Of a stretch of 64,000 nucleotides of DNA, positions 1-64,000 are shown one piece after another. The position numbers and the translations under genes are program-made. The stretch spans positions 38,254,001 through 38,318,000 of the forward strand of contig CM114271.1 in the NCBI GenBank assembly GCA_050084515.1. The letters run 5' to 3'. This stretch comes from Blasia pusilla. Its lineage: Eukaryota. Every line of letters starts with the position of its first letter. Positions within the stretch are counted from its first letter, which is position 1. The notes under the pieces were generated by a model. It made no database searches, was not told the origin of the DNA, and worked only from the letters and a program-made list of their open reading frames with translations.

Positions 1-1518
1 TTCCACGCCCGAGTCCTGCGTGAGGTCACGCAGCCGTGCCACTGCAGTCTGGAAACGCATTGAAGTGGTGAGATGCTGACTGAGCTGAGACTCAAGAAAT
101 ATTACACGCGTACTTCTCAAACGTGAAAACCCGTAGAGTAGAGTTGCTTTCCGAGACCAGAGACGCTCCATGACCGACTGACTGCTTCCTGTCCCGTCCC
201 GTCCCGAGCTCAGCTCAGGCACCTCTAACTGAGCACTCGAATCCTCTCCATTGAAGCTCCTGGTGATTATCACGGGGAGAAGAAGACACTGGCAGACTCT
301 GAGACGGAGTTGCATCCAATGCAAACGCGGCAGCAGGAGGACGACGTTGGGGCGACTGACCGTTTGTTTCAACCGAATTGTACATATGAGTTAGTTTAGT
401 CGAAACCTATGGGTTTTCGGGTTCTTCCATCAACCGTTTTATCGAAGTTCATTGTGTTAAGTCGAACGCGTTCATGAAGACATCGCATACTGAGTTTTCC
501 TACGGCGAAGACAAAAAAGTGTTAGTCGAATAGAATAGGCGATGGAGAACTTTCTGTCGTGTAAAAGTGGTTAAAAAAATTCCTGGTTACGTTTTAGGTT
601 ACATGTACTGATAATTTACAATAAACAGGAAAATATTAAGATTTACGAAAGATTTTCTATGGTAATGATTTAGGGTATGCATGTTTGCAATGTAGAAGTA
701 GTTACACATTGTTAGTGGAAAAACACTGCACCTTCCATTTTAGACTCCTCTCTTAATATCCTTTGGGCCAATAGCATTGTTTGATCTCTCACATAGTAGG
801 ATCATTCCAGATTTAATTAAAAACTTAAATTATTTATGAATCTAATAATGTTAAATAATTCAAACTTACTAATCATTTTTTTTATCCCGGACTTAGTATG
901 GGCACCAACTAGTGCCTATTAACAACATTACGTGAACTACTAGTAGAGAAGTGTGAGAGTGATTTTGAGTAGAAATGGAACTCATAGTGAAGGAGAGTAA
1001 TGTAGCAAGTCCATAATTTTGCAAGGTGCATTTGACGCGTACTAAAAGGGGAAATGAAAAGAAATAGGGAATCTAAAAAAGAAGTAAAGCTTACGAGCTG
1101 TTTTTCTTTTACGTGATTATTTGCTCATCACTTTGAACTCTACCTTATCTTTAGTAATCTGATCTCACCTTATTTTGTTTTGCAATCTCCTATTTTTTTG
1201 TGATATGATCTCGGCCTATTTTCTGCATCGTGCCCTGGTTGGCAACACTTTGAGACATACGTCAAAAAACTATTGGAGGACACGTGTCATTCATAGAGGG
1301 CACCTATTACGTTGAGACACCTATAGACATCCGAGGCTTTTGGTTGTAGATAAATATTTATTACCCTCCCTCTCTTTTTCTACTTTGGAGAAGGAAGAGG
1401 AGAAAGGAGATCCGAGAATGGACTGCATGTGCACCTTCAAGTCTGCAGCCCGTAGCCGCATCGAATTTTGAATGTGCAATTTCAGCCCGTACATAGCGTT
1501 CATCTTCGGTAAGAATCT

Positions 1519-1521
<3 letters not shown>

Positions 1522-1597
<76 letters not shown>
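1522..1597. repeat. (TC)n microsatellite, about 38 units
   Basis: Pure TC run; source of the spurious RERERE/SLSLSL ORFs. Confidence 0.98.
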
Positions 1598-1601
<4 letters not shown>

Positions 1602-1991
1602 GAATGGACACTACACTCACCTCCGCAATCACACAAGGTCTAGGATCGCGATGAAGCTGGCCTCAATAATTGTTGTGCATTGAATAGTGGCCACTCCCTC
1701 TCTCCCCAACTCAAAGCCTCTCACCCGCACACTCCCCCTCTTTCCCTCTCTCTTTCTCTCTCAAACACGAATGCTCACCAAAATGTGACTCACTACGCAT
1801 CTCCAAATTATCGTGTGCTCATCTCCGAAATTGAGATGAGACGGCGTGAGCTTCCCATCTCATGGGCCCAAGGCTTCCATTATCTTGACTCACCTCATCT
1901 CATCTCAACTGATCCGATCGCAACACAAGGAAGACAAGGTAAAGCATATATACAATAGATAGCAAAAGAGCGAGATTATGCAGAAGAAACT

Positions 1992-2187
1992 TGTCGTGTG
2001 CATACACATCGCTACACCAGCCACATCGTTGGTCACATCTACACACCACACAACACTCATCTTGACCAACGGTAACCTGCATGCACGGGTTACCAAGTGG
2101 TACCCAAAGATATGAAGTCTCCACCCCAAGAGCGCAACCGTCACCTGACTTTGTCTGCTCCAAGACACAGGCATGGCTCCACGCGTG
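1992..2187 (-). mobile_element. 3' remnant of a related, internally deleted gypsy element (element 3), split off by insertion of element 1
   Basis: On the minus strand it ends ...GATGTGTATGCACACGACA at 1992, matching the B-repeat end of elements 1 and 2. The frame HAWSHAC continues ADELVR from the other side of element 1. Confidence 0.75.
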
Positions 2188-2702
2188 TGTCACGTCTTTT
2201 AGGATAGATCGGTGAGATCTAATAGAGCGCCTTCGTGAGTAGTGGAGGACACGCTCAGTAGATCGCGGATGACCTGTTGAGGCCCCGGGAAACCTGAGAG
2301 AGCACGTTTCCCCTTCGTTTCGGCTCATTTGGAGCCATATTGAGGAACTTACTATTCTAGGTAATTACCATTTTCGATATATGATGGACTTTCTATTTTT
2401 GGTAAGTGGCCCTTGACCTCCTACATCAAGTCAAGAGCCAAGGAGGTGACTTGGGAGAATAGGTTACCATGGAGAGAGCTTGGGAGAGGGGAGGGGTATA
2501 CCTCAAGGAGAGAGAGAGCTTGAGAGCTCATTCTCTCTTTGTTGAACCTCTTGGCATGAGGCGGCGGAGCTATGGTCCCTTGCCTTGTGAGTGTAATCCG
2601 AGCCTCTCATTAGGAGAGTTGGTTTGGTTTGACATGAGAGAGAGTGCACACCTTGGAGAGTTATGGTGTGAGATGGTGTAGAGAGAGATTGGATCTTACT
2701 TT
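2188..2702 (+). repeat. Terminal repeat A1 of element 1 (about 515 bp)
   Basis: Closely similar to 10101-10249 (inverted) plus 10438-10802, and to 52607-53120 and 63288-63800. Confidence 0.93.
2496..2542 (+). promoter_or_regulatory. Putative TATA-like box (2496) and transcript 5' end / self-primer (2527-2542)
   Basis: TATA lies about 30 nt upstream of CTCATTCTCTCTTTGT, which is the exact reverse complement of 2703-2718. The start site is inferred. Confidence 0.6.
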
Positions 2703-2718
2703 ACAAAGAGAGAATGAG
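2703..2718 (+). promoter_or_regulatory. Self-priming-type primer binding site
   Basis: ACAAAGAGAGAATGAG directly after A1 is 16/16 complementary to 2527-2542. No TGG-starting tRNA PBS is present. Confidence 0.75.
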
Positions 2719-4250
2719 AGTAGCTCTAGAGGTTTTACGCGGAGTGGCGCGAGGTTCCGAGGGTCTCCACGTGAGGGACCACCTCGACCTCCTTCTGTGT
2801 CATCGTCAGATGAGGGGGAGGGTGTAGAGGAGTTTGTGAGCACATCGCCACACATTGTGAGTGGTCCTACTAGTTGGGCGTACGAGATGGACGACCGGGG
2901 TAGAGGACCGCGTAGGTTTTCAGTGCGAGGGGCACGATTGAGTTGCACAATTTTATAGCAGAGTTTAGGAGTTGGTGCGACTCCCAGCGGGCCAGGAACT
3001 CTAGAGAGTTCAACCCGTTTATAGCATGGAACGGTATGTTCCAGCATTTAGAGGGAGCGCCCATGGACGATTACCATGAGTTCTCTCAGAGATATGCATG
3101 TGAGATCGAGGCGTGGAGGCTCTACTATGACCCACATTATGTGTCATGGACGGAGCCGTTCCCAGATGAGGAGGAGGAGTCAGGAGAGGCTACAACCTCT
3201 TCCACTAGTGACGTTTTAGGAGGGGTGACTCGACGGGAGCGATTGCACCGTCTAGTCGGGTTCGCCCCGAGTTCAACCCTCGTGGTTGAGTTCTTTCTTT
3301 GAGTTGAGGGCGAGCTACCAGGGGGTACGGACGGAGAAGTTGCGGAGCATCCACGACTTCCAGAGGCGCCCGGGTGAGATTTTGCGTGAGGCTTACACTC
3401 GCTTGCGCCGGTTGATCAACGTCAGTCAGGGGGTGACAGAGGCTCGGGCTATCCAGTCATGGTACGCGATGCTGGACCGGACCCTACGGACACGGGTGTG
3501 GGAGGGGTGCTTCTTATGAACACCTCCCCTACGTTGAGAGATGTTTTTAGGACCGCCGAGAACATTGAGCGCAACATGGCGGAGGAGAGCGTAGCCACCA
3601 TGGGTTCTGGGCGAGAGCACTCACGATTGTCTGCACCACCTGTGCAGCAACGTGGACTCCGAGATAGGTCGAATGTGGCACCACGAACATAGGGAGGATA
3701 CCAGGAGGCCGTGCCACACAGACCTGCGCCTTCATATGCGGCTCAACAGCAGCCGCCTACTATTACTTGTTGGTCATGTGGTGGAGCCCATCATCAGCGC
3801 GATTGCACTCGTCGAGGGTCATGGACGTGTGCCTCAAAGATGAAGGAGGAGATGGTCCGCACAGGAGGTTATCGGTGTGACTATTGTCGAGGTATGGTCA
3901 TACACGCGCCAGGTGTTTGATTTACATCCTCGAGTTACGCCCGGACCGAGGGCGAGAGGGCACCAGAGCGAGTAGCGGTCGGGTGGGCCTAGAGATCGTG
4001 CACCAGGTGGTCCCGTTGGGGACGAGGAGTGGGGTTTCGGCGGGGTAGTGGAGAGCTGCCCGTGGAGGAGGTAGAGTACCACCACCTAGACGCGCCGAGG
4101 GAGACGCGGGACGTGAGCGGGATGGTCGGTCGCTTTCGATATCTGGCCGGTGCAGGAGGAGATTGCCGCTATGGCATTGAGGTTACCCGATGCCGGATCC
4201 GTGGCATCGACATCATATGGAGCAGCCAGAGATCTGGAGGATCCTTGATG
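2719..4250 (+). pseudogene. gag: gag-like region of element 1 (N-terminally deleted, frameshifted)
   Basis: Retrotransposon-gag-like FQRRPGEILREAYTRLRRL. Zinc knuckle CWSCGGAHHQRDC, and a second knuckle that is frameshifted here but reads C-N-Y-C-x-R-Y-G-H-T-R-A-R-C in element 2. Confidence 0.75.
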
Positions 4251-4799
4251 GATGTGCGGGGTTGCCCAAATGGAGGCCGCCGCAGTTGTGACGCGTGGAG
4301 CAGCCATAGAGTTGGATCCACAACGAGGGGAAGCCAAAAGACAGACTAGGCTTCCTCAGTCTTTCACGTTGTCCGAATCGATGAGGACCCCATCGATGGG
4401 TCCTCATCAAAGTTCGTGGAGAGTTGGTAATGTTGTTGGTATGCATGCACGGAGGGCGATGGGAGAAGCGAGTGCGACAACTCCTATTGTTGATGCTCAA
4501 GAGGGGCATGTGTCGAGCACGTTGTTGGGGGCGGCCACTGTTGTGTACCGCACTCCTTTATTTTTTGCTTCCAATGTTATGACGTTGGGGGGTACGCCCG
4601 CCGAGGCTTTTCGGCCGGCCGCTTCACTATGTGAGCGCAGAGTTGGAGTTCCTGCATCACGTTCAGAGGTGATTGTAGAGGAGGTGATGGACCTGCCCTT
4701 GGAGCGGATGCTCGGGCCGTCCACGTCAGATTCATGGCAGGCTACGGCTGCTAGGATGGCGGAGATGCCCGCTAGACCCGCGATAGAGCGTGCCATGGC

Positions 4800-5220
4800 T
4801 TCTCCTGGTGTTGTGTTGCTGGATAACCGAGGAGAGATCTTCCAGTTGGTCAGTCATGGAGGTAGAGCTTTTAGTCCGCAGCGTGTCTTGTTGGATTCAG
4901 GAGCGCAACCCTTGATGTTGGGGAAAGTGTCATTCAGAGGATTGGGCTTGACGAGAGCCGATGTGGAGCGTTGTCCATTCCGGATACAGACATCTTTGGG
5001 TGGAGCGAGTACCACACAGTATATCATCCGCCAGGAGGTCGTGGTGAGGATTTGCCCGGGACATCCTACAGATGAGTGCGTGGTACGCGCCAAGGCGATA
5101 GTGACTGATGCAGAGTCCTACGACGTCTTGGTTGGTAGAGCAGTGTTATACCCGATAGGGGTTTTCCCTGGATTATTGGGAGGAGTCAGCGTCCTCCAGA
5201 CCATGATGGCAGTCATGTGA
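4800..5220 (+). pseudogene. Retropepsin-like aspartic protease, element 1
   Basis: RVLLDSGAQ active-site motif (DSG 4894-4902) and downstream YDVLVG motif. Confidence 0.85.
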
Positions 5221-5608
5221 TGGGCGCCTTAGCTCATTACCCATTCGATTCACAGGTGCAGTGATCGAGCAACGGCCAAGAGAAATGGCGACCTTAGCAG
5301 CATTTAGCAGTGCCATCACTTGGCCTAGTGATTTGATTGAGGGACATGTCCATGCAGAGGATACTCCCGTTCCTGACATTTCTATGGAGAGGAGTGTTAT
5401 GGTAGCTGCATCATTCTATGGAGGAGAGGTGACGCTGTGGGGCTCGACTGAGGAGCTTCAACGAATGGCAGATGAGCACGTGCAGACCGCATGGAGCGAG
5501 GCGTTTGCACCAGAGCGTGACGGGTCTGAGGAACCCGAGGTAGCAAGGAGTGCTACGATGACACCCTTGGATACCACACCCATTGTGTGGTGTACCCCGG
5601 AGGAGGGT

Positions 5609-6520
5609 ATTCGAGTGTTAGATCTCTTTGGAGGGATTAGCACCGGGTTAGCTACTGTTTTGCAGGCAGGAGTGCGATTACAATAGTACCTGTATGTGGA
5701 GAGTGATGATGTTGCAAGGCGCGTCTCACTACGACATGTGGCGCAATTACGCCTACGTTTTCCCGACTTATTATGCATCCCAGCGATCTGGGTACCGAGT
5801 TCCCTACCGAGGGATATTTCGTTGTTGGGGGCGCATGACTTAGAGCGGGTAGGGACCATTGACTTGGTCATTGCCGGTTGGCCATGTCAGGGCCAATCGA
5901 GTGCTGGACGAGGCAGCGGGTTGGCTGTCACTCGGTCCAGGTTGTTTTGGGAGATGTTGAGGGTCTTACGGCGAGCAGAGCACAGATCTTGTTCTCGGCC
6001 TACCTTCTGGAGAATGTGCCGATCTTAGGAGACTCCAGGTCACGGGTGGTGACGAGTGCTCATCAGGTGTGTGCCTGGATTGGCCCAGCAGTGTTCTTGG
6101 ATGCGGCGAGTGTAGGTTCTAGAACCCATCGCCCGCGTCTATGATGGACCAACTTGGTACCCCATGCGGTGTTATGGAGGGCGTATGCGAGAGTGGAGTG
6201 CCCCTCCCATTTTTTAGTGGATTCCATTTTGGATCCATGTCATTGATCACAAGCAGTGAGGCACGATGATCGACCACCGTTGACTGTGGTCAACAGGGTA
6301 GGCAAGCCGCGGGCAGCCTTGCCCACGTTTGTGAGTTTTCCCGCTTCCTATGCATATAAGGAGGCCGGTCCTGGCTTGGTTTGGGATGACCAGGTTTATC
6401 GATTGGTGGAGCCCAACGCCGACGAGAGAGAGCAAGCGATGGGATTTCCCACAGGAGTGATGGCAGTACCATCAGTGTCAGAGGCATCACGACGTCATAT
6501 CTTGGGTCAGGCGATGGACC
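5609..6520 (+). pseudogene. C5 cytosine DNA methyltransferase domain (DNMT3-like) inside pol, element 1
   Basis: Motif I IRVLDLFGGISTG (5609), IV DLVIAGWPCQ (PC 5882-5887), VI YLLENV (6001-6018), VIII HRPRLxWTN, IX EREQAMGFP, X RRHILGQAMD. Interrupted by stops (5684, 6142, 6244) and frameshifts. Confidence 0.92.
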
Positions 6521-6886
6521 TGAACTGCTTGACATGGATCCTAAGCTTGGGAGTGGCTGATCAGCGTCGTATGAGATCGCAACAGATCACAGCTGTTGAG
6601 TTGGTGAGCCCCATGCCTATCGAGATGGTGGAGGCAGTGGCTAGGGGCGAGACCCGAGGAGATCTACGCACCAGGGGAGATCGGGAGAGACACCCTTGGA
6701 CTTCTTGGGATGTTTTGCAGGTACGCAAGGAGATGATAGCCACAAAGATCGGCGTGGTTTGCAACCACGTGGAGGAGATCGAGTTTGCGGTTGGCTGCAG
6801 GAGAGCGGCCGAGTGTTGTTGTTCAAGACGGGGTTGCACCATAGCAACCACCGATACCCACGCCGGAGAGTCCTACCGTAGTCACG

Positions 6887-8270
6887 ATGGAGACTTGGGA
6901 GCCAGATATGGGCCCTAAGTTGACAGGAGGAGAGCGGCGCCGAATACATCAGTTCCTCAAGAGTTATAGGAGCTGCTTTGCGTTTAGCATGGAGGATTTG
7001 GGTACGCTGAAGGGACGAGGGATCCGCATTGAGTTGTCGAGTGATATGCAGATCTTCCGACAACCCTAGGTGTCTGATGATATGGAGAGGGCTCGATTGA
7101 GTAGGAGCCAGGACTTGGTCGGAGCAGGACTAGTGGAGATGTCGCATGGGGAGTATGCATCTGCCACTATCATGCCCGCCAAGAAGGATATGCATGGCAA
7201 CTGGATGGATAGGCGGATGTGTGGGGATTACCGACCTATCAATCGGCAGACGAAGTCCAATAGGTATGCCATGCCCACCCCTGAGGAGATCTTTGATGCG
7301 ATTGGTCACGCAAAGGTCTTCAGTTCATTGGATTTGCGAGCCGGATACCATCAGCTGCCTATCAGATTGGAGGACAGGCAGAAGACGGCATTTTGGGGCA
7401 TCGATCCTCACGGGAAGGATTGTTTGTACCAGTGGCGGTTCTTACCATTTGGGTTAAAGAATGCCCCGGCTGAGTTTCAAAGGGTCATGGATAGGATCTT
7501 GGCTGGTCTGGATTTTGCTAGGTGTTATATTGATGACATCGTAGTCTTTAGCGCCACGGTTGAGGAGCATGAGCAACATCTAGAGGAGGTGTTCCGACGA
7601 TTGTAATTACATGGGCTGAAGCTACATCCAGGCAAGTGCAAGTTCTTCTACGACCAGATTGAGTACTTAGGTCATACAATATACCCAGGGGGCCTTGGTG
7701 TTCAGCAAACGAAGGTAGAGGCTATCTCACGCATTCCACGCCCTACAGATGTGAGTCGTGTTCGTATATTCATGGGATTGGCAAACTTCTATCGGCGATA
7801 CGTCAAGAGATTCAGTTCAATTGCGAAGCCGCTGACCTTGCTGACCAAGGTGGATCACGAGTGGCACTGGGGGGATGAGCAGAAGCAAGCATTTCAGTTG
7901 CTCAAGGACAGGTTGACGTCCGCACCCATCTTGAGGAGACCGATCGGGGCGTCCTTTCGATTGCACACATATTGGAGCATGTTGGGGCTTGGAGCGGTGC
8001 TCACCAAAGATGATGATGAGGGTAGAGAGTTCAGAGTGGCTTACGCTAGCCGCTCGAACAACGCGCAGAGGCGGTAATCTGGCTCGTATGAGGGTGAGTG
8101 CTTGGTCGCGTGTGGGGGTCGCGCATTTCAAGTGTTACTTATTCGGCAACCCTTTTACCATCATCACTGATAATCAACCACTGAAGTGGTTGATGGAGTC
8201 CGACAAGCTTACAGGGAAGCTTGCGAGATGGGCTCTGTTGTTGCAGGAATATGATGGGATGCTCAACCAG
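6887..8270 (+). pseudogene. pol: Reverse transcriptase and RNase H, element 1
   Basis: RMCGDYRPIN, FSSLDLRAGYHQ, LPFGLKNAP, YIDD (7526-7537). RNase H motifs LGAVL, VAYASR, FTIITDNQPL, LARWALLLQEY. Confidence 0.97.
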
Positions 8271-8669
8271 GATGTAGATGGGTTGAGTCGTAACCCATTC
8301 CCGAGTCAGCAAGATGCGACTGGAGCTCGATGGCATGGAGAGAGTGATGAGGAGTCGGTGCGAGGATGGCACACGTCAGCCTATTTAGGCATGTTGGCTA
8401 TGGAGAGCCAGAGTGTGGAGACTTCGATGGCGAGGTCTAGTGGAGAGTCCTTGGATCCCGAGACCAGTGAGGACATGGCAAGTGGCCGAGATATTCATGA
8501 TGATGGAGTAGTCTTGGAGTACCTTCGTACTGGCAGCGTTGCGAGCACGATGGATGCTAGAGAGCGGGATCGGATCCTACAGCGGGCCAAACGGTTCCGT
8601 TGGGAGGGGACACATGTTTTGAGGGTTTGGGAGGATGGTAGAGTACTCGTAGTGCCGCATCCTTTGTAG

Positions 8670-9931
8670 AGAGCACGACTAGTGCAGCATGCCCACGAGG
8701 AGTTGGGTCACTTTGGCGTGAAGCGGACGTACAGCTTGCTCCAGATTCAGTATTGGTGGCGAGGCATGCAGACTGACGTTCAGCAGCTTTGTTGCCAGGT
8801 GCATGGTGTGTGATCGGGTCCGAGCATCATTCAATGCTCCGACTCCTGATTGCATCCGTTACCGATCATGGGCTTAGGGTATAGATGGAGTTTGGATTTT
8901 GCAGGACCTTTGCCCTTGACGGAGCGTCACAGTCGTTATGTGTTGGTGATGGTCGAGCACTTCTCGAAGTGGATCGAGTTGGTTGCATTGCCTGACAAAG
9001 CGAGTGAAGGAGTAGCTTATGCCTTCCTTGACAGAGTGGTGAGTCATTATGGCGCACCGGCTGAGGTGTTGACAGACCAGGAGTACCGAAGTTTCGCGGT
9101 GAGTTCCAGGCCTTGTGTGATCAGGCGCTGATCGACCACCGCACGACTTCGCAAGATCATCCCGGGGCGGATGGATTAGCGGAGAGAGTTGTGCAAACGG
9201 TGAAGAGGGGTTTACGCAAGTATGGCTTGCAGAGAGGTCACCTAGGAGATTGGGACCTCCAGTTGCCATGGTTGGCGATGGGATCTGATTCAGTGAGCGA
9301 GCATCCTTAGCGTCTTTTTCACCGTACTTGCTACTTTATGGCGAGAGCCAGATTTACTGCGCCATTCGTCGAGATCTTTGGTGATTTGCTGGACCTTGAT
9401 GACCCAAATGTATGGGTGCGAGCATGTTCTCAGAGGGCTGAGTTATTTCGGAGAGTGATGCCCATGGCGTTCAAGAACTTGGCGATTGCACAACATCGGG
9501 ATACGTTGAGGTATGCGACTATTCGGGGTGGTGGTTATCGACCAACTATCCGGAGGTTTCATTTGGGAGATTATGTCTACTTGCAGCAGACGGCACCGAC
9601 GACGTTGGATGTGACTGCAGGGCGCACTATCCTGAGAGTGCGTGACATTTTTCCATCGGGTGTTCTCTTGCTGGAGGGACGCAATGGTATGGTATGGAAG
9701 GACCATGTGCGTAATTGTGCACCATGTCACCTTCCTAACATTGATGGTACAGTAGATCCGAGCTTAGCAATAGTTCCTGCAGGCTTGCGTTGTATGTTGT
9801 GTGGTTCTGCCCGTGGTGTGGCCACGATGCTAGTCTGTGATGGGTGTTCGAGAGGATGGCATATGGCATGTTTGACGCCACCTCTCACTAGGGTTCCTAA
9901 GGGAGGATGGATGTGTCCCAGATGTACATAG
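8670..9931 (+). pseudogene. DDE integrase with C-terminal PHD finger, element 1
   Basis: HHCC (HEELGHFG...CMVC) and core WSLDF / VLTDQ / GLAER. C4HC3 PHD finger CMLC...VCDGC..GWH..CL.PPL..VP.G.W.CPRC at 9791-9925, stop at 9931. Confidence 0.95.
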
Positions 9932-10100
9932 AGTAGGTAGTTCTACATTCCGACTTGTGTCTGTGACATGGATGAGAAGAAGGCGACTAACATGGGGCCA
10001 CATGAGCACCCGGCCTTCTTGCTCTTAGCGTCCGAGAGATGTATGTCATGGTAGGTAGGGATAGATGTAAGTTCCTTAATATTGAGGAACTTACTATTTC

Positions 10101-10422
10101 GGCTCCAAATGAGCCGAAACGAAGGGGAAACGTGCTTTCTCAGGTTTCCCGGGGCCTCAACAGGTCATCCGCGACCTACTGAGCGTGTCCTCCACTACTC
10201 ACGAAGGCGCTCTATTAGATCTCACCGATCTATCCTAAAAGACGTGACAGCTGTCGTGCACATACATATCGCTACACAACATACATCGCTGTCACCGAAC
10301 ACACACACAAACACGCATGATCCCATGCTAACTCATGGCATCCAAAAAACGGGAAAAGAAGTACCAAAATATCTCCAATCGCCCCCCTAGTTGGTGGTTA
10401 GGTCCCTCTAACTCCAGATAGC
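10101..10422 (-). other. Inverted segment in the 3' end of element 1 (PPT + B1 + first 149 bp of A2), flanked by 26-bp palindromes
   Basis: Its reverse complement is colinear with about 63116-63436 of element 2. Palindrome TAAGTTCCTCAATATTGAGGAACTTA at 10427-10452 and a 1-mismatch copy at 10068-10093. Confidence 0.9.
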
Positions 10423-10437
10423 AATATAAGTTCCTCA

Positions 10438-10931
10438 ATATTGAGGAACTTACTATTTTAGGTAAGTACCATTTTCAGTATATGATCGACTTTCTATTTT
10501 TGGTAAGTGGCCCTTGACCTCCTACATCAGGTCAAGAGCCAAGGAGGTGACTTGGGAGAATAGGTTACCATGGAGAGAGCTTGGGAGAGGGGAGGGGTAT
10601 ACCTCAAGGAGAGAGAGCTTGAGAGCTCATTCTCTCTTTGTTGAACCTCTTGGCATGAGGCGGCGGAGCTATGGTCCCTTGCCTTGTGAGTTGTAACCCG
10701 AGCCTCTCATTAGGAGAGTGGGTTTGGTTTGACATGAGAGAGAGTGCACACCTTGGAGAGTTATGGTGTGAGATGGTGTAGAGAGAGATTGGATCTTACT
10801 TTGATTGGAGATATTTTGGTACTTCTTGTCTCGTTGTTTGGATGCCATGAGTTAGCATGGGATCATGCGTGTTTGTGTGTGTGTTTGGTGACAGCGATGT
10901 ATGTTGTGTAGCGATGTGTATACGCATGACA
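10438..10931 (+). repeat. Remainder of A2 (10438-10802) and terminal B2 (10803-10931) of element 1
   Basis: A2 part matches about 2337-2702. B2 GATTGGAGATA...GCATGACA matches inverted B1 (10252-10380). Confidence 0.9.
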
Positions 10932-13870
10932 CATGTCTCACGAGCTCATCTGCACTCCATGCAACAACACTCGTCCCCAACAACGATAAAGAAAACTCTA
11001 CACCATGGGAAGAGACACCCACCTTGGCATGTGTCTCTGTGGGACTATCCGCTATGGGAATGTCCTCCACATGTATGCTCCTCTCCCTGAACCCTCTTGA
11101 GCAACTAACACCACCTGTGAATGCTGCCACCGTGGTCACCGTATCCTCACGTGGTTGACCACCACTGCCCCCTACAAACTGCACCGGTAGATCCCTCACC
11201 CGTCCATCACCTAATCGCCACCCTGACCGATAAGAAATATTCTCCTCCCAAAAATCCAGAATGAACCAAGGGGATACAACACCGTACTCCTTACCAACAC
11301 ATCATATGACTCTGTCAATGTTGTAATCGCCCGATTGCGCACCATGCCACCGTTGCACTATCCGTCTCATGCTCTAGCTGGAGTCTAACCACCAACTCCT
11401 GTCGAGTCATGTAGTGTGTGGGTGATATGCCCCCAATAGAAGTATGTATCTGAAAGGGAAAATGCTCTATGTTGCCTTTCCGTAACCCCAACGCCAACAC
11501 GCCGCCTTCCCTAACATCAAGGGCTGCGCTCTTGAATCAAGTAGGACGCAGTGCGGGTGGTACACCGTACCGGTGGGACTAACCAAGCGAAACAATCCAG
11601 CTTGGTAATCCAAAAACACCACACCTGGTGTGATCATGGCTTGCTTTAGCAATAGCATATCTACCAACTTTTCCGCCACAGCATGCCATGACTGAGTGGG
11701 GGACATCCCGAGCACCTGCTCCGAGGGTAGGTCACCACTTCCTCAACTACCTCTTAGCAAGAGGCAATCACCTCTCCACGCTCACACAACATGGCGGCTA
11801 GTCAAAAAACCTCCTCTAGTTTGACTCCCAACGTCACCAACTCCATGACAGAAAAAAACAGAGTATGGCTCATCCTAGTGGCCACCTCCAACAACGTGGT
11901 AGACATTGGCTCTACCTGAGCCGGCATAGAAGTCGTCTCTCCAACTCCTCGTGGCGTTGATGCACTTGCCTCATCCATGGGCACTACTGGTTTCCGAGGT
12001 ACCATCGATGGTGTATGCAATACCTCCGACAAGGTGAACGACTAGGGAATCCTAGCCTGCCGCCCATCGTCCCCTCTTGTGGATCAATCTCAACCCCACT
12101 TGTCGATGGCTCGGTTACTCTCGCAGCATCTCGAGTCACCACCGGAGCAACCTCAACCTGAGCTGCACTACACAGAAATCCCATACCAGAAAAATCCTCA
12201 ACAGTATTGTGGTAAGATGTGGAGGCTGGCACCACACTAGCTACTCTCAGCTTCGTGCTTGACCTTAGTTGTATCATCGTCATGACAGCAATCCTCTGCT
12301 CCAACTGATCGATGCGAGTAAGGAGCGCTCCATCGGGTGCACGTCCTCCATCTCCTATGACTGGTGATGGAACTCTACCACCAAGATCATCCACTACTCG
12401 ATCTCCACCAACTCTCTCGCCCCCAAGTCCTCTACCTACCTCTAGACGTACATCGCGGCAAAGCATCTATCCCTAGTGTGACCATATCGATGACATTGAT
12501 CACATTGCATCTATGGTAGGGCCATCCTAGATGGCTCCTGAGCAATCGCAGGCGGCCTCAACCCTCTACCATGTTGTGGGTAGTCCCTCTGCCTATGTGG
12601 CCCACCACACGTCCAACAAGCCCACCCTCATCCCTATTGGGTAGCATATGTCGGTACGGGCCGGTGCCTCATCGGCTCACGATAACCCCCTTGCTCTTTG
12701 GGCCCACCGGCCCGCTCCCATGGTCCTCCGATGGAGGACTTCATGGAGTTCCCTCGATACCTCACGCCACTCCATGTCACTCCACTGCCACTGCTCGTAC
12801 TACCCCGTTCTTATGAACCGTGGAAGAACGCCGTGGTGACAACCCTGTCTCACCCCGCTCAAGCGCTCAACTCACCAAGAGTCTCCCACACTCCTCACTA
12901 GCTCACCTACGCTAATGGTAGCCCCATGATGACATACTCGGCCTCACGCACACTCACCACTCGGGCTCACCTTGAGCCTCTCGACTAACTCACCTAAGTC
13001 ACAAACATACTCTCGGATCATACACACGACCCCTACTCGGCAACCGCCGTATAGCCATAAACATGCTACACATACATGGAAACTACACTCGTCACCATCG
13101 CTACACCCATCTAGCACCAACAACTACTCAATACCCATCACTCTCAATGACACAAGATAAGTGCAGGAAAAGGGACTCGAATGGGTAACCTGAACACGAC
13201 TCCCAATCTACTATACGTCAACACTAACTCCTCCATGTCATGCAGCAACCTTCGCGGCACACACTCTCCTCGACCAATATGTCAAACCTCTTCTCAACAG
13301 ATGCGGACGACCCATGTGTCTCTAGCACTACTCGCGCGAACCATCTCTAACTAGGCAACAAATGCCGATCGGCAAAACCCACTCTCTAAATTCCCACTAC
13401 TCTGAGAAAATCGCAACTCCCCCCAACCATGTAGTTCTCCAATGAACGAATACTCTGTTTCGCCCTACCATGTACAATGTCTAACTGCATCTGCTCCCAC
13501 CATATAATCCCGTACTAACTGAGTAGTTGCTGAATCACCACGTCTGGACCCAACCATGTCACCTGACCGCAACTGCGTATTGCCTCTATCCCTTCTGCCA
13601 CCTCCCGGACCGCGGATCTTCTTCCTCCCAAACACCATGGCACCTGGTTGCACTCTTCCCTAACACCGTTCTCTTCCAATCTTCACCTGGCCACTTCTAG
13701 CTCTTGTGGCACGCCGCCCTATGTGGCCAGCCCCACAACCTCGGAGCTGTGTTGCATGCTCTCCCCACTACTCAGCCTTTTCTTCCTCTTCTACCCCTTA
13801 GGACCGCAGCTCTTGCGTGAGCGCGCAAACCTATGCGCCTTGCCCCTAGCCCATGCGCGGCTCCCTGTGC
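10932..13870 (-). mobile_element. Element 3: older, diverged relative of the same gypsy family (leader, partial gag, protease); 5' boundary uncertain
   Basis: VLLDSRAQPLMLGK protease, AQVEVAPVVTRDAA and LPVQFVG...IHVEDIP are homologous to element 1. GTGTTCAGGTTACCCATTC (about 13179-13197, minus) is shared with the element 2 leader (about 54316-54334). Confidence 0.82.
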
Positions 13871-14599
13871 AAGGACCTCCGTGCCAAGGTCCGAGGAGTT
13901 TTTTTATTTTTCTCAGACAATATCCGGGTAGTCTTAAAGTAAGTCAGCATTTGAAAGTTTGAGGTTGGTTGTGGCCAGTAAAAATGAAAATGAGGGTGAA
14001 AAACTGAGTTTTTTTCTGCACTCAGTCAAAATCCGAATTTTGATTATTTCTTCGGATGATTTTCCAACTATCCAAAAAGTTCTTCGGCTAAGTTCTAACT
14101 GATTTCAATAGAATCGGTCAATTTTTTTGGGTCTCTTTCTGTTTTCTCCATTCATTTCTTCTTTAGGGCTTGGTTTATATCTGATTTCTTAACTCCTTCC
14201 AAGTTTGGGAGGTTGGGGGGCAGATTATAGAAACAAACATAACACTCCTCTCTTCTTGCATCCAAACAATTGTGCAAAGATATATTTAAAACTAAAATTC
14301 ACATTTACAAAGGAGATCCTTCGCAAGAGTTGAACCTGGCCATGCCTCCCAACCAGTTAGGACCCAAGGATTTTGCCCCTTAGAATACTTGGAGATTTAA
14401 AGCTCCAAAATTTTCTGAAGGGGCTCTAAATCTAGACAAGAATGTAAACCTCATTTTAGGAAGACAAGTCAATAGAAGTTGCAACGCCTTCAACTTCTAC
14501 TTGAGGAGAGAGATATCTATTTGGGTTAGCATACAGGTCTCTGAAGCTGGCAGAAGTTTTCCACAAAACTATCCTCATAGTCAATAGTAGGGCATTCTA

Positions 14600-16620
14600 A
14601 AGCAATTTTGAGAACATCATCTACAGCAATTTTGAGAACACCCTAGTCTATTCCTACAATTACTCTTTATCATGTTCTGAATTGAGAATGCTCTCTCACA
14701 AACTGCAATGCTCGCACATTGAACCCTCGCAACACTAGCCAACACCAACAAGCTTGCAAACTTGCATTGTAAAGATTGACTCCAACTCACCATTGCCCAC
14801 AGATCCCCGAAATTATGATCTTTCCACTCACTTATCGCCATCAATTTGAAGGATTGGAATTCTTGCTTGACATTAACAGAATTAATGATAAAACGTTGCA
14901 AATGCCCCTTCATTGGTAACTTAGATCCAAAGTGTGCACACAACTCTTCTATATCCTTACATCCCCAACTTAGGATCTTAGTTGTCTAGAAGGCATGTGC
15001 AAGGGGTTCAGGATTTTCATTGCACCAATAGGATTATTGTCTGTGAATTGATCTTGCAAAGCTAGACAAACACTATCAGCATGACTCTCCTAAAACAATA
15101 GAGCAGCTTCTAAATCCTTGCATGTGCGATCTCTAATCATGTCTATACTATGGAACTTCCTCCCTCTAATTTCAGATTATAAGTCTGATAGAATGTGCTA
15201 ACCTCTAATCTTTGAAAAATTAGATACATTCAAGTCATGAGTCTCCATCATGAAATTCATAGTAATAACAACAGTCTCAAAGCTAACAATGTTGCCAATT
15301 GAACTCACATCAATAAATTTTTACTGAAATATCTTGCTTAAGTTAGCCAACATAAAAAGAATATCAGCCAAGAAGTATAATTGATAGATTATACTGAACA
15401 ATCTTAACTTGTTATACAAGCTTACATCATTCCCATCATCTTCTGAAGGGGAAAATGTCCCTAAAGCAAATTAAAACAGATTCTGGTGAATCACATATAA
15501 TGGATACAACTTGCCATCGTGACAACCTTCGAATCTTATGATATCTTTTCATAACTCTTTGGGAGTCATTCATCTTCTCTTGTAGAGAAACTAGAACAGA
15601 TTTTCGTTTGGATGACTTCTAGAAATATCCTGGTACAACATTAAGAATAGAATCTACTTCTATGGAAATGGATTTGCAATTACTAGCTTTAGCAGTTATG
15701 AGAGTTGCAAGGTTTGTCCTATGAGCAACACAATGCACTGAAAGAATGAACAAATTTACCTTTTGCTTCAGTTGTGAAGCCACCCCATTATGGCTCCCTA
15801 CCATTGAGGAGGTTCCATCCGACCTGAAACCTACCATTCTAGAAAAGTCTAACCCCCCATCTTTAATTAGCTCTAACAAACTATAAGTGATAACATTAGA
15901 ATACATAGACTCGCAACGAAGCAATCCTAAAAAACAACACTCAACTTGACCATCTTCTATGAAGGTTGCAAAGACTACCAAATGACCTCTTACAGATATT
16001 TCAGTAGATTCATCAATCATAATTCCAAAGAATGGTGATGCCTGAACCCTAGCAAGGGTCCTTTTGAGCAGAACTTGACTTATACAAAAACACATTTCAC
16101 TTCAGTTAAGATCTTTACCATTTCACTTTAGTAATATGTGCATTCACGAAAAGCATCAACTTACAAACACCTGTGAACTCTGAGAAAGGCATGACCTCCT
16201 TGCACACCTAAATAAAGTGAGCAAAACTATCTCACATGTTCGATTGGATGTGGCAATGGTCTTGGCCATGGATTTTTTTCCTCCATTAGTTGCCCAAGCT
16301 AACTTGATATGCATGATCAATGAAGCCAGACACTTTACAATTTATGGCACCCTCCCTGGCAAAGACATTCTTGCCTTTACCTTTTCTACACATATTACAA
16401 TTAATTCTTCCAATTGAAGAATCTAACATGATCCAATCATACATGATGTACTAAACATCCCTCCACGCTTCTCAATTTCGCAACTATGGATAAATTACTT
16501 CCTAACAAACTCTCCTCTTCCTTCTCATCAGATGATCCTGAAAGAACTATGATCTCTGGTTGTGCCTTGGGGACCTCCTTGCACAATAAGTCATTCATAG
16601 TTCTATGTCTTTTGGCCATT
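14600..16620 (-). pseudogene. Degenerate hAT transposase (ZNF862-like type)
   Basis: FFGIMIDESTEIS (first D), GFRSDGTSSMVG (second D), VHCVAHRTNLA (CxxH), SIAVCERAFSIQNMIKSNCRNRL (E and dimerisation domain). Multiple stops. Confidence 0.88.
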
Positions 16621-17772
16621 GCTACAAGTAGATAAGGTAAAATGAGGATGGTAGGTTGGGATTGGGAGCTTTCAAGTTTAGGATTTTTGGAAAGTTTGGA
16701 GTTTAGGTCTCATGCGTATGTATAACTATACTACGCACAAGATTATAGCTATGGAAAAAGCAGGTTACATGAATTTAGAACGAGCTTGGGATGCATGGTT
16801 TGTAGGTAACCCTACAACCACGATATGAAGAAAAAAAAACAAAAGCCTACATGCAGCAACAACAACGATCTGCCAATATGAAATGAAATGGAAATCACAA
16901 GGGTTCAAGAGCTACAAACAGGAAAAAGCGTCTAGGATAAAATCGGGAGACAAGCTTCACAAAAGGAGCGAGAGTCAAGAGAGCACCCCAAAATCGCAAT
17001 GGGGATAGTCGGAGTTCAAAGGGAAATGCAAATCAGGAAGAAGCATCATAATAGCAAGAGGAGCTGATTATATGGGGGTTTGGGATGGCAGCGCAGGGTC
17101 CACCCGCATATTAGCAACTCATAAGAGGAGCAAAGGCAGCAAACCCACGAGTCTCCAAGGAAGAGTTTAGGGTCACCACAGCTTCAGGCATCAAACAAGG
17201 GAGACTACCCCCACAACAGCAATGCAAGGCAAGGTAAAATGGCATGACAAATACAACAATGTCTTTACCATGAGAGAGTCAAGCTCAATGAGTCAATGCC
17301 CATTGAGGTAGATCTTCGAAGATGGGAGAACAAGGCACAACCCGAAAGACTCAACACTCTGAGAGTGTGAGGCTGTAAGAGGATGGAAGACTCCCAACTC
17401 GCCACTCCGTAGGCTAGTACAAAAGCAAATGGCCACGGATGAGTGGAAAACGTGAGTGGAGGTTGTGGACCGGGTGCGGAGTCCACACTCTAGACCCTGC
17501 ACAAGAGAAAAAGATCCAATATCAAATGTCCCCTAGAGGTGGGGAGAAGAAATCTAGAATCAAGACTCTGGAGAGTCGTATCAGAATAGCTCAATAGCTT
17601 TGGCAACATCGTGCTACGATTGAGAGCTAATTTGGACGAGCGGCCCTACAACATCGCAGCAAGACTCCCAAGAGATTCAACAACAATATGAAGCTTGGAG
17701 CTCAAGAGAACTACGCAACAATAGGAACTGGATTGTCAACAAAAGAAGAATGGAGAGCAAAAAAATAATACG

Positions 17773-17885
17773 AGCAATACAAAACTTGGAGCTCAAAAGA
17801 GCGACGTAGCAATACAAAACTTGGAGCTCAAAAGAGCGACGTAGCAATACAAAACTTGGAACTCAAAAGAGCTACGTAGCAATAC
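17773..17885. repeat. 35-bp tandem repeat, about 3.2 copies
   Basis: AGCAATACAAAACTTGGAGCTCAAAAGAGCGACGT at 17773, 17808 and 17843, partial at 17878. Confidence 0.92.
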
Positions 17886-17977
17886 GAGAGCCGATTAAGA
17901 ATTGGATTATTGGAACTCGCGGAACAACAAGTTAACACGAGCCGCAGAACAACAAAAAAATACGGGCCGCGGACCCG

Positions 17978-18200
17978 CAACATTGGATTCATGTGGCGTG
18001 TTGTTGGAACAAAGGAAGACAACAATACGCGCTTCAACCACGGCACAACAATACAGGGCCATGGGATCCGAAGTTAGACTCCAACTCCAATGAAACACAA
18101 CAACACGGGATTCATGTGGCCTGTTGGAACAATGGAACAAATCAATACGCGCTTCAACCACGGAGCAACAATACAAGGCCAGGGGCTCCGAAGTTAGAAC
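17978..18200. repeat. Tandem duplication of about 120 bp
   Basis: GGATTCATGTGGC...CAATACGCGCTTCAACCACGG...CCGAAGTTAGA occurs twice. Confidence 0.85.
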
Positions 18201-19094
18201 TAAGGAGTTTGGAGAGCCACCACCCGCGGGAGAAGGAGGATGCGAGGAGTATTGAGTCGAGGTGAATGCAACAATGAGCCCAGGAGAGCCCCTCCAGGGG
18301 GTCTCCGCCTTGGCCCCCTTGAGCCCCACCTATCATCTAGCCGTCCAATCCACCATCGGATGGCGTATACTAATGCCCTAATTGGGCTCTTAAGACTCTA
18401 CGGCTAAGATTACTCCATTCCCCTTGGCTGAAATCTATCCGTTCGTTCTCGGTTTCCTGGCTCCCCATATATGTGTCAGTCAATTTCTGTCAGCCGGAAA
18501 TTGCTAGAAGGAAGAAAACCGGCACCCTCCCTTTCATACCTCTAGTTGCCGTTTCAACCGATCCGATTCCCAATGCTATTCCTATGTCTGCAAGCAGCTC
18601 CCCTCGGGTGCCGATTACACTATTACATACGTCGGAAACTCTACCAATGATTGCCATCTTGGGACGGAAATTTCAAATTTCTGCCGGCTGGGATTACTCA
18701 TAAGCCCGGATCTCCCGGGACCTTGCTTCTTGGCCCCCAAGAACGCGTCTCTATGAGGGTGCGACATAGCCCAATCCGCTTCAGCCTGGAACTTCCAACT
18801 TTGCTCACAATAGTCAGAGAATTCAGAGCACTTATTGCTCCCATTGTGTCCCCCTGTGTTGCAGGTTCAAGTGACGGGTGTCCCAAACCCCTTCCCCCCA
18901 TCGGGATCGGAATGCTCTATACCCGGCTACATTTTCCCGGCAACGGTGACTCTCTTGCATGGTCCGGGATGCTCTCGGATATCCGAGAGCAATGTGGATG
19001 GTAGGGTGGATGGTGTGGATGATACATGTTCGTTTTGAAATTCAAATCTCAAAGTCCAGCTTATAAAGTCATCGTAGTGAGGAGGGAATCCTGA

Positions 19095-19510
19095 GAGAGC
19101 TGCTGTGGAGGACGGAGCTGTTGTGGAGGATGGAGCTACTGCGGAGGACGGTGCAACTGCGGAGGACGGAGCTACAACTGGGGAGGACAGAGCTACAGCT
19201 GCTGATTTTATCCGTGCAAATTTTCAATCGGCCGCACATCTTGCACATTGATCTCTGTGATCCGTTTGCCCTCCGTTGTAGAGATTTGCCATGCCATCCG
19301 TTGCAAAAATTTGCTCTCCGTTGCAAATATTTCCCCTCCGTTTGCAGAGATTTCCCCTCCGTTTGCAAAGATTTCCCCTCCGTTTGCAGAGATTTTCCCT
19401 CCGTTTGCATAGATTTCCACTCCGTTGCACAATTTCGCCCTTCGTTGTAGAAATTTTCCCCCTGTTGCAGAAACTTGCTCTCCGTTGGAGAGATTTGCCC
19501 TCCATTGCAT
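19095..19510. repeat. Two adjacent minisatellites (GAGGACGGAGCT-type 18-21 bp; TTTCCCCTCCGTTTGCAGAGA 21 bp)
   Basis: Visible periodicity; gives repetitive ORFs (LQTEGKS)n in several frames. Confidence 0.9.
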
Positions 19511-21198
19511 AAATTTGCCCTTTGCATTGATCGTCGCAGCCAGAGTGCTTTCGGTTCGTAACGTATTAGTTTTTCTCCGAACCTTGGAGATGAACGTGTT
19601 TATGAACAAATTCATCTCGGGAGCGTATGAAGGGTTGATTGGATGGGTAAATCGCCTATCGATTTTCTTGTTTGTTCTGTAGGGTTATAAGATGATACAG
19701 GCAGAGAATTAGGGGAGGTCTGCCCAGAGTTTTGTGCTTGTTTTTTAAATCCGTAGAGTTGCTTTGCCGGAATGCCTTACGTTTCTTACAATTGGGCCAA
19801 ATCACACTAGTGTCCAATTGATTGCGGTTCTTTCTTAAATAGACGGGGAGTCACTTTTTGTTGCCGCTTTACGTGTATAAGTGTATTCGGTGCCGCATGT
19901 TACTCAGTAATACGTTGTGATTCAGCCTCTGGTGCTTGATTATGTATTTGGTGGGTCAGTTGGTCTCGGTAGTTACCTTCTTCTTGAAATCTCTTTATTT
20001 CCATTGATAAGTTCAGAATATATCGTGAAGGTGTATTAGATGGGTTCTGGTGTTGCATGTGACCATGTCATTCAGAGATTGTCCACCAGTGGTCGATTTG
20101 GAAAGTTGTGGCTCTCGTAGAAGGCTTTCTGATGGGCTCCTCTGCCCCTTTTTTCCTTTGGGTTTCTTTTGTATCGTAAGAATGAACTGAGAATCACTAT
20201 AGAGGTTCTTGCTACATTCGTGAAGATGTAATTATTCGCATGTCACAAAAAGGTTATCTAGTTTGAAGGGTGGAGTGTGGATTGTCTTGATATCCGTTGC
20301 CCTGTAAGTTGCCACCGGGATGTTTCCCATCTCCAACGTTGGCGTCTATTGGGTCTGAGGGGATTGAAGGTAACTTCAATGGCATCTTTTTTTGTGTAAA
20401 AAAAATCATCCATCCACTTTTTGTCGCACTCATCGACAGTAAGTAGGTATCTTATGAACTATATTCTGGGATCATGTGAACACTAAATGCTTATTGTTGT
20501 TAAGGTGTCATCCGTGTAGTTCCCTAAACTGAGTGGATATTGCATTTGAGAATCTAGACATGGTTGGAATACCTTCTTTGTGTCCGTTAAGACAATCATG
20601 AAAAATATAATTTACTAAAAGAGAATCGATTGGGAATTTTCTGGATAGTGGACAACTCTTCTTTGTACAATAGTGTTGATTATGAAGCAAAGCGACGAGG
20701 AGGAAAGGATGCAGAATTGCAAAATTTGGTCACCAAAATTAAGTGTGATGCACGCTTGTAGATTGTTTAGGGTAAGATAGTAAATAGATATAGTATGCAG
20801 TAAAGGAAAGAAAAGGACCTCTTGTTCGGAGAGAACAAAATCTCTAAGGTTCTCTATGGAAATACTTTCTTCATATATGAAGAAAGTATTTTCTTTTCGT
20901 AAAAAGAAAATATTTTTGTGTGAATTGGTTTGATACTTGTTAAATTATGATCTTCATTACTTCATATAAATGAATTAAAATTTTTTTAAATATATTACAA
21001 ACCTCAAACCCATCATCCCTTTGCGAAAAAAAATAAATTCATAAAAATAGGACATCAAAGGAAGAAATATTGCTATAGATATATGCTAGCAAAAGGAAGG
21101 CATTCCAACTATCTTATAGGGTATGTATCGACATGTGATTTGCTTCAAATGTTACTTTAAATGTTACCCATCAAATGGAAAACATTTTTTCTTTTAAT

Positions 21199-22225
21199 GG
21201 AAATCCTTGTACCATTCTTTACCCAAACAAATAGAAAATAGATATAAAACTATAAAATACAATGAATTGATACATGGACAATATGGTAAAGCATTCCATC
21301 TAAGAATTAAGGACGCCGAGAAATTATGGGAAAATTCACAAGATTATCGGTAGGATTGTGGTAAATAGAAAGCATTCCAATTTTTTTTTAAATTGGAAAT
21401 CCTTGTACCATTCTTTTACCCAAACAAATATAAAACAGATATAAAACTATAAAATACATTTAGTGGATAAGTGGACGATATGGTAAGGATTCCATCTTAG
21501 AATTAAGGACCCCGAGAAATTATGGGAAAATTCACAAGAGTGGCGGTAGGATCGTGGTAAATAGAAAACATTCCATCTTGCACACACATTACACTCAAAA
21601 AAATTAAATTTAAAAAAGTTTGGAAATCCTTGTACCATTCTTTTACCCAAAGAAATAGAAAACAGATGTAAAGCCGAAAGTATTCCACTCTTTCTTTTAC
21701 CAATTCTTTTCTGTGTTGTTGTTAGTTAGCGGAAAATAGAAACAAATAGAAAACATGTGGAAAACTATAAAAAAAAAAAGTGAATGGATAAGTGGATAAT
21801 ATGGTAAGCATTCCATCTTAGAATTAAGTACACCGAGAAATTATTGGTAAATTCACAAGACTGTTGGTAGGATCATGATAAATAGAAAGCATTCCATCTT
21901 CCATACACATTATACTCAAAAAAAATAAAATTTTCTATAAAATTGGAAATCCTTGTACCATTCTTTTACCCAAAGTTTTATACTCGAAGAAAATCATAAT
22001 TTATTATACGATTGGAAGTGGGAAGTTGTTGTGCGTAGCCGAAGGAAAGTATTCCACTATTTCTTTTACCAATTTTTTTCTATGTTGTTGTTAGTGAGCG
22101 GAAAATAGAAACAAATAGAAAACATGTGGAAAACTATAAAATAAAGTGAATGGATAAGGGGACAATGTGGTAAGCATTCCATCTCAGAATTAAGGACGCC
22201 GAGAAATTATGAGAAAATTCCCCAC
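21199..22225. repeat. AT-rich tandem array, about 4 copies of a 200-320 bp unit
   Basis: GGAAATCCTTGTACCATTCTTT at 21199, 21395, 21622 and 21945, each followed by CATTCCATCT.AGAATTAAG...CCGAGAAATTAT. Confidence 0.92.
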
Positions 22226-22853
22226 GATTTTTTAATCCGGTGTGCTAGAGTTATCTTTGGAAGTGAAGTCTGTATCTCAAGTATCTTTCGAGGAAGTGGA
22301 GAGTATTTTATGTATCCCCATTGAGTGGAAAAAATTTTACTCTTGTAACCTATCTTCTCAATTTATGTAAGAAAAAGAATGAGGACAGAATCAAAACATC
22401 ATCTAAAAGGACACGGTGCCTATCTGTGAAATAAGAGTGTGTATATTCTCTGCGTCTACTTTTTATGTGTTAGTGTCCAAGAATATAATGATAGAACACC
22501 TTGATAGCTCCATGAAGGGATTCATTACAGATAAAATCAGGGAAAAGGATTCTGAAAGTATCATGTTTTTTATGAAAATATGTTCCAATATGCCGTGAGA
22601 TACTTAATGCTCATACAATGAAATCATTTGTCCAAGGCCAAAAAGGTGAAATAAAGCACCTTTTAAAGTCAAGTAAGACAAGCTGGAATCAAAACGAGGT
22701 AGAAAATAAATTTTGAGACATTTACTCACAATGTGAGCTCACATATTACTTCGGAACAGAATTCATGAGTTGGGAGGGGGAATTTCTAAGTAAGCTTTGT
22801 GGGCTGAGATCAAAGGAAAGCTGACCACGTAGAAATTCCCGAGCAGTACGGTT

Positions 22854-23387
22854 CTAATCTAAAAATTGGAGCACCTCTCTATTTGCCACACTCAATTGAA
22901 AGATATTTTCATCTGTCAAGAGTGCTTGTACCTGCAACACAAACTTCTCAATGATTTGAGGTAAGCCATCGATGGTTTTTTCAGACATGGAACTTTCAAG
23001 TTTCTGTAGAGAAATGCGCATAGATAGAAATCCATGCACAATCGTTTCCATAGTATTGCAAACATCTGAAATGACCTTCAATCTGGCTGATAACTCTTGC
23101 AGTTCTACAAGTGATCCCTTGTGAGACTTGGCTGGCTTCTTTCCTGCAGGCCCCATAAAAATCTTCACAAATGCATCGTTGAAGTTTTTGTTCAAATCTG
23201 ACAATGATAAGCTGGTAGTAGAAATTTCAGAGCAAGAAACACTTCCAGCATCTTTCTTCACGCGTTTTGCAGTGTCCCCATCTGATTCATGGCCTCTTCC
23301 CCCATCCTGAAGTCCTTGTGTAGGTTTGGAAGCTTGTTGGAGCTGGATCACTCCTCTGGTCCTCTTCATTGCACGAGTTTTGTCCAT
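22854..23387 (-). CDS. 177-aa ORF of unknown function, possibly transposon-associated
   Basis: ATG-initiated open frame with protein-like composition just downstream of the SWIM gene; no recognisable domain. Confidence 0.3.
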   Translation of the reverse strand: MDKTRAMKRTRGVIQLQQASKPTQGLQDGGRGHESDGDTAKRVKKDAGSVSCSEISTTSLSLSDLNKNFNDAFVKIFMGPAGKKPAKSHKGSLVELQELSARLKVISDVCNTMETIVHGFLSMRISLQKLESSMSEKTIDGLPQIIEKFVLQVQALLTDENIFQLSVANREVLQFLD

Positions 23388-23707
23388 GGTGACAGATCAA
23401 AATTGAATCGTGGAGATCAGAAGAACTTCTTCACACTCGTTTCCGTTTCCCTTAATTCATAGTCGCTTCATCTCCCGTGAACCTGAAGATTGAAAATATT
23501 CATCTGAACTGAGCCCCTATGTATCGCGATGTCCCTCTCTCAAAAATCCAAATACCTGGGGCCGGCGGGAGATCCTATGATCAATGCCGTTAATATATGT
23601 GGCGCTACCCGTGGAGATCCCGTGAAGATCCGCCAATCTGGAATACCTTCCATGAATTCCAAAAGCCCCAATCCTTCATATACACCGATCTCAAAACTAC
23701 AACAAAA

Positions 23708-26700
23708 TCATGTGCATGTGGAACCATCCATATTCAAAAGCACTGATCTTGCATGTGTGTCTAGCTCATCTTGCAAGCCCAATCTCTTCTTTCTTGGTCT
23801 TGGCTTTGGAAAGGATGGTAACCTACTTGAGGTTCCATCCTGGGATGGACACAAGACTGTGTTATATCCCAATCCATGTTGTGTACTCTGTCTCTTTGCT
23901 TTTTCTGACCAACGCTCAATGTTGGACTTCACTCGTTTGACAGAATTATTGTTTTGGAAACCATCATTGTATGTCTGAAAGGGGTTTCCCGGTTGCTGTG
24001 TCAAGCCATTTCTAACAACAACTTTTGTTGTTTCAATCCGACCATTTATTTCCCTCAACATTTTAGACGCCATTCTTAAAAGCAAGTCACTACCATGGCA
24101 ATGATTTTGCAACTCAGAGTACAGTTTGTCCATAGTAGCCTCCATTTCTTGGGTTAAACTCGATAAATAAGATTCTTCGACTACTAGTGTTGTCTCAAGC
24201 GAAGGGCTTATACTCGTCTCTGTGTATGGAATTCATTCTGAAAGACACTTCAAATTCAAATAATCAGATTCTAGTTGAAACCTGAAGCATAAGTAATAGC
24301 CAAATTATTTCAATGTACTTGCACTACAAGATTTTGTATTAGTATTTAAAAGGAAACTTGGTATTTTGTTGAGATCGAGGAGGTCGCCGGAGATATGACT
24401 TTCAATAGATCTTGAATTCGTCACTGTCATTTTTAGTTGTGCAATTCCTCCCCATTTGGTGCCCAATCGTCTTCCAAGTATATTCACAAGGTCCTCTTCG
24501 TTGTAATCCTCTCGTAACAAAGCTGCAATCTAGAGAGAGATCTCATCATAGAAATCATGATACTTGCATTAGAATATGGACAATAAGACAATTTGTGGTA
24601 CCCAAAAAGGAAAACAAAAGTATTACTTACCATGTGCTTGCAGATGTTCCCCTTTAGGGACCAAGGACACTCACAATGACCCCATTTGGTGTCATAGTTG
24701 TATACTTCATACCATTTTGTTGGTATTGTTTGGCTCCTAACACGTGCCATCTTTACTTGCCCCCTTGATTCAATAAGCTGCACATCGCCTGTTGGGATTT
24801 CTCTTCCTTTCAATACTGCATTATTCACATATTGCTCTTCTATTGCGTTTTGTACAAAACCTCTTTTTTTCAAGTGAATGTGAAAATACCAAGCCTCTAC
24901 AAAACTGCTAAGCTTCCAAACTAGGTAGTCTCCTCTTCTTCGAGCAATACTCCTGTTGTCATTAGCAAGAACTGCTTTCATGCTTCCATGATATGCTTCA
25001 ATTGCAACGTTCGTGTCTTGGTTTGCATGAGGGTAGTCCCTTGCCACTTTCACCCACTTACCTATGCTCAAACAAAAATACATAGATTTATAATTAATCT
25101 AGACACTTGCAATATTAATATTCTAGAGAAAAAACCAAAGAAAATATCACTCATATACCGATTATGTAAGTATTGCAAATATATCGGAGAAACAAAGACA
25201 CCCACCTAATTTTGGCTCCCAATAAGTCCTTATATAGTTGATGAATTCAACTTCCTCTTTGAAGTCTGAATAGAATTGTTGTAGCAAGATCTTTGCATCA
25301 TCCAAAATCACACCTCTAGTGTATGTGCCACACCGATTTACGTACATAATTTCTCCTAGATGTCGTGACATGTGAGCTCTCATGATTGCACATCGAACCT
25401 TTCGTTTCAACTGCTTCAACCAGTCATGGCGTACATGCCAGAGACACAATATGATACTTGAGTTGGAAAATATTACCCTGCAAGTAAAGTTATTGGTGAG
25501 TTACAGCATGATTGAAAAAAAATACCCGGAATACCTTCAATGCATGTGACCAATATGCCTATGTAACAGAATGAAAAATCATATTGAAAAACAAAAACAC
25601 GGCTATGGAATGACCCTGTAGCAAGAGAATACTTCAATGCATATCCTTAATGTACCTCAATGCATTTTGCTTGGCGTTGGCAACGTCTACTATGATTGCA
25701 TTCGGCTCCCAATAGGGTTGTTGTCTTCTACATTTGGTTACCACTGCATGTAGCCATTTCACCAAGTGCACCTCCTTGGAGCTACTGGTCAAAATCCATG
25801 CTACAAGTATTCCAGTGTGGTGCTCATCAAACACTAAGATGGTATACAAAGGAAACTACACACAAAACTCCAACACATCAGGATTGTTACAAGTAGACAT
25901 GAAATTAAACTTTGCAAAATTTTATTTTGTGTACATATGAATAACGAGTAACGAACCTTGCTTCGAGTAGTGCCAAAAGTACTATCCATGCTAAGGACAC
26001 TGTTGTATCCGTATTTCACTATCAATTGCAATTGCCAAGCGCTCTGGAATCCCAATATGAAAGGTCTTGGATCATCAAAATAAGGCTCATAAAAGAAGAC
26101 CTTCTCTGGATAGAGGTTTACATAAGTACTCAAAGATTCATTTTCATCTAAACAAAACTGGAAAGTCTCCATATTCAAGGACTTCTTTGCATTTGAAGGA
26201 AATCATCCCTTGTCATACTCCCCTCAAAGTCAGGAGAGGTGTCAGATCTCATTTTAAGTATCATCCCATGCTCGCACATAATCTGGTGGGGCTTTATCCC
26301 GAGTCTAAACCTCTCCTTTATGTAACATATCAACTCCTTTGAGATCATAGGAGCATACATTTTAGGAGTGTCCAAACTTGTTGGGTCATTATTGCTGTGG
26401 CATGGCATCCCATCCTTGTCAACATGTAATCTATGTTTGTAAATGATCTTAGCCACATACATTGGAGCCTTGATTTCAGATACATAAAAGTGACAGAGAC
26501 ACCCTTGCTTCCAACTATCTCCCCGTACAATTTTTTGGGCACGAGGCCGACTACCTGGGCCTGATTTGGGAATGCTTGACCTGTATAAAAAGAGAGGAAT
26601 GCATCCCATCATACATAAATATAGTATCTCTCCAGGAGGGACAAAAGCAATGGAAATAAATTGAATGCAATATATACAAGAACAAAAGATGATTGATCAG

Positions 26701-27173
26701 CTTCCTTGTCTAACTTTCCTTGTTCCTATCATTACTCCACTTTAAAAAAATATACCACTTATCCCAGTTCACCTGCTCACAACCGATTGATGGAAGTGTC
26801 GCTTGTCTTGAGGTCCGTAAGCACAATAGTACATGGTGTATGATGATTCCTCGCCTTCGTCTTCTCCCAATCTTTCTCCTCTGCACCTGGATGTGCCCTT
26901 CCAAAAGCTCGTGGGGTTTACATTGTATCCATTACCCTCCCCGATAATGAAGTCCTCCAACCTATGCCAGGGGATATACGATGCATTATAGAGATCCCAA
27001 TGGAGATCTTTTGCTGATATGTATCCCATCGGCAAGTCTGCTTGGTGTTCCATCATATTCGTGGCTAGAATTCTGCTTGTCAATGCACTTCTATTTCCAT
27101 GCGTATTTTCCTCCACTTGTTCATGTGATGGAGGAAGGGTTGATGTCAAGTCAACAGGATTGTCGATATCCAT
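23708..27173 (-). pseudogene. Multi-exon Mutator(MULE)-type transposase with SWIM zinc finger, resembling the plant At4g13970/At1g60560-type family; probably disrupted
   Basis: YIPWHRLEDF, YYCAYGPQD, KQGCLCHF..HVDKDGMPCH, SMDSTFGT (D), ILVFDEHHTGILVAW, AIIVD (D), CLWHVRHDW, DTNVAIEAYH (E), SWIM CECPWSLKGNICKH. Apparent frameshift near 26180. Family resemblance is from memory. Confidence 0.85.
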
Positions 27174-29210
27174 ACTTACCTAAATACAAGAATTTGATTA
27201 TAATGCATGAGAAAAGTCATATGATCTTCAAAAAAAAAAAAATACAAGTACCAAAATTAAATAAACAGTAAGATTGTGAGAAATGACGGAATGCCTTTCA
27301 ATACTACAGATTCTACTCTCCTTTACAAGTATCACAGAAAATGGGATGAATGTTCATAATGTAAGCACACAAAGATCCTAAAGAAAAAGTCAATTTAACC
27401 CATAACAAAAAGTGATAAGGGGATGATGTCCTTTCTTGAACATACCCCTTTAATTCCCTACCGTCATAGAAAATGGGTGAATGTTGGCAACATAAGCACA
27501 CACAGAGCCTACACAGAAAGTAAACTTAACCGATAGTACTAAATCAAAGCTCAAATATGATAGCCATCGAACAAAAATCCTTAAAATACATACTAGACAA
27601 AAAACAAGCTCAACCATTCCAATATATCAGACAAATCATGTGATCCTCGACAAAAACCTCGAAAGTAATCAATGTCATAAAGTAATATAAGTGAGAGGTG
27701 ACGGAATACCTTTCGGCTGTACATATTCTACTCCTAAAGCCTTGCAATATAGATATTGTGAGTCCCTATATGGAAACTGAATTTTACCAACAATACCACC
27801 CTATAGTTCAAGTGACGGAATACCTTTCAGTAGTGCGTGGTATACTCCTAAAGCCTTAGATAATACCCAAATCATCAAGCATGCTTTTCAAAAGACATGA
27901 GTGTAACATAGTCTTCTCTAGTTGTTGTAGTGATTTAATTTTCAAAACATACGCCTTGACTCTTCTACTTCCTTTACTCTCCTACTGTCGTACAAAAAGG
28001 ATTAATGTCTACAATATAGATACTCTAAGTGCCTATATGGAACTTGAATTTTACTTAAAATACCACGATAAAGTTGAAAAATTATAGGCATCTTCCAATA
28101 TAACAAGGCATGTAATCAAACTAAAAAAGTAGTAGACAAACACTAAGAGTGTGAGATATGTCAGAATACCTTTTGGCAGTACATGCTCTAACAGAAATCC
28201 TATAAGTACCTAAAACTTACTCATCTGAAGAGTAGAAAAAATCAAAATCGATTATTGGTGTATGGAGTGAGGATGAATGAATCCCGCAAATACCAAAGAA
28301 AGACCAAGAGTATTAAGATGAAAAGACACCTTCAAGATAGATTTTCTCTATTTTCTAACAATTGGAGTGAGATCATTCTCACAATACACATTTTATAGTC
28401 GCCTACTGTCAAACAAACAAAGTCAAAAAATTAACAGTATGGTAGTGGCCTTGGCGGAAAGCCTTATGATATTACTATATCTGCTCCAAAAAACGCACTG
28501 TGATTGTGACATTGACGGAATACTTTCTGGTAGTACTATGTCTAATCTGAAAGCTCCATTTCCAAGCAAAAGCACATGTTTGCTTCACATGACAGGAGTG
28601 TTACAGACTAGTTTCTATCATTGAGAGTGAGGTCATTCTCAACCTCACGTTTACACTCCTAATTTCACAAAAAATGTGAAGAAAGAACATCTAAAGACAT
28701 GGAGTTCGTACATCGAATCTTATTTAATCTACAATACTAAAAGAGAGCTATTCGTACCCTCCTAAAAATAAGTCTTGGAGACCATAAACCATACTATTAG
28801 CCTGTATAGAGTTGGAGTCACAAATATTACTCTATGCATAATTATAAAATGATATAAAGGAATCTCTGTAAGAAAGATCTCCCAATTTTCGGCCATGTGA
28901 AACCAAAATCCGCTCCAACCTGAAAAAAACACATCAATAAAACTTATGAATTATCAACAGAACTTTGTTATCCAAAATGATCTCCTCAACATGTTGAAAG
29001 AAAAAAACTAACAAAAGAATGCTCTCATTAACAAAATTAAAAAAATGTTACCTAATTCTTACGCCGCTTTCGCCCCATTATTGATTTGCCATATACATTC
29101 TTCCTTTTTGCCCGTCGAGTGGGTGGTGTAGCCAACATATCTTGAAGGACCTCTGACCTTGTCTTCCCTAGTTCTCTACACTCCTCCATAGTGGGAGATA
29201 ACCCCGTGTG

Positions 29211-31975
29211 TCATGGAATATTCTTGGGCCTTATGTCCATGTCATCCACAAGAAGATCCATGTTTGTCTCCGCCATGATTTGAGTGACATGAAGTTGGCA
29301 GGCATTTGGAAAATCTCTTTCCACCTCCCCGCACTTGGCAGCATTGGCTACTTGGCTTGTGGGTGGAGGAATACCCCATTCATCGTTGATCTCATGGAGA
29401 TCTCTTAGAATCTGGCTATCAGAAATTTGATCAATGGGATCCATATCATCCAATGAAGCTAACCCCTGCCGTGTACATTGTCCTCCTCTCCATTCTGCAT
29501 TGATACCCTATTCTTTCCCTTTCTATTTCTTGGTACATATGAAGAAGCAACCTTCAAAAGATTCTTCCTCAAAGAATTAAGGTCATGGGTAGAAGGTCTC
29601 TCAATGTATGAATCTCCAATAATAGGATCACCATCATCACTAGCCAAACCTCCTTTGGATGTCTCATGACAATCCAAAGCACTACCAATGGGGGTAAAGA
29701 AAACATCATGTGTAGAGATATGGGATATACTATCATTTATGCATCCCACTTGGTTATACAAAGTCTCTACAATACCCACAGTGTCAACTACAACATCTCC
29801 TAAATCATCCACTTTATGAGTTCGTGCCATTTCCTCCATATTACCCTCCGACATCTCTGATGGAACTCTGGATGTGCTCGAAATAACTTCTGTATGATGA
29901 TAAATATCACCTCCGGTATTTCCAATCTCACCATCATCCCCACCACCACCACATCCAATTGCTGGAATGCCTTTCTCCAAACTTGCAACACTAAAAGGTA
30001 CTCCGAGACTTCCCTCCACAACTCCAATTGAATGTACAATGTCTACATGCAAGGGAGCAGACTCACCAAGACATTCCCCATCCACAAGAGAGCTACCTTG
30101 CAAATTCACCTCAACATGGGGAGACCCAATGCCATATTCACCACCACACACAATAGCTGGAATGCCTTCCACAACTGCAGCAAGAGAAGGTACTCCAAGG
30201 CCAACCTCTGGTAGTCCAACTGAAAGTAAAGTCTCTATATCCAAGGGATAAGACTCACCAACACGTTTCCCATCCACATGAGAGCTACCCTTCAATATCT
30301 CTCCTTGTGTCAAGTTAATCTCAACATACGGAGACCCAACACCAGCACCATCACACACACTGGCTGGAATACTTTCCATCATTGCACCACTAGAAGATAC
30401 TCCAATAACAACCTCCGGTACTCCAACTGAAAGTAAAGTCTCTTCATGCGAGGGAGGAGACTCACCAACATATTCCACGGCCACATAAGAGCTACCCTTC
30501 AAGATTTCTCCTTGTGGAAGGTTCATCTTGACACATGAAGGGCCAATGGACACATTACAACTTCCGGGTGTTGGAATAGTTTCCTATACATCAGTAGTAC
30601 ATGGTGGAAATTCTAGACCAACCTGGTCTTCAACCATCACACAAGGGGCCTCAATAGGGGAAGAAGAAGGGGCAGTACCCGATATTCTTTTTGCTCCCTT
30701 CTTCAAGGACTTGGATACATGTGGAAGCCCAACCTTGGAGCAAGATTCACCTCCCATAGATTTGGTGTGCTCTCTGACCTTTCTAACTTCTTCCACATGC
30801 GTCGAAACAATATGGTCCTCCCTACTCTCACCAAAATCTTCTACACTCCTTGCTGTAAACTTCTCAACAATAGGCTTAGAAGCCAACTTACTTCGCCTCT
30901 TTGGGCGCAAAACCTGAAAACCACTAATATCATCACATTCATCTCCATGAGAGGTGGGAGGTGGTTTGCTAGAGCTACTCCCTATTGTAGATTTATGTAC
31001 ATTCCTCCTAGACCGATCTAAATCTACATCCCTCTTCTCCCTTGGGACATACTTGGAAGCTCTTTCTTCACAAACCTCTTTGACCTCCTCCAAGTTTCTT
31101 CCCTCCAACCATTCATTCCATTGCTGTTTAGCCATGAAATCGGAGTACTTGGCTTGATCCCTTTCAAGCCAAACCATTGGGTTCTGTTTCTTACGAGAAA
31201 TCCAAGCTTGTGTCTCCTTCAATTGCTTAGATCTCTCATCTGAAAAAATGGCAAGAAGCACACCCAAACACACACCCCCTTTCTTCTCCTCTACTCCCCA
31301 AAGTTTCTTCACCAACTCCAAATGAACAAAGTAATTCTTCCCCCTCCCAATCTGGTCTACAGAACCAGGTTTACTAGCTCTCTCAATGGCAACCAAGCAT
31401 GCTGAGACTGTCATATCCATCGTTAAATTGCTTTCACCGCACTTTCAAACTTTCACAAGACACGTGTTGTACTTTTCTCTATCCAATAAGTCATCCCAAT
31501 CTTGGATACCAAGGCACTTGGGGAGATCACACTCCATTAAAGCAAGCAATGCTGGCTTCTTGAACAAGTGTGGTATGACAGGATCTCGTTCCATTGTCAA
31601 CCATGTCTCAGACCAATGTTGTCTAAATCTGTATAATTTTTCCCTCTTCATCTTTTCTAAACGCCCAATAGCATCTCCTGATTTTCTCATCAAATCTTTC
31701 TCTCTTTGCTTCTCACTAATGTTCCTCTTACGACCCTTCACAGGGTCGTCAGGATGCCTATCGGCATTTTCCAAAGGTACTTAGTAACTTGGGTGCAAGT
31801 GAGGGTGCTTCTTAGTCAAGTGCTGATTGCACTTTGTTTTGTTCTTTGCAGAGTAAATACGACTACAAACTAGACACATCCACTTTGTGCCATCATGCAA
31901 ATACCTCCAATAGGTATTTTCCCCCAATGGAACGCCACAAACTACCCGGGTGGAAACTGAGGTCGGGGTAGCCAT
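29211..31975 (-). pseudogene. Long broken ORF: N-terminal C2H2/BED-like zinc finger, charged middle region, three repeats of about 70 aa; probable transposon accessory gene
   Basis: WMCLVCSRIYSAKNKTKCNQHLTKKH. Consecutive same-strand ORFs of 109, 278, 364 and 80 aa. Repeat NLxQGEILKGSSxVxxxxxGESxPxxxxxLLSVGxPEV. Confidence 0.55.
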
Positions 31976-33790
31976 GGGAAAAGAAAACCTGAAACACATT
32001 CAAGAAAGTATCACAAACCATGAAATGAACATGTTCCAAAGGGATAAAACCTAACCAAACCCAATATTTGTAGGCAATGAAACTTCCCACTAAGTATCTG
32101 ATGTGAAATGAATTTCCAAAACTTGGTATTCTTCTAAAATCCCCCTTGCTTTAAAAGCTGGAATACTTTCCATTCCTCCCTCAACCACGTTGCTCAAAGG
32201 TGAGTATCAATCTACAAGAGGAGAGAATGCAACGGTTCCAAAAAATTCGGCAATCAGTTGTAGCTCAAAAACTACCCATCTGAACTACTTTTTCCATGTG
32301 AGGTTTCACAAAAGTATGTTTAGAGACTAATTTCCATCTCAAATTATTTCCTCCATCAGCATTAGAGAGTGGTGAAGCAAATTTCTATTTGTCAAGCTAC
32401 ACTAGAGTTTTCCTTCAACTTGTTTCATGACGTATCTTCATGGAAGCAGGCAATGTAACTTTAATGACCTCACCATTTCGGGTGGGCTCCCAAGCAGGCT
32501 GCTCTGCATTCTTTGACTATGGTGAACACCCAAGTTGAGAGCTCCTCTTATTATTTGTGGGGTTTTTGCACGTGTCATACCAAGATTTTTTAAAGTGCGC
32601 TACATCGGGCAAACAACACTATGGAGTGCTGCAGGTTTTGGTCTCTTTCTGGGAGCCGAGAGTTTCATTCATTGTGGAAACCAGAGTTAGAGATGAATGT
32701 GAGTACACACATAACATATCGGGCCCTCTACAGTGTTCACAAATTTCACGGTCAGACAGAATGTGATTAGGTACTAAAAAATTAGATTATTTGTTTGAGA
32801 CAAGCTATAGGAAAGCGGTAACCGCTACCGGTTAGAACTCAAAATTTGGATTGAAAATTAATGTTATATGTCATCCGATTAGACAAAAAAATCATCTACA
32901 ATTGGTTCATGTTTGGCGTTAGTTGAATCCTGTTGAGAATATGTTCATCTTTCGTAGGGGTTCTTGACCGCATGCGAGATTCATTACATCTCTCCCACGT
33001 TGGAATTCTACTGTACAGTGTTGGGTGGATGGTTGTGGATTATTTTCAAATGGTTAGTATACATAATTACAAGAATGTTGTGGGCAGAGGAAGCAAACAG
33101 AGCTGCTATTACATTGATCTCCTATAGCTAGTTGTGTCAAATCGGGCGATGCTTTACATGGAAAGATGCGGATCAAGGCAATTGGGAACGATAAGCATCA
33201 AAATCATGGAAGTGTTGGATATCTTCCGAGACTTCCACGATATATGGACATCGGTGTTATTCAAACTGATTTCACCACTGCTTCCCGCTAACCATAGTCA
33301 GAGGATTCAGAGCAGAGCCCTGGAACGATAATGATCGAATCTTGGACATGTCAGCCTCAATGATTCACAAGGCGTGGGATACGGACATCCAAGCTTGGCG
33401 TTACATCTCTAGCTTTGGATTGCCTGTCAAAAATCATCACATGTCAAATACAATCTAGCCAGAAAGTTGCTATTTGAAGACGTGACGTTTCTCGAGTCAT
33501 TCCATTAATGTTCAGCTTCTTCTTTTCCGTTTTTTCTGGACTTTGCAAACGGGAAGACTAGTGCTGAGAGAGCACAGGGATTGGCAAAAGGAATTTTGGG
33601 GGCATTGAGACTCGCCCGATTTTAGGGACTTGTCCATAAATGAGGTACTTTGACTGTGGCATAGTAGGTCCACACAAATCTAAGCGCGACACTAACTGTC
33701 GTTTGTTCCCACTCTCTCATGAGTAATTAACAAATGCGCACTATGTATACGACTAGACTAGAATGATGCAGGTCATGTATCTACGGAAGC

Positions 33791-34042
<252 letters not shown>

Positions 34043-35973
34043 TGGATCTTGTAAAAGTTAGTAGTAAAAGGCACGGTAGTTGGGGGAGAAAATCATAAGT
34101 ACCGCACCTAGTGAGGACTTCATATGGACTCTATGGCTATAGATCACACAGTGCAAAGGCATCTTAAAAAAACCTGTCATGTGCAATAGTGACGGAACTA
34201 TAATGAACGGCAAAGAATAATAAAAAACTGACGAGAGTGAAGATTCGAGCATACCTCAACAGCGGAAAGTATTCCAGATGCACCTTTGTGATTAAAATGA
34301 TTCAAAGCTACTTTGCTCTTATCAAGTTTGCCACCACGTTCACCTTCATTTGAGAGCCACCAAATCAAGAGAATCATTCTAGAAAAAGACATACGTAATC
34401 TTCTCCCGCCTTGCCTCCAACACGAATGGTATTGCTACGATCCCTGCATATTTGAGCAAACTTAGAGATGGAAATTATTCCAGATGAACCTCCGCGATTG
34501 AGATGATTTAGATTCGCCTTTTCGTAATCCAGATTGCCTCTGAACGCCACCGGGTTCGCCTTTCTTTCAGAGCCGCCAAAACGTGCGAATCACACTTGAA
34601 AAGCACCGTAGAAAAATAGTGACCTAATCTTCTCCCGCCCTACCTCTAACATGAACGATAGACCTTGCATCTCTGCCCGATCTCCCTCGGAAGATATTCC
34701 AACAAGGTGAAGAGAAATACAGAGTGAAGGTAGCGGTTCAGGTGCCCCGAGTCTCCCTTACAGAATCACGCTCACTCCCTGCTCGCCAATTGCAGAATTG
34801 GGGCATCAATCTCGAAACTCAAGAAGGTCATTCAAAGCTAACCGACGGTTGGATCTAAACAAGCCCAAATCTTCACCGTTCATCCTTATGACCCTACTAT
34901 TCGTCACACAAAGAAGGTGGGGATCGACTTTGGAGGCAGCTCATTGGTGGCTGCTAGGATGGAGCCTCCATCTAAAAATTGGAGCGTGGATAAATGCCAA
35001 AGGAAGCCCAGAAATCCCCACACTTCTTTCGCCAAACCGCGCACGCCATTCACATGCCCATGGGTGGGATGGTTACATGGGTGATGGGTGGGATGGGTAC
35101 ATGGGTGCGAGCCGACCCGCCGCGGATATCCAACCCACATGGCGGATATATAGGGCTCGGCCGGAACTACTCTTCTGGCCTCTTTGGGGAGTGGGTGATA
35201 GCGGGTCAGGGGTGGGATGACGGGTGGGTAGGGGGCGTAGGGGGGGTTCCAGAGGTTTTGGAGTTCCAGAACCTAGAGCCAATAAAGGCTCTGAGTTCTG
35301 AGACTACAGATAGCCTCCCAACTTTCGGTACGCATCCCTATGGACATGACCCATCCCTTACTCCTTCTTCCCCAACTTCCTTGGAACCCCTTGTACGTAG
35401 CTATACATGGTGACTTATTAATGCACTCCTTCCTCCCTTCATCCTGGGTGCGGCGCGGTTGCGCGACCTGCGACCTTGCCACTTTGACTCCTTGACCGTG
35501 GCTATACCAAACAGCCTCCTCTATACGACTGATCACGTATGTGTGCCCTAACTCAAGCCTAACCTAGTGAGCTACGACTTAACACTAGTCTCTAGCCGAC
35601 TTTATTTGAAAACCCCCCGGGGGCTGCAAGGCCTATTCAACACTCTTTTTCTCCTTATCCCGACACGCACTTCTCACCTGACAGAAACACAATCGAGAAC
35701 ATTCGCCGCTACATTCTATACTACCCTCTGCTGTTGCCCTCTGTCAACCCGCACCAATATGATCTGAGAAAAATGGGTAGCGCTTCCGCGCACAACCTTA
35801 CGAATATAAAAATGACAAACAAACGCCACACACGCGTCTCCAGGGGCTCCCCACTTAGGCAACTCACTTGCCTACCTACAACCAACGAACTCCTTGCCCC
35901 CTCGCATCTTTCTCATGTAAAATTAGAGTAATAAAACTCCACTCATGAATCTACATCGGCATATCGAACCACA

Positions 35974-36485
35974 TCTATCCTCTGCTATAAGGGAATCCGG
36001 ACGCTAGCACCCTAGTCCCTACATACCCACACACGTACATGCAAGAGAGGTGGTCCTAAGGCTCAACATGAGAAAGATGGCTTGAGAAAGAAATCTCTCT
36101 CACTCTTATACCCTTGGAAAGAGCCAAAAGGCTCTTCCCCCAAAAATAGCCCATCCAACATTAACGTGCCTGCTCAAGTTATCGGGTGATTGTGGACTTG
36201 GTCAACAGGTCACCTGACGGACTAAAACCAAAATAGGAAAATTGGCGTAAACGATGTTCCCAAGGCAACAGACCTTTCACCAGACTCACCACCCTCATCT
36301 GACATCTTGAGATGAAGTTACACCCAAGACAGTCCGCTGGCTCTCTATCTCGTCGCCACGATAGATCTCTACCTGTGATGATGTGACAAATCCTCTCAAA
36401 AATTATATAAAATGAAATTCAAAAAAAAGATTTTTTAAAAATTTTAAATTTTGACGCGAGTGCATCGCATGGGCATTCTTACTAG
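35974..36485 (+). mobile_element. Possible short non-autonomous Helitron
   Basis: A|TC start (TCTATCCTCTGCTATAAG) and a Helitron-like 3' end GTGCATCGCATGGGCATTCTTACTAG|T. The 5' end is a guess. Confidence 0.4.
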
Positions 36486-37101
36486 TTTTGAATTATTTTT
36501 GGATCTATTAAAAAAAATTTCAAGAGGAATTCGAATCCTTCCAATTTCTTGGGGACAATTTTGCTCTTTTTCTCCTTTATTTCTAAAAATTTAGAAGGAG
36601 TAATTTTGGGAGAAAAAACTACTATGGACTTCACTCATCCATATGTCCTCCAACAAAACAAAACAAAACAAAAATTCTTCCTAAGATCTAGCTCCACTAT
36701 AGAAGGAAACTAATTTCCAAATGAGGAGAGGATCTTGAAAAGTTAGGAGGAAAAGAAAAATTGGAGTGGTATGAAGGAGAAAGAGGAATCTATTATTGGA
36801 GTTTCAATTATGAGACTCGTAAATGACTATTTGTGAGTTTGTAGAGTGTCAAGTTGCAAGTCTCATGTGACTCTAATGTTAGTCCTCATACTCACAAAGT
36901 GCGAGTCCGAGAAGCCAAAAATTTTGAGTTTGACTCGCAATCACATTTGCGAGTCCCTTGCGAGCTCAATATGAGTCATGGAAATCGCCACAGTTGAACA
37001 GTTGTGGTGACTTGCAAACCACTAGTCACTCGCAAAGCAATGTGGAATCACAATGGACTCACAAACTACCACTTATAATATACCCAAAATCTCTAGTAGT
37101 G
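36486..37101 (-). mobile_element. CACTA-like terminal segment with subterminal GACTCGCAA-type repeats (copy 1)
   Basis: Minus-strand start CACTACTAGAGATT at 37101; similar in inverted orientation to 37830-38420 and 49406-50000. Confidence 0.6.
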
Positions 37102-37719
37102 GTAAATAAATAAATAAAATCGGTAATAGGTGTTGCCACTCCCTAATTAACGCAATTGCATGGTAAAATGGAAATCTATTTGGAATCTTCTTATATGGTC
37201 CAACCATGGATGGTAACAATCACTCAATGTTGAATGGAATCTTTAGGAGTTCTTTTAAGAAAGTAACATGATATTGAAAATTTCAATTATCATGTAGGAA
37301 AAAATAATTATCACGTCAATGAAAAACTCTCCAATTATTTTGGATACAGTATTTGAGAAGGTTCTAGTAAAAATCTACAAAAGATTTGAGTTTCCATCAT
37401 AATGATTACTTGGCTACTTTTTGTTGTTGGATTTTTTTCATGCCTATATTCATCCCTCACAATTTTTCCTCATGGTTTCTTCTTAGTTTCTTCTCCCCCT
37501 CCCCCCGACATTTCTAGTAGATTCCTCTATGTACATTTTCTATTGTCGCATCTTTTTGGTATACCCTTTCTTCTCTTCTTAGAGACACCTAAATACCCAA
37601 ATGATGATAAGATTCCCATTTAGGTGAATTATACCCCTAATACCTATCCTTGAGGATCTATACACTTTCTCCCACCTACATCTCCAACAATGTGATTATT
37701 TTTGTACCACATAACCAAC

Positions 37720-38760
37720 GACTACAAGGGTTTGAATATTCCTTGTTATTGTATTGCAAATATATTTTTTCCAAAAGTGGCTAATTTGAAAGACCATTTG
37801 GAGTTGACTTTTCTTGTCTACTTTATGTGACTCCCCATAGCTTCGCAAGTCACCATTGGTTTGCGAGTTTGGATAATCGATTGTCGTTGCAATGACTTGC
37901 ATTAAGATTGCAATCAACTCGCAAACATGGGTGTGAGCTAGACTCGCACTTTGCGAGTTTGGGGATTCTTGTTTGATTTGCACAAGACCAAAACTTCCAA
38001 GTCAATCTGCAAGTGGAAGGATTTGTAGAGTGTGAGTTTTTTGTATGTCTTGAAACTCGCAAAGAGTAATTTTCTGGTCCCAAAACCAAAATCTTGACCA
38101 TAAGATTTCTTGTCGCCTCCTAATCGCATTGCTTTTGCTATTCCTCCTAACTTTCCAAGACTCCTCTCCCCATTTTGCCACTAGTTTCTTTCTATAGTGG
38201 AGGTAGGTCTTGAGTTTTTTGGGTAGAGTTTTTTTAAGGTCAAAGGACATATAGATGAATGAAGTTCATAGAAGTTTTTTTGCAAAATTTTTCATTCTAA
38301 ACTATAAGAAATTGAGGAGAAAAAAATTTTAAGCCATCCCTTAGAAAAGTTAGGATTTAAATCCCCCTTGAAAAAGTGGTTCATAGATCCAAAAATTAAC
38401 TCTAAACTAAGCTAGAAAAAACTCGTTTGCAAGTGCCAAAAACCACTACTTTACAAGTCCTTTACAAGTCCAAAACTACTACTTAAACTTGCAAGAAACC
38501 ATGGTCTGGCCTTATTATTTTGCAAGTCAATTGCGACTCAATTTTTACAACTTATTTGCAACTACACAGACTCACAAGCATATGCAAATGCAACACAAAC
38601 CTACAAGTCATAAGTGAGTTCCATGTGAGTGTTTTGCATTTGAACCGTGGATGACTTGCTAGTGTAATAAGATGGATCTTCCGAGTCGCGTTGCAATGGA
38701 AATTGGATCACAAATTGCAAATCCATTGCAAGCATGGGATCCACAAATTTTTTAGTCCGG
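37720..38760 (+). mobile_element. CACTA-like terminal segment (copy 2)
   Basis: Starts GACTACAAGGGTTT; many TTGCAAGT/GACTCGCA motifs; inverted relative to copy 1. Confidence 0.5.
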
Positions 38761-41355
38761 TGAAATTATACTGCAGCTCCCAAGACTCGCAAACTTGTTT
38801 CGAACATAGTAATGAACGACGCAATCTCAACTAGAGTTGGCCAACAAATCATGATAGAAGTCTCCATTGCATAGGATGTTTGTTTTTCCCTTCGATATAC
38901 TCCTTGCACTTTGGAGTCTGGACCAAACTTATCTCTCTCCCTTATTTCTAACGTATCTACATCTATTGTGGAGGTAAAGAAACATCCCTCGTACATACAC
39001 TAGTAACAATATGCTACAGATTATATTATAGTGGACACACTCAACCAATTTAAACATGGTGGCCAATGGAGGTTCCATCCGCATCATTGTCAAGTAGCTC
39101 TCATGCAACTTATGTTAGAACTACACACTGAATTACACACCAATGGCGGACTTCCTATGTCATTGTAATCCCCTCTATCATCGATCAAGTTTCTCATGCA
39201 ATTACAAGCCCAGACCTAGGGTCTCATGAATTCAAAGCCCATGTCAAGACCCTTATGTAAAGACTCTGAAATTTAACAACGTACACCCCTTAATACCCCC
39301 TTCTCAAATCATGGTGGTCTCATTGGACCGATGTAGGGTCATTCCTAACATTTCTATAGATTCTTTCCATCATCTCATAGAATTTGAATTTTGAACTAGT
39401 ACTGTTATTGTCCCCACTAAGAACAAAAGCAGATGTGAGGAGACAAGATTTCTCAACATATCAATTTCCATCTCATGGAGACTCCAAAACTCACTATACT
39501 AGTCCTTAGGTAATCCATTGAGGTGTTAGTATACCTTCTACATACCAAAAGAGTATAAAGAATGTTGTTTATCCAACTATCTAAATCTACATGTTACACC
39601 AAGCTTTAAATTCACAAGTGAAGGCGTCAAGCTCAATCTTAGCAGCATTCACCCTATTATTACCATGACTGACTCAATTCTTCAAACCCCACTACCAATT
39701 CTAGGTCTTCAAGGGATAAATAAGTACATTATCAACCTTACACATCCACTACTCTTGAATTGGCATGTTGACTTTTCTTTGTTCTCTAATCTAAACTTGC
39801 AGGCAGTCATGAGTGGCATGCAGGATGCAAGAATTGATTTTCCCTCTCAAGTTCATTGGGTTACATGCACTTGAGTTCATCTATGGTGACATCGGTGGAC
39901 CTGTGTGCTCAAATGGCCTTATGTGCATCTAGGAAGATGACTATTCACGGCTTCCCCTTACTTTCACTTTTTCTTTTGGTGGTGTCTTTGCTCAACCTTA
40001 TTTTCTATGGTTGGGTCTATTCACATATTTTAATCATAATAAAAACTGTCTATGTGGGAAGGAACAATTTGAGATATGCACTCCGGATAATATCAAGTCT
40101 CTCTCATGGCTTCCTAATTTGGAAATTGGAGTATGCTTGAAACAAATGTATCTACTCTGCTCCACAGACAGTAACATGATCACTAGATCTTTTGTGAACC
40201 TTGCTTATCGACTTGGAAGCTAAATTCAGTTCTATTTTAGAGAGTAAATAGGTCTTCTACATCCACTTTTCATCACAATTACCTGTGCGCAACTCTATTA
40301 GGAGAATGCAAACTTCAGTCCTCATGCCAGATCTTAAGTAAACCTAAAATGTAGACCTCTTCAACAGCATGATGGGTACAACAGTATTAAGACTCATCGA
40401 TCCGATATTGTGGGCATTTCTTATCTCTACAAGCTCGTTCCAGATGGGCAGAAGCCAAGGACAAACAAACAACATGAGAATTTCAACTTAGACTTCAAAA
40501 CTAAACTTTCAGTAGTTAAGGAGAACAGCATTCCTGCATTGGGAGAACCCCTGGAAATTGTAGCAGTTGCAAGTACGTACCTCAAACATTTGTATCTATC
40601 AAGCGCATACCTCATCTAGAATGTGCTGAATGTTTCTCTTGCACTCATCATGCTCAAAGCATAAAGAGAACATTTACAAAACTCCAGGCACCCACCATAG
40701 TGGCAGTTGGAGAAGGGTTGGAAAACTTTTGTGGGAGAATCGCCATAATCAAGTTGATCCATTCAAAATTGTACAACGTTTGAGTTCCTGAAATCATGTA
40801 CAAAATAGCTTGCTACCTACTGTCCACCTATGCAGAAAATAAATCAAGCATCCCCTTAATAAAGAATGTACCAAACAGGATTCGGTGAGAATATTATTTG
40901 AATTGTTGGCACCTGAATGCACCCCTCTGAGGATCCAGTTATTCAGAACCTGAAACTCTCAATCATCTTACTAGGAGTCAATCAGGACATCAAAGACATA
41001 GTTGCACGTAGCTGGCAGAAAGAGGGATGGAACACTCAGATTGGACAACCTCTCCTGGAATTACTGTCCAGAAGGATACATTGAAAAAAATCAAAATTAG
41101 CATGAGACATGTTTTGATGACTGCTTCTGCCCTGGATTCTCTCAGAACCACAACATGACCTCTGGCAACACACCACATAATCTTGGGCGGACAGTGAAGT
41201 CATGGAGACTAATGCCCACATTGCTTGGTAAGTTGATGTAGCCTTCAACTTCTAGGAGCTGGCATCAAAATTACTTTTGAGAACCTACTTCAACAAAAAG
41301 AATGGGTAATATGATGGTAAATTTCTGTAAAGCAACTAATGTACATGTACATAGT

Positions 41356-44300
41356 TCAACTGCCAATATACCCAAGTCGGTGCAGAATAATGGCAATAAC
41401 AAGCAGGACAATCGCTAAGATTAGGCCAGGTCTTCCCAGCATCCAGTTCTTTGCCTGTCTTGCCTTTTCAGCCACTTGTTGGGCACGTTCTGCCCAGCGC
41501 ATCTGTGACAGGTTTCCAAACAACTCATATTAACTTTTTGTTTCATAGCACCTTACAAAATGTTTGTACCGACTATATATTGCTTGCAAAAAGCCCATGA
41601 ATCCGAGACCATAGACACTACCTGATTGTTATCAATATTACCACCTGTTTATTCAAACAACTTGAGAGACTAAGAATATCATGATTGAAAAACTTACAAT
41701 TTTATCAAGATCATCTGGACTAAGATTTGCCATAGCTTTCTGCGCTTGAGCTGCCTCCTCTGGAGAAAGCTTCAGACCTAGTTGCTCACTCATACTTGCC
41801 ATGGTCTCTGGTGTCATACTTTTCACCATAGATGCCATCATCTGCTCCAAACAAAATATGCATTCAGCAAGGAGTGTACATCTCCTAAAGCTCGATAGTT
41901 GTCTCATTATGCCTATTTTGAACTATACATTTTCATTTTATTTTTATTTTAAATTGTAAACCAGCTAAGGATGCCGTCAGCAACTCTTCCTCTTCTGAAG
42001 GTGTATTCAAACTAGACTACAAAGCTAAGAAGCCTCCACGACTAAAAACCTTCAGCCTGAACTGATCTTTCAAGAAATGTTTCCCCGTTTGACAGAACAA
42101 AGACATCTGAATAACCTTCAAGAGAAAAAACAGAAACACTCTATTTTTCATTTTGATGACAGCTCATTTAATCTCTAGAGAGTTAATTTCTCTAGGAACA
42201 AAGATAATTTTTCAAGCTTCAGTGTGCAAATGAAGCCAATGCCATCACCTCCACAACTGGAACTTTCGACAGTACATACATATTTAAGACTGATCAAAAG
42301 TCCTTACTTTTTCTTGAAAACAACATTTCAAGAATCACAATCCGCTATTCTTGAAATGAACGACTGCCCTTGAAGATAACTTATAGACATACCAGCTATA
42401 AGCCTAGTGGAGCCTTCATGTTCCACTGTTTACCTGCTTAACAGCTGGATCCTTCATTTGTTGACGCACTTGTTCTTGCATTTCAGGACTGAAGTCAGCC
42501 ATACTTGGCATGCCCTCACCAGAATTCATCCCCCTGGAACGTTGACTCAGACTTGAAGTGCTTGGTCTATTCCCTGGCCCTGACCCAGCAGCAAGTGTAT
42601 TGTCTGTTGAAGTTGGAGCTGTTTCTGAAACTGAAGATTGTCTGGTGACTCCAGATTGATCTGTCCTAACACGCCTTCCATCCTGGGGTTGGAACTGGCT
42701 TGCCATAGTCACCATTCTTTCAAGATCATCTGGTGACAGGTTCTTGACCATGTCTGCTGCCATCTTTGCCATGTCAGAAGTCATCCCACCACCACTGAGC
42801 GCAGCTATATGTTCAGGATCCAGGGTCGACATCATGGTGTGCATACTTCTGCAGTAGGCAATCAGAACCATTCTGAGCGGGTCATTAAAATCCACCACAC
42901 TACTAGATAAATCTTTGACAGGACCGCTCCCCCACACACATAATCATTTCTTCTAGTGTGGCACAATTTGGCAACTTGCATATACTCCTGATATGTCCAA
43001 TAAACATTTCAATCCACCATCTGTATACGAAAGCGATACCTCAGCATTTCCGGATTTTGGGTCAAAGCACTCAAGCTGTCTCCCATTCCGCTCTCAGTTG
43101 GTAGTGAAGACATTTCAGGACTACTTGAAGAAGCATAATCGCCATTCCTGTTAATATTTTCTCTGCCAGTATTTGGTAACGAATTGGAAGTATTTTGTAC
43201 TCTAGATGCAAGATTTTCAGCACCATCTTCAGTAATTTCCTCAATAAATGGCCCTGAACATCAATTCCAAAATGAGTGACAGTTCATCCACAAGGAGCTA
43301 TCTGTTCAAATGCTTCTATGATGTACAGTCTCAAAAGCTCAAGAGAAAGGTATCATAATTCTCTTTACCCCTTGGGCTATTGAAGCGCGATGGTAGAAAG
43401 TAAGGCAGTTACTCCCAAAATCCTCATTCAACGGCCTGAAAAACGTGTATGTCACATTGAAAAGCGTCTGAGTACATTTTAGGAGTGCTCTGAGGTGTAG
43501 AGGTGAGTTTCCATACCATCTGTGAGCAGATCTTCCTGTCCACCCTCTTTCTCCAAGTCCTCTCTTGCTTGCCTAATTCATATCCAGACACAGCATTAAT
43601 TAATTAATTTCTTGTCTCATTACTGACGACTATGACTTTAAAGAAAAATAGTCAAGCTTGAAATGCAGTTCTTGCAATCCTAAACTTTCAATCTTTTTTC
43701 ACTCCGGAATAGCAGAATGATGAGTGACAAAGTAGAAAGGTAAACCCGAGGAAGCACGAGACATTAACCATCACAGATGAAAGCTTTGTGAAGGATGCTG
43801 ACATAGAGGCAAGGAGAAAGGTACAGACAGGAGCAACACATGAACAAAAAGGAATCAGGAGAATTATCAAGAGAACCAAGTGGTTCTGAACTAATGATTG
43901 GAAAGCAGGAGGTGATAATGGGGCTCACATAATAGATGGAAGAAAGTGAATTTTTAATGAGGCTTTGTCAAAAACAGTTCCAAAAGAAAAGCACAAATAC
44001 TTTGGATCCAAAAAATGAAGACCGGAAATCAGAAACGGGATGGTGTACTTGCAAAAGGATATATATGGAGAATGTTCTGTTCACAGAACCCTTGATCCTG
44101 GCGGCAAGGAGCCTTCCAACCAGAACCCTGAAGTATTTCAAACTCATAAATATCCCTGGTAACCATTGTTTGTAAGACATGGACAAACTCTGGTGCATGG
44201 TTTCCTTCTTGCAATTAATGACTGATACTTTTCCAAGTTGTCCCACCTCAATCGCCTGCATTACAGTCAGCACCTTTGCACCCTACTCTCGCTATCATTT

Positions 44301-47300
44301 TGTAGTCTTTTCATTAAGCAGCAAAGATCAATATATACCTTAAAACATCTCCAATTGTTTCATCCTCGGGAGAGATCTGAGCAGCATTTCTCAAGTCTGT
44401 GACAGCTAACTGTAGAAGGACAAAGAAAACAACCAGGTCATTGGGCTACCCAAGCAGAAATACCAGTGCCAATTTTTGGCCACATGAACAGTCAAACTCA
44501 AAACTTCAAGAGTCTTAGCAGTTGTATTTATCACTGATCAAAAATTTGTGGTTTCAAGCACCTTTCTCAATTCTGCTCTGAAAATTAAGTGATATTGCAT
44601 TTGAGTAAAATGTCAGATGACAAAGAAACTAGACAACATACACAATACCATTATCAAGCCATTCAAGAAGTTCTGGTACATCCTATAAAACCAAGCTTTC
44701 ACCCCTGACCATCATGGACATTTGCAGACTGTAAAACCAATTGATGAACATTTCATTGCTCAGGATTGAGAAAATGCTGACCTTGAAGTTTCTAATTTCT
44801 TTGTAAGCTTGACCTCTACGATACAGAGCTTTGAGATTGCGAGGATCTCCTTTAAGAATCTGGTCAACATAAAGTTCCAATCTTTCATTGACAAGCATGT
44901 GACCTGAAAAAAATTTACATGGTTGAATCTAATTATTCAAGAAAAAATCCTGGAGTAGACAACCACAGCAAAGACAGGATAGCATCATGGGAAAGCCAAT
45001 AATGTGAGGGTAAAACCTCAAACTGCTGATGGTGGACAGGTATACACAATGTGACCCACCTCTGTGCCTTCCACGATGACTTCTTGGTACTGGTTGGTTT
45101 TCAAATAACATGACATAAGATTGAGAGAGCATGTCAACTGCAGATTCCTAGCCTCTGGCGTCATAATGCTTAAAAGGTTGTTTTTTGCCTGTCACAATCC
45201 CAGAGAAAACTGATCAAAAAGGACACAACGGTACACTTCTGTGACTAACTTTTGTCACACGAGATAAGCCTGCCTGGCAAATTGAAGTCATCTTCTTGTC
45301 AACTGGCTACCCAGTTCACCTGTGGAAGGGGTGGTGAAATACACCAGCACAAGAACACACATTTTCAGCCTATAGAAACCATCCAAAGTTAACTTCCAGA
45401 CCACAGTTCCCTTTCAGGTCAAGAGACTAAGAACCATGTGCAGTTGAATGAGATATCATGATTCAAACTTCTGTTGGTTGATACAAATAATCAGCACAAA
45501 CACCAAACTCTTCAACTTGTGTAATCATTTAAAAATGACCGGAGTTCTCAAACTTGCCATTAGGAAATGATTCATTACTCAGCCATTGCTCATGTGCAGA
45601 GGGTTGCCAAGATTCACTCTACCAGAAACATAGATATCCAGGAGATGCCATGATTTCTTTCCACAAAACTAATCTGAAGCTCAATGTTCCAAGTCATCAA
45701 AAGTGGTTCAATTGTACTCATGAAAAACTCTACAACATGCTTACCCGCAGATATTTTTCTGCTGCTTCACAAAACTTTCCAATGCCATGGAGCTGATTGC
45801 CCTGTTGAGATAAAACAAAGAAAACAAATGAACAGGCCCTTGGGGCACCATGCTTGTAGATGAATATGTTGCTAAGCCACATCACTTCAAAAGCAGGTTT
45901 TCATCATGAACTTCCTCAGTATCAATATCTAAGAAGTCAGGCTACCAACAAAATTTACAGACGAGAATTGTAATCAAGACCTATCTTACCTGCTTTTTCA
46001 GGCTTAAGGCCGCTTGATATTCATATGAACGCTGAGCTTCATTCCGGGCCCTCATTGCAGCGATCTCCTCAGGGGAAGCTTGGGCCATACGAGAACTCAG
46101 GTCAGCAATCTCCTCAGGGGGCACATGCTTCATTTGTTCAGCGGCCATTCGCAGATCCTCTGGTCTTAAGTTCTTCATTCCCTCCGAAGCCATGCGTAGT
46201 AAATCCGGATTGCTCAGCATCTGCAACCATTCTCTTGGACACTCCATCAGTTTGACACCCTCCACAACTATGCAGCAACACAAAATGGCAAGACATGTAC
46301 AATATTATGAAACTAAACCCTGCAAGTAATGTCAATTTTGGATGCAGAGGATGACAAAGAAAACCTCTTAGAATGTAAACTTACAGCTGCACATCAATTT
46401 AATCCTTGTTACATTCAACACTCTCCAGGCCTGTAGTTCTAGGAAATAACTGGGTAAGCATGTTGTGCAGGGCCATTTACCCAAGCTTACAAGTTGACAT
46501 TGTTAAATTTGAATAAGTTCACTTTTTTGACCATCCTCTCACAATTCTATGGATGGTGGACCACCCATGCACCATACAGACTTGAAAAAAAAACCCTGCC
46601 ACTCTCACTTCCTCTGTATGACAGACAAGCATTTCTGAAAATCGCAATACATTTAGCCCGTGCTCAAGCAGAAATGTGTGCTAGAAATAAAAACACAATT
46701 TCCTACTCACAGTATTAACTTTGGTTTCAAACAGTGCCAAACAGCAGGTCCTCCCATGTCGCAATGCAATCCACCAAAACCATTACTTTTATGTAGCTGA
46801 AGAAAGTTCAATAGCATCAATATCATGCCTTCAAAAAACTTACCTGAGGTGGACAACATTTTGAGTGGAACCATGGCTGACAAATTAAATGTAAAACCTA
46901 CTGTGGCTCCGGAGAATCACCCACAGTAGAGCTGTCTTTGATGTGAATCCATATTCAAAATCTACACTGGTACATGCCAGGTTTAATTTAGCGTCCGGAA
47001 AATATGGACCTGGGCACTATCCAAAAGTTCTCAATCTTCTTGTTCTTTGCAGTTTGATAGCTTCATGAAAAAAAACCTTACGAGTCCACTATTTGGCAAT
47101 TGAGCTTCCAAAAAAACTATCATGGATATATTCCAATTTGTCAGAGCTACAATTTTAAGGCTCCTGAACCTTAAATCAGAATGTATCCTTCTTTTTTTGT
47201 TCTCCAAGCTCACTAATCGCCTGGATAAACAGAATCAAAACTACTGCAGGCCCTTCACACTGGCGAGTTCACCCTTCTGACTCAGCCCTGTGATCTTCTT

Positions 47301-48196
47301 GCAGAGATGGCCTGGAACTTTGATACTCAAGGAGCTCAGGGAGTCTCAGTGAAAGTAGGTAGGGATGATTTTCGCAGAAAGAAGATTTCTCAACTCTTGC
47401 GAAAGATGGTTAGTTGCAAGATATAGGAGCTAGTATGTTGAGAACTTATCTGCTAAACTTTTTGGCTGTAAAATCTGATAAGTACGTCTGTGAGAACGCG
47501 CCAACGTTGACAAAAATCAAACTTAAAGCCATTGCCTCTCGAGTAAGGATAATTCCCGCCAAGAAAGTAGACTTGTACCTTTGGTCCTCGAAAAGCCTCC
47601 ATGAGTGAGACTTTCCATTCTTAGAGCTGTAGTCCACCTATAACCTCCACAATAGTAGACGGTGATCAAGTTCAGCTAGCGATCGAGATAGATGAATTGC
47701 TGATCTCGCAAAGAGGAAAGTGTCTCCTCAAATGGAGACCTGGAGGAACCTCCGGAAAGGCTGCAATGACGTGATCGATTGAAGAACCCACTCCATGAAC
47801 CGAGATACTAAGGCATAGATCCAACATATTCCTCCTCTACTCCCTATTCTTATGTAAAATAGGGTACTACTTAGAACGATTGGGACGGTGTTCTCCCCCC
47901 TCTACATTCATAGCCATACATTGGCGCACACAGCGATGACAAGGAAGAAAGAGGAGAGAGAAAAACCGAAGCCGGCGGTGGAACAGATGGATGGTGTTAA
48001 GTCCATTCAGGATTTTGCCAAGGCTTGGAAAAGCGGGGAAAGCGGGAACAAGGATACATAAATTTGGTGAGTGATCAGGAGAGTAGGCCGAAAACGTGAC
48101 CTGCTGTTGCATTTTTCGTAGATCTTCAGGTCTCATCCGGCTCATTTGCTCCTGAGCTAGCCTCATCATTTCCGGATCCATCATTCCCCCAAACAT
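41356..48196 (-). CDS. OEP61: Outer envelope protein 61-like TPR-domain, tail-anchored chaperone receptor; 11 exons, 545 aa, intact
   Basis: Exons (minus): 48196-48101, 46220-45990, 45801-45745, 45188-45060, 44859-44782, 44409-44339, 43572-43517, 43253-43040, 42848-42434, 41841-41698, 41502-41356. All introns GT-AG and phases consistent. N-terminus [24 protein letters not shown] clamp [43 protein letters not shown]-terminal [25 protein letters not shown]. Confidence 0.95.
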
Positions 48197-49405
48197 TCTA
48201 CCGCCTGCCTGCCCGCCCGCGTTTGCTTTTCCCTCCTCTCCCGCTGCGTATCCCAACGTTCGGAGCCTCAACTCCTCAGATCACTACTTTCCAAAAAAAC
48301 CAGCAATCTGTCTGCATCGGCAGAACGATCGCACCTCCTGTTTCTCCTCCCTCCGCCTGTGAGCCGATGATGAAACTCCTCAACGCCGACCGGGAAAATT
48401 TCGACGCGTCAACACGCCCTCGCCTTTCCTTTCCGCAAACGCTGCAGCAAAAAGCACGCCGTGTCGCAAATTGACAAGGGAAAAATATCTCGGGCCAGGC
48501 GAAATATTTTCATAACAATCACACCAGCGATCCGCCGCAGCAGTTTCCCGGAACCAAAATTGGAGGCGAAATTTAAACGATTGAAACGCGGATGAACGAA
48601 TCGTCTCTCGTCCCGGGAACACAAGGTTTCCAATGGCAGTGGGCATTTGACCATCGTAGATCCAAAGTCCCAATAGTGTATGGAGTAGGCCCTCCTTCGA
48701 TTAGTAACCCCTGGTTACAGTGTCGGGTTCGCTGCCACCAAGCGTGGTTGGTGTAGAACGACCACAGTTTCCTCCCGAAGCACACCATAGTGGAGACCTT
48801 ATGGAACCGTGGTTGGCCTCACGGGCGCTGTGGTGACCCAACCCGACTCCTAGAAGAAGCCTTGGCAGCCTTGGCTTCTACCATGGTTAGCTGACCCGTG
48901 AGGTCTCGCATGTACCGCATGTATGATGTACGTCATTGCCAAGAATATGGTGGATCTGGCGTAGCCCGAGTTAGCGTACGGTGTCCGTGATCCATTACTG
49001 GCTGCCGCCGGTAATCCACGCACCGTTGCAGGTGACACTCCGAACAAGTGGGAGTGAGGCGTGCCGGTGCGGATTCTCACGGGTGAGTGCGAAGGTGTGA
49101 GATACGCCCTTTTTCGAACGTTGCGGGAAATGAACGGATGGAGATGTGGATCGAAGGACATGTATTATTTCAAATTCTATGTCATTTTAATAAATCCTTT
49201 TTTAATTAATGCACCAAACAAGTATTTTTAATACAGGTAAGAAATTATCAAATTGAAAATTATATTTAGAACATGATTTTACGAAAAAAAATTGGTTCCT
49301 GATGAAATACATATGGGTAAATGTGTACTCTAAATTCTTCTATATAGTTTTTATTTTGATCATAACTCCTTCATTCGTAAGATATTTCTCATGGTTTAAT
49401 TTATT

Positions 49406-50000
49406 CACTTCTAGGGATTGAGGTGATGACGCAACTCCATAGCAAGCCCTAATTTTTTTCAAGAGCGGCTACTTTGCAAGTCCATTGCGATTGCTAGCTT
49501 AAAAGTTCATTTCATGGGACTCCATTGCGGCTCCATGGAACTTTGCGAGTTGCCCTTCGTTTGCGAGTTTGGGTTGTCGTTCTATCATTGCAACTACGGT
49601 GACTCACACCAAGCTCAAAATTTACTCGCAAATGTGATTGCAAGTCAGACTCACAAATAGTGGCTTCAAGGACTCGTAATTTGCCACTTAAGAGCTCACA
49701 TTGGAGTCACATGAGACTTGCAGCTTCAGAGTCCCTCAACTTGCAAGTAGTTTTTTGCAAGTTCTTGAACCAATTTTCTGCCATAAATTCTCTTTTCGTC
49801 TCCAAACCGTTCCATTTCGCTTTTCTTCCTGACTTCCCAAGCATTGTTTCCTCACTTTGCAACTAGTTTTTTTCATAGTAGATCTAAGTATTGACATGTT
49901 TTTTTAAAGGAAATTCTTTTCCATATTGAAGAACATATAGAGGAGTGAAATTCATTCCATTACATTTTTTCCAAAATTCTGGGTTCCAAAATTTAAGAAA
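49406..50000 (+). mobile_element. CACTA-like terminal segment (copy 3), cut by the Helitron at 50000/50001
   Basis: Starts CACTTCTAGGGATT (12/14 identical to the copy 1 terminus). Ends AAGAAA where copy 2 continues AAGAAA|TTGAG, i.e. an A|T Helitron target. Confidence 0.6.
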
Positions 50001-52606
50001 CTAGTGTTTAGCTTGTGCCATGTACGAGAGTGAAAAAAAATTTTATGTTGTACACAAATTCAAAAAAAAAAATCTTGTTGCGTAGTTGCCATATATTAAG
50101 TAAACATGTGTTTGCAAATCAAGTAGCCACTCTCTAATAATAATATAGATTGGATGTGGAAATAGAAGAATGCAAAACATCTCCCATCTAACACCATAGA
50201 TTGAAAGGAATCTCCCCCCCCCACCAACACCTCTATTCCTGTTGTGTAAATAACCCGTAATTCATGTCCTTGCTTTTGAGCCCCAAAAGCCCCTTTCTAA
50301 TGTAGAAACTAGTGTTCAACCTGTGCCATGCACGAGAGTGAAAAACTAACCATGTTGTACAAAAATTCCAAAAAAATGTTCTTGCTGCCTAGTTGCCGCA
50401 TCGCGAGCAGACATGTGTTTGCAAATCAAGAAGGTACTCTCCAATAATAATATAGACTAGTAAGATGCATGTGCAATGCACAAGTGCATTAGGGAACAAT
50501 ACGCATGGAAGAGGGAATAATACACAAACGTGGGTTTGACTTTTTTTGAATATTCTTATTTTAGTCAAGTATTTCTTTATACACCATATTTTGTGTGTAG
50601 TCACCTTCCTCATTTGAGTGTTCATCGCTTCCTATGGTAACGTGGATGGAACTTCTCTTCCCTACTCTAGATAATGCTACATACAATTGACCATGAGAAA
50701 ATACGAGAGTAGGCAAGTAAATACCAACCTTTTGCAAAGTTTGACCTTGAGACTTATTAGTAGTCATAGCAAAAGTTGGGCGAATAGGGAATTGAAACCT
50801 ACGTAAATCAAATGCCAAACCAGAATCGGATGCAATCAATGGATACGTGGAATAAAAATTCGATCTCCAACATTTTTTCCAGTGATGATTTCTGCATCTA
50901 TGCAATGTTGCATGAATCCACGAATCACCAATCTCGTCCTGTTTGCTTGTCCATATGATACGTTCATCTTTCGTAAGAGCATGACTGTTGCACCAATTTT
51001 TAAACACAAACGATGCGGAGGTAGTCTACAAGGCAAGCATGTGTTCAAAAATTTAGTTGGATAGATAGAACTCATCCTCTGATTTGGAATAGAGTCGACA
51101 CTGTGGTAAATATGCTCATGTACAAAAGATATAATAAATCAGTGAGAAAAAGTAATAGTAGTACAAAAAATTCCCAAAAGAAGGTCCCAAGCGGAAAATA
51201 TATGCACATTAGAAGGATTACCTGTCTTGGTAACCGAGACATAACGTTTGTATAAATGTCATCAACATCTTTATTTCTTGGAGTCAAAATAGTTGTATCT
51301 CTCAAGAAACCAATGTCATGGAAGTGGCTAGTAGATATGCTATAGATCAATTCAATAAGATTGCATATCTTATAACTGTTAGTAATAATTTCATATGGTA
51401 ATCGTATAAAGTCTTCTCCCAAATGAGGGTGCAAAGGTACATGACCCTCTCCCACTTCCAATAACCAATCAGCAAAAGCTTGTTGTTCAACATGCAAATG
51501 ACCTTCCAAACATTAAACTCGCATGTTTGTTGTCAACTTCATGAACTTTACATAAGACCAAAGAGATGGTCTCTTTATAGTGGCTTGTATGATTTGGGGT
51601 CAATCCCCATGATGAACAACAGGCAACACTTGACGTAAGTCACCACCAAATATTATAAGTTTTCTGCCAAATTGTAGTTATCGTAGATCATCTGAAACCA
51701 CTCCCATAATATCTTGTATAAGTACGATTAACTGCCTCAAATGCATGACGATGAGTTATAGGTGCTTCATCCCATGTAATGAGTATTGCGTCCCGGATTA
51801 AGCGTGCTCCATCACTTTCAACTCATAAACTATAAATGATAGAAGGAAGAAAATTAGAATTGTAACACTTGAACTAATTAAATTTTATGTGTTCATAGAA
51901 TTGCATGTAAGGTAGCTAATGACACTTACTTGCATATAGAACTCTCATGAAGATTGATGGGGATCTTGAAATGCGAATGTGCAGTTGGTCCTCCATCTAA
52001 TAATATAGCAGCTATTCCGGATGATGCTACAACCAATGTTATACCTCTTGCACTCCTTATGCTTGCAAGGAGAAGATTATCTAAAAATGTCTTTCCTGTT
52101 CCCCCCGGACCATCAATGAATTTTTTTTTTGAAGATGGTGGAGCATTCATGCATATTTGATCCAGCTTCTCATGTATAGCATCCCAAATAATACCTTGTC
52201 CTTCATTCAAACATGCTTCTCCCAATTGCACTTGCTCAAATAATTCTTCTATATCATATGATAACTCTTGTTCCTCCAAATATGAATGTGAATGAAAACT
52301 TTGGAAATTAGCTTGGGGCATGTTAGTAAAGTCAGATAGTCTCTTTCCTTGATCTTATAAATAATAATGAACTTCCAACAATGCATTGTTAGTGACAACA
52401 TCATCAACATGAAGATTAGGAATTCTTGTTTTTTGCAATGAAAGAGTTTCAAAAAAATTCCAAATTATCGTTAGTTTGTTGAATGCACAAAAGAAGAGAT
52501 ATACTATTAGGAAAAAAATGAATGTTGTACAGAGTGGCACTAATGAATTCTCACATGTCGTCGTTCATATAAGAGATCTTCTAATAGTGGAAGCAAGAAT
52601 TGACTC
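50001..52606 (-). mobile_element. Helitron 3' part: degenerate intron-containing PIF1-family helicase and two tandem 3' termini
   Basis: FIDGPGGTGKTF, VASSGIAAILLDGGPTAHSHFKIP, WDEAP, GGDLRQVLPVV, QFPIRPTFAMTTNKSQGQTL..VFSHGQLYVALSRV. Hairpin (GTGCATGGCAC, with a 1-mismatch variant) plus CTAG|T ends at 50309 and 50001. Confidence 0.93.
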
Positions 52607-53120
52607 TGTCACGACTAGTAGGATAGATTGGTGGGATCTAGCAGAGCGTCTGCACGAATAGTGGAGGACAGGCCCAAGATGTCGAGGACGACCTGTTGAG
52701 GCCAGGGGAAACCTGAGAGAGCAAGTTTCCCCTTCGTTTCGGCTCATTTGGAGCCATATAGAGAAACTTACTATTTCGGATAAGTTTCCATGTTGGGGAT
52801 AGTTGACTTTCCACTTTGGGAAGTGGCACTTGACCCGCTATAGTAGATCAAGAGCCAAGGAGGTGACCTGCGAGCATAGGTTACCATTGAGAGGGCTTGG
52901 GAGAGGGAAGGGGGAAAACCTCCAAGAGAGAGAGCTTGAGAGCCCATTCTCTCTTTGTTGAACCTCTTAGCATAAGGCGGCGGAGCTATGGTCCCTTGCC
53001 TTATGAGTGTAACCCAAGCCTCTCATTAGGAGAGTGGGTTTGGTTTGACATGAGAGAGAGTGCACACCTTTGAGAGCTATGGTGTGAGATGGTGTAGAGA
53101 GAGATTGGATCTTTCTTTTA
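52607..53120 (+). repeat. Terminal repeat A1 of element 2
   Basis: Matches A2 at 63288-63800. Followed by ACAATGAGAGATTGAG, a degenerate self-priming PBS. Confidence 0.93.
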
Positions 53121-54640
53121 CAATGAGAGATTGAGAGATCTTCATGGGGGAGCTCCTAGGTCACTCGCTGTTTTTGCAGGTTGGGGACCGTGTACTCCGT
53201 TCAGCGGCTCATGGGAGTGCTCACCGGAGCAAGGGCTACTTTGATTGTTCTTTGCATTTGCCGATTTTTCGTGTGGAAGAGTGGCGCGCGGAAGCGCTGC
53301 CCAATTTCAGATAGGGATTGATTATGGGGGCGGGTCGCCCCCTGCTTCCGCTCTTGGGAGCACCATGTAGCTTTCTGATTTGTATTTTTACAGGTTTTAC
53401 ATTTTTTTGGAGAAATCAGCGCGGAAGCGCTGCCAAATTTTGTGTAGGAGAAAGAGACATTTGGCTTTACAACAATCCCTGTCAGTTTTTACTTGAATGT
53501 TCAATTCTAAATATATTTTGACATTGTTGTAGATCGCAAAGTTGTGCATGCTGTGCAACAAACAATGTGCAATTTGGAGTTTTGAGCAAAAAGTTATGGT
53601 CAATCTTGAAAAATTGCCATTACTAGGCGATTTTTAGGGTTAAATTGTTCAAACCCTAAACCAACCGCCACACCGGCAGTGGCTGTCGCCGTCATAGTCA
53701 CCGGTCAATGGTCAACCATCATTGTCAATGGTTCACCATCCATTGTCCACCCTTTGGTTGCCATTGCCGCCATTACGGAATGGAGGGTCTTCCACGACGT
53801 TCGTTGATTCTCTAACTTGCGTCGCCACCACGTACTTTGTTTAGGCCGCCACCGTCATCGCAATTTTGTCATCAACTAGTGATGGAAGATGACCTACGGT
53901 TATGGTGTTTGAGTTTGATTTCATGCTGCTATGTTATGATTGGTAGCCGCTCGATGAAGATCGAGTACCGTGCCGTGACGCCTGTAGCCGCAACGCCGCC
54001 GATTGCTGCGCTGTGCCGCTCGTGGCCCAACCACACTGTCTCGATCGTGGAACCGCTCCTTCACTAAGGAGCAGAGTGTGTGAATTTTTGATTGAGGAGG
54101 GTATGCTGCCGAGTGCCGCTCCCCATTCCCGAGTGCCGTGTTGTTTGTAGCCGTTCCGTGCCCCCAGTGCCGCACAGGACCGCTCGACCTACACCGCACA
54201 TCGAGGAGGTTGAGTAGCGTCAGTACGAGAGGAGTACGACTTGCTAATTGGAGGAGTTCTCTTCACGACCAAGTTGGGGTCGAGATTTGCAGTTGCTGAG
54301 GAGCGACATCGATATGTGTTCAGGTTACCCATTCTGGTCCTTTACACTGCACGTGTGAGGGATTCTGGGATTTGGGTAGTTTATTTGGGGATATTGGGTT
54401 GTGTGGATGTTGAGAGCATCATTCATGTATGTGGTTTAGGGGACATAGACCTGTGTGAGATGTCCGAAGTTGAGGGTAGGTTATCGATGAGATGATAGCC
54501 TCGTCGATTTGCCGCACCATGCCGCGTGTTGTCGCACGTTACACGTCTCGGGGAGGGAGAGTGTAGATTGAGTGCCGCATGTTTGGGATAAGTGATTGAG
54601 GGATAACTCATGAGGTTGAGAGTGATCGGGTGAGAGGGGC

Positions 54641-57600
54641 ATGAGGGTCATCACGGCGTTCGTTCGGGACTTTGAGAGGCGAGGTGGTGAACCGGAGAGT
54701 AGCTCTAGAGGTTTTACGCGGAGTGGCGCGAGGTTCCAAGGGTCTCCACGTGAGGGACCACCTCGACCTCCTTCTGTGTCATCGTCAGACAAGGGGGAGG
54801 GTGTAGAGGAGTTTGTGAGCACATTACCACACATTGTGAGTGGTCATACCAGTTGGGCATACGAGATGGACGACCGGGGTAGAGGACCGCGTACGTTTTC
54901 AGGTACAGTAGGCACGATTGAGTTGCACAATTTCATAGCATAGTTTAGGAGTTGGTGCGACTCCCAGCGGGCCAAGAACTCTAGAGAGTTCAACCCGTTT
55001 ACAGCATGGAACCGTATGTTCCAGCATTTAGAGGGGGCACCCATGGACGATTACCATGAGTTCTCTCAGAGATATGCACTTGAGATCGAGGCTTGGAGGC
55101 TCTACTATGACCCACATTATGTGTCATGGACGGATCCGTTCCCAGATGAGGAGGAGGAGTCATGAGAGGCTACTTCCTCTTCCACTAGTGACATTTTAGG
55201 AGGGTTCACTCGCACTAGAGCAGTTGCACCGTCTAGTCGGGTTCGTCCTAGATTCAACCCTGTGGTTGAGTTCTTTGCTGAGTTGAGGTCGAGCTATCAG
55301 CGGGTACGGACGGAGAAGTTGCGGAGCATCCACCACTTCCAGAGGTGCCATGGTGAGAGTTTGCGTGAGGCTTACACTCGCTTGCGCCAATTGATCAACG
55401 TCACTCAAGGCGTGAGAGAGGCTCAGGCTATCCAATCATGGTACGCGATGCTGGACCGGACCATACGGACACGAGTGCGGGAGGGGGTGCTTCTTATGAA
55501 CACCTCCCCTACGTTGAGAGATGTTTTTAGGACCGCCGAGAACATTGAGCACAACATGGCGGAGGAGAGCGTAGCCACCATGGGTTCTAGGCGAGAGCAG
55601 CCACGATTGGTTACACCACATGTGCAACAACGTGGACTCCGAGATAGGTCGATTGTGGCACCACGAGCTCAGGGAGGATACCACGAGGCCGTGCCACAGA
55701 GACGTGCGAGCTCACCAGCAACCGCCTACTATTACTTGTTGGTCATGTGATGGAGCCCATCATCAACGCGATTGCACTTATCAGGGTCATGGATGTGTGC
55801 CTTAACATGGAGGACGAGATGGTGCTACGCCAGGAGGTTATCAGTGTAACTATTGTTAGAGGTATGGTCATACACGCGCCAGGTGTTTCAATTTACATCT
55901 TGAGTTACGTCCGGACCGAGGGCCAGAGAGGGCACCAGAGTGAGTAGCCGGTCTAGGTGGGCTAGAGATCGTGTACCAGGTGGTCCCGTAGGGGGACGAG
56001 GAGCTGGAGTTGCTCGACAGGGTGGTGGAGCTGCCCGTGGAGGAGGTAGAATACCACCATCTAGACGCGCCGAGGGAGACGCCGGACGTGAGGCTGGGAT
56101 GGCTGCTCAGATACAACAACTACAGGAGCAGATTACCGCTATGGCATTGAGGTTACCCGATGCCGGATCCATGGCATCGACATCATATGGAGCAGCCAGA
56201 GATATGGAGGATCCTGGTTGGATGTGCGGGCTTGCCCAGATGGAGGCCGCCGCAGTTGTGACGTGTGGAGCAACCGGAGAGTTGGATCCACAACGAGGGG
56301 AAGCCAAAAAATAGACTAGGCTTCCTCAGTCTTTCACATTGTCCGAAGCGATGAGGACCCCATCTGTCACAACCCTCATAACCAAACAACACCAAATAGG
56401 CGCCAAGCGAAACATCAAAACTCAGAGGAACTCACGTTGCGAGGTTTGCGCTTTGGAGAGGCGTTTGGATAAGTCTCTTGGAAAAGTCTAAGAGACAAAA
56501 CGCGGAATAGAGTTGTGTGTTTCATACGTTAGTGGTCGCGACCAAGAAATCTAGAACAAACGCGAGCCAAGACTTGAGATGAGTTGAGTCTTGGGAGGTT
56601 GGTTGCCAAAGAGGTGAGAACCAGTTTGGAACACGACTAGCGTTTGGGAGAATCTGATTGTGTGTAGGACCATAACGTTGAGCTCCAAGATGCGTTTGGG
56701 ACAAATAAGGGTGCGTTGGAAAGCTGATCTTAAGACACTTCTAATGCACTAAAGATATCAGAAAACACATAAGTACAGGCTAAATATTGGCCAAAAACGA
56801 TTGAGACATCAACTGGATTGAGGGCCAATTGGAGAGGCCCGTGTGTCTTTCCCTAAATGTAGGGGGCCCCCGGAGATCCCTAGAAGTACTAGTAAGGTAG
56901 GAGTCTCTCCGAGATGTCTCGGGAAATGAATCCCCACTTTGGGCGCCAAACGGCATTTCAGAGGCACGGGATGGAACGGGAGTTTGGCGTGGGAACTCAA
57001 AACCCAAACCTGATCCAAGGGAGTGGACTTTGTATGCCACATTTGGATCCCAACCCGAGATTCACTTTGTGTGAGTCTTGATGAGGAACTCATTGGATGT
57101 CCATCGGACAGTTGGAACCGCTAGGCGCGAAACGCCGTTTCAGGTTCCTGAACCGACTAGAAAGTCTGCCCCAAGTCTTTCGAGATTTTCCCGTGTTGTA
57201 AACCGCGAAACTAGGAAGGTTCAGCTTGATGAGAGTCCGAGACGAGAACTCGGAAAGTAATCCCGCTGATTGATCCAAGACCCGACTAACCAAAGTGCGT
57301 GTTTGGATGCAGATCAGCGTTGAGAGCGTGACCTACTGAACGCACGCTTCCGCAACAAACAAGATTAACGTTCAAGGAGAGTAGGCGTACGACACCATCG
57401 ATGGGTCCTCATCAAAGTTCCTAGAGAGTTGGTGATGTTGTTGGTGTGCAAGCATGAAGGGCGATGGGAGAAGAGAGTGCGACGACTCCTATTGTTGATG
57501 CTCAGGAGAGGCATGTGTCGAGCACGTTGTTGGGGGCGGCCACCACTGTGTATTGCACTTATTTCTTTTCTGCTTCCGATGTTATGACATTGGGGGGTAC

Positions 57601-58260
57601 GCCCGCCAAGGCTTTTCGGCTGACCGCTTCACTATATGAGCGCGGAGTTGGAGTTCTTGCATCACGTTTAGAGGTGATTGCAGAGGAGGTGATGGTCCTA
57701 CCCTTGGAGCGGATGCTCGGACCGTCCACGTCAGATTCATAGTAGGCTGCGGCTGCTAGGATGGTGGAGATGCCCGCTAGACCCGCGATAGAGCGTGCCA
57801 TGGCTTCTCTTGGTGCTGTGTTGCTGGATAACTGAGGAGAGGTCTTCCAGTTGGTGAGTCCCGGAGGTAGAGCTTTTAGTCCGCAGCGCATCTTGTTGGA
57901 TTCAATAGCGCAACCCTTGATGTTGGGGAAAGCGTCATTAAGAGGATTGGGCTTGACGAGAGCCAATGTGGAGTGTTGTCCATTCCGAATACAGACATTC
58001 TTGGATGGAGCGAGTACCACACAGTATATCACCTGACAAGAGGTCGTGGTGAGGATTCGCCCAAGACATCCTACAGATGAGTCTGTGGTGCGAGCCAAGG
58101 CAATAGTGATTGATGTAGAGTCCAACGACGTCTTGGTTGGTGGAGCAATATTATACCTAATGGGGTTTTCCTTGGATTACTGGGAGGAGTCAACGTCCTA
58201 CAGACCAAGATGGTAGTCAAGTGATGGGTGCCTTAGCTCATTACCCGTTCGATTCACAGG
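54641..58260 (+). pseudogene. gag and protease of element 2, interrupted by a solo LTR
   Basis: Colinear with element 1 2719-5220. Knuckles CWSCDGAHHQRDC and CNYC*RYGHTRARC (55845-55886); protease RILLDSIAQ. Confidence 0.85.
56365..57394. mobile_element. 1030-bp solo LTR (or non-coding LTR-type insertion) nested in element 2
   Basis: TGTCAC...CGACA ends, perfect 5-bp TSD CCATC (56360-56364 / 57395-57399), and absent at the homologous site of element 1 (about 4390). Confidence 0.9.
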
Positions 58261-58612
58261 TGCAGTGATTGAGCGACGGCCAGGAGAGGTGGCAAGCTTA
58301 ACAACATTTAGCAGTGTCATCACTTGGCCTAGTGATTTGATTGAGGGACATGTCCATGCAGAGGATACTCCCGTTCCTGACATTTCTATGGATAGGAGTG
58401 TTATGGTAGCCGCATCATTCCGTGGAGGAGAGGTGCCGTTGTGGGGCTCGATTGAGGAGCTTCGACGATTGGCAGATGAGCACGTGCATACCACGTGGAG
58501 CGAGGCGTTTGCATCGGAGCGTGACCGGTCTGAGGAACCCGAGGTAGTAGGGAGTGCTATGATGACACCCTTGGATACCACATCCATTGTGTGGTGTGTC
58601 TCGGAGGAGGGT

Positions 58613-59530
58613 ATTTGAGTGTTAGATCTCTTTGGAGGGATTAGCACCGGGTTAGCTGCTGTTTTGCAGACATGAGTGCGAGTGCAGCAGTACTTGTATG
58701 TGGAGAGTGATGATGTTGGGAAGCGCGTCTCACTACTACATATGGCATAGTTATGCCTACATTTTCCCGACTTATTTTCTGCGTCCGCGGTACAAGGGTA
58801 TTAGAGTTCCCTACCGAGGGATATTTCGTTGCTGGGGACGCAGGACTTAGAGCGGGTAGGGACCATTGATTTGGTTATTGCCGATTGGCCATGTCAGGGC
58901 CAATCAAGTGCTGGACGAGGCAGTGGGTTGGCTGACACTCGGTCCAGGTTGTTTTGGGAGACGTTGAGGATCTTACGGCAGTTGCAAGAGCACCAATCTC
59001 ATTCTCCAGCCTACATTCTGGAGAATGTGCCGATCTTAGGAGACTCCAGGTCACGGATGGTGACGAGTGCTCATCAGGTGCGTGCCTGGATTGGCCCAGC
59101 TGTGTCCTTGGATGTGGCAAGTGTAGGTTCTAGAGCCCATCGCCCGCGTATATGGTGGACCAACTTGGTGCCGCATGCGGTGTTACGGAGGGTGTATGCG
59201 AGAGTGGAGCACCCCTCCCATTTGTTAGTGGATTCCATTCTAGACCCAGGTCGTTGATCACAGGAAATGAGGGACGATGATCGACCATCGTTGACTATGG
59301 TCAACATGGTAGGCAGGCCGTGGGCAGCCTTGCCCACGTTTGTGAGTTTTCCCACTTCCTATGCATACAAGGAGGCCGGTCCTTGCTTGGTTTGGGATGA
59401 CCACGTTCAGTGGTTGGTGGAGCCCAACGCCGAAGAGAGAGAGCGAGCGATGGGATTTCCCACAGGAGTGACGGAAATATTGTCAGTTTCAAAGGCATCA
59501 CGACGCCATGTCTTGGGTCAGGGATGGACC
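58613..59530 (+). pseudogene. DNMT3-like methyltransferase domain, element 2
   Basis: VLDLFGGISTG, IDLVIADWPCQGQS, YILENV, AHRPRIWWTNL, ERERAMGFP, RRHVLGQ. Confidence 0.92.
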
Positions 59531-59901
59531 TGAACTGCTTGACATGGATTCTCAGCTTGGAAGTGGCTGAGCAGCGCCATATGAGATCGCGACAGATCAC
59601 AGCGGTTGCGTTGGTGAGACCTATGCCCACCGAGACGGTGGAGGCAGTGGCTAGGGGCGAGACCCTAGGAGATCTACACACCAGGGGAGATCAGGAGAGA
59701 CACCCTTGGACTTCTTGAGATGTTTTGCAGGTACGCCAGGAGATGATAGCCACAGCATCGAGCGTGGTTCCAGGCACTGCACGTGGAGGAGATCAGAGTT
59801 TGCAATTGGTTGTAGGAGAGCGGCCGAGTGTTGTTGTTCGAGACGGGGTTGCACCATAGCAACCACCGATATCCGCGCCGGAGAGTCCTACCGTAGTCAC
59901 G

Positions 59902-62900
59902 ATGGAGACTTGGGAGCCATATATGGGCCCTAAGTTGACAAGAGGAGAGTGGCGCCGGATACATCAGTTCCTCAGGAGTTATAGGAGCTGCTTTGCGTTT
60001 AGCATGGAGGATTTGGATACTCTTAAGGGACCGGATATCCGCATTGAGTTGTCGAGTGATACGCCAATCTTCCGACGACGCTACAGGTACAGTGATATGG
60101 AGAGGGCTCTGATTGAGAGTAGGAGCCATGATTTGGTCGGAGCAGGATTAGTGGAGATGTCACATGGGGAGTATGCATCTGCCGCTATCATGCCCGCCAA
60201 GAAGGATGTGCATGGCAACTGGACGGATAGGCGGATGTGTGGGGATTATCGACCTATCAATCGGTAGACAAAGTCTTATAGGTATGCCATGCCCACTCCT
60301 GAGGATATCTTTGATGCGATTGGTCACGCAAAGATCTTCAGTTCATTGGATTTGTGAGCCGGATACCATCAACTGCCTATCAGATTGGAGGACAGGTAGA
60401 AGACGGCATTTTGGGGCATCAATCCTCACGGAAAGGATTGCTTGTACCAGTGGCGATTCTTACCATTTGGGTTAAAGAACGCCCCGGCTGAGTTTCAGAG
60501 GGTCATGGATAGGATCTTGGCTGATCAAGATTTTACTAGGTGTTATATTGATGGCATCGTAGTCTTTAGCGCCAAAGTTGAGGAGCATGAGGGACATCAA
60601 GAGGAGGTGTTTTGATGCTTGCAATTACATGGGCTGAAGCTACATCCAGGCAAGTGCAAGTTCTTCTACGACCAGATTGAGTACTTGGGTCATACGATAT
60701 ACCCAGGGGGCCTTGGTGTTCAGCAGACCAAGATAGAGGCTATCTCACTCATTCCACGCCCTACAGATGTGAGCCGTGTTCGCGCATTCATGTGATTGGC
60801 AAACTTCTATTGGCGGTACGTCAAGGAATTCAATTCGATTGTGAAGCCGCTAACATTGCTGACCAATGTGGATCACGAGTGGCACTGGGGGGATGAGCAG
60901 ATGAGCATTTCACTTGCTCAAGGACAGGTTGACGTCCGCGCCCATCTTAAGGAGACCGATCAGGGGGCGTCCTTTCCAGTTGCACACAGATTGGAGCATG
61001 TTGGGGCTTGGAGTGGTGCTCACCCAGCATCATGATGAGGGTAGAGAGTTCGTGATGGCTTACGCTAGCCGCTCAAACAATGCTGCAGAGGCGAAGTACA
61101 ACTCGTATGAGGGTGAGTGCTTGGGTGCAGTGTGGGCTGTCGCACATTTCAGGTGTTACTTATTCGGAAACCCCTTTACCATCATCATTGATCATCAACC
61201 ACTGAAGAGGTTGATGGAGTCCGAAAAGCTTACAGGGAAGCTTGCGAGATGGGCTCTATTGTTGCAAGAGTATATTTTCATGTGGTACATAGACCTGGGA
61301 CGCTCAACCAGGATGCATATGGGTTGAGTCGTAACCCATGCCGAGTCAACAAGATGCAACAGGATCTCGATGGCATGGAGAGAGTGATGAGGAGTCAGTG
61401 CCAGGATGGCACGCGTCAACCTATTTAGGCATGTTGGCTATGAAGAGCCAAAGTGTGGAAACTTCCATGGCGAGGTCTAGTGGAGAGTCCTTGGATCCCG
61501 AGGCTAGTGAGGAGATGACATGTGGCCAAGATATTCATGATTATGGAGTAGTCTTGGAGTACCTTCGTACTGACAGCGTTGCGAGCACCGTGGGTGCTAG
61601 AGAGTGGGATCGGATCCTACAACGGGCTAGACGGTTCCGTTGGGAGGGGACACATGTTTTGAGGAATTGAGAGGATGGTAGAGTACGCGTAGCGCCGCAT
61701 CCTTCACAGAGAGCACGACTAGTGCAGCATGCCCACAAGGATTTTGGTCACTTTGGGGTGAAAGCGGAGGTACAGCTTGCTCCAGATTCAGTATTGGTGG
61801 CGAGGCATGCAGATTGACGTCTAGCAGTTTGTTGCCAGGTGCATGGTGTGTGATCGAGTTTGAGCATCGTTCAATGCTCCGACTCCACAATTGCATCCAT
61901 TACCGGTCATGGGCTTAGGATATAGATGGAGTTTGGATTTTGCAGGACCTTTGCCTTTGACGGAGCGTCATAGTCATTATGTGTTGATGATGGTCAAGTA
62001 CTTCTCGAAGTGGATCGAGTCGGTTGCATTGCCTGACAAAGCGAGTGAGGGAGTAGCTTATGCCTTCCTTGATAGGGTGCTGAGTCATTATGGTGCAACG
62101 GCTGAGGTGTTGACAGACCAGAGTATCGAGTTTCACGGTGAGTTCCATACCTTGTGTGATCAGGCATTGATCGACCACTGTACAACTTTGCGAGATCATC
62201 CTGAGGCGGATGGATTAGCAGAGAGAGTTGTGCAGACGATGAACAGGGGTTTACGCAAGTATGGCTTGCAGAGAGGTCACCTAAGAGATTGGGACCTCCA
62301 GTTGCCATGGTTGGCGATGGGATACAGATTCAGTAGGCAGGCATCCTTAGCGTCTTTTTCACCGTACTTGCTACTTTATGGCCAAGAGCCAGATTTACCT
62401 GCGGCCATTAGTCGAGATGCTGATGAGGTGCCGGACCTTGATGACCCAGATGTATGGATGCGAGCATGTTCTTAGAGGGCTGAGTTGTTTTGGAGAATGA
62501 TGCCCATGGCGTTCGAGAACTTGGCAATTGTGTAGCATCGGGATACGTTGAGGTATGCGACTATTCGGGATGGTGGTTATCGACCAACTATCTGGAGGTT
62601 TCATCAAGGAGATTATGTCTACTTGCAGCAGACGGCACCGATGACGTTGGATGTGAGTGCAAGGCGCACTATCCTAAGAGTGCGTGATGTTTTGCCATTT
62701 GGTGTTCTCTTGCTGGAGGGACGCGATGGTATGGTATGGAAGGACCATATGTGTAATTGTGCACCATGTCACCTTCCTAACATTAATGGCACAGTAGATC
62801 TGAGCTCAGCAATAGTTCCTGCACGCTTGCGTTGTATGTTGTGTGGTTTTGCTCGTGGTGCGGCCACAATTCTAGTCTGCGATGGATGTTCGAGAGGTTG

Positions 62901-62973
62901 GCATATGGCATGTCTGACGCCACCTCACACTAGGGTTCCTCGAGGACGATGGATGTATCCCAGATATACATAG
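59902..62973 (+). pseudogene. pol: RT, RNase H, integrase and PHD finger of element 2
   Basis: RMCGDYRPIN; YIDG (mutated YIDD); FQLHTDWS..YSYEGECL; WSLDF/VLTDQ/GLAER; PHD at 62833-62970 with last Cys pair mutated to Tyr. Many stops. Confidence 0.95.
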
Positions 62974-63149
62974 AGGAGATACTAGGTAGGTTTTGATTCC
63001 GAATTTTTCTATGACATGGATGACAGGAAGCGACTAACGATGGGGCCACATGAGCACCCGGCCTTTTTGCTCTTAGTGTCCTAGAGATGTATGTCGTGGT
63101 AGGTAGGGATAGATGGCTATCTGGAGTTAGAGGGACCTAACCACCAACT

Positions 63150-63910
63150 AGGAGGGCGATTGGAGATATTTTGATACTTCTCCCTGTGTGTATGGATGCC
63201 ATGAGTTAGCATGGGATCGTCTGTGTTTGTGTGTGTGTTCGATGACAGTGATGTATGTTATATAGCGATGTGTATGCGCACAAAAATTGTCATGATTGTT
63301 AGGATAGATTGGTGGGATCTAGCAGAGTGTCTACACGAGTAGTGGAGGACATGCCCAAGAGGTCGACGATGACTTGTTGAGGCCCCGAGAAACCTGAGAG
63401 AGCAGGTTTCCCCTTCGTTTTGGCTCATTTGGAGCCATATAGAGAAACTTACTATTTCGGATAAGTTTCCATATTGGGGATAGTTGACTTTCTACTTTTG
63501 GAAGTGGCACTTGACCCGCTACAGTAGGTCAAGAGCCAAGGAGGTGACCTGCGAGCATAGGTTACCGTTGAGAGGGCTTGGGAGAGGGAAGGGGGTATAC
63601 CTCCAAGAGAGAGAGCTTGAGAGCTCATTCTCTCTTTGTTGAACCTCTCGGCATAAGGCGGCGGAGTTATGGTCCCTTGCCTTGTGAGTGTAACCCAAGC
63701 CTCTCAATAGGAGAGTGGGTTTGGTTTGACATGAGAGAGAGTGCACACCTTTGAGAGCTATGGTGTGAGATGGTATAGAGAGAAATTGGATCTTATTTTA
63801 TTGGAGATATTTTGGTACTTCTCGCCTCTGTATATGGATGTTATGAGTTAGCATGGGATCGTTTGTGTTTTTGTGTGTGTTCGATGACAACGATGTGTAT
63901 GCGCACAACA
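63150..63910 (+). repeat. 3' end of element 2: PPT-like AGGAGGGC (63150-63157), B1 (63159-63285), 2-nt spacer, A2 (63288-63800), B2 (63800-63910)
   Basis: B1 and B2 both read ATTGGAGATATTTTG.TACTTCTC...GATGTGTATGCGCACAA(C/A)A; A2 matches A1. Confidence 0.93.
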
Positions 63911-64000
63911 ACTCCATAGTGTTGCAGGTTGAGCAGATGTGTTGTAGGCTAGAATAATTGCAAATAAACGGTGCAGTGCAGAACCTATACGGATCATAAA
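63911..64000 (-). mobile_element. Continuation of the Helitron RepHel gene beyond element 2 (runs off the window)
   Basis: Minus frame LHRLFAIILAYNTSAQPATLW resembles the LRxLFxxIL....P..LW segment of Helitron RepHel proteins and joins in frame with 52606. Confidence 0.8.

Follow-up and report, generated by a model that had tools for sequence, protein, structure and literature searches.

The window considered here, i.e. the whole 64,000-nucleotide stretch of Blasia pusilla DNA from position 38,254,001 to 38,318,000 of contig CM114271.1 (assembly GCA_050084515.1), holds two decayed copies of one Ty3/gypsy-type retroelement family: element 1 at 2188-10931 and element 2 at 52607-63910. The identity between them varies by stretch from 86 to 96%, and stops and frameshifts occur throughout both. 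Given these many lesions, together with one deletion and one inversion, both copies are dead, and the pairing signal discussed below is a relic in this window.

The coding content of the family was assigned with a Pfam profile search of the 15 stop-to-stop open reading frames of element 1. This returned a C5 DNA methylase domain (DNA_methylase, PF00145) at 5687-6028, a reverse transcriptase (RVT_1) at 7070-7606, an RNase H (RT_RNaseH) at 7607-8669 and an rve integrase at 8850-9131; a CCHC motif, the gag zinc knuckle, was recognised by eye at about 3770-3810. The order of reverse transcriptase, RNase H and rve integrase, along with the zinc knuckle, is that of Ty3/gypsy elements. The C-terminal open reading frame at 9311-9931 matched a PHD finger (E = 2.7e-11) instead of a chromodomain, for which it gave no match, and none of the 15 frames of element 1 matched the tyrosine recombinase profile Phage_integrase in Pfam. 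With the reverse transcriptase of the window as query (P0001, read through one TAA as X), the nearest named relatives were a protein of Calypogeia fissa (75% identity) and one of Marchantia polymorpha (74%) that also carries PF00145, followed at greater distance by proteins of Closterium and of Klebsormidium, the latter at 42-49% identity. Reverse transcriptase, rve, PF00145 and PHD are found together in many further relatives.

The repeats of the family are arranged in an unusual order, most easily read from element 2, all parts of which lie on the forward strand. A first copy of repeat A (A1, 52607-53119) is followed by the internal part, which includes a long untranslated leader retained in this element (53138-54699), then by a first copy of repeat B (B1, 63159-63285), two spacer bases (63286-63287), a second copy of A (A2, 63288-63799) and a second copy of B (B2, 63800-63910), giving A-internal-B-A-B. 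Directly 5′ of B1 lies the purine-rich tract AGGAGGGCG (63150-63158), a putative plus-strand primer or polypurine tract (PPT). The two-base spacer separates an ACA-like end of B from the TGT start of A, a junction that is crossed by RNA reads. The element ends in CACAACA and is flanked by a 4-bp target-site duplication, ACTC, at 52603-52606 and 63911-63914.

Element 1 is made of the same parts, with one block inverted. Its A1 (2188-2702, forward strand) starts with TGTCACG, would correspond to the tail of U3 plus R-U5, and is 97-99% identical to the two pieces into which A2 has been broken: positions 150-515 of A at 10438-10802 in forward orientation, and the first 149 nt of A at 10101-10249 in inverted orientation. 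The latter lie in a reverse-strand block at 10060-10437 that contains these 149 nt followed by B1 with its upstream tract, and a 24-nt palindrome is found at either border of this block. B2 (10803-10931, forward strand) ends in CATGACA, and the flanks CGTG (2184-2187) and CATG (10932-10935) agree in three of four bases of a target-site duplication. In each element, the divergence between B1 and B2 is similar to that between A1 and A2, which is compatible with each pair having been identical at insertion.

Relative to element 2 (53138-54699) and to expressed copies, element 1 has a gap of about 1.56 kb in its leader, such that position 2716 aligns to 54695. The break, at 2720/2721 of the forward strand, carries a GAGAG microhomology. 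Because RNA reads of intact copies align with loose ends behind 2720 and before 2716, the gap represents a deletion in element 1. A leader of the element 2 type recurs in RNA reads and, at about 12800-13300, in a distant relative in the same window. This third element lies on the minus strand from 11003 to approximately 13900, and its 5′ end has no recognisable A-like repeat.

The feature of main interest lies at the downstream edge of A1 in element 1, where ACAAAGAGAGAATGAG (2703-2718) is the perfect reverse complement of CTCATTCTCTCTTTGT (2527-2542) within A1. All 16 positions pair, as the first-pass annotation had claimed, and the pairing extends on neither side. Since the last base of repeat A is 2702 in A1 and 10802 in A2, the 3′ arm of this helix begins at the very first base after A; the 5′ arm is repeated in A2 at 10626-10641. 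A TATA box is present at 2497-2500 on the same strand, 30 nt before 2527, in agreement with the spacing of about 30 nt given in the first pass, and a TATA occupies the same relative place in the two further subfamilies described below. By position, complementarity and predicted folding, the 5′ arm would provide the first bases of the transcript and the self-primer, and the 3′ arm the primer-binding site. In element 2, the equivalent of the 3′ arm, ACAATGAGAGATTGAG (53120-53135), carries two point changes and, by eye, pairs at 13 of 16 positions with the 5′ arm of A1 (52943-52958) and at 14 of 16 with that of A2 (63624-63639), the same figures as in the first pass; the TATA of its A1 is mutated.

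GA and CT runs abound in this region, and the first pass had listed chance pairing of such tracts among the outcomes that would refute its reading. We determined the longest perfect complement between repeat A and the 40 nt that follow it. The observed length of 16 compares with a maximum of 12 in 3000 dinucleotide shuffles of both sequences, of 11 in 3000 shuffles of the 3′ side alone and of 10 in 182 real 40-nt windows from the element interior. GA/CT richness does not account for a 16-nt pairing on any of these counts, and the shuffles and interior windows rule against chance.

The pairing was also followed beyond the window. P0001 was aligned with 15 relatives and led to 80 loci on metagenome contigs. 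Homology of repeat A splits the window copies and these loci into three subfamilies: subfamily I, the window copies; subfamily II, with L002, L004, L005, L008, L012 and L021; and subfamily III, with L029, L016 and others. A fourth was sought in L010, L011, L013, L014, L020, L047 and L063 (54-59% reverse transcriptase identity), which yielded no flanking repeats or junction motif. Across the three subfamilies, 20 copies have kept the A-leader junction (2 from the window and 18 from metagenome contigs). As MAFFT failed to hold the arms in register across subfamilies, each copy was scanned within its own sequence, comparing the 22-60 nt after the TATA with everything downstream and recording the best duplex.

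With up to two mismatches allowed, 16 of the 20 copies have their best duplex between -7 and +2 nt relative to the end of A; with none allowed, eight of the 20 reach duplex scores of 11-16.5, a level attained by none of 100 shuffles. The four copies in which the boundary duplex is not the best one are element 2, whose two point changes have moved its best partner away from the boundary; L021, which has lost the 5′ arm to a deletion; L070, which has lost the 3′ arm; and L002, in which a perfect boundary duplex of 8 nt is outscored by another duplex once mismatches are permitted.

What makes this recurrence informative is that the paired letters differ. The helix formed by CTCATTCTCTCTTTGT and ACAAAGAGAGAATGAG in the window (16/16) is replaced by AACATAGTTCTTTGAGT and ACTCAAAGAATTATGTT in subfamily II (L008; 16 Watson-Crick pairs plus one GU) and by TAGTTTTTCTAGAATT and AATTCTAGAAAAACTA in subfamily III (L029; 16/16). 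These three differing helices nonetheless occupy one location, with the first arm 26-34 nt past the TATA and the other no more than 3 nt from the end of A. The 3′ arm of subfamily II starts at the first base after A when a shared adenine is assigned to B, and the duplex of subfamily III takes in the final 3 nt of A. Arms pair best with those of their own subfamily: the mean best duplex is 10.0, 8.9 and 10.8 within subfamilies compared to 5.1-8.4 across them, the subfamily's own partner winning in every row, and control windows shifted by 60 or 120 nt reach 5.4-6.2, compared with 10.0 for the boundary itself.

The covariation that the first pass had asked for is thus found in part. Partners have changed together between the three subfamilies, and a few pairs have changed on both sides inside subfamilies (by eye, two in L002 and one in L019), whereas within subfamily III the signal does not rise above shuffles. 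In the 13 aligned copies of that subfamily, 82.7% of cells are paired compared to 41-60% when the partners are slid, but an equally good result is given by 463 of 500 shuffles, and only one of 16 pairs has changed on both sides. The pairs of subfamily III are kept by conservation rather than by covariation, in old, decaying copies that give the test low power. Our between-subfamily claim is accordingly confined to changed partners and does not extend to column-by-column compensation. The register of the window helix relative to that of subfamily II depends on the alignment, two alignments placing the 5′ arms differently.

A conventional tRNA primer would be expected to leave a TGG at this boundary, and the first pass had seen none. 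This holds: in element 1, no TGG follows A until 2745, about 42 nt further on, and none lies at the boundary or within 25 nt of it in the window, L008, L029 or L016. With no TGG at the boundary in any subfamily, a tRNA 3′ end cannot pair there. The three subfamilies also share no common sequence after A to which a single host RNA could bind. ARAGORN, run on the window and on 40 of the 80 loci, predicted no tRNA gene.

The promoter and the predicted RNA structure fit the same location. Copies with a boundary duplex have their 5′ arm 30 nt (window), 26-33 nt (subfamily II) or 31-34 nt (subfamily III) past the first T of the TATA. When the RNA from the 5′ arm to just beyond the 3′ arm was folded, the terminal helix appeared in the predicted minimum-energy and centroid structures of all three subfamilies, with fold z-scores of -3.95 for the window, -5.02 for L029, -4.61 for L016, -2.35 for L046 and -2.17 for L008.

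To look for transcripts, three stranded raw RNA-seq runs, labelled with the same species as the best-matching DNA runs, and one DNA run were mapped to positions 2100-3000 at 88% likeness. The mapped RNA is mostly from the sense strand, and the retroelement family is transcribed in the organism from which the runs derive. Depth over A begins at 2188 and amounts to about 50-330 (mostly 100-330), dropping to about 5-35 beyond 2720; sense reads run from A across the 16-mer into the leader in each run (29, 29 and 28), and 19 reads of run X22 pass from A into B2. Coverage in the DNA run is 10-100 times greater over A than over the interior. Over 2100-3000, none of the three RNA runs shows a position at which many molecules begin. 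Between the bins 2503-2533 and 2534-2564, depth rises by 35, 19 and 25%. Most A reads stem from the 3′ copy of A, as indicated by 70, 154 and 100 reads in the three runs that cross the B1-A2 junction (with loose ends before 2188/2190), and any step would be hidden for this reason. The RNA-seq thus neither demonstrates nor contradicts the putative transcript start near 2527.

Taken together, 2703-2718 is probably the primer-binding site of an LTR-type retrotransposon that primes itself in the manner of Tf1, an interpretation supported comparatively and not experimentally. RNA polymerase II would start about 30 nt past the TATA in repeat A, at 2527 or a few bases from it, and the RNA would fold back so that its initial 13-16 bases pair with their complement just 3′ of A. 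The element's own RNase H, the domain for which is present as such a step would need, would cut the RNA to release a free 3′ end, which the reverse transcriptase would then extend, copying the final 176 nt of A (R-U5) in the backward direction. Repeat A would end exactly where the complement begins because this is where primer extension is proposed to start. Directly seen are the complementarity, its position at the repeat edge, the conservation of pairing in three subfamilies despite their differing letters, the spacing from the TATA, the predicted helix and transcription of the family. From these we infer the exact 5′ end of the RNA, the RNase H cut and the priming itself.

An alternative is that the helix serves as a structural element of the leader, similar to the U5-leader or U5-IR stem of retroviruses or to a packaging or translation signal, and that the true primer binds at the same or an adjacent site. 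Long-range stems that close R-U5 are known in retroviruses, and no 5′ end was mapped by RNA-seq. In addition, the 3′ arm has a second partial partner, which in subfamily II is found about 83 nt before A ends (L005 has 11 nt without a mismatch) and in the window, by eye, amounts to 8 nt, so that the RNA may adopt alternative folds, as a structural element might. Yet A ends at the helix arm in all three subfamilies, and since the edge of an LTR is set by the 3′ end of the primer, the primer must bind there, where neither a TGG nor a shared post-A sequence offers a single host RNA a partner. We therefore regard a purely structural helix as unlikely. Less likely still is that the pairing acts on the split repeats, joining RNA or cDNA ends into a DIRS-like circle instead of priming. 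The A-internal-B-A-B layout is indeed that of DIRS/PAT elements (PMC5890265), the primer of which is described as unknown (PMC7192593), but the two arms sit within one repeat-leader unit, 130-176 nt apart, and not at the two ends of the element, which encodes an rve integrase and no tyrosine recombinase and leaves 4-bp target duplications; this alternative would also leave the coincidence of the A end with the arm unexplained. A functionless pairing of GA-rich with CT-rich tracts, for which one could cite the local abundance of such runs and the uncompensated loss of 2-3 of 16 pairs in element 2, is very improbable in light of the shuffles, none of 3000 exceeding 12, the interior windows (10 at most) and the same arrangement in the non-GA sequences of subfamilies II and III, each favouring pairing with its own partner.

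If self-priming sets the end of A, the start of B deserves equal attention. B1 directly follows a G-rich purine run in seven of eight copies (AGGAGGGCG in the window; runs of 6-9 G in L005, L016, L029, L036 and L070), the alignment of the eighth, L034, having started inside B. With B beginning after a polypurine tract and A ending at the self-primer site, both repeat edges lie where the primers of reverse transcription would set them, which lends independent support to the end of A as the U5 boundary, as assumed in the first pass.

In all 22 copies compared by eye, the B1-A2 junction consists of CAYRAYA and TRTCATG with two bases between them, so that the end of B closely resembles the start of A in reverse complement. 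The termini of the element are TGTCAYG and CAYRACA, with repeat A at the left end and repeat B, i.e. not the same repeat, at the right. A 4-bp direct repeat flanking A1 on the left and the last B on the right was sought in 16 copies; it is perfect in four (element 2, ACTC; L005, CATA; L036, ATAA; L040, TTTT), matches in three of four bases in another four (element 1, L016, L029 and L034) and in two in one (L070), and is unreadable in seven. These flanking repeats indicate that the integrated unit is bounded by the start of A and the end of B, and that it entered the target through a cut staggered by 4 bp, as an integrase would be expected to make. The B-A-B order after the coding part is found in element 2 and 19 metagenome loci, two of which (L030 and L031) look like one element sampled twice, and three further loci end at a contig edge just after A2. 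Six loci (L004, L021, L040, L044, L046 and L051) instead have A, the coding part and a single B, with no A2-B2-like sequence despite a continuing contig.

These observations suggest a model, offered tentatively and with rather less confidence than self-priming itself, in which a circularly permuted LTR underlies the DIRS-like split repeats of this integrase-bearing lineage. Self-priming at the end of A and plus-strand priming at the G-tract before B would generate an ordinary cDNA with an LTR of the form B-nn-A. The A2|B2 boundary, at which the end of A meets the start of B, would then represent joined cDNA ends, as at the junction of a 2-LTR circle. The integrase would bypass these cDNA ends and use the near-palindrome inside the LTR (...GTCAYGACA nn TGTCATGAC...), which would be cut in the way that insertion-sequence transposases cut a circle junction, resulting in A-internal-B-nn-A-B flanked by a 4-bp target duplication. 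Copies of the A-internal-B type could be dead-end products of insertion through the two inner sites; recombination of B1 with B2 accounts for them equally well. If true, the model would provide a concrete mechanism for a repeat layout common to this lineage and to PAT and Ngaro elements, the priming and end repair of which are unknown, and would mean that, in a eukaryotic retrotransposon, a DDE integrase acts on an intermediate that is circular or has its ends joined. The split repeats of tyrosine-recombinase elements could be explained along the same lines.

The pairing signal alone is unsurprising, given that self-priming is established and has also been predicted for some plant elements. 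Its value is that of an anchor: with the polypurine tract before B, it makes both edges of the split repeats look primer-defined, in a lineage of methyltransferase-carrying Gypsy elements that ranges from streptophyte algae to liverworts. A layout hitherto known only from a figure legend is thereby turned into a testable replication model, and transcription of the family makes such tests feasible.

Self-priming is established for Tf1 of Schizosaccharomyces pombe and the sushi elements, in which the Tf1 duplex spans 11 nt. The family described here resembles them in lacking a tRNA-type primer site, in that the bases after the LTR complement the predicted transcript start within it, and in having an RNase H domain available to cut out the primer. 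It differs in the length of its duplexes (10-17 nt as opposed to 11 nt in Tf1), in carrying a PHD finger and no chromodomain, in the C5 DNA methyltransferase within pol, and in that its integrated repeats are split (A...B-A-B); the RNA 5′ end and the RNase H cut are predictions here, and the likeness is one of sequence features.

Among plants, Neumann et al. (2019, PMC6317226) predicted self-priming for 12% of the elements surveyed, in Tcn1, a Ty3/gypsy lineage of mosses and clubmosses, and in TAR of the Ty1/copia type. As in our case, these predictions for non-seed plants were made from sequence alone (PMC6317226). The accessible parts of that paper make no mention of Marchantia, Klebsormidium, PHD or a methyltransferase, and, to judge from them, the methyltransferase-carrying lineage seems not to have been part of the survey.

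A close counterpart in domain content is KnitGypsy-Dnmt3 of Klebsormidium nitens, a Gypsy-type pol with a Dnmt3-like domain, the repeat structure of which is given in the legend of Fig. 4c as that of a DIRS element with Gypsy domains (de Mendoza et al. 2018, PMC5890265). Both hallmarks, a C5 cytosine methyltransferase in a Gypsy pol and a DIRS-like layout, are present here as well, whereas the closest named relatives of the window reverse transcriptase are liverwort proteins (75% and 74%). For KnitGypsy-Dnmt3, neither a primer site nor a polypurine tract is described in the accessible parts of PMC5890265, which likewise give no target duplication and propose no model of priming, replication or integration; in the literature searched, we found no later description of a lineage of this type. 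With the DIRS order itself (PAT-like elements and Ngaro), the family shares the A1-coding-B1 A2-B2 layout, but has an rve integrase, TGT...ACA inverted ends and 4-bp duplications in place of a tyrosine recombinase.

For the proposed use of abutted ends, bacterial insertion sequences of the IS3/IS911 type, which form circle junctions, offer one precedent. Another comes from foamy virus, the integrase of which cleaves the palindromic LTR-LTR junction of 2-LTR circles (PMC1180852). Common to these systems and to the family studied here are ends abutted head to head, a near-palindrome, a short spacer and, as proposed for our case, cutting by a DDE enzyme. The difference is that the abutted ends here lie inside an LTR defined by reverse transcription (B-end, 2 nt, A-start) and are deduced from the DNA letters. 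The new part is the joining of self-priming with a DIRS-like layout, through which the split repeats come to look like a permuted LTR.

Relatives of the two elements recovered from metagenome contigs do not all share the A1–internal–B1–A2–B2 layout. In six copies (L004, L021, L040, L044, L046 and L051), A and the coding part are followed by only one B, and A2–B2 is missing even though the contigs extend beyond this point; one of them, L040, is flanked by a perfect 4-bp repeat, TTTT. Such single-B copies could have arisen as dead-end insertions or through recombination of B1 with B2. Repeat A itself (2188–2702 in element 1) is 10–100x deeper than the element interior in the DNA contigs of one sequencing run (X1), an excess suggesting that A is also present many times as a solo repeat or on non-autonomous carriers.

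The arm immediately following A, i.e. the proposed self-priming site, has a second possible pairing site within R-U5, ~83 nt upstream of the end of A (L005 4681–4691; ~2595–2605 in the window). Pairing at this site is perfect over 11 nt in L005, carries one mismatch in most copies of subfamily II and, in the window, extends over 8 nt. This second site may belong to an alternative fold, or it may provide a helper contact.

Element 1 carries one deletion and one inversion. Compared to element 2 (53138–54699), ~1.56 kb of untranslated leader is missing at 2720/2721, where a GAGAG microhomology marks the deletion point, and this same leader is present in RNA reads of other copies. Towards the 3′ end, an inverted block at 10060–10437 comprises B1 together with the tract preceding B, as well as the initial 149 nt of A2. 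Both of its borders carry the 24-nt palindrome AAGTTCCTCAATATTGAGGAACTT, the left copy with one mismatch, and at the left border 20 nt of A (positions 150–169) are present in duplicate. Closely upstream of the element lies a (CT)n microsatellite (1519–1598).

A third, distant relative of the same family occupies the minus strand from 11003 to ~13900, its gag and early pol matching at 40–60% in protein sequence. This copy is truncated at 11003, which lies ~70 nt past the end of element 1. The leader of the relative is similar to that of element 2, and no 5′ repeat was recognised for it. Elsewhere in the window, three minus-strand ORFs appear, on inspection by eye, to resemble a hAT-type transposase (15619–16101), a MULE/SWIM-type transposase (24484–27179) and a Helitron-type helicase (50561–52354). 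A direct-repeat family with units of 112–161 nt is located at 21225–22220, and a 207-nt tandem duplication (30139–30546) falls within a long minus-strand ORF (29459–30583).

A conventional contrast to the studied family is provided by L078, an unrelated element whose RT is 36% identical: its ordinary LTRs (2–800 and 7023–7822) are 99.6% identical to each other, and the sequence after the LTR starts with TGG.

Follow-up and report, generated by a model that had tools for sequence, protein, structure and literature searches.

Why would a retrotransposon encode a cytosine methyltransferase? Hosts defend themselves against transposons chiefly by methylating cytosines, and a transposon with a de novo methyltransferase of its own is on that account a paradox. 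The question is raised by a stretch of 64,000 nucleotides from the liverwort Blasia pusilla (GCA_050084515.1, contig CM114271.1, positions 38,254,001 to 38,318,000, forward strand; hereafter the window), in which a first-pass annotation had placed a DNMT3-like methyltransferase (DNMT) inside a retrotransposon pol. We find two dead insertions of one Ty3/gypsy-type family, which very probably belong to a liverwort branch of the Gypsy-DNMT3 kind known from Klebsormidium nitens. The window itself is ordinary, its two copies being decayed, functionless relics. DNMT-bearing transposons have so far been documented in two algal lineages, and the liverwort members, with their close relatives in Marchantia, a genetically tractable model with well-studied methylomes, bring the question into land plants.

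Two insertions of one element

Self and cross BLASTN, together with alignment, delimit the two insertions, which are about 89.5% identical, i.e., about 10% diverged. Their extents and repeats are as follows.

2188..10943, + strand: copy 1, whole element from the A1 to the B2 repeat (self and cross BLASTN, alignment)
2188..2702, + strand: copy 1, 5' terminal repeat A1, beginning TGTCACG (97-98.7% identity to 10438-10802 and 10101-10249)
10101..10428, - strand: copy 1, privately inverted segment with B1 and the start of A2 (reverse-strand match to copy 2 63110-63436)
10438..10943, + strand: copy 1, remaining A2 (10438-10802) and B2 (10803 to about 10943) (repeat comparison)
52607..63910, + strand: copy 2, whole element (self and cross BLASTN, alignment)
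52607..53113, + strand: copy 2, repeat A1 (93.5% identity over 507 bases to 63288-63794)
63159..63910, + strand: copy 2, 3' repeats B1 (63159 to about 63287), A2 (63288-63794) and B2 (63800 to about 63910)

These are split direct repeats, A1...B1-A2-B2, and not plain LTRs. Copy 2 preserves the layout, its B1 and B2 being 89.7% identical (63159-63254 against 63800-63896), and a metagenome locus (L005) has the same arrangement. Copy 1 is rearranged: its piece 10101-10249, which matches A1, is inverted, and a junction of 10067 with an oppositely oriented 10422 is seen in RNA reads and DNA contigs from the same organism. Four-base target duplications, CGTG/CATG for copy 1 and ACTC/ACTC for copy 2, are probable and depend on the B2 end chosen. 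Inspection by eye recognised no tRNA primer binding site after A1. Copy 1 is without a leader segment of 1.56 kb present in copy 2 (53138-54694), and 1.03 kb of copy 2 (56365-57390) is missing from it as well. Because RNA reads that extend past copy 1 position 2720 carry letters resembling the start of the 1.56 kb segment, a deletion in copy 1 is the more likely event, and an insertion into copy 2 is disfavoured.

The coding regions were located by Pfam scans and by tblastn with relatives.

2925..3806, + strand: copy 1, gag-like region (tblastn with Marchantia P0010 residues 17-329, 32% identity)
4477..5160, + strand: copy 1, aspartic protease region, LDSGAQ at 4891-4908 (tblastn with P0007 residues 17-240, 45% identity)
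5609..6567, + strand: copy 1, DNMT3-like C5 methyltransferase domain, broken (PF00145 E 1.5e-8; alignment to intact P0003)
7214..7603, + strand: copy 1, reverse transcriptase (RT), YIDD at 7526-7537 (RVT_1 E 8.5e-23)
7868..8252, + strand: copy 1, RNase H in two frame pieces (RT_RNaseH_2 E 1.1e-13, RT_RNaseH E 3.4e-12)
8880..9083, + strand: copy 1, integrase core (rve E 1.4e-9; tblastn of the P0045 integrase region)
9791..9925, + strand: copy 1, integrase C-terminal PHD finger (PF00628 E 2.7e-11)
57473..58612, + strand: copy 2, protease region and linker, in the DNMT's frame (tblastn with P0007)
58613..59577, + strand: copy 2, DNMT3-like domain, broken (PF00145 E 2.7e-11; alignment to intact P0003)
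59911..61273, + strand: copy 2, RT (59911-60861) and RNase H (60905-61273) (tblastn with P0007; RT_RNaseH E 2.2e-33)
61921..62955, + strand: copy 2, integrase core (61921-62187) and PHD finger (62833-62955) (rve E 6.2e-9, PHD E 2.4e-7)

The polyprotein predicted from these matches runs from gag, with a zinc knuckle, through aspartic protease, DNMT3-like C5 methyltransferase, RT, RNase H and integrase to a PHD finger. The knuckle, of the form CX2CX3HX4C, lies in the gag-like region of copy 1 (CWSCGG at 3768-3785). Pfam recognises no family in the window's protease ORF, and the assignment there rests for that reason on the relatives. Among solved chains, those nearest to the PHD finger are CHD4, KMT2C/D, PHF12, KDM5A/B, DPF3 and KAT6A, along with ATXR5, PHF21A, AIRE and UHRF1; it is the sole reader, neither PWWP nor ADD being recognised by Pfam in any piece of the polyprotein.

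The annotation's placement of the domain between protease and RT is true of both copies, and the frame bears it out. In copy 2, protease and DNMT share one frame from 57473 to 59521, and residues 14-685 of P0007 align to 57473-59524 as a single tblastn segment in frame 2; the frame changes 3' of that, in either copy, are indels private to one copy. The ancestral element had a single reading frame. The alternative that the DNMT is part of a host gene disrupted by the element is rejected, since the domain has an identical place in Pol in the two copies and in relatives from four genera.

Identity and decay of the methyltransferase domain

Both copies exceed the curated PF00145 cut-off of 22 bits, with matches at 5687-6025 (34.9 bits) and 58805-59254 (43.9 bits), a resemblance much too strong to be accidental. 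Scanned singly, only the pieces with motifs IV-VI are recognised by this family; pieces 5207-5686, 5863-6141, 6247-6915 and 59258-59530 gave no Pfam family. Alignment to P0003 locates all six of the motifs that the annotation had described as lying at the same position in both copies, in the order I to X.

Motif I, LDLFGGIS: 5618-5641 (copy 1), 58622-58645 (copy 2)
Motif IV, WPCQG: 5879-5893 (copy 1), 58886-58900 (copy 2)
Motif VI, LENVP: 6007-6021 (copy 1), 59018-59032 (copy 2)
Motif VIII, HRPR: 6127-6138 (copy 1), 59138-59149 (copy 2)
Motif IX, AMGFP: 6436-6450 (copy 1), 59447-59461 (copy 2)
Motif X, RRH[IV]LG, then MDLNCL: 6490-6531 (copy 1), 59501-59541 (copy 2)

Two details of that description need amending. 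The strings that it quoted are all present, but they are mixed from the two copies, IRVLDLFGGI and RRHILGQ coming from copy 1 and AHRPRIWWTNL and ERAMGFP from copy 2; copy 1 itself reads THRPRL*WTNL at motif VIII and EREQAMGFP at motif IX. The start given for the domain holds, but its end lies slightly further 3', at about 6567 in copy 1 and 59577 in copy 2.

Is the domain then related to DNMT3, as proposed, or to the plant DRM enzymes? Motif order, profile ranking and fold search agree on the former. The circular permutation typical of DRM, with motifs VI-X before I-V, is absent. A profile of 40 natural relatives gave 97 bits to DNMT3A (E 1e-26), 92 to DNMT3C and 91 to DNMT3B, as against 55 for 4onj, 44 for DRM2, 39 for HhaI, 34 for HaeIII and about 25 for DNMT2; the DRM-type chains, at 44-55 bits, matched only positions 89-220, at their C-terminal halves, and no DNMT1 or chromomethylase chain among the solved chains reached E <= 0.01. 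Modelled with AlphaFold (pLDDT 92, pTM 0.90), the intact relative P0003 had only DNMT3A, 3B and 3C among the 31 Foldseek matches listed, with target TM-scores of up to about 0.83-0.84 for chains of the catalytic domain only and 0.41-0.56 for longer chains. The protein atlas clusters for P0003 were uninformative as to class, containing generic PF00145 only, one streptophyte and two phage. The protein searches drew element-borne or unnamed domains and no canonical DNMT3, DRM or DNMT1, and our trees accordingly comprise element-borne domains and six outgroups, so that "DNMT3-like" is here a statement of score ranking and fold rather than of phylogeny; in that sense the domain is an unpermuted, DNMT3-like C5 methyltransferase and not a DRM. 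Across the 40 relatives the PCQ Cys, the ENV Glu, the HRxR of motif VIII and the motif I glycines are invariant or nearly so, and each is present in one or both window copies.

The DNMT reading frame is broken in both copies. Copy 1 has three in-frame stops (5684, 6142 and 6244), a one-base frameshift near 5995 and three-base deletions near 5794 and 5976; copy 2 has five stops (58616, 58673, 58748, 58802 and 59255), a one-base frameshift near 59522 and a Gly-to-Asp change before PCQ. Judged by these lesions, both copies are dead, and nothing in the window is functional. The TGA at 6244/59255 is common to the two; unless the same CGA mutated independently in each, the DNMT may have been broken before they diverged.

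Relatives, selection and rival readings

How far does the family extend beyond the window? With a 150-residue fragment of copy 2, 25 proteins were matched, at E values down to 1.2e-57, as were 1552 cluster representatives at E <= 1e-3, and at least 425 metagenome stretches hold relatives. The closest relatives are "hypothetical proteins" of Marchantia polymorpha and Calypogeia fissa (e.g., MARPO_0091s0058, Mp_8g17980 and Mp_4g09160), with 59-67% identity over the fragment and the protease-DNMT-RT order of the window; they differ in coming from other species and in being annotated only as hypothetical or by domain. A DNMT occupies that position of Pol in 13 records from Marchantia and 2 from Calypogeia, as well as in Closterium and K. 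nitens. Identity to Marchantia is 62% for the C-terminal part of the DNMT and 63-64% for RT, and an OEP61 exon neighbouring the element matches only liverwort proteins, at 56-62% identity. The metagenome protein P0045 (2188 aa) carries zf-CCHC, DNA_methylase, RVT_1, RNase H and integrase in one ORF, with a weak Asp_protease_2 match (22 bits, below the cut-off of 24.3). The partial K. nitens record GAQ93235.1 has zf-CCHC at 297-313, a protease match at 598-691 just below the Pfam cut-off (Asp_protease_2, 22.8 bits against 24.3) and the DNMT at 830-1148. Its alignment to P0003 spans the whole domain, 322 residues, at 37% identity (E 4e-59), and it groups with the window copies in the DNMT trees. 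In these trees the protease-DNMT-RT elements form one group (SH-aLRT 85), and the liverwort elements form a separate, well supported clade; the window element is related to those of liverworts, Closterium and Klebsormidium.

Selection and transcription were assessed in the window copies and in their relatives. Between copy 1 and copy 2, dN/dS is 0.31 for RT and 0.67 for the DNMT, the latter not significantly below 1 (Fisher p 0.078). Among intact relatives, DNMT dN/dS is 0.14 (L001/L002), 0.04 (L041/L043) and 0.09 (L003/L005), and it is in these intact relatives only that the sequences reveal purifying selection on the domain. Raw reads of three RNA runs from the same organism cover 30/30 bins of copy 1 with a strong strand bias. 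Between 3088 and 3248 of 3733-3969 reads are only 90-95% alike to copy 1, and 22-27 are at least 99% alike; other copies of the family in the same organism are transcribed in the sense direction.

Such observations allow several readings of the domain to be weighed. Could it be a functionless passenger derived from a host DNMT3 gene, or a chimaera produced by misassembly or by one element inserting into another? The window copies by themselves might suggest so, with a dN/dS that is not significantly below 1 and many stops, one of them common to both. The domain nevertheless sits in the same place and frame in both copies and in the same place in the Marchantia, Calypogeia, Closterium and K. 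nitens records, its catalytic motifs are nearly invariant across the 40 relatives, intact pairs have dN/dS of 0.04-0.14, and its identity to Marchantia equals that of RT; this reading is largely refuted and by now barely credible. It is likewise highly improbable that the domain is a non-catalytic, DNMT3L-like module of Pol that binds DNA or chromatin, given the near invariance of the catalytic residues in the relatives and their presence in one or both window copies. A third reading grants catalysis but moves it to RNA, with the genomic RNA or the primer tRNA methylated in a DNMT2-like manner. PMC5890265 raises RNA methylation for a LINE-borne enzyme, and the K. nitens Gypsy enzyme gave no DNA methylation in yeast there; the same paper, however, credits the related DIRS-borne Dnmt3 of Symbiodinium with methylating CG in DNA, and the profile (97 bits for DNMT3A against about 25 for DNMT2) and the fold, with only DNMT3 chains among the matches listed, likewise speak against it. 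Methylation of RNA in place of DNA is accordingly improbable.

The origin of the liverwort domain is a separate matter. Retrotransposons move between plants, a point in favour of horizontal transfer over long vertical descent within the streptophytes; yet the DNMT (59-67%) and the host's OEP61 exon (56-62%) are about equally close to their Marchantia and Calypogeia counterparts. As for a capture independent of Klebsormidium, two captures from similar host genes would formally be compatible with trees that lack host DNMT3 sequences, and recurrent, independent DNMT captures are stressed in PMC5890265. On the other side stand the order of zinc knuckle, protease and DNMT common to K. nitens, Closterium and the liverworts, the unusual split repeats, which that paper notes for K. 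nitens too, and the single group formed by the protease-DNMT-RT elements. Independent capture or horizontal transfer is, on balance, unlikely. The preferred reading, a liverwort branch of the Klebsormidium kind, draws on the protease-DNMT order, the homologous DNMT domain and the split direct repeats that the two have in common.

Possible role and known systems

What might the domain do in intact members? There, the DNMT would be made as part of Gag-Pol and is likely, by prediction, to be catalytically active on DNA. It would act on the element's own reverse-transcribed DNA or on the fresh insertion, and the PHD finger of the integrase would tether insertion to chromatin with an unmodified H3 tail. 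Self-methylation as the role of the DNMT is a possible but tentative proposal; the annotation's version of it, in which a protease-released enzyme would methylate the new cDNA or a circle before integration, was already voiced in 2018 (PMC5890265). A broader picture can be sketched, which is rather doubtful as a whole: Gypsy-DNMT3 would be an old, widespread green-plant lineage, persisting and still transcribed in land plants, among them liverworts such as Marchantia; in intact members a DNMT3-type "writer" of 5mC would be combined with a PHD "reader" of the H3K4me0 type on the integrase, so that newly made element DNA, and perhaps host DNA next to it, would receive 5mC and insertion would be directed to silent chromatin; and after a single acquisition the DNMT would have changed its place in Pol once, leaving the protease-RT interval for the one that separates RNase H from integrase.

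The first-pass annotation pointed to retrotransposon DNMTs in Symbiodinium and Klebsormidium, and the literature, so far as its text is accessible, does describe the kind only there or under "streptophytes". Its further suggestion of an extension to embryophytes is sound in that the host is a liverwort; public Marchantia and Calypogeia records already have the same architecture, however, so the extension had gone unremarked rather than unseen. Our literature searches turned up no paper that describes such elements from liverworts or from any other land plant, and no discussion of the Marchantia and Calypogeia proteins as retrotransposon DNMTs, although the DNMT tables of the 2018 and 2025 papers may list Marchantia copies. 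The liverwort copies indicate that land plants, too, are home to the Gypsy-DNMT3 family. That family looks larger and older than the accessible literature describes, to judge by its relatives in over 1500 cluster representatives and in no fewer than 425 stretches of metagenome DNA, the two places that the DNMT takes in Pol, a common PHD finger and the combination of split direct repeats with a DDE integrase. Do such elements methylate their own cDNA, does this benefit the element or the host, and do element-borne enzymes contribute to the host methylome? These are the questions that the family opens.

By profile (97 bits) and by fold, among the matches listed, the nearest solved relatives of the domain are DNMT3A, 3B and 3C. 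It has their motif order, and HRxRxxW (motif VIII) and ERxxGFP (motif IX) are held in common, whereas identity to the DNMT3 chains is 20-24% and motifs VIII and IX lie further apart in the element domain (a 368-residue query against chains of about 285). Unlike host DNMT3, be it mammalian 3A/3B/3C or bryophyte DNMT3, the window-type domain is part of a retrotransposon polyprotein and not a free gene, and the element differs from animal DNMT3 in that Pfam found neither PWWP nor ADD in it; many DNMT3s are without companion domains, according to a 2025 survey.

Among mobile elements, the closest published parallel is KnitGypsy-Dnmt3 of K. nitens, which likewise has an unpermuted Dnmt3-type DNMT within a Gypsy Pol ORF (PMC5890265) and to which the Fig. 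4c legend of that paper assigns DIRS-type repeats with Gypsy domains; split repeats are also found in the window element. The order of zinc knuckle, protease and DNMT recurs in GAQ93235.1, which we assume to be a published copy. The differences are a charophyte host as against a liverwort, a DNMT identity of only about 37%, the dead state of the window copies, and a PHD finger after the integrase, for which the algal comparison, GAQ93235.1, is a partial record. The authors of PMC5890265 detected no methylation by the Klebsormidium domain in yeast and called the result inconclusive. SymbioDIRS-Dnmt3 is similar in being a retrotransposon-borne Dnmt3-type enzyme, and is, in that paper, the sole case with de novo CG methylation demonstrated, but it belongs to a tyrosine-recombinase (DIRS) element of a dinoflagellate, whose DNMT is reported to have been captured independently. 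Green-algal and metagenome Gypsy elements, such as the Scenedesmus "pol" KAF8056149.1, have a homologous DNMT of about 40% identity and, like the window element, a PHD finger after the integrase; their order is RT-RNase H-DNMT-integrase-PHD, with the DNMT between RNase H and integrase rather than between protease and RT, and the DNMT tree places them as the sister group. The A1-B1-A2-B2 split direct repeats are those defined for PAT and Ngaro elements (PMC4157794), from which the window element departs by its DDE integrase and probable 4-base target duplication in place of a tyrosine recombinase. Lastly, a chromatin reader fused to the integrase recalls the chromoviruses (chromodomain comparison cited in PMC6673714), with a PHD finger here instead of a chromodomain.

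Two relics of one element

One Ty3/gypsy-type element is present twice in the window, both times on the + strand, as found by a repeat search and BLASTN, and its two copies are ~89.5% identical across the internal 5.7 kb. A Pfam scan of the stop-to-stop pieces of each copy returned PF00145 (DNA_methylase) in both, in line with the cytosine methyltransferase (DNMT) domain that the first-pass annotation had read in pol.

Element copies and their Pfam matches
2188 to ~10943, + strand: copy 1 (repeat search, BLASTN)
5687-6025, + strand: copy 1 DNA_methylase (E 1.5e-8)
9791-9925, + strand: copy 1 PHD finger (E 2.7e-11)
Within copy 1, + strand: RVT_1 (E 8.5e-23); RNase H, two models (E 1.1e-13 and 3.4e-12); rve (E 1.4e-9)
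52607 to ~63910, + strand: copy 2 (repeat search, BLASTN)
58805-59254, + strand: copy 2 DNA_methylase (E 2.7e-11)
62833-62955, + strand: copy 2 PHD finger (E 2.4e-7)
Within copy 2, + strand: RNase H (E 2.2e-33); rve (E 6.2e-9); gag (weak match, 0.0083, below the cut-off)

No Pfam family was matched by the protease ORF or the remaining DNMT pieces, each scanned alone; tblastn with Marchantia proteins, together with the domain order in relatives, located the protease (LDSGAQ, 4891-4908) and gag. The element does not end in plain LTRs, its terminal-repeat pieces being laid out as A1 ... B1-A2-B2.

Terminal-repeat pieces of copy 2
52607-53113, + strand: A1
63159 to ~63287, + strand: B1
63288-63794, + strand: A2, 93.5% identical to A1
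63800 to ~63910, + strand: B2, 89.7% identical to B1

Copy 1 contains these parts too, but ~330 bases at 10101-10428, comprising B1 and the beginning of A2, are inverted. This organism's RNA reads and DNA contigs connect 10067 with 10422 in opposite orientation; other copies have the uninverted form, and the inversion is thus private to copy 1. With the ends taken as TGT...ACA, each copy is flanked by a probable 4-base duplication (CGTG/CATG, with one transition, at copy 1; ACTC/ACTC at copy 2), compatible with a DDE integrase. Two stretches of copy 2, 53138-54694 and 56365-57390, are absent from copy 1. The start of the former resembles the letters with which RNA reads continue beyond place 2720 of copy 1, so that its absence is probably a deletion there; the latter, possibly a nested insertion in copy 2, shares its opening TGTCAC with the A repeat. 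The copies (2188-10943, 52607-63910) have a G+C content of 0.51-0.53 versus 0.41 in the DNA between them (14000-52000), and are less CpG-depleted (observed/expected 0.74-0.78 versus 0.51).

All six methyltransferase motifs occur at matching positions in both copies, in the order I, IV, VI, VIII, IX, X, as had been claimed; the motif strings quoted in support are present, but had been mixed from the two copies rather than taken from one. The overall observation was real and correctly read, although both examples are relics with a DNMT broken by stops and frameshifts. The copy 1 domain (5609-6567) is interrupted by stops at 5684, 6142 and 6244 and has lost one base near 5995. That of copy 2 (58613-59577) has five stops, at 58616, 58673, 58748, 58802 and 59255, has lost one base near 59522, and carries Asp in place of Gly just before PCQ. 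Most of the stops are separated from the codon in the other copy by a single C-to-T or G-to-A step, and the 582 substitutions between copies include 417 transitions and 123 CpG versus TpG/CpA differences, a pattern that decay of methylated DNA would be expected to give. One TGA is common to both copies (6244-6246 / 59255-59257), where relatives carry Arg or His; either the element spread although its progenitor's DNMT was already broken, or a CGA codon mutated twice.

The domain had also been placed between protease and RT, and both the alignment of the copies and the ORFs of relatives agree. In copy 2 a single tblastn segment (57473-59524) covers protease region and DNMT in one frame. Farther on, the frame changes only at indels that one copy has and the other lacks: in copy 1, 1 base at 5995, 4 bases at 6765 and 1 base at 6780; in copy 2, 1 base at 59522. 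By this two-copy alignment, protease, DNMT and RT were therefore in a common frame in the ancestor of the copies. In P0045, a metagenome protein of 2188 aa, a zinc knuckle, protease (a weak Asp_protease_2 match, 22 bits against a cut-off of 24.3), DNA_methylase, RVT_1, RNase H and integrase lie in a single ORF; in the metagenome locus L001, protease-DNMT and RT-RNase H-integrase-PHD share a frame with one stop between them. That stop (5083-5085) and one at the same place in L002 (2081-2083), each the lone in-frame stop of an otherwise open locus, may be a mutation inherited by both or, alternatively, may mark read-through from gag-protease-DNMT into RT-RNase H-integrase.

Class of the methyltransferase and its constraint

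The earlier reading of the domain as DNMT3-like, not DRM, is supported by score ranking and fold rather than by phylogeny. Against solved chains, the copy 2 fragment alone matched DNMT3A best (E 1.6e-5), with HaeIII and DNMT3B next (~5e-4). A profile of 40 natural relatives, whose first row is P0003 (a 368-residue open relative, 60-66% identical to the window DNMT), scored DNMT3A at 97 bits (E 1e-26), DNMT3C at 92 and DNMT3B at 91, followed by 4onj (55; presumably a tobacco DRM, listed as "DNA methyltransferase"), DRM2 (44), HhaI (39), HaeIII (34) and DNMT2 (~25). No DNMT1 or chromomethylase chain was among the 57 sequences at E <= 0.01 in this search, and the DRM chains align by their C-terminal halves, to profile positions 89-220 alone, as expected of a permuted enzyme. 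Foldseek with the confident AlphaFold model of P0003 (pLDDT 92.2, pTM 0.90) gave DNMT3A, 3B and 3C exclusively among the 31 matches listed, with target TM-scores up to 0.84 for catalytic-domain chains and 0.41-0.56 for longer ones, at 20-24% identity.

Between copies 1 and 2, dN/dS (Nei-Gojobori) is 0.31 for RT, 0.38 for RNase H, 0.47 for integrase, 0.67 for DNMT (292 codons), 0.77 for the protease region and 1.23 for the linker preceding the DNMT; by Fisher test the departure below 1 is significant for RT (p 3e-6) and not for DNMT (p 0.078), unconstrained post-insertion changes weakening the test. In copy 1 the two A repeats differ by 1.3-3%, and in copy 2 by 6.5%, so a substantial share of the 10.5% inter-copy divergence postdates insertion. 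Among relatives, codon comparisons point clearly to DNMT constraint: dN/dS is 0.14 (dS 0.25) for the metagenome loci L001 and L002, both open, 0.09 for L003 and L005, and 0.04 for L041 and L043. In a family of decayed metagenome copies it rises to 0.74, tending higher where a pair carries more stops.

Relatives, host neighbourhood and transcripts

A word-based search returned 25 proteins (13 from Marchantia polymorpha, two from Calypogeia fissa, one from Closterium, nine unnamed) at 48%-68% identity, except one unnamed (46%) and Closterium (40%); Marchantia MARPO_0091s0058 has RVT_1 and RNase H after the DNMT. An exhaustive search gave 1552 cluster representatives at E <= 1e-3, 276 of them at <= 1e-10, with names from cluster look-ups including Closterium species, Scenedesmus ("pol") and Klebsormidium nitens GAQ93235.1. 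The last, which we assume to be one of the copies studied by de Mendoza et al. (2018), carries zf-CCHC (297-313), then a protease match (598-691; Asp_protease_2, 22.8 bits, slightly below the cut-off of 24.3) and DNA_methylase from 830, and is 37% identical to P0003 across 322 residues (E 4e-59).

Annotation of 211 proteins and the open frames of 80 metagenome loci with P0045 segments revealed two domain orders. Protease-DNMT-RT-RNase H-integrase is found in liverworts, Closterium, K. nitens, P0045, L001 and L005, and RT-RNase H-DNMT-integrase-PHD in Scenedesmus and many metagenome records. The second order, in which the homologous DNMT sits between RNase H and integrase, not protease and RT, forms the larger group (proteins P0078/P0180, the Scenedesmus "pol", P0055, P0089 and P0137; loci L036, L047, L050, L052, L053, L059-L065, L073 and L076), many of them open over 2000-3600 residues. 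A FastTree of 112 rows unites it in one 58-row clade (support 99), with the first order as basal groups; in an IQ-TREE "quick" tree of 54 rows hand-picked from the 112, the two architectures are sisters (SH-aLRT 85 and 91). The domain seems to have moved within Pol once. In both trees, which are rooted on six unnamed weaker PF00145 matches, the window pieces fall with liverwort sequences (19-row and 9-row clades, support 100 each). By tblastn, window and Marchantia are 62% identical in the DNMT C-terminal part and 63-64% in RT.

Other features of the window
11035-12621, - strand: third fragment, from a related element and more diverged, covering gag to protease; DNMT part gone
14617-16101 and 24484-27179, - strand: long open frames with a transposase-like look
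42416-42943, - strand: exon of a neighbouring gene
51926-52351 and 50561-51022, - strand: helicase fragments

The element had been placed beside a land-plant OEP61 gene, and the exon indeed matches three proteins, all liverwort (Marchantia 62%, Calypogeia 59%, and Riccia outer envelope protein 61, 56%). On this evidence a liverwort is the most likely host. The third fragment, 28-47% identical to Marchantia P0010/P0007, faces the 3′ end of copy 1 head-on. The helicase fragments adjoin copy 2; one is PIF1-like (PF05970, E 3.5e-23), the other matches a helicase C-terminal model weakly, and they may be what is left of a Helitron-type or PIF1 element. Of the long frames, which lie between the two copies, one matches DUF4371 weakly (E 1.4e-5, below the cut-off) and the rest match no Pfam family; they probably derive from further mobile elements, now decayed.

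RNA reads at least 90% like copy 1, from three runs of one study of the same organism, span all 30 bins of that copy in the three runs. Just 22-27 of 3733-3969 are at least 99% alike and 3088-3248 are 90-95% alike, and the transcripts therefore derive from other family copies. Several copy 1 indels are missing from most covering reads (the extra base at 5157 is absent in 39/53, run X21). The strong strand bias, which reverses exactly within 10101-10428, indicates sense transcripts, assuming standard stranded libraries.

Chromatin, methylation and known systems

The PHD finger follows the integrase in both architectures (e.g., P0078, P0055, L001, L005). Against solved chains, its 50-residue stretch at 9779-9928 matched, best first, CHD4, KMT2C/D, PHF12, KDM5B and KDM5A PHD1, DPF3, KAT6A, ATXR5, PHF21A, AIRE and UHRF1 (E 2e-16 to 1e-9). 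Most of these proteins read the unmodified H3 tail (K4me0 or R2), from which we infer that the integrase may be tethered to chromatin without H3K4 methylation.

The analysis establishes the anatomy, ancestry and selection of the element. In the proposed mechanism, its enzyme would methylate cDNA of the element that encodes it, either ahead of integration or during it, an idea already raised in the discussion of the 2018 paper (PMC5890265) and taken up again in the first-pass annotation. As described there, the Symbiodinium DIRS enzyme is the sole one with demonstrated activity; the K. nitens Gypsy enzyme gave no methylation in yeast, a result that its authors call inconclusive on the ground that human DNMT3B failed there as well. 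In the literature searched, the Gypsy-DNMT3 kind is described in that paper only, apart from passing mentions in a 2025 paper (retrotransposon-embedded DNMT3 "in streptophytes and dinoflagellates") and a 2026 preprint ("streptophytes (Gypsy-DNMT3)"); liverworts, Marchantia and land plants are not mentioned in this connection in any of the three, whose supplements may list such copies. The window holds a known kind of element in a new host group, most likely the liverworts.

The element's terminal-repeat layout recurs in L005, where A1 ... B1-A2-B2 flanks a protease-DNMT-RT-RNase H-integrase-PHD element, and corresponds to the arrangement described for PAT and Ngaro as "split direct repeat" (PMC4157794); the K. 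nitens element likewise combines DIRS repeat structure with Gypsy domains, according to the Fig. 4c legend (PMC5890265). The putative PHD tether has its parallels in the integrase chromodomain of chromoviruses and in the ADD domain of host DNMT3.

Follow-up and report, generated by a model that had tools for sequence, protein, structure and literature searches.

In Chlamydomonas reinhardtii, REM1 is reportedly grouped with Gypsy-7a_cRei as a Gypsy element that carries a PHD finger. For Gypsy-7a_cRei, the available text of PMC9940879 places this finger in Gag-Pol, and it suggests targeting away from genes for Gypsy-7a_cRei/REM1, with intergenic insertions at 2.6 times the expected number. PHD fingers are described as common in retrotransposons in the available parts of PMC6673714 and PMC8557442, and PHD–transposon fusions, which may include elements such as the one described here, are tabulated in a supplement to bioRxiv 10.1101/2021.11.30.470311. 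Chromoviruses likewise carry a chromatin reader at the integrase C terminus, behind an SH3-like barrel; the REXdb classification, in its available text, contains no PHD lineage (PMC6317226). A DNMT3-type enzyme is known from KnitGypsy-Dnmt3 of Klebsormidium nitens (de Mendoza et al. 2018; available text of PMC5890265), which combines the Gypsy domains with a Dnmt3-related methyltransferase and DIRS-like A-coding-B-A-B repeats; the Klebsormidium enzyme was inactive in yeast, a result called inconclusive there. Streptophyte Gypsy-DNMT3 elements are also named in the accessible part of bioRxiv 10.64898/2026.05.21.726589, whose EpiLTRs unite a reader and a cytosine methyltransferase in one LTR element, as is the case here.

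The window analyzed here—the whole stretch of 64,000 nucleotides from the Blasia pusilla genome—contains two copies of one element, about 89% identical to each other and both broken by stops and frameshifts (Table 1). The first copy, at 2188–10931, is defunct and belongs to a high-copy Ty3/Gypsy family. Its domain order is gag, protease, DNMT3-like methyltransferase (DNMT), in-frame TAG, reverse transcriptase (RT), RNase H, integrase, and PHD finger. The class assignment is based on the order protease–RT–RNase H–integrase, the TG..CA ends, and the target duplication. The methyltransferase region matches the C5 cytosine methyltransferase family PF00145, and its best solved-structure matches are DNMT3A and then DNMT3B (E 1.6e-5 for the window piece and 1.5e-7 for an open-frame relative), in agreement with the DNMT3-like enzyme named in a first-pass annotation of this DNA. 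In copy 1, about 1.5 kb of the leader is missing downstream of the primer-site position. Inverted terminal repeats were considered and rejected as an effect of an inversion private to copy 1 (about 330 nt, 10068–10458), whose bounding 28-nt stretch is duplicated and itself nearly palindromic. Copy 2 contains an unrelated 1-kb insertion between gag and protease (56365–57390).

Table 1. Coordinates of element features in the window
Feature	Position	Strand	Remark
Left 4-bp target site duplication, copy 1	2184..2187	+	CGTG; right duplication CATG at 10932-10935
Repeat A, 5' end of copy 1	2188..2702	+	begins TG
16-nt stretch inside A, exact complement of 2703-2718	2527..2542	+	putative self-priming
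Primer-binding-site position	2703..2718	+	not tRNA-like
Broken gag region with zinc-knuckle motifs	2716..4394 (approximate limits)	+	
Aspartic protease region	4738..5160	+	match to residues 958-1098 of relative P0121
DNMT3-like C5 cytosine methyltransferase, broken	5600..6549 (approximate)	+	motifs at 5621 (FGG), 5876 (PC), 6007 (ENV), and 6130
Conserved in-frame stop TAG, then CAACCA	6842..6850	+	CARYYA readthrough-type context
Reverse transcriptase and RNase H, broken	6878..8255	+	
DDE integrase, broken	8500..9790 (start approximate)	+	H2C2 zinc finger, core, SH3-like C-terminal barrel
PHD finger (C4HC3) and stop codon	9791..9931	+	ligand pattern, Pfam, fold match
Inversion after insertion, copy 1	10101..10428	-	purine tract, inner B, first 149 nt of 3' A
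Remaining 3' repeat A (10438-10802) and terminal B (10803-10931)	10438..10931	+	ends CA
Copy 2 of the element	52607..63910	+	target duplication ACTC/ACTC
Decayed PHD finger of copy 2	62833..62970	+	31.1 bits; Tyr replaces the last two Cys
3' end of copy 2	63150..63910	+	purine tract 63150-63158, B 63159-63285, 2-nt spacer, A 63288-63799, B 63800-63910

Both copies sit inside other transposons, as had been recognized in the first-pass annotation. Copy 2 splits a Helitron, with Helitron_like_N on its right side and PIF1 on its left; this decayed Helitron (Rep and PIF1 helicase) lies on the minus strand at 50500–52606 of the window and at L117:1–2900. The host of copy 1 is an older, internally deleted relative on the opposite strand with CGTG/CATG flanks; it occupies about 1990–2187 and 10932–13600 (minus strand) and shows gag–protease and then a B end at about 64% identity. 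Elsewhere in the window, a DUF4371 fragment, presumably hAT-type, is found at 15619–16101 (minus strand), a degenerate array of 200–320-nt repeats at 21173–22220, and a pair of long open frames (374 and 286 codons) without Pfam match at 29459–31444 (minus strand).

In translation, the integrase frame 9311–9931 has a complete C4HC3 PHD finger as its last domain, directly followed by the stop codon. A finger of this kind at the end of pol had been proposed from the first reading together with a search by the PF00628 profile, and this search gives 43.8 bits (E 2.7e-11; curated cut-off 24 bits) with all eight zinc ligands present. A structure model of 9506–9928 (mean pLDDT 75.8) consists of a five-strand barrel and then the PHD finger, which superposes on the PHD fingers of DPF2/3, ATXR5, BAZ2A/B, and BHC80 at 0.5–1.4 Å. 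The decayed finger that had been placed in copy 2 was recovered as well. The finger lies at the integrase C terminus and so does occupy, as had been stated, the position of the chromodomain in chromoviruses; neither a chromodomain (PF00385) nor an ADD family matches the PHD-bearing window frame at E ≤ 0.1 in Pfam.

A query with the integrase tail and the PHD finger retrieved 184 longer relatives. Among the 120 of these that were listed, 118 contain PF00628 and none contains a chromodomain. Their named sources are Marchantia, Calypogeia, Sphagnum, Coleochaete, Pleodorina, Tetrabaena, Tetradesmus, and Hariotina. The closest named relatives among the matches listed are proteins of Marchantia (81%) and Calypogeia (76%), and no sequence labeled K. 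nitens is among the relatives returned. In a quick RT–RNase H tree of 46 rows, which contained no reference chromoviruses or other Gypsy outgroups and in which L068 is a frameshifted alignment to be disregarded, all 38 PHD rows form one clade (SH-aLRT 100) that stands apart from the eight chromovirus-type rows of the Blasia pusilla genome. This clade comprises a streptophyte-type group (support 82, inner 99), which includes the window family and has the DNMT before RT where it is seen, and a chlorophyte-type group (support 98) with the DNMT before the integrase. With a profile of nine DNMT segments, the enzyme was detected in 23 of the 40 relatives covering both RNase H and integrase; in 21 it lies between these two domains and in two before RT. 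Most of the remaining 17 begin too late to cover it; one of them, P0055, is covered from protease through PHD with the DNMT undetected. The integrase–PHD unit thus appears to mark an old green-plant lineage that mostly also carries a DNMT, at two different positions.

The idea that the PHD finger had been swapped in for a chromodomain is not supported by this comparison. A chromovirus with a swapped domain was rejected on domain content and RT distance: the window family appears to belong to a separate Gypsy lineage, lacks the chromodomain and PF24626, and shares only 30–39% RT–RNase H identity with the genome's own chromoviruses. These chromoviruses have ordinary full LTRs and clustered matches, whereas the window family has neither. 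Several annotated "PHD-type domain" genes of Marchantia polymorpha (P0002, P0005, and P0160–P0165) are fragments of this retrotransposon lineage, and PHD gene counts in that species may be inflated by them. The algal-type long-tailed relatives extend 50–490 residues beyond the PHD finger; in P0093, this tail has a weak match to a Tudor family (PF21743, under cut-off), a possible second reader.

In the window family, an in-frame stop separates the methyltransferase from RT in all 25 aligned copies (24 TAG and 1 TAA), and in 23 of these CAACCA directly follows; the copy 2 equivalent of this motif lies at 59857–59865. In tobacco mosaic virus, readthrough occurs in the context CARYYA, according to the available text of PMC7026636. 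Hence, the main product would be Gag–protease–DNMT, with RT–integrase–PHD made by predicted readthrough. Such a stop would also account for the many relatives whose predicted proteins, of about 1,040 residues, begin just upstream of RT. Relative P0121 contains every domain in a single 2,811-residue frame. KnitGypsy-Dnmt3 differs herein, as its DNMT is placed in the same ORF as RT (available text of PMC5890265).

The pairing of PHD finger and methyltransferase had been likened in the first-pass annotation to the ADD-plus-catalytic design of DNMT3. In the DNMT3 ADD module, a GATA-like and a PHD-like finger lie directly N-terminal of the catalytic domain, whereas the order is reversed in the element, with the PHD finger about 3,200 nt downstream of the DNMT and a stop and three enzymes between them. 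No ADD family or structure is among the matches listed for the Pfam, solved-sequence, and structure comparisons, and the shift of the DNMT between sublineages and the case of P0055 also speak against such a design. Because of the conserved stop and about 1,100 intervening codons, an ADD-like coupling of DNMT and PHD is unlikely in the window family. As an analogy, it may hold loosely, in that both modules may read unmethylated H3K4, and it would be more plausible for the chlorophyte members, where DNMT, integrase, and PHD are adjacent. Host DNMT3s of land plants and algae without an ADD are described in the available text of PMC12344493.

The nearest solved sequences to the finger are CHD4, KMT2C/D, PHF12, KDM5 PHD1, DPF, ATXR5, and BHC80. 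We take the solved PHD neighbors (CHD4, KDM5 PHD1, BHC80, and others) to be mostly readers of unmethylated H3K4, and the position of the H3K4me3 aromatic-cage Trp to be two residues before the His ligand. The window finger has a Gly at this position, and Trp is found there in none of the 99 relatives with the full pattern. The earlier remark that PHD fingers of this type commonly read the H3 tail can hence be made more specific: by its nearest solved PHDs and the absent cage Trp, the finger appears to belong to the class of unmethylated-H3K4 readers. With known members of this class (KDM5 PHD1, BAZ2A/B, CHD4, BHC80, and ATXR5) it shares the fold, the spacing, the missing cage Trp, and the Asp after the third Cys; the C-terminal P-x-G-x-W loop typical of H3 N-terminus readers is also kept. 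It differs from them by the lack of an acidic wall and by its net basic charge. This wall is an Asp or Glu five or six residues before the third Cys, as defined in the available text of PMC5415848; the window family has Ala or Val there, and its finger contains one acidic residue in total. Among the relatives, 52 of 71 with a long tail have the wall, as do 7 of 28 with a short one, and the median net charge of the finger is −4 in the long-tailed and +1 in the short-tailed group (p=3e-9). According to the same text (PMC5415848), neutralizing the acidic patch before strand 1 of BAZ2A cut binding 17-fold, and the acidic wall residue is missing from fingers to which H3 binds in extended or bent form.

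With neither an H3K4me3 cage nor the acidic residues that the algal relatives keep, the finger probably reads unmethylated H3 weakly, and, being basic and devoid of the residues whose loss weakened BAZ2A, it may have no affinity for H3. The basic streptophyte finger could have ceased to be a histone reader and instead bind DNA or RNA—target DNA, the circle junction described below, or genomic RNA—or only stabilize the integrase. The single acidic residue, the charge and wall differences between short- and long-tailed relatives, and the lack of regional targeting (see below) agree with this explanation, which we nevertheless consider rather improbable, given the retained Asp and P-x-G-x-W loop, the fingers that bind H3 without an acidic wall, and a weak pass in co-folding with H3. 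In the latter, the finger, host H3 1–30, and two zinc ions scored 0.50, as opposed to 0.02 for the best of three controls, in a run without an alignment of our own; the runs agree in at least 90% of contacts, and the partner pLDDT is at least 55. Among solved pairs, 51 of 78 reached the mark, as did 2 of 108 mismatched pairs, and scores up to 0.60, which comprise 5 of the 78 solved pairs and all 4 passing mismatches, are more often wrong than right. Since PHD–H3 complexes are already solved, the co-fold weakly suggests likeness to solved complexes, as opposed to binding.

That the finger is a mere passenger with no function left in the window family seems highly unlikely. Of 25 copies chosen by their repeats, 10 have lost a zinc ligand, as have 2 of 5 from random regions, and pN/pS of the finger is 0.92 within an unselected copy set, as a passenger would have it; ligand loss of this extent, however, agrees with neutral decay after insertion. 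Between two copy sets, pN/pS is 0.37 (few substitutions, and one set picked by protein likeness), which may be a weak sign of selection while the element was active, and most relatives, from chlorophytes to liverworts, retain the zinc ligands.

Based on 36 evenly spaced 10-kb samples of the 390-Mb genome, the family covers 10.8% of it at ≥80% identity (bootstrap 5–17%) and 16.9% in all; six PHD copies per 360 kb sampled correspond to some thousands per genome. Of 12,583 candidate loci, 150 were scored, and every one is at least 87% identical. The 187 top copies—top-scoring matches, not randomly drawn—track chromosome length (p=0.51) and are Poisson-distributed in 5-Mb bins (variance/mean 0.85), whereas 150 chromodomain matches are clustered (variance/mean 1.68, p=0.0004 in 5-Mb bins; 1.18, p=0.07 in 2.5-Mb bins). 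Along the chromosomes, the two are not correlated (rho −0.04). Pericentromeric or regional clustering of the family was not seen; the family seemed to be missing from C5 beyond 29 Mb, but this gap is unreal, with family DNA in three of four sampled regions there. True chromoviruses are also numerous in the genome, with 1,636 chromodomain candidates (L131–L160), clustered for example at C2 36–50 Mb.

A usable 3' flank was available at 42 of 58 loci. Repetitive flanks were found at 24 of the 42, compared with 156 of 360 control windows of all sampled DNA (p=0.10), and at 19 of the 42 when compared with 36% in 40 even samples (p=0.18). With family matches excluded, the numbers are 18 of 36 and 92 of 296 (p=0.04, uncorrected, with a database tilted to transposon neighborhoods). 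The flanks are slightly AT-richer than the control (GC 0.41 versus 0.43, p=0.008), and CpG depletion, as a proxy for methylation, shows no difference from the control (0.55 versus 0.60, p=0.11; pooled 0.63 versus 0.66). Chromovirus flanks, used as a positive control, were repetitive in 7 of 11 cases, a small sample. The small repeat-flank excess matches what a loss of genic insertions would give.

Heterochromatin targeting had been proposed on first reading, and in its full form this explanation has the PHD finger steer the integrase into heterochromatin as an ADD-like partner of the DNMT, such that new copies are methylated at once in silent DNA. ADD domains also read unmethylated H3K4. The nesting of both window copies in transposons, the co-occurrence of PHD and DNMT across the lineage, their placement in one frame in 21 relatives with the DNMT directly upstream of integrase–PHD, and the mild repeat-flank excess are in its favor. 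It is opposed by the random chromosomal spread and the missing correlation with chromodomain matches, by a flank excess that is not significant against the region-level control, by the lack of an ADD match, by the stop and three enzymes between DNMT and PHD, and by P0055 with its PHD finger alone. We regard it as unlikely. By these position and flank proxies, which have low power, the copies are randomly spread with flanks not significantly more repetitive than controls, so that neither the targeting claim nor a clear preference for silent chromatin is supported.

The repeats are laid out as A-internal-B-A-B, and the 3' end reads B-A-B in most of 60 loci. Both ends were found in 15 of 20 copies fetched upstream, all with TG..CA ends and a 4-bp target duplication (14 exact) that shows no sequence preference; of the other five, one is nested with unpaired ends and four have no 5' end in reach. 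The A-repeat pair differs at 10 of 513 bases in copy 1, at 33 of 507 in copy 2, and by 1–5% in most full copies fetched, which are top-scoring matches. B starts immediately 3' of the purine tract (50 copies), and A ends just before a stretch whose 13–16-nt complement sits inside A in 9 of the 11 copies with an anchor (five further copies lack it). In copy 1, this complement is 16 nt long (2527–2542 versus 2703–2718), as in self-priming elements; Tcn1 chromovirus elements self-prime too. With the purine tract before B and the primer site after A, reverse transcription should yield an LTR of B+A, the ends of which differ from the inserted ends.

The inner B|A joint reads CA-NN-TG, with a purine–pyrimidine spacer in 46 of 52 copies. 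A decayed GC palindrome as the only origin of this 2-nt spacer was rejected because it differs from GC in 39 of the 52, more often than decay of inserted copies would by itself produce. The outer A|B joint is variable: among 36 copies, 25 are flush, nine have one extra A, one has two extra bases, and one has 18 that end like the purine tract. This is the pattern expected from end-joining to a two-LTR circle that is then cut at B|A. Taken together, the repeat anatomy would agree with an element that primes its own reverse transcription and integrates as a two-LTR circle. Three copies (L002, L017, and L025) end cleanly at the first B, as other circle openings would give; their 5' ends were looked for and not found, and two of these copies lie within other members of the family. 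Variant layouts include a tandem through B-A (L022), B-A followed by leader (L042 and L052), and a solo A-B (L118:2518–3166). A DIRS-type (DIRS/Ngaro) element, which the split repeats had suggested, was ruled out by the DDE (rve) integrase and the 4-bp duplications, and no tyrosine recombinase family is found in P0121, with the 1.5-kb leader checked for ORF length only.

As a whole, an old PHD–integrase Gypsy lineage with a usual DNMT, readthrough, circle integration, and weak H3 docking explains these data best, and with some reserve we hold it to be the probable account. Translation would yield Gag–protease–DNMT, to which occasional readthrough of the TAG would append RT–RNase H–integrase–PHD. 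The element RNA would prime its own reverse transcription into linear DNA with an LTR of B+A; the linear ends would be joined to a circle, which the integrase would open at CA-NN-TG between B and A and insert to give A-internal-B-A-B with a 4-bp duplication. The PHD finger, attached to the integrase, would dock weakly on nucleosomes via the unmethylated H3 N terminus and at most steer the integrase off H3K4me3 promoters, not toward heterochromatin blocks. The DNMT would be a separate protein, most likely acting on the element's own DNA and not activated by the PHD finger. A bolder version, possible but decidedly tentative, is that the lineage has a chromatin kit of its own. The integrase would bear a reader of unmethylated H3K4, and a DNMT3-type writer, fused immediately upstream of integrase–PHD in the chlorophyte members, would accompany it; instead of linear DNA, the integration substrate would be a self-primed two-LTR circle opened at its internal CA-NN-TG site, and the DNMT would methylate this circle or the fresh insert. 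If true, this would be a natural retroelement with an obligatory circle substrate, a form that is a dead end for retroviruses.

Each piece of the element has a precedent, and the finger alone is unsurprising, as PHD fingers in algal Gypsy elements are already in print. Compared with KnitGypsy-Dnmt3, for which the text and searchable supplements of PMC5890265 do not mention a PHD finger, the window family has thousands of copies and relatives also in chlorophytes, with the DNMT elsewhere in the order. Gypsy-7a_cRei, compared by its description, has no DNMT reported in the available text of PMC9940879 and differs in length and LTR description. The EpiLTRs combine a chromodomain, an adenine methylase, and a DNMT4-related enzyme (accessible part of bioRxiv 10.64898/2026.05.21.726589), whereas the window family has a PHD finger and a DNMT3-like enzyme. 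A search that left aside subscription papers, Repbase entries, and theses found no paper that joins PHD and DNMT3 in Gypsy elements, places such elements in bryophytes or chlorophytes, or explains the repeats. Worth following are the lineage-wide pairing of PHD and DNMT3-like enzyme, the charge change, the readthrough stop, and the circle-type repeats.

Should the range of the lineage be as broad as its homologs suggest, DNMT3 capture by Gypsy elements would be an old green-plant feature and not a Klebsormidium oddity. In Blasia pusilla, a DNMT-carrying Gypsy family has built more than one-tenth of the genome. The acidic algal and basic streptophyte fingers form a natural, ready comparison, and the repeat anatomy predicts a circle as the integration substrate. 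With thousands of dated copies and chromoviruses in one genome, PHD-steered integration—a long-standing guess—becomes directly testable.

Follow-up and report, generated by a model that had tools for sequence, protein, structure and literature searches.

How does a retrotransposon that encodes a DDE integrase come to carry its repeats in the order A-internal-B-A-B? The question is raised by two copies of one family within a 64,000-nt stretch of the Blasia pusilla genome (GCA_050084515.1 CM114271.1:38254001-38318000; hereafter the window), element 1 at 2188–10931 and element 2 at 52607–63910. Features of both elements lie on the plus strand unless stated otherwise.

Repeat layout of the two window copies

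Element 2 begins with repeat A1 (52607–53119), which opens with TGTCAC and is read as part of U3 followed by R. Its other end comprises a polypurine-tract block (GGACCTAACCACCAACTAGGAGGGC, 63133–63157) adjoining the 5' side of B1 (63158–63285), a 2-nt spacer, AT (63286–63287), that forms an internal CA-nn-TG junction between the end of B1 and the start of A2 (63288–63799, the A1 alignment running to 63800), and finally B2 (63800–63910), which terminates in ...GCGCACAACA. Identity is 93% between A1 and A2 (514 bp) and 90% between B1 and B2 (97 bp). A perfect 4-bp target site duplication (TSD), ACTC, lies directly 5' of TGTCAC (52603–52606) and directly 3' of the terminal ACAACA (63911–63914). 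Repeat alignments, TG...CA ends and flanking ACTC copies together confirm the A-internal-B-A-B order of this copy, as an earlier note on the sequence had described it. Adjoining the 3' end of A1 is a decayed primer-binding-like site (53120–53135, ACAATGAGAGATTGAG), with four mismatches against the complement of A position 336; its intact version is found in element 1.

In element 1, A1 (2188–2702) contains a TATA-like TATAC (2497–2501) and, at 2527–2542, a 16-nt stretch complementary at 16/16 positions to the predicted self-priming-type primer-binding site that follows (2703–2718, ACAAAGAGAGAATGAG). At the 3' side, an inverted block on the minus strand (10067–10453) runs from a border palindrome through the reverse complements of A 1–149 (10101–10249), the spacer (10250–10251), B1 (10252–10380) and the polypurine block (10381–10405) to a second border palindrome (10423–10453), such that 10094–10428 is the reverse complement of the pre-B segment, B1 and the first ~150–155 bp of A2 of element 2. 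The direct 3' part of A2 (10438–10802) and B2 (10803–10931, terminating in ...CGCATGACA) follow, giving the order A-internal-[inverted B1/A2 start]-A2 rest-B2. The proposal that element 1 repeats the layout of element 2 thus holds for A1, the 3' part of A2 and B2 (10438–10931 for the latter two), which are direct, and fails for B1 and the start of A2; with its inversion, element 1 does not count as a second, independent case of an identical layout. Likewise, 4-bp TSDs had been claimed for both copies, and they are perfect in element 2, whereas the 4-mers flanking element 1, CGTG (2184–2187) and CATG (10932–10935), match at only 3/4 positions.

The surroundings of the two insertions gave a different picture from the one first drawn, in which excision restored an interrupted host reading frame at both. 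The joined flanks of element 2 yield only a 78-aa frame, and those of element 1 a 217-aa minus-strand frame in which neither half matches a Pfam family. The right flank of element 1 is the diverged remnant of an older, related retroelement (10971–13393, minus strand), with collinear tblastx matches to 53891–58841 of element 2, so that element 1 sits within a transposon rather than a host gene.

Coding content and the Gypsy-DNMT3 elements

Element 2 contains a weak gag-like open frame (55166–55747; Retrotrans_gag E=0.008, under the curated cut-off), a C5 cytosine methyltransferase domain of Dnmt3-like type, interrupted by in-frame stops (58655–59692; PF00145), an RVT_1 reverse transcriptase (RT) (60226–60699; E=3e-27), an RNase H (RT_RNaseH / RT_RNaseH_2, 60899–61273; E=3e-31), the H2C2 zinc domain and rve catalytic core of an integrase (61753–62187; PF17921 E=3e-6, PF00665 E=3e-7 to 6e-9) and, at the integrase C-terminus, a PHD finger (62833–62952; PF00628). 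Element 1 retains a methyltransferase fragment (5687–6025; PF00145 E=1.5e-8), RT and RNase H fragments (7070–8666) and an open frame with the PHD finger (9311–9928). The polyprotein order is accordingly methyltransferase, RT, RNase H, H2C2-DDE integrase and PHD finger, with RT, RNase H and rve integrase succeeding one another as in the Pol of Ty3/gypsy elements. The standard HHCC-DDE integrase reported earlier was recovered as the H2C2 and rve domains, and the reported lack of a tyrosine recombinase was borne out in all six frames of element 2 (E<=0.1) and among the precomputed Pfam domains of 80 + 31 listed relatives. The methyltransferase and the PHD finger were missing from that first description. 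Pfam searches matched no protease family, and no chromodomain was found, the PHD finger occupying its place. One relative protein (P0096) carries PF13650.

Two further stretches appear as gaps when the window copies are aligned. A leader/5' coding segment (53138–54694) is present in element 2 and missing from element 1; since 13158–13393 of the older fragment matches 53891–54355 at the protein level, the segment belongs to the family and has been lost from element 1 by deletion. The segment at 56365–57390 is specific to element 2, being also missing from the older fragment, and a similarity search returned no match for it elsewhere.

Against solved structures, all 29 of 29 methyltransferase matches are DNMT3A, 3B or 3C. 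The closest named relatives are liverwort proteins, with 73% and 71% identity in the RT; some of these proteins also contain PF00145. Over the methyltransferase part, liverwort relatives are 56–62% identical. Moss proteins also occur among the closest named relatives of the window copies. By domains and repeat order, both copies are decayed streptophyte (liverwort-like) Ty3/gypsy retrotransposons of the 'Gypsy-DNMT3' kind; every copy seen, in the window or in the metagenome, is broken.

This kind is already known. KnitGypsy-Dnmt3 of the charophyte Klebsormidium nitens was described as DIRS-like in its repeats and Gypsy in its domains (de Mendoza et al. 2018, PMC5890265), and the name 'Gypsy-DNMT3' was used again in bioRxiv 10.64898/2026.05.21.726589. 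The earlier note knew of no described Ty3/gypsy lineage with this architecture and had itself named a prior description as grounds for refutation; KnitGypsy-Dnmt3 is such a description. The likeness, drawn by description, lies in a Gypsy-type Pol containing a Dnmt3-like methyltransferase and in the A-coding-B-A-B order, both of which the window copies possess. They differ in source, the closest named relatives of the window copies being liverwort and moss proteins, with no Klebsormidium proteins among the matches listed in the RT and methyltransferase searches. The main text of PMC5890265 gives no TSDs, end sequences, primer site or mechanism for KnitGypsy-Dnmt3. The layout has thus been noted once in print and never explained; the members described here are new, and the mechanism we offer for them is a proposal only. 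New here, too, are the end of A at a self-priming-type site, the start of B after a polypurine tract and the integrated ends at an intra-LTR CA-nn-TG.

Repeat order and repeat borders across the family

We mapped the repeat motifs of 80 metagenome loci and compared their junctions; 19 loci include a 3' end. Among the 14 independent metagenome 3' ends, seven are B-A-B and seven carry a single B, and B precedes A in none of 14 independent 5' ends (12 from the metagenome and the two in the window). Counting the window copies, there are nine independent B-A-B 3' ends and no A-B-A-internal-B copies. The identical terminal repeats of a Ty3/gypsy element are thus absent, with A alone at the start and B-A-B at the end, and the split-repeat layout is supported as a family trait, as had been suggested from the window. 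Perfect 4-bp TSDs flank seven of nine complete copies (element 2, L005, L054, L071, L010, L011 and L012) and 3/4 bases match in the other two (element 1 and L052); the TG...CA ends and a TSD length within the usual 4–6 bp agree with Ty3/gypsy elements.

These counts bear directly on a post-integration origin of the layout, with ordinary LTR copies altered by insertion of nested or tandem solo LTRs, unequal crossing-over or assembly error. Such 3' regions do rearrange, as the inversion in element 1 shows, and element 1 in turn lies inside another element. However, the nine B-A-B ends, drawn from different assemblies, agree in repeat order and in a 2-nt spacer, TSDs flank the start of A and the end of B2, and canonical 5' ends number 0/14; we consider this origin close to refuted and give it hardly any credence.

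The same order characterizes retroelements of a different kind. Tyrosine-recombinase retroelements are not known to make TSDs, and the RT of the PAT/Ngaro/TOC type is gypsy-like. The split direct repeats of PAT/Ngaro are A1-B1-A2-B2 (PMC4157794), identical in order to those of the window elements, and in both the internal B1-A2 junction corresponds to joined element ends. PAT/Ngaro/TOC elements encode a tyrosine recombinase (Phage_integrase), whereas the window elements have an H2C2-rve integrase, 4-bp TSDs, and a primer-binding site and polypurine tract at their repeat borders. As the only other retroelements known to carry split direct repeats encode a tyrosine recombinase, such a recombinase of another element might integrate these copies in trans, leaving the encoded integrase irrelevant to the layout. 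Perfect 4-bp TSDs with TG...CA ends in seven of nine complete copies, and the conservation of the end of B and start of A alongside an rve integrase that all relatives retain, make this highly improbable.

The borders of the repeats are informative in themselves. Repeat A ends exactly where the predicted self-priming-type primer-binding site starts, and the complement of that site lies within A, ~30 nt downstream of the TATA-like box. Complementarity is complete (16/16) in element 1 and holds with 1–4 mismatches, at one conserved position of A, in six more of 12 5' ends, while none of 143 control 16-mers matched as well in five copies. The primer-site sequences differ wholly between two families yet remain complementary, with L012 showing paired changes. 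In the other five of the 12 5' ends (L005, L008, L010, L015 and L038) complementarity is missing, the best matches lying elsewhere with 5–7 mismatches, which we attribute to decay. Self-priming is reported to be predicted for 12% of plant elements (PMC6317226). The primer site of Tf1/sushi and Tcn1 elements is similarly LTR-adjacent and complementary to the transcript start instead of to a tRNA; these have ordinary paired LTRs, and their likeness to the window elements rests on the primer site.

At the opposite border, a polypurine block with a G6-7 run lies 1–3 nt 5' of the start of B in both window elements and in 18 of 19 metagenome loci that include a 3' end; in L024, the polypurine block and the end of B are present, and the B-start motif is beyond the 4-mismatch limit. 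A primer-binding site by the 5' repeat and a polypurine tract by the 3' repeat are thus in place as in Ty3/gypsy elements. Where the end of B meets the start of A, all ten aligned junctions have a variable 2-nt spacer (AT, GC, TC or AC) between conserved flanks; the conservation covers ~40 nt on the B side and ~10 nt on the A side, across families with protein identity of <=57%.

A proposed permuted provirus and competing routes

With A ending at the primer site and B starting after the polypurine tract, reverse transcription should give an LTR composed of B+A. An ordinary round would yield the linear cDNA (B-nn-A)-PBS-internal-PPT-(B-nn-A). The ends of genomic copies are the TG that opens A and the CA that closes B, not these predicted cDNA termini; as the integrated ends lie at the CA-nn-TG junction inside the LTR, the provirus would thus be a circular permutation of the cDNA. 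Judging from element anatomy, we give roughly even chances to a scheme of self-primed cDNA with LTR = B+A, an integrase that opens the internal CA-nn-TG junction, and joined termini. Its attachment site would be that junction, by analogy with the foamy virus and HIV integrases that cut palindromic LTR-LTR junctions in vitro. Use of both half-sites of the left-LTR junction would require ligation of the cDNA termini (A end and B start), which could take place before integration, in a 2-LTR circle, or afterwards, by gap repair, giving A-internal-B-A|B. No smaller provirus would have integrase sites as its ends and yet keep U3 + R transcribed at the 3' end. A symmetric 2-LTR circle, however, predicts A-B-A-internal-B as often as A-internal-B-A-B, against zero such copies and nine independent B-A-B ends; a bias toward the left LTR must be assumed, for example if it becomes double-stranded first.

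The A2|B2 joint is precise in L054, L071 and L038, carries substitutions in L037 and L024, has in L005 an 18-nt partly templated filler together with two additional B-start bases, and in element 2 falls 1 nt short of its length in element 1; from these sequences, it looks end-joined. This variation also bears on a DIRS/PAT-like replication with a DDE integrase as its last step, in which a near-full-length transcript is copied, the B1-A2 junction templates or splints a genome-length circle and the integrase opens the closure junction, with no two-LTR linear cDNA. Such a route would account without extra assumptions for A-internal-B-A-B being the only order, never A-B-A-internal-B, and the order is exactly that given for PAT/Ngaro in PMC4157794. 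Sense-strand RNA reads, moreover, show no drop in coverage across the internal region, B1 and A2; they do not place the transcript 3' end, because the B2 bin, at 7% of its neighbouring bin in RNA, is under-mapped in DNA runs too (2–6%). An RNA-templated joint should not differ among insertions, however, the repeat borders are hallmarks of LTR-type priming, and no known mechanism would prime such a cDNA; we regard the route as unlikely.

Returning to the opened intra-LTR junction, its broader form would be that the integrase attachment sites have moved from the cDNA termini to a mid-LTR palindromic CA-nn-TG, so that every provirus is permuted and the termini are joined each round, a possibility we rate somewhat short of even. 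If true, the PAT/Ngaro strategy would have a counterpart that uses a DDE integrase, with split direct repeats set by the place at which DNA is opened and not by recombinase type. At bacterial IS3/IS30 circle junctions, a DDE enzyme likewise acts on abutted ends; the in vivo use of retroviral LTR-LTR junctions is debated. Cleavage of the palindromic LTR-LTR junction by integrase is reported for foamy virus and HIV-1 (PMC1180852; PMC1905944), where, as proposed here, a DDE enzyme acts on CA...TG ends abutted a few bases apart. The retroviral junction forms only by circularization, whereas that of the window family would be built into every LTR and inherited via RNA; cleavage of an LTR-LTR-type junction would then be an obligatory in vivo step, beyond a test-tube curiosity.

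The permuted-provirus scheme would treat the A-internal-B copies as by-products, formed from the left half-site of one LTR and the right half-site of the other or from a 1-LTR circle, or alternatively as later B1 x B2 deletions. Instead, every integration might first yield A-internal-B, with the extra A-B added by a separate directional event, such as a tailed or concatemeric intermediate with one more right LTR. Seven of 14 independent metagenome 3' ends are indeed A-internal-B with their own 4-bp TSDs, and a tree built from the 3' 900 nt intermingles both forms, with four label changes, a number as low in 119–132 of 500 shuffles. Yet A-internal-B gives no U3 + R at the RNA 3' end and so cannot be the replicating form, and we derived no reverse-transcription route that places B after A without joining the cDNA termini, which leaves this order of events rather improbable. 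Within each copy, A1/A2 and B1/B2 have diverged to a similar extent, as repeats of similar age.

Repeat layout and insertion sites of the window elements

Self-comparison of the window and direct reading of the sequence bore out the repeat order claimed in the earlier note for element 2 (52607-63910), a decayed retrotransposon copy in which one direct repeat, A, opens the element and the order B-A-B closes it (A1-internal-B1-A2-B2). A1 (52607-53119) and A2 (63288-63799) are 93% identical, B1 (63158-63285) and B2 (63800-63910) are 90% identical over 97 bp, and a 2-nt spacer (63286-63287) separates B1 from A2. The termini read TGTCAC at the left and ACAACA at the right, with ACTC on either side. 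The earlier note also held that both insertions had interrupted host reading frames that are restored when the elements are removed. We rejected host-gene restoration, since the flanking frames match no Pfam family: the joined flanks of element 2 hold just a 78-aa frame, and those of element 1 (2188-10931) a 217-aa frame with no Pfam family. A PIF1-like helicase open frame (51926-52354, minus strand, E=3.5e-23), possibly belonging to a Helitron-type element, lies 250 bp to the left of element 2.

The split-repeat observation, made originally for both copies, is real in element 2; in element 1, which is 84–90% identical to it, the layout is different, having been altered by an inversion. Positions 10094-10428 of element 1 are the reverse complement of the stretch preceding B1 in element 2, B1 itself and the first ~155 bp of A2, and a 26-nt palindrome (TAAGTTCCTYAATATTGAGGAACTTA) stands at both borders of the inverted block. 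The inversion looks as if synthesis had switched templates at a hairpin within A, and the block mimics the "internal complementary region" of DIRS1. The block, of ~330 bp, lies within 10067-10453 and contains the polypurine block, B1, the spacer and the first ~145 bp of A2; its border palindrome is new, made from A positions ~147–168.

Element 1 is flanked by the 4-mers CGTG and CATG, and its right flank consists of a related retroelement copy, older and diverged, that lies on the opposite strand. This older fragment (10971-13393, minus strand), into which element 1 inserted and whose own ends were not found, is collinear at the protein level with 53891-58841 of element 2, at identities of 37–75% (most segments 40–50%). 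Two segments of element 2 are missing from element 1: 56365-57390, which is also missing from the older fragment and is specific to element 2, and 53138-54694, which was deleted in element 1, because it is common to element 2 and the older fragment. Within the latter, a 22-nt sequence is directly repeated at 53286 and 53419. Apart from the match of 53138-54694 to the older fragment, neither segment showed nucleotide or translated similarity to the fetched relatives or the remaining window.

Encoded proteins and affiliation

Both elements are riddled with stops and frameshifts. When the plus strand of element 2 was translated with stops as X, it encoded, in sequence, DNA_methylase (PF00145), RVT_1, RT_RNaseH, Integrase_H2C2, rve and PHD; the minus strand gave no domain, and no frame of the element gave a Phage_integrase match at E<=0.1. 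Open frames of at least 100 aa in element 1 carry the same domains. A tyrosine recombinase domain was likewise found in none of the 80 and 31 relatives listed. Reading the element as one that combines split repeats and target duplications with a DDE integrase, and that has no tyrosine recombinase, was right. The earlier note mentioned neither the Dnmt3-like methyltransferase upstream of the reverse transcriptase (RT; 58655-59692 in element 2, 5687-6025 in element 1) nor the PHD finger after the integrase (62833-62952 and 9311-9928). All 29 matches of the methyltransferase part to solved structures are DNMT3A, 3B or 3C, and in its broken frame one can read by eye motifs resembling what we take to be the FxGxG, PCQ and ENV motifs.

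Among the matches listed, the nearest named relatives of the RT-RNase H region come from the liverworts Calypogeia fissa (73%) and Marchantia polymorpha (71%), with more distant ones in Sphagnum and green algae; some of the M. polymorpha RT relatives carry PF00145 in the same protein, and the relatives of the methyltransferase give the same taxonomic picture. M. polymorpha has many relatives in both sets. From these domains and relatives we class the element as Ty3/gypsy, of the "Gypsy-DNMT3" kind, with a bryophyte-like host.

The earlier note knew of no described Ty3/gypsy lineage with this layout, yet the kind is already on record. De Mendoza et al. (2018) described KnitGypsy-Dnmt3 of Klebsormidium nitens, and the legend to their Fig. 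4c ascribes to it the repeat structure of a DIRS retrotransposon and domains typical of Gypsy (PMC5890265, main text; the supplements may hold more). In the portion available, a 2026 preprint merely names "streptophytes (Gypsy-DNMT3)", and we found no further treatment in the literature on Gypsy-DNMT3 and split-repeat integrase retrotransposons. Elements 1 and 2 are new, bryophyte-type members of a kind known from a figure legend. This abundant family of bryophytes will be missed or mis-called by standard LTR finders, which assume paired LTRs, and its possession of a Dnmt3-like methyltransferase bears on the interplay of transposons with host methylation.

The layout among metagenome relatives

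With 14 related polyproteins aligned as the query, we drew relatives from metagenome contigs: of 267 matching stretches, 171 passed confirmation, and 80 loci were retained. We then searched these for the A start, A end, B start, B end and polypurine block, five motifs in which at most 4 mismatches were allowed; 27 of the 80 matched, and duplicate loci were merged by their flanks. We left out of the census L001, L029 and L056 (a single weak motif match each), L003 and L004 (the A end alone, at the contig start), and L018, L019 and L053 (a more distant family, or terminal overlaps resembling tandem or circular assembly). L019 and L053 are contigs of a more distant relative: in L019, positions 286-3803 recur as 9133-12650 at 99.9%, and in L053, 1-123 recurs as 9049-9171. 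Such overlaps could represent tandem or circular DNA, or could come from an assembly that cycled through identical LTRs.

The metagenome copies encode the same domains as the window elements, and their 14 independent 3' ends divide evenly. In seven, the polypurine block is followed by B and A and the sequence continues into B2 (L005, L024, L037, L038, L054 and L071, together with L036, whose contig ends within A2); in the other seven, a single B is followed by unrelated flank (L007, L010, L011, L012, L025, L052 and L068). With the window copies, the totals are nine B-A-B and seven single-B 3' ends. All 12 independent metagenome 5' ends begin with A beside unrelated DNA: B before A, or A-B-A, occurs at none of them, and no start other than A occurs among 14 when the window copies are included. 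Perfect duplications flank seven of the nine complete copies (element 2, ACTC; L005, TCTC; L054, CATA; L071, AATC; L010, TGTG; L011 and L012, TACA each), with three of four bases matching in element 1 and L052. A tree of the last 900 nt is star-like and leaves the B-A-B and single-B forms unseparated (4 label changes; 119–132 of 500 shuffles were as low).

Repeat borders and a proposed route of integration

The four repeat borders are of two kinds, one set by reverse transcription (A end, B start) and the other by integration (A start, B end). At the first kind, the A end is directly followed by a 16-nt stretch complementary to a site within A, the arrangement of Tf1-type self-priming as presented in the text available (PMC6317226). 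In element 1, 2703-2718 pairs at 16 of 16 positions with 2527-2542; the metagenome family has an entirely different 16-mer at this place, complementary to A position 161–164 with 1–4 mismatches in L012, L042, L054, L071 and L052, and L012 shows paired changes on both sides. None of 143 control 16-mers pairs as well in element 1, L012, L042, L054 or L071, and five of the 12 5' ends tested have no such match. A TATA-like box lies ~30 nt upstream of the paired site. A tRNA-type primer site was rejected, as the sequence after A begins ACAAAG or CTCAAAG, not TGG. The B start lies 1–3 nt past a polypurine block ending in a run of six to seven G (GGACCTAACCACCARCTAGGGGGG), which is conserved between the window and metagenome families.

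At the second kind of border, the A start (TGTCAYGA) and the B end (GTATNCGCAYGACA) form the ends of the integrated copy, where the duplications lie. Inside the element the same two ends abut across the 2-nt spacer, whose sequence is variable; an alignment of 10 junctions shows conservation over ~40 nt on the B side and 10 nt on the A side, in families whose proteins are at most 57% identical to each other.

Because the primer-binding site (PBS) stands at the A end and the polypurine tract (PPT) at the B start, ordinary reverse transcription should yield a cDNA of the form (B-nn-A)-PBS-internal-PPT-(B-nn-A). The integrated A-PBS-internal-PPT-B-nn-A-B would then be a circular permutation of this cDNA, opened at the CA-nn-TG junction of the PBS-side LTR, and A-internal-B-A-B would be the smallest provirus that ends in both integrase sites while its transcript still has U3 and R at the 3' end. 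We accordingly put forward, as a hypothesis, integration via an internal attachment junction. In the available text of two in vitro studies, integrases of foamy virus and HIV-1 cut abutted CA...TG ends (PMC1180852; PMC1905944). Under this hypothesis the A2|B2 joint would consist of ligated cDNA termini, newly made at each insertion. The joints fit such a reading: they are precise in L054, L071 and L038, differ by substitutions alone in L037 and L024, and in L005 include two additional B-start bases and a filler of 18 nt, part of which is copied from the A end close by; that of element 2 is one base shorter than that of element 1. The A-internal-B form could have three origins: joint use of one LTR's left half-site and the other LTR's right half-site, a 1-LTR circle, or later recombination between B1 and B2.

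The weak point is an asymmetry, A-B-A-internal-B being seen in no copy against nine B-A-B 3' ends. A 2-LTR circle cut at random at either junction predicts equal forms and was rejected as it stands; we conjecture that integrase might load early on the left LTR, which would be double-stranded first, and this would explain the asymmetry. A DIRS-like route, with a genome-length circle closed on the internal junction as template, accounts better for it, but it leaves the primer site and polypurine tract out of account, and we rank it second. Routes by reverse transcription alone (nick crossing, rolling circle, extra strand transfers, fold-back of plus-strand strong-stop DNA) were worked through on paper and rejected, as none puts B after A.

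The border anatomy, which makes the split-repeat layout interpretable, turns an unexplained legend remark into a testable mechanism; in the literature on such elements we found no treatment of this anatomy or of the resulting hypothesis of integration at an internal attachment junction. The family offers a natural system for asking whether integrases of the retroviral type can act on abutted ends in an internal position, and by what path tyrosine-recombinase retroelements arrived at the same layout.

The read data are in keeping with A-internal-B-A-B, as at joints in DNA contigs the polypurine block and the A end are each followed by B-like sequence. At 80% likeness, 106,590, 11,645 and 33,684 contigs aligned in the DNA runs labelled organism A and B, where the family is very abundant. 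One stranded RNA run gave 3,573 aligned reads, 2,094 of them less than 90% alike and a single one at least 99% alike; it is therefore relatives that are transcribed, and not demonstrably the window copy itself. The first mate is about tenfold commoner on the minus strand, which in the usual stranded libraries denotes sense transcripts. RNA depth is unbroken across the internal region, the polypurine block, B1 and A2. At B2 the depth falls to 2–6% of the previous bin in three DNA runs and to 7% in RNA; placing the RNA 3' end there was rejected, since the DNA runs drop there too, and the drop arises in mapping, where B reads go preferentially to B1. The read alignment showed no sites of clustered molecule starts or ends, and no RNA dataset among the indexed runs was listed as carrying the element. 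RNA reads of organism A align just over the conserved polypurine block (63123-63159) and past it enter a B start (GTTGTGGTACAC) resembling that of the metagenome family; a more actively transcribed sister subfamily therefore exists under the same organism label.

Elsewhere in the window, no Pfam family was matched by the two long open frames at 29459-31444 or by the region 11000-14502, and at 1516-1597 and 33940-34050 there are long microsatellites, (TC)n and (GA)n, in mutually inverse orientation. Two of the metagenome contigs hold a second, short element of ~4.9 kb (L066, 16731-21644; L045, 5694-10547), whose repeat layout differs from A-internal-B-A-B: it has a 360-bp repeat pair, the 3' copy of which is immediately preceded by a ~180-bp tandem duplication.

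Follow-up and report, generated by a model that had tools for sequence, protein, structure and literature searches.

The 64,000-nt stretch of Blasia pusilla DNA analysed here (hereafter, the window) carries two copies of a single retroelement, both on the + strand. The younger copy, E1, occupies positions 2188-10931, and the other, E2, extends from 52607 to 63910; the two copies are about 89.5% identical, and stop codons are scattered throughout both. Positions 63150-63910 correspond to the block consisting of the polypurine tract (PPT), B1, A2 and B2, which forms the right-hand end of the decayed copy E2 (Table 1). A Pfam scan of stop-to-stop ORFs from both copies revealed reverse transcriptase (RT), RNase H, rve integrase, PHD finger and Dnmt3-like C5 DNA methylase domains. 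L002, a relative that has undergone less decay, also has a gag of the CCHC type and an integrase H2C2 domain, and the top match for the methylase of L002 among solved structures, in a PDB sequence search, was DNMT3A (E = 4.8e-11). The order of domains in pol (RT, RNase H, integrase), the H2C2+rve integrase and the CCHC gag are those of Ty3/gypsy elements. No tyrosine recombinase (PF00589) was detected by Pfam scans and a PDB sequence search in 29 ORFs of the window or in the ORFs of the metagenome loci considered below. This domain content, together with the absence of a tyrosine recombinase, identifies the element, as judged from its sequence, as a Ty3/gypsy-type retrotransposon of the Dnmt3-carrying, PHD-bearing clade.

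Table 1. Features of the two retroelement copies in the window. Positions are numbered from the first nucleotide of the window.
Feature	Copy	Position	Strand	Remarks
A1	E1	2188-2702	+	TATA 2497-2500; 16-mer CTCATTCTCTCTTTGT 2527-2542
Self-priming PBS	E1	2703-2718	+	16/16 nt complementary to 2527-2542
C5 DNA methylase (Dnmt3-like, PF00145)	E1	5687-6028		Pfam
RVT_1	E1	7070-7606		Pfam, E = 8.5e-23
RNase H	E1	7607-8669		Pfam
rve integrase	E1	8850-9131		Pfam
PHD finger, C-terminal	E1	9311-9931		Pfam, E = 2.7e-11
Inverted block	E1	10069-10455	-	contains PPT box, B1, spacer and A2 positions 1-149
A2, positions 1-149	E1	10101-10249	-	part of the inversion
Junction spacer GC	E1	10250-10251	-	part of the inversion
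B1	E1	10252-10380	-	part of the inversion
PPT box	E1	10381-10428	-	part of the inversion
A2, position 150 to end	E1	10438-10802	+	97.3% identical to A1
B2	E1	10803-10931	+	ends GACA, then CATG; left flank CGTG 2184-2187
Left target duplication ACTC	E2	52603-52606	+	matches 63911-63914
A1	E2	52607-53119	+	starts TGTCACG; 93.5% identical to A2
PBS-like 16-mer, self-priming, decayed	E2	53120-53135	+	14/16 nt complementary to site in A
Internal region, decayed (many stops)	E2	53136-63149	+	gag, Dnmt3-like DNMT, RT, RNase H, rve, PHD, conserved box before the PPT
C5 DNA methylase (Dnmt3-like, PF00145)	E2	58805-59257		Pfam
rve integrase	E2	61864-62475		Pfam
Polypurine tract AGGAGGGC	E2	63150-63157	+	adjoins B1; box conserved in relatives
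B1	E2	63158-63285	+	
Junction spacer AT	E2	63286-63287	+	CA of CA-NN-TG on the B1 side decayed to AA
A2	E2	63288-63799	+	presumed transcript-start 16-mer 63624-63639
B2	E2	63800-63910	+	17-nt internal deletion; last bases CAACA
Right target duplication ACTC	E2	63911-63914	+	

Both copies are organised in the order A-internal-B-A-B, with TG...CA ends (TGTCAC...ACA) and 4-bp target duplications. The two A repeats of E2 can be compared over 507 nt and the two B repeats, which are 89.7% identical, over 97 nt. The repeats of E1 are more similar to each other, with 97-99% identity for A1 and A2, and 92.9% identity for B1 and B2. The joint between A2 and B2 reads CTTT/GATTGG in E1 and TTTT/ATTGG in E2. 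At all the sites scored, the nucleotide differences among the window repeats separate the two elements, rather than the two positions of a repeat within an element (44:0 in A and 7:0 in B); A1 and A2, like B1 and B2, are therefore remade from a single template in each round of transposition.

In E1, the block at 10101-10428, extending from the PPT box to position 149 of A2, is inverted relative to E2, so the junction of this copy, GACAGCTGTC (10244-10257), is found on the minus strand. All the junction strings quoted in the preliminary description of this DNA are present, but CGACA-GC-TGTCAC was placed at 10244-10257 with no mention of its strand. The inversion is flanked by 26-bp palindromes (10069-10094 and 10430-10455; sequence TAAGTTCCT[T/C]AATATTGAGGAACTTA) missing from canonical copies. 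Its occurrence was checked over positions 1900-11200 in two sets of DNA contigs (X1 and X5) and two raw stranded RNA runs (X22 and X23) with the same species label. An opposite-strand joint connecting 10067 to 10422 was found in 18 contigs of X1 and four contigs of X5, and in 83 RNA reads of X22 and 157 of X23; a joint connecting 10101 to 10438 was found in 42 and 77 RNA reads, and in no contigs. Reads with the first mate on the + strand numbered 33-75 in the two bins spanning the inverted block and fewer than 10 in all other bins, indicating that the sense transcripts of other copies run directly through PPT-B1-A2. The direct order was found in most of the DNA contigs and RNA reads, and the inversion is, thus, private to E1 or rare. 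This inversion converts, in a single step, a PAT-like layout of split direct repeats into a DIRS1-like layout, with terminal repeats and an internal complementary region.

Two stretches of E2, at 53138-54694 and 56365-57390, are missing from E1, and neither matches a Pfam family. Loose ends of RNA reads at 2720 (29 reads, X22) indicate that expressed copies carry a stretch of the 53138-54694 type directly after the PBS, and that E1 is, therefore, a deleted form. E1 is itself inserted within E3, a truncated and more distant relative on the minus strand (1977-2187 and 10932-13900), which terminates in a sequence resembling B (...CACGACA, at about 1990) and has 64% identity to the region preceding the DNMT in E1. 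E3 was too broken for use in the comparisons.

Metagenome contigs were scanned with the RT of E1, yielding 71 loci with 35-85% identity. Self-comparison and reference mapping identified the A-internal-B-A-B layout in three further families, F2, F3 and F4. F2 is represented by five loci with this layout (L003, for which the contig ends after A2, L016, L022, L033 and L040), F3 by L032 (the same locus as L031) and F4 by L026 (the same locus as L028). Chance is excluded as the source of the pattern, because three more families among the 71 loci share it. A Dnmt3-like methyltransferase is present in all four families, and F2, F3 and F4 carry both the DNMT and the PHD finger. A deletion variant (L045), a rearranged copy (L054/L056) and a copy cut by the contig end (L042) were excluded from the census, and the right end of L046/L047, which resembles B-A-B, was too decayed to be counted. 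A long repeat pair at L047 was rejected, as it is the LTR of another element, with a tRNA-type PBS. In F2 (L003, L008, L018 and L022), the end of A contains an inverted copy of the first 8 nt of A (TCATGACA), located 6 nt before the PBS, and CA is also found at the end of the B+A unit itself.

Inserted copies begin at the TG of A and finish at the CA of B, which are separated by 2 nt within the LTR. The constant 2-nt spacer between B1 and A2 expected from the preliminary description was observed at 8/8 junctions, from four families. The sequence of this spacer is GC in E1, L003 and L016, AT in E2, L040 and L026, AC in L022 and GT in L032; a GC spacer makes the CA-NN-TG site a perfect 10-bp palindrome. 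Target duplications of 4 bp could be assessed for five elements, and were perfect in three (E2, L008 and L018) and had a single mismatch in two (L032 and E1, with CGTG/CATG); the left end of L022 was too decayed for inclusion in this count. Copies are not bounded by two complete and identical TG...CA LTRs, as Ty3/gypsy elements are, and the B+A unit is complete only once in each. The duplications of L008 and L018, two independent A-internal-B copies, both read TACA, which could reflect a target preference or chance; there is also a resemblance between the flanks of L008 and the termini of the element itself.

B is immediately preceded by a conserved box, with AGGGGGG(C/T)(G/A) as its last bases, in each of the 13 F2 loci matched, and in E1, E2, L026 and L032. 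The stretch shared with a sister subfamily detected in RNA reads consists of the PPT box only, extending as far as the first bases of B (37 nt, 10379-10415), and is followed in this subfamily by a different B resembling that of F2. There is no tRNA-type PBS after A1 in these elements. Instead, the 16 nt following A1 in E1 are perfectly complementary to a site within A, and the predicted free energy of the duplex is -25.0 kcal/mol, versus -12.4 +/- 2.0 kcal/mol for shuffled sequences, none of which reached the observed value (0/300). The corresponding duplex of L003, in F2, has an energy of -20.1 kcal/mol, also reached by 0/300 shuffles. The A sequence of F2 is unrelated to that of the window family (F1), yet the PBS and its site in A are arranged in the same way: in both families, about 160 nt of A remain downstream from the site, and a TATA is found 22-30 nt upstream from it. 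In L003, L018 and L022, the site in A varies from copy to copy, and the PBS co-varies with it. Such co-variation is expected if the PBS is recopied from the transcript start, as it is in Tf1. Self-priming duplexes were not significant in the old copies E2 (energy reached by 74/300 shuffles) and L032 (230/300). The table of RNA begin and end points contained a small number of weak positions (10187, 10760 and others), none of them at the predicted start, its bins of 310 nt being too coarse for this purpose. The PPT thus adjoins B1 and the PBS adjoins A1, as initially reported, and both are conserved in relatives. Given these positions, reverse transcription should generate a cDNA with an LTR of B+A.

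The inserted order, A-internal-B-A-B, is a circular permutation of this predicted cDNA that begins and finishes at a palindromic CA-NN-TG located within the LTR, and the inserted copies bear out the earlier placement of the TG and CA ends at this internal site. We propose the following route. The transcript would start in A, about 30 nt after the TATA, and its first 16 nt or so would fold back onto the sequence after A1, priming the minus strand as in Tf1, with the polypurine tract before B1 priming the plus strand. The product would be a cDNA with an LTR of B+A at both ends, which would then circularise. The DDE integrase of the element would nick after each CA of one junction, leaving CA-3'OH ends with 2-nt 5' overhangs, and would insert the opened circle. 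A retroviral 3'-processed end is a CA-3'OH with a 2-nt 5' overhang, and the nicked ends would, thus, be the same substrate for the enzyme. A two-LTR circle would give rise to a replication-competent A-internal-B-A-B copy. A one-LTR circle, or the internal cutting of linear cDNA, would instead yield A-internal-B, a form lacking the 3' R region and predicted to be incapable of further replication.

The preliminary description foresaw two alternative products of this route. One of these products, A-internal-B, accounts for nine of the 18 independent right ends (L008, L010, L012, which is the same locus as L037, L014, L018, L021, L023, L024 and L048), with perfect 4-bp duplications in the two copies for which both ends are visible (L008 and L018). 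Such copies could equally well be explained by recombination between B1 and B2. The other product, A-B-A-internal-B, was observed at none of the eight left ends available (E1, E2, L003, L008, L018, L022, L035 and L032). This absence counts against the model, because a symmetric cut of a two-LTR circle predicts both forms equally often; for the five elements of the two-LTR type, the binomial probability of finding no A-B-A-internal-B is about 0.03. Small numbers, a faster collapse of A-B-A to A-internal-B or the loading of integrase on the first-completed LTR are possible sources of this left/right asymmetry.

The results for the expected heterogeneity of the A2/B2 joint were mixed. The window family has a variant differing by 1 nt: a loss of 1 nt exactly at the joint (10803) accounts for 11% (X1) and 20% (X5) of contig depth, and for 11/21 and 9/23 RNA reads. 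By contrast, the joint had a single length in 5/5 F2 copies, a result that counts against the model. The 1-nt variant would be compatible with variable removal of the PPT primer, and could equally be an inherited difference between subfamilies, whereas the single length in F2 is more readily explained by precise joining or templating than by error-prone end joining. Thus, the anatomy, the spacer and the A-internal-B copies are consistent with circle opening, the second predicted product failed to appear, the joint gave a mixed result and the circle itself is a predicted intermediate. We consider the circle-opening model plausible but unproven, with the chances of its being correct evenly balanced. 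A broader proposal can be made: that a whole clade of LTR elements with a DDE integrase, in the streptophyte lineage, replicates only via circular cDNA, with an integrase recognising an internal CA-NN-TG rather than the cDNA tips, two-LTR circles, which are considered dead ends in retroviruses, as the productive intermediate, and DIRS-like repeats acquired convergently, without a tyrosine recombinase. This proposal is tentative, and we rate its prospects at slightly below even.

The same inserted order might be obtained without a ligated circle if, as plus-strand synthesis drew to a close, RT reached the end of A and jumped to the start of B, on the same or a second cDNA, generating a longer-than-unit molecule in which integrase would cut at the first TG and at a later CA. 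The precision of the A2/B2 joint in all five F2 copies is consistent with such a jump, and the one-sidedness of the left ends (0/8 with A-B-A) is more easily accounted for by a directional process than by a symmetric circle. However, two equivalent junctions would still be present in the longer molecule, so a jump alone does not explain the asymmetry, and we know of no precedent in LTR elements; we regard this explanation as unlikely. Templating from RNA is also conceivable, with a transcript reading through B1-A2-B2, B2 and the joint being copied from this RNA, and a linear cDNA already in the inserted order. Transcripts templating B2 directly had been named at the outset as a sign against circle opening. 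RNA reads cross the A2/B2 joint at a depth of 21-23, a result that counts against the circle model and demonstrates the existence of read-through transcripts; the constant length of the joint in F2 also fits such copying. Nevertheless, the element-wise grouping of repeat differences in both A and B implies that B2 is not inherited separately from B1, and the pattern in B argues against its inheritance from read-through transcripts. Furthermore, neither the TG nor the CA end has a primer site next to it; the conserved PPT adjoins the start of B and the conserved PBS adjoins the end of A. The copying of B2 from read-through RNA therefore appears improbable.

Two further explanations seem to us to have very little chance of being correct. 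Insertion of the circular cDNA by a tyrosine recombinase, possibly one provided in trans, as in elements of the DIRS/PAT type, would leave no target duplication, and is difficult to reconcile with the 4-bp duplications, the TG...CA ends, the H2C2+rve integrase and the lack of a recombinase domain in any ORF scanned. The attraction of this explanation lies in the layout, as split direct repeats of the A1-B1A2-B2 type define PAT-like and Ngaro elements, and the available text of the Dnmt3 paper (PMC5890265) describes the layout as DIRS-like; we consider it highly improbable all the same. The copies might also be ordinary LTR elements that were rearranged after insertion, mis-assembled or mis-delimited, and the private inversion of E1 shows that rearrangements do occur. 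This is hard to accept for an identical layout with a 2-nt junction in four families and at nine independent right ends, with the duplications flanking the TG and CA ends and B never preceding A at any of the eight left ends. The direct B1-A2 order is, moreover, found in many contigs and in 83-157 RNA reads per run, and we give rearrangement or misassembly hardly any credence as the source of the layout.

TOC1-type elements, which belong to the DIRS order, have split direct repeats like those of PAT-like and Ngaro elements. The accounts available for the PAT-like and Ngaro groups define them by split direct repeats (A1-internal-B1A2-B2), with both termini side by side in the internal B1A2, as in the elements studied here. 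The difference, in the same accounts, concerns the enzyme: PAT-like and Ngaro elements use a tyrosine recombinase, whereas the elements described here have a DDE integrase, 4-bp duplications and TG...CA ends. In Tf1/sushi elements, the transcript start is complementary to the sequence immediately following the 5' repeat, with no PBS of the tRNA type. The pairing in the elements of the window and their relatives extends over about 16-18 nt, and involves a predicted transcript start. The members of the bacterial IS3 family encode a DDE enzyme that cleaves abutted inverted ends, a few bases apart, in a circular intermediate. They differ from the elements considered here in being DNA transposons, with a circle made by their own transposase, whereas the circle proposed here is deduced from the inserted order.

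Foamy-virus and HIV-1 integrases cleave the palindromic junction of two-LTR circles, according to the portions available of the corresponding reports (PMC1180852, PMC1905944, PMC4372172). The likeness lies in the action of a retroviral-type integrase on a circle, at a palindrome formed where two ends abut. In these viruses, as described in those portions, the cut is made at the LTR-LTR joint and restores the normal linear order. By contrast, the elements studied here would be cut within each LTR, and their inserted copies retain the LTR-LTR joint (A/B).

The closest published match is KnitGypsy-Dnmt3 of Klebsormidium nitens, for which the legend to Fig. 4c of de Mendoza 2018 (PMC5890265) reports a DIRS repeat structure (A-coding-B-A-B) together with domains typical of Gypsy elements. 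A gypsy-type pol with a Dnmt3 domain and the A-coding-B-A-B layout are both found here, the comparison being one of descriptions. The preliminary description made no mention of this earlier publication of the layout. The text of de Mendoza 2018 (PMC5890265), as far as it was available, contains no analysis of the PBS, PPT, ends or duplications, and proposes no mechanism. A 2026 preprint names a streptophyte Gypsy-DNMT3 only in passing. Our literature searches retrieved no earlier statement of an LTR element with a DDE integrase inserting as a circular permutation opened inside the LTR. The anatomy is, thus, real, conserved and, for the layout, partly published, and the mechanism that we infer from it is sound but unproven.

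LTR elements and retroviruses are conventionally described as integrating linear cDNA, with integrase acting at its tips and circles arising as by-products. If circle opening is the correct interpretation, a lineage reaching its inserted order only by permutation of the cDNA would constitute a natural counter-example to this account. It would also explain the DIRS-like appearance of a gypsy element, noted in print in 2018 without explanation. Programs that detect LTR elements by searching for a pair of identical LTRs, one on each flank, will place the boundaries of these elements and of their A-internal-B derivatives incorrectly or overlook them altogether.

The window contains several other features. 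An ORF on the minus strand (15619-16101) has a weak match to DUF4371 (E = 1.2e-5, below the curated cut-off) and, on the basis of this match, is probably a fragment of a DNA transposon. Two long microsatellites of the (GA)n/(CT)n type, at 1516-1597 and 33940-34050, are in opposite orientations. The region at 21225-22220 contains a family of direct repeats of 110-160 nt, irregularly spaced at intervals of 196-366 nt.
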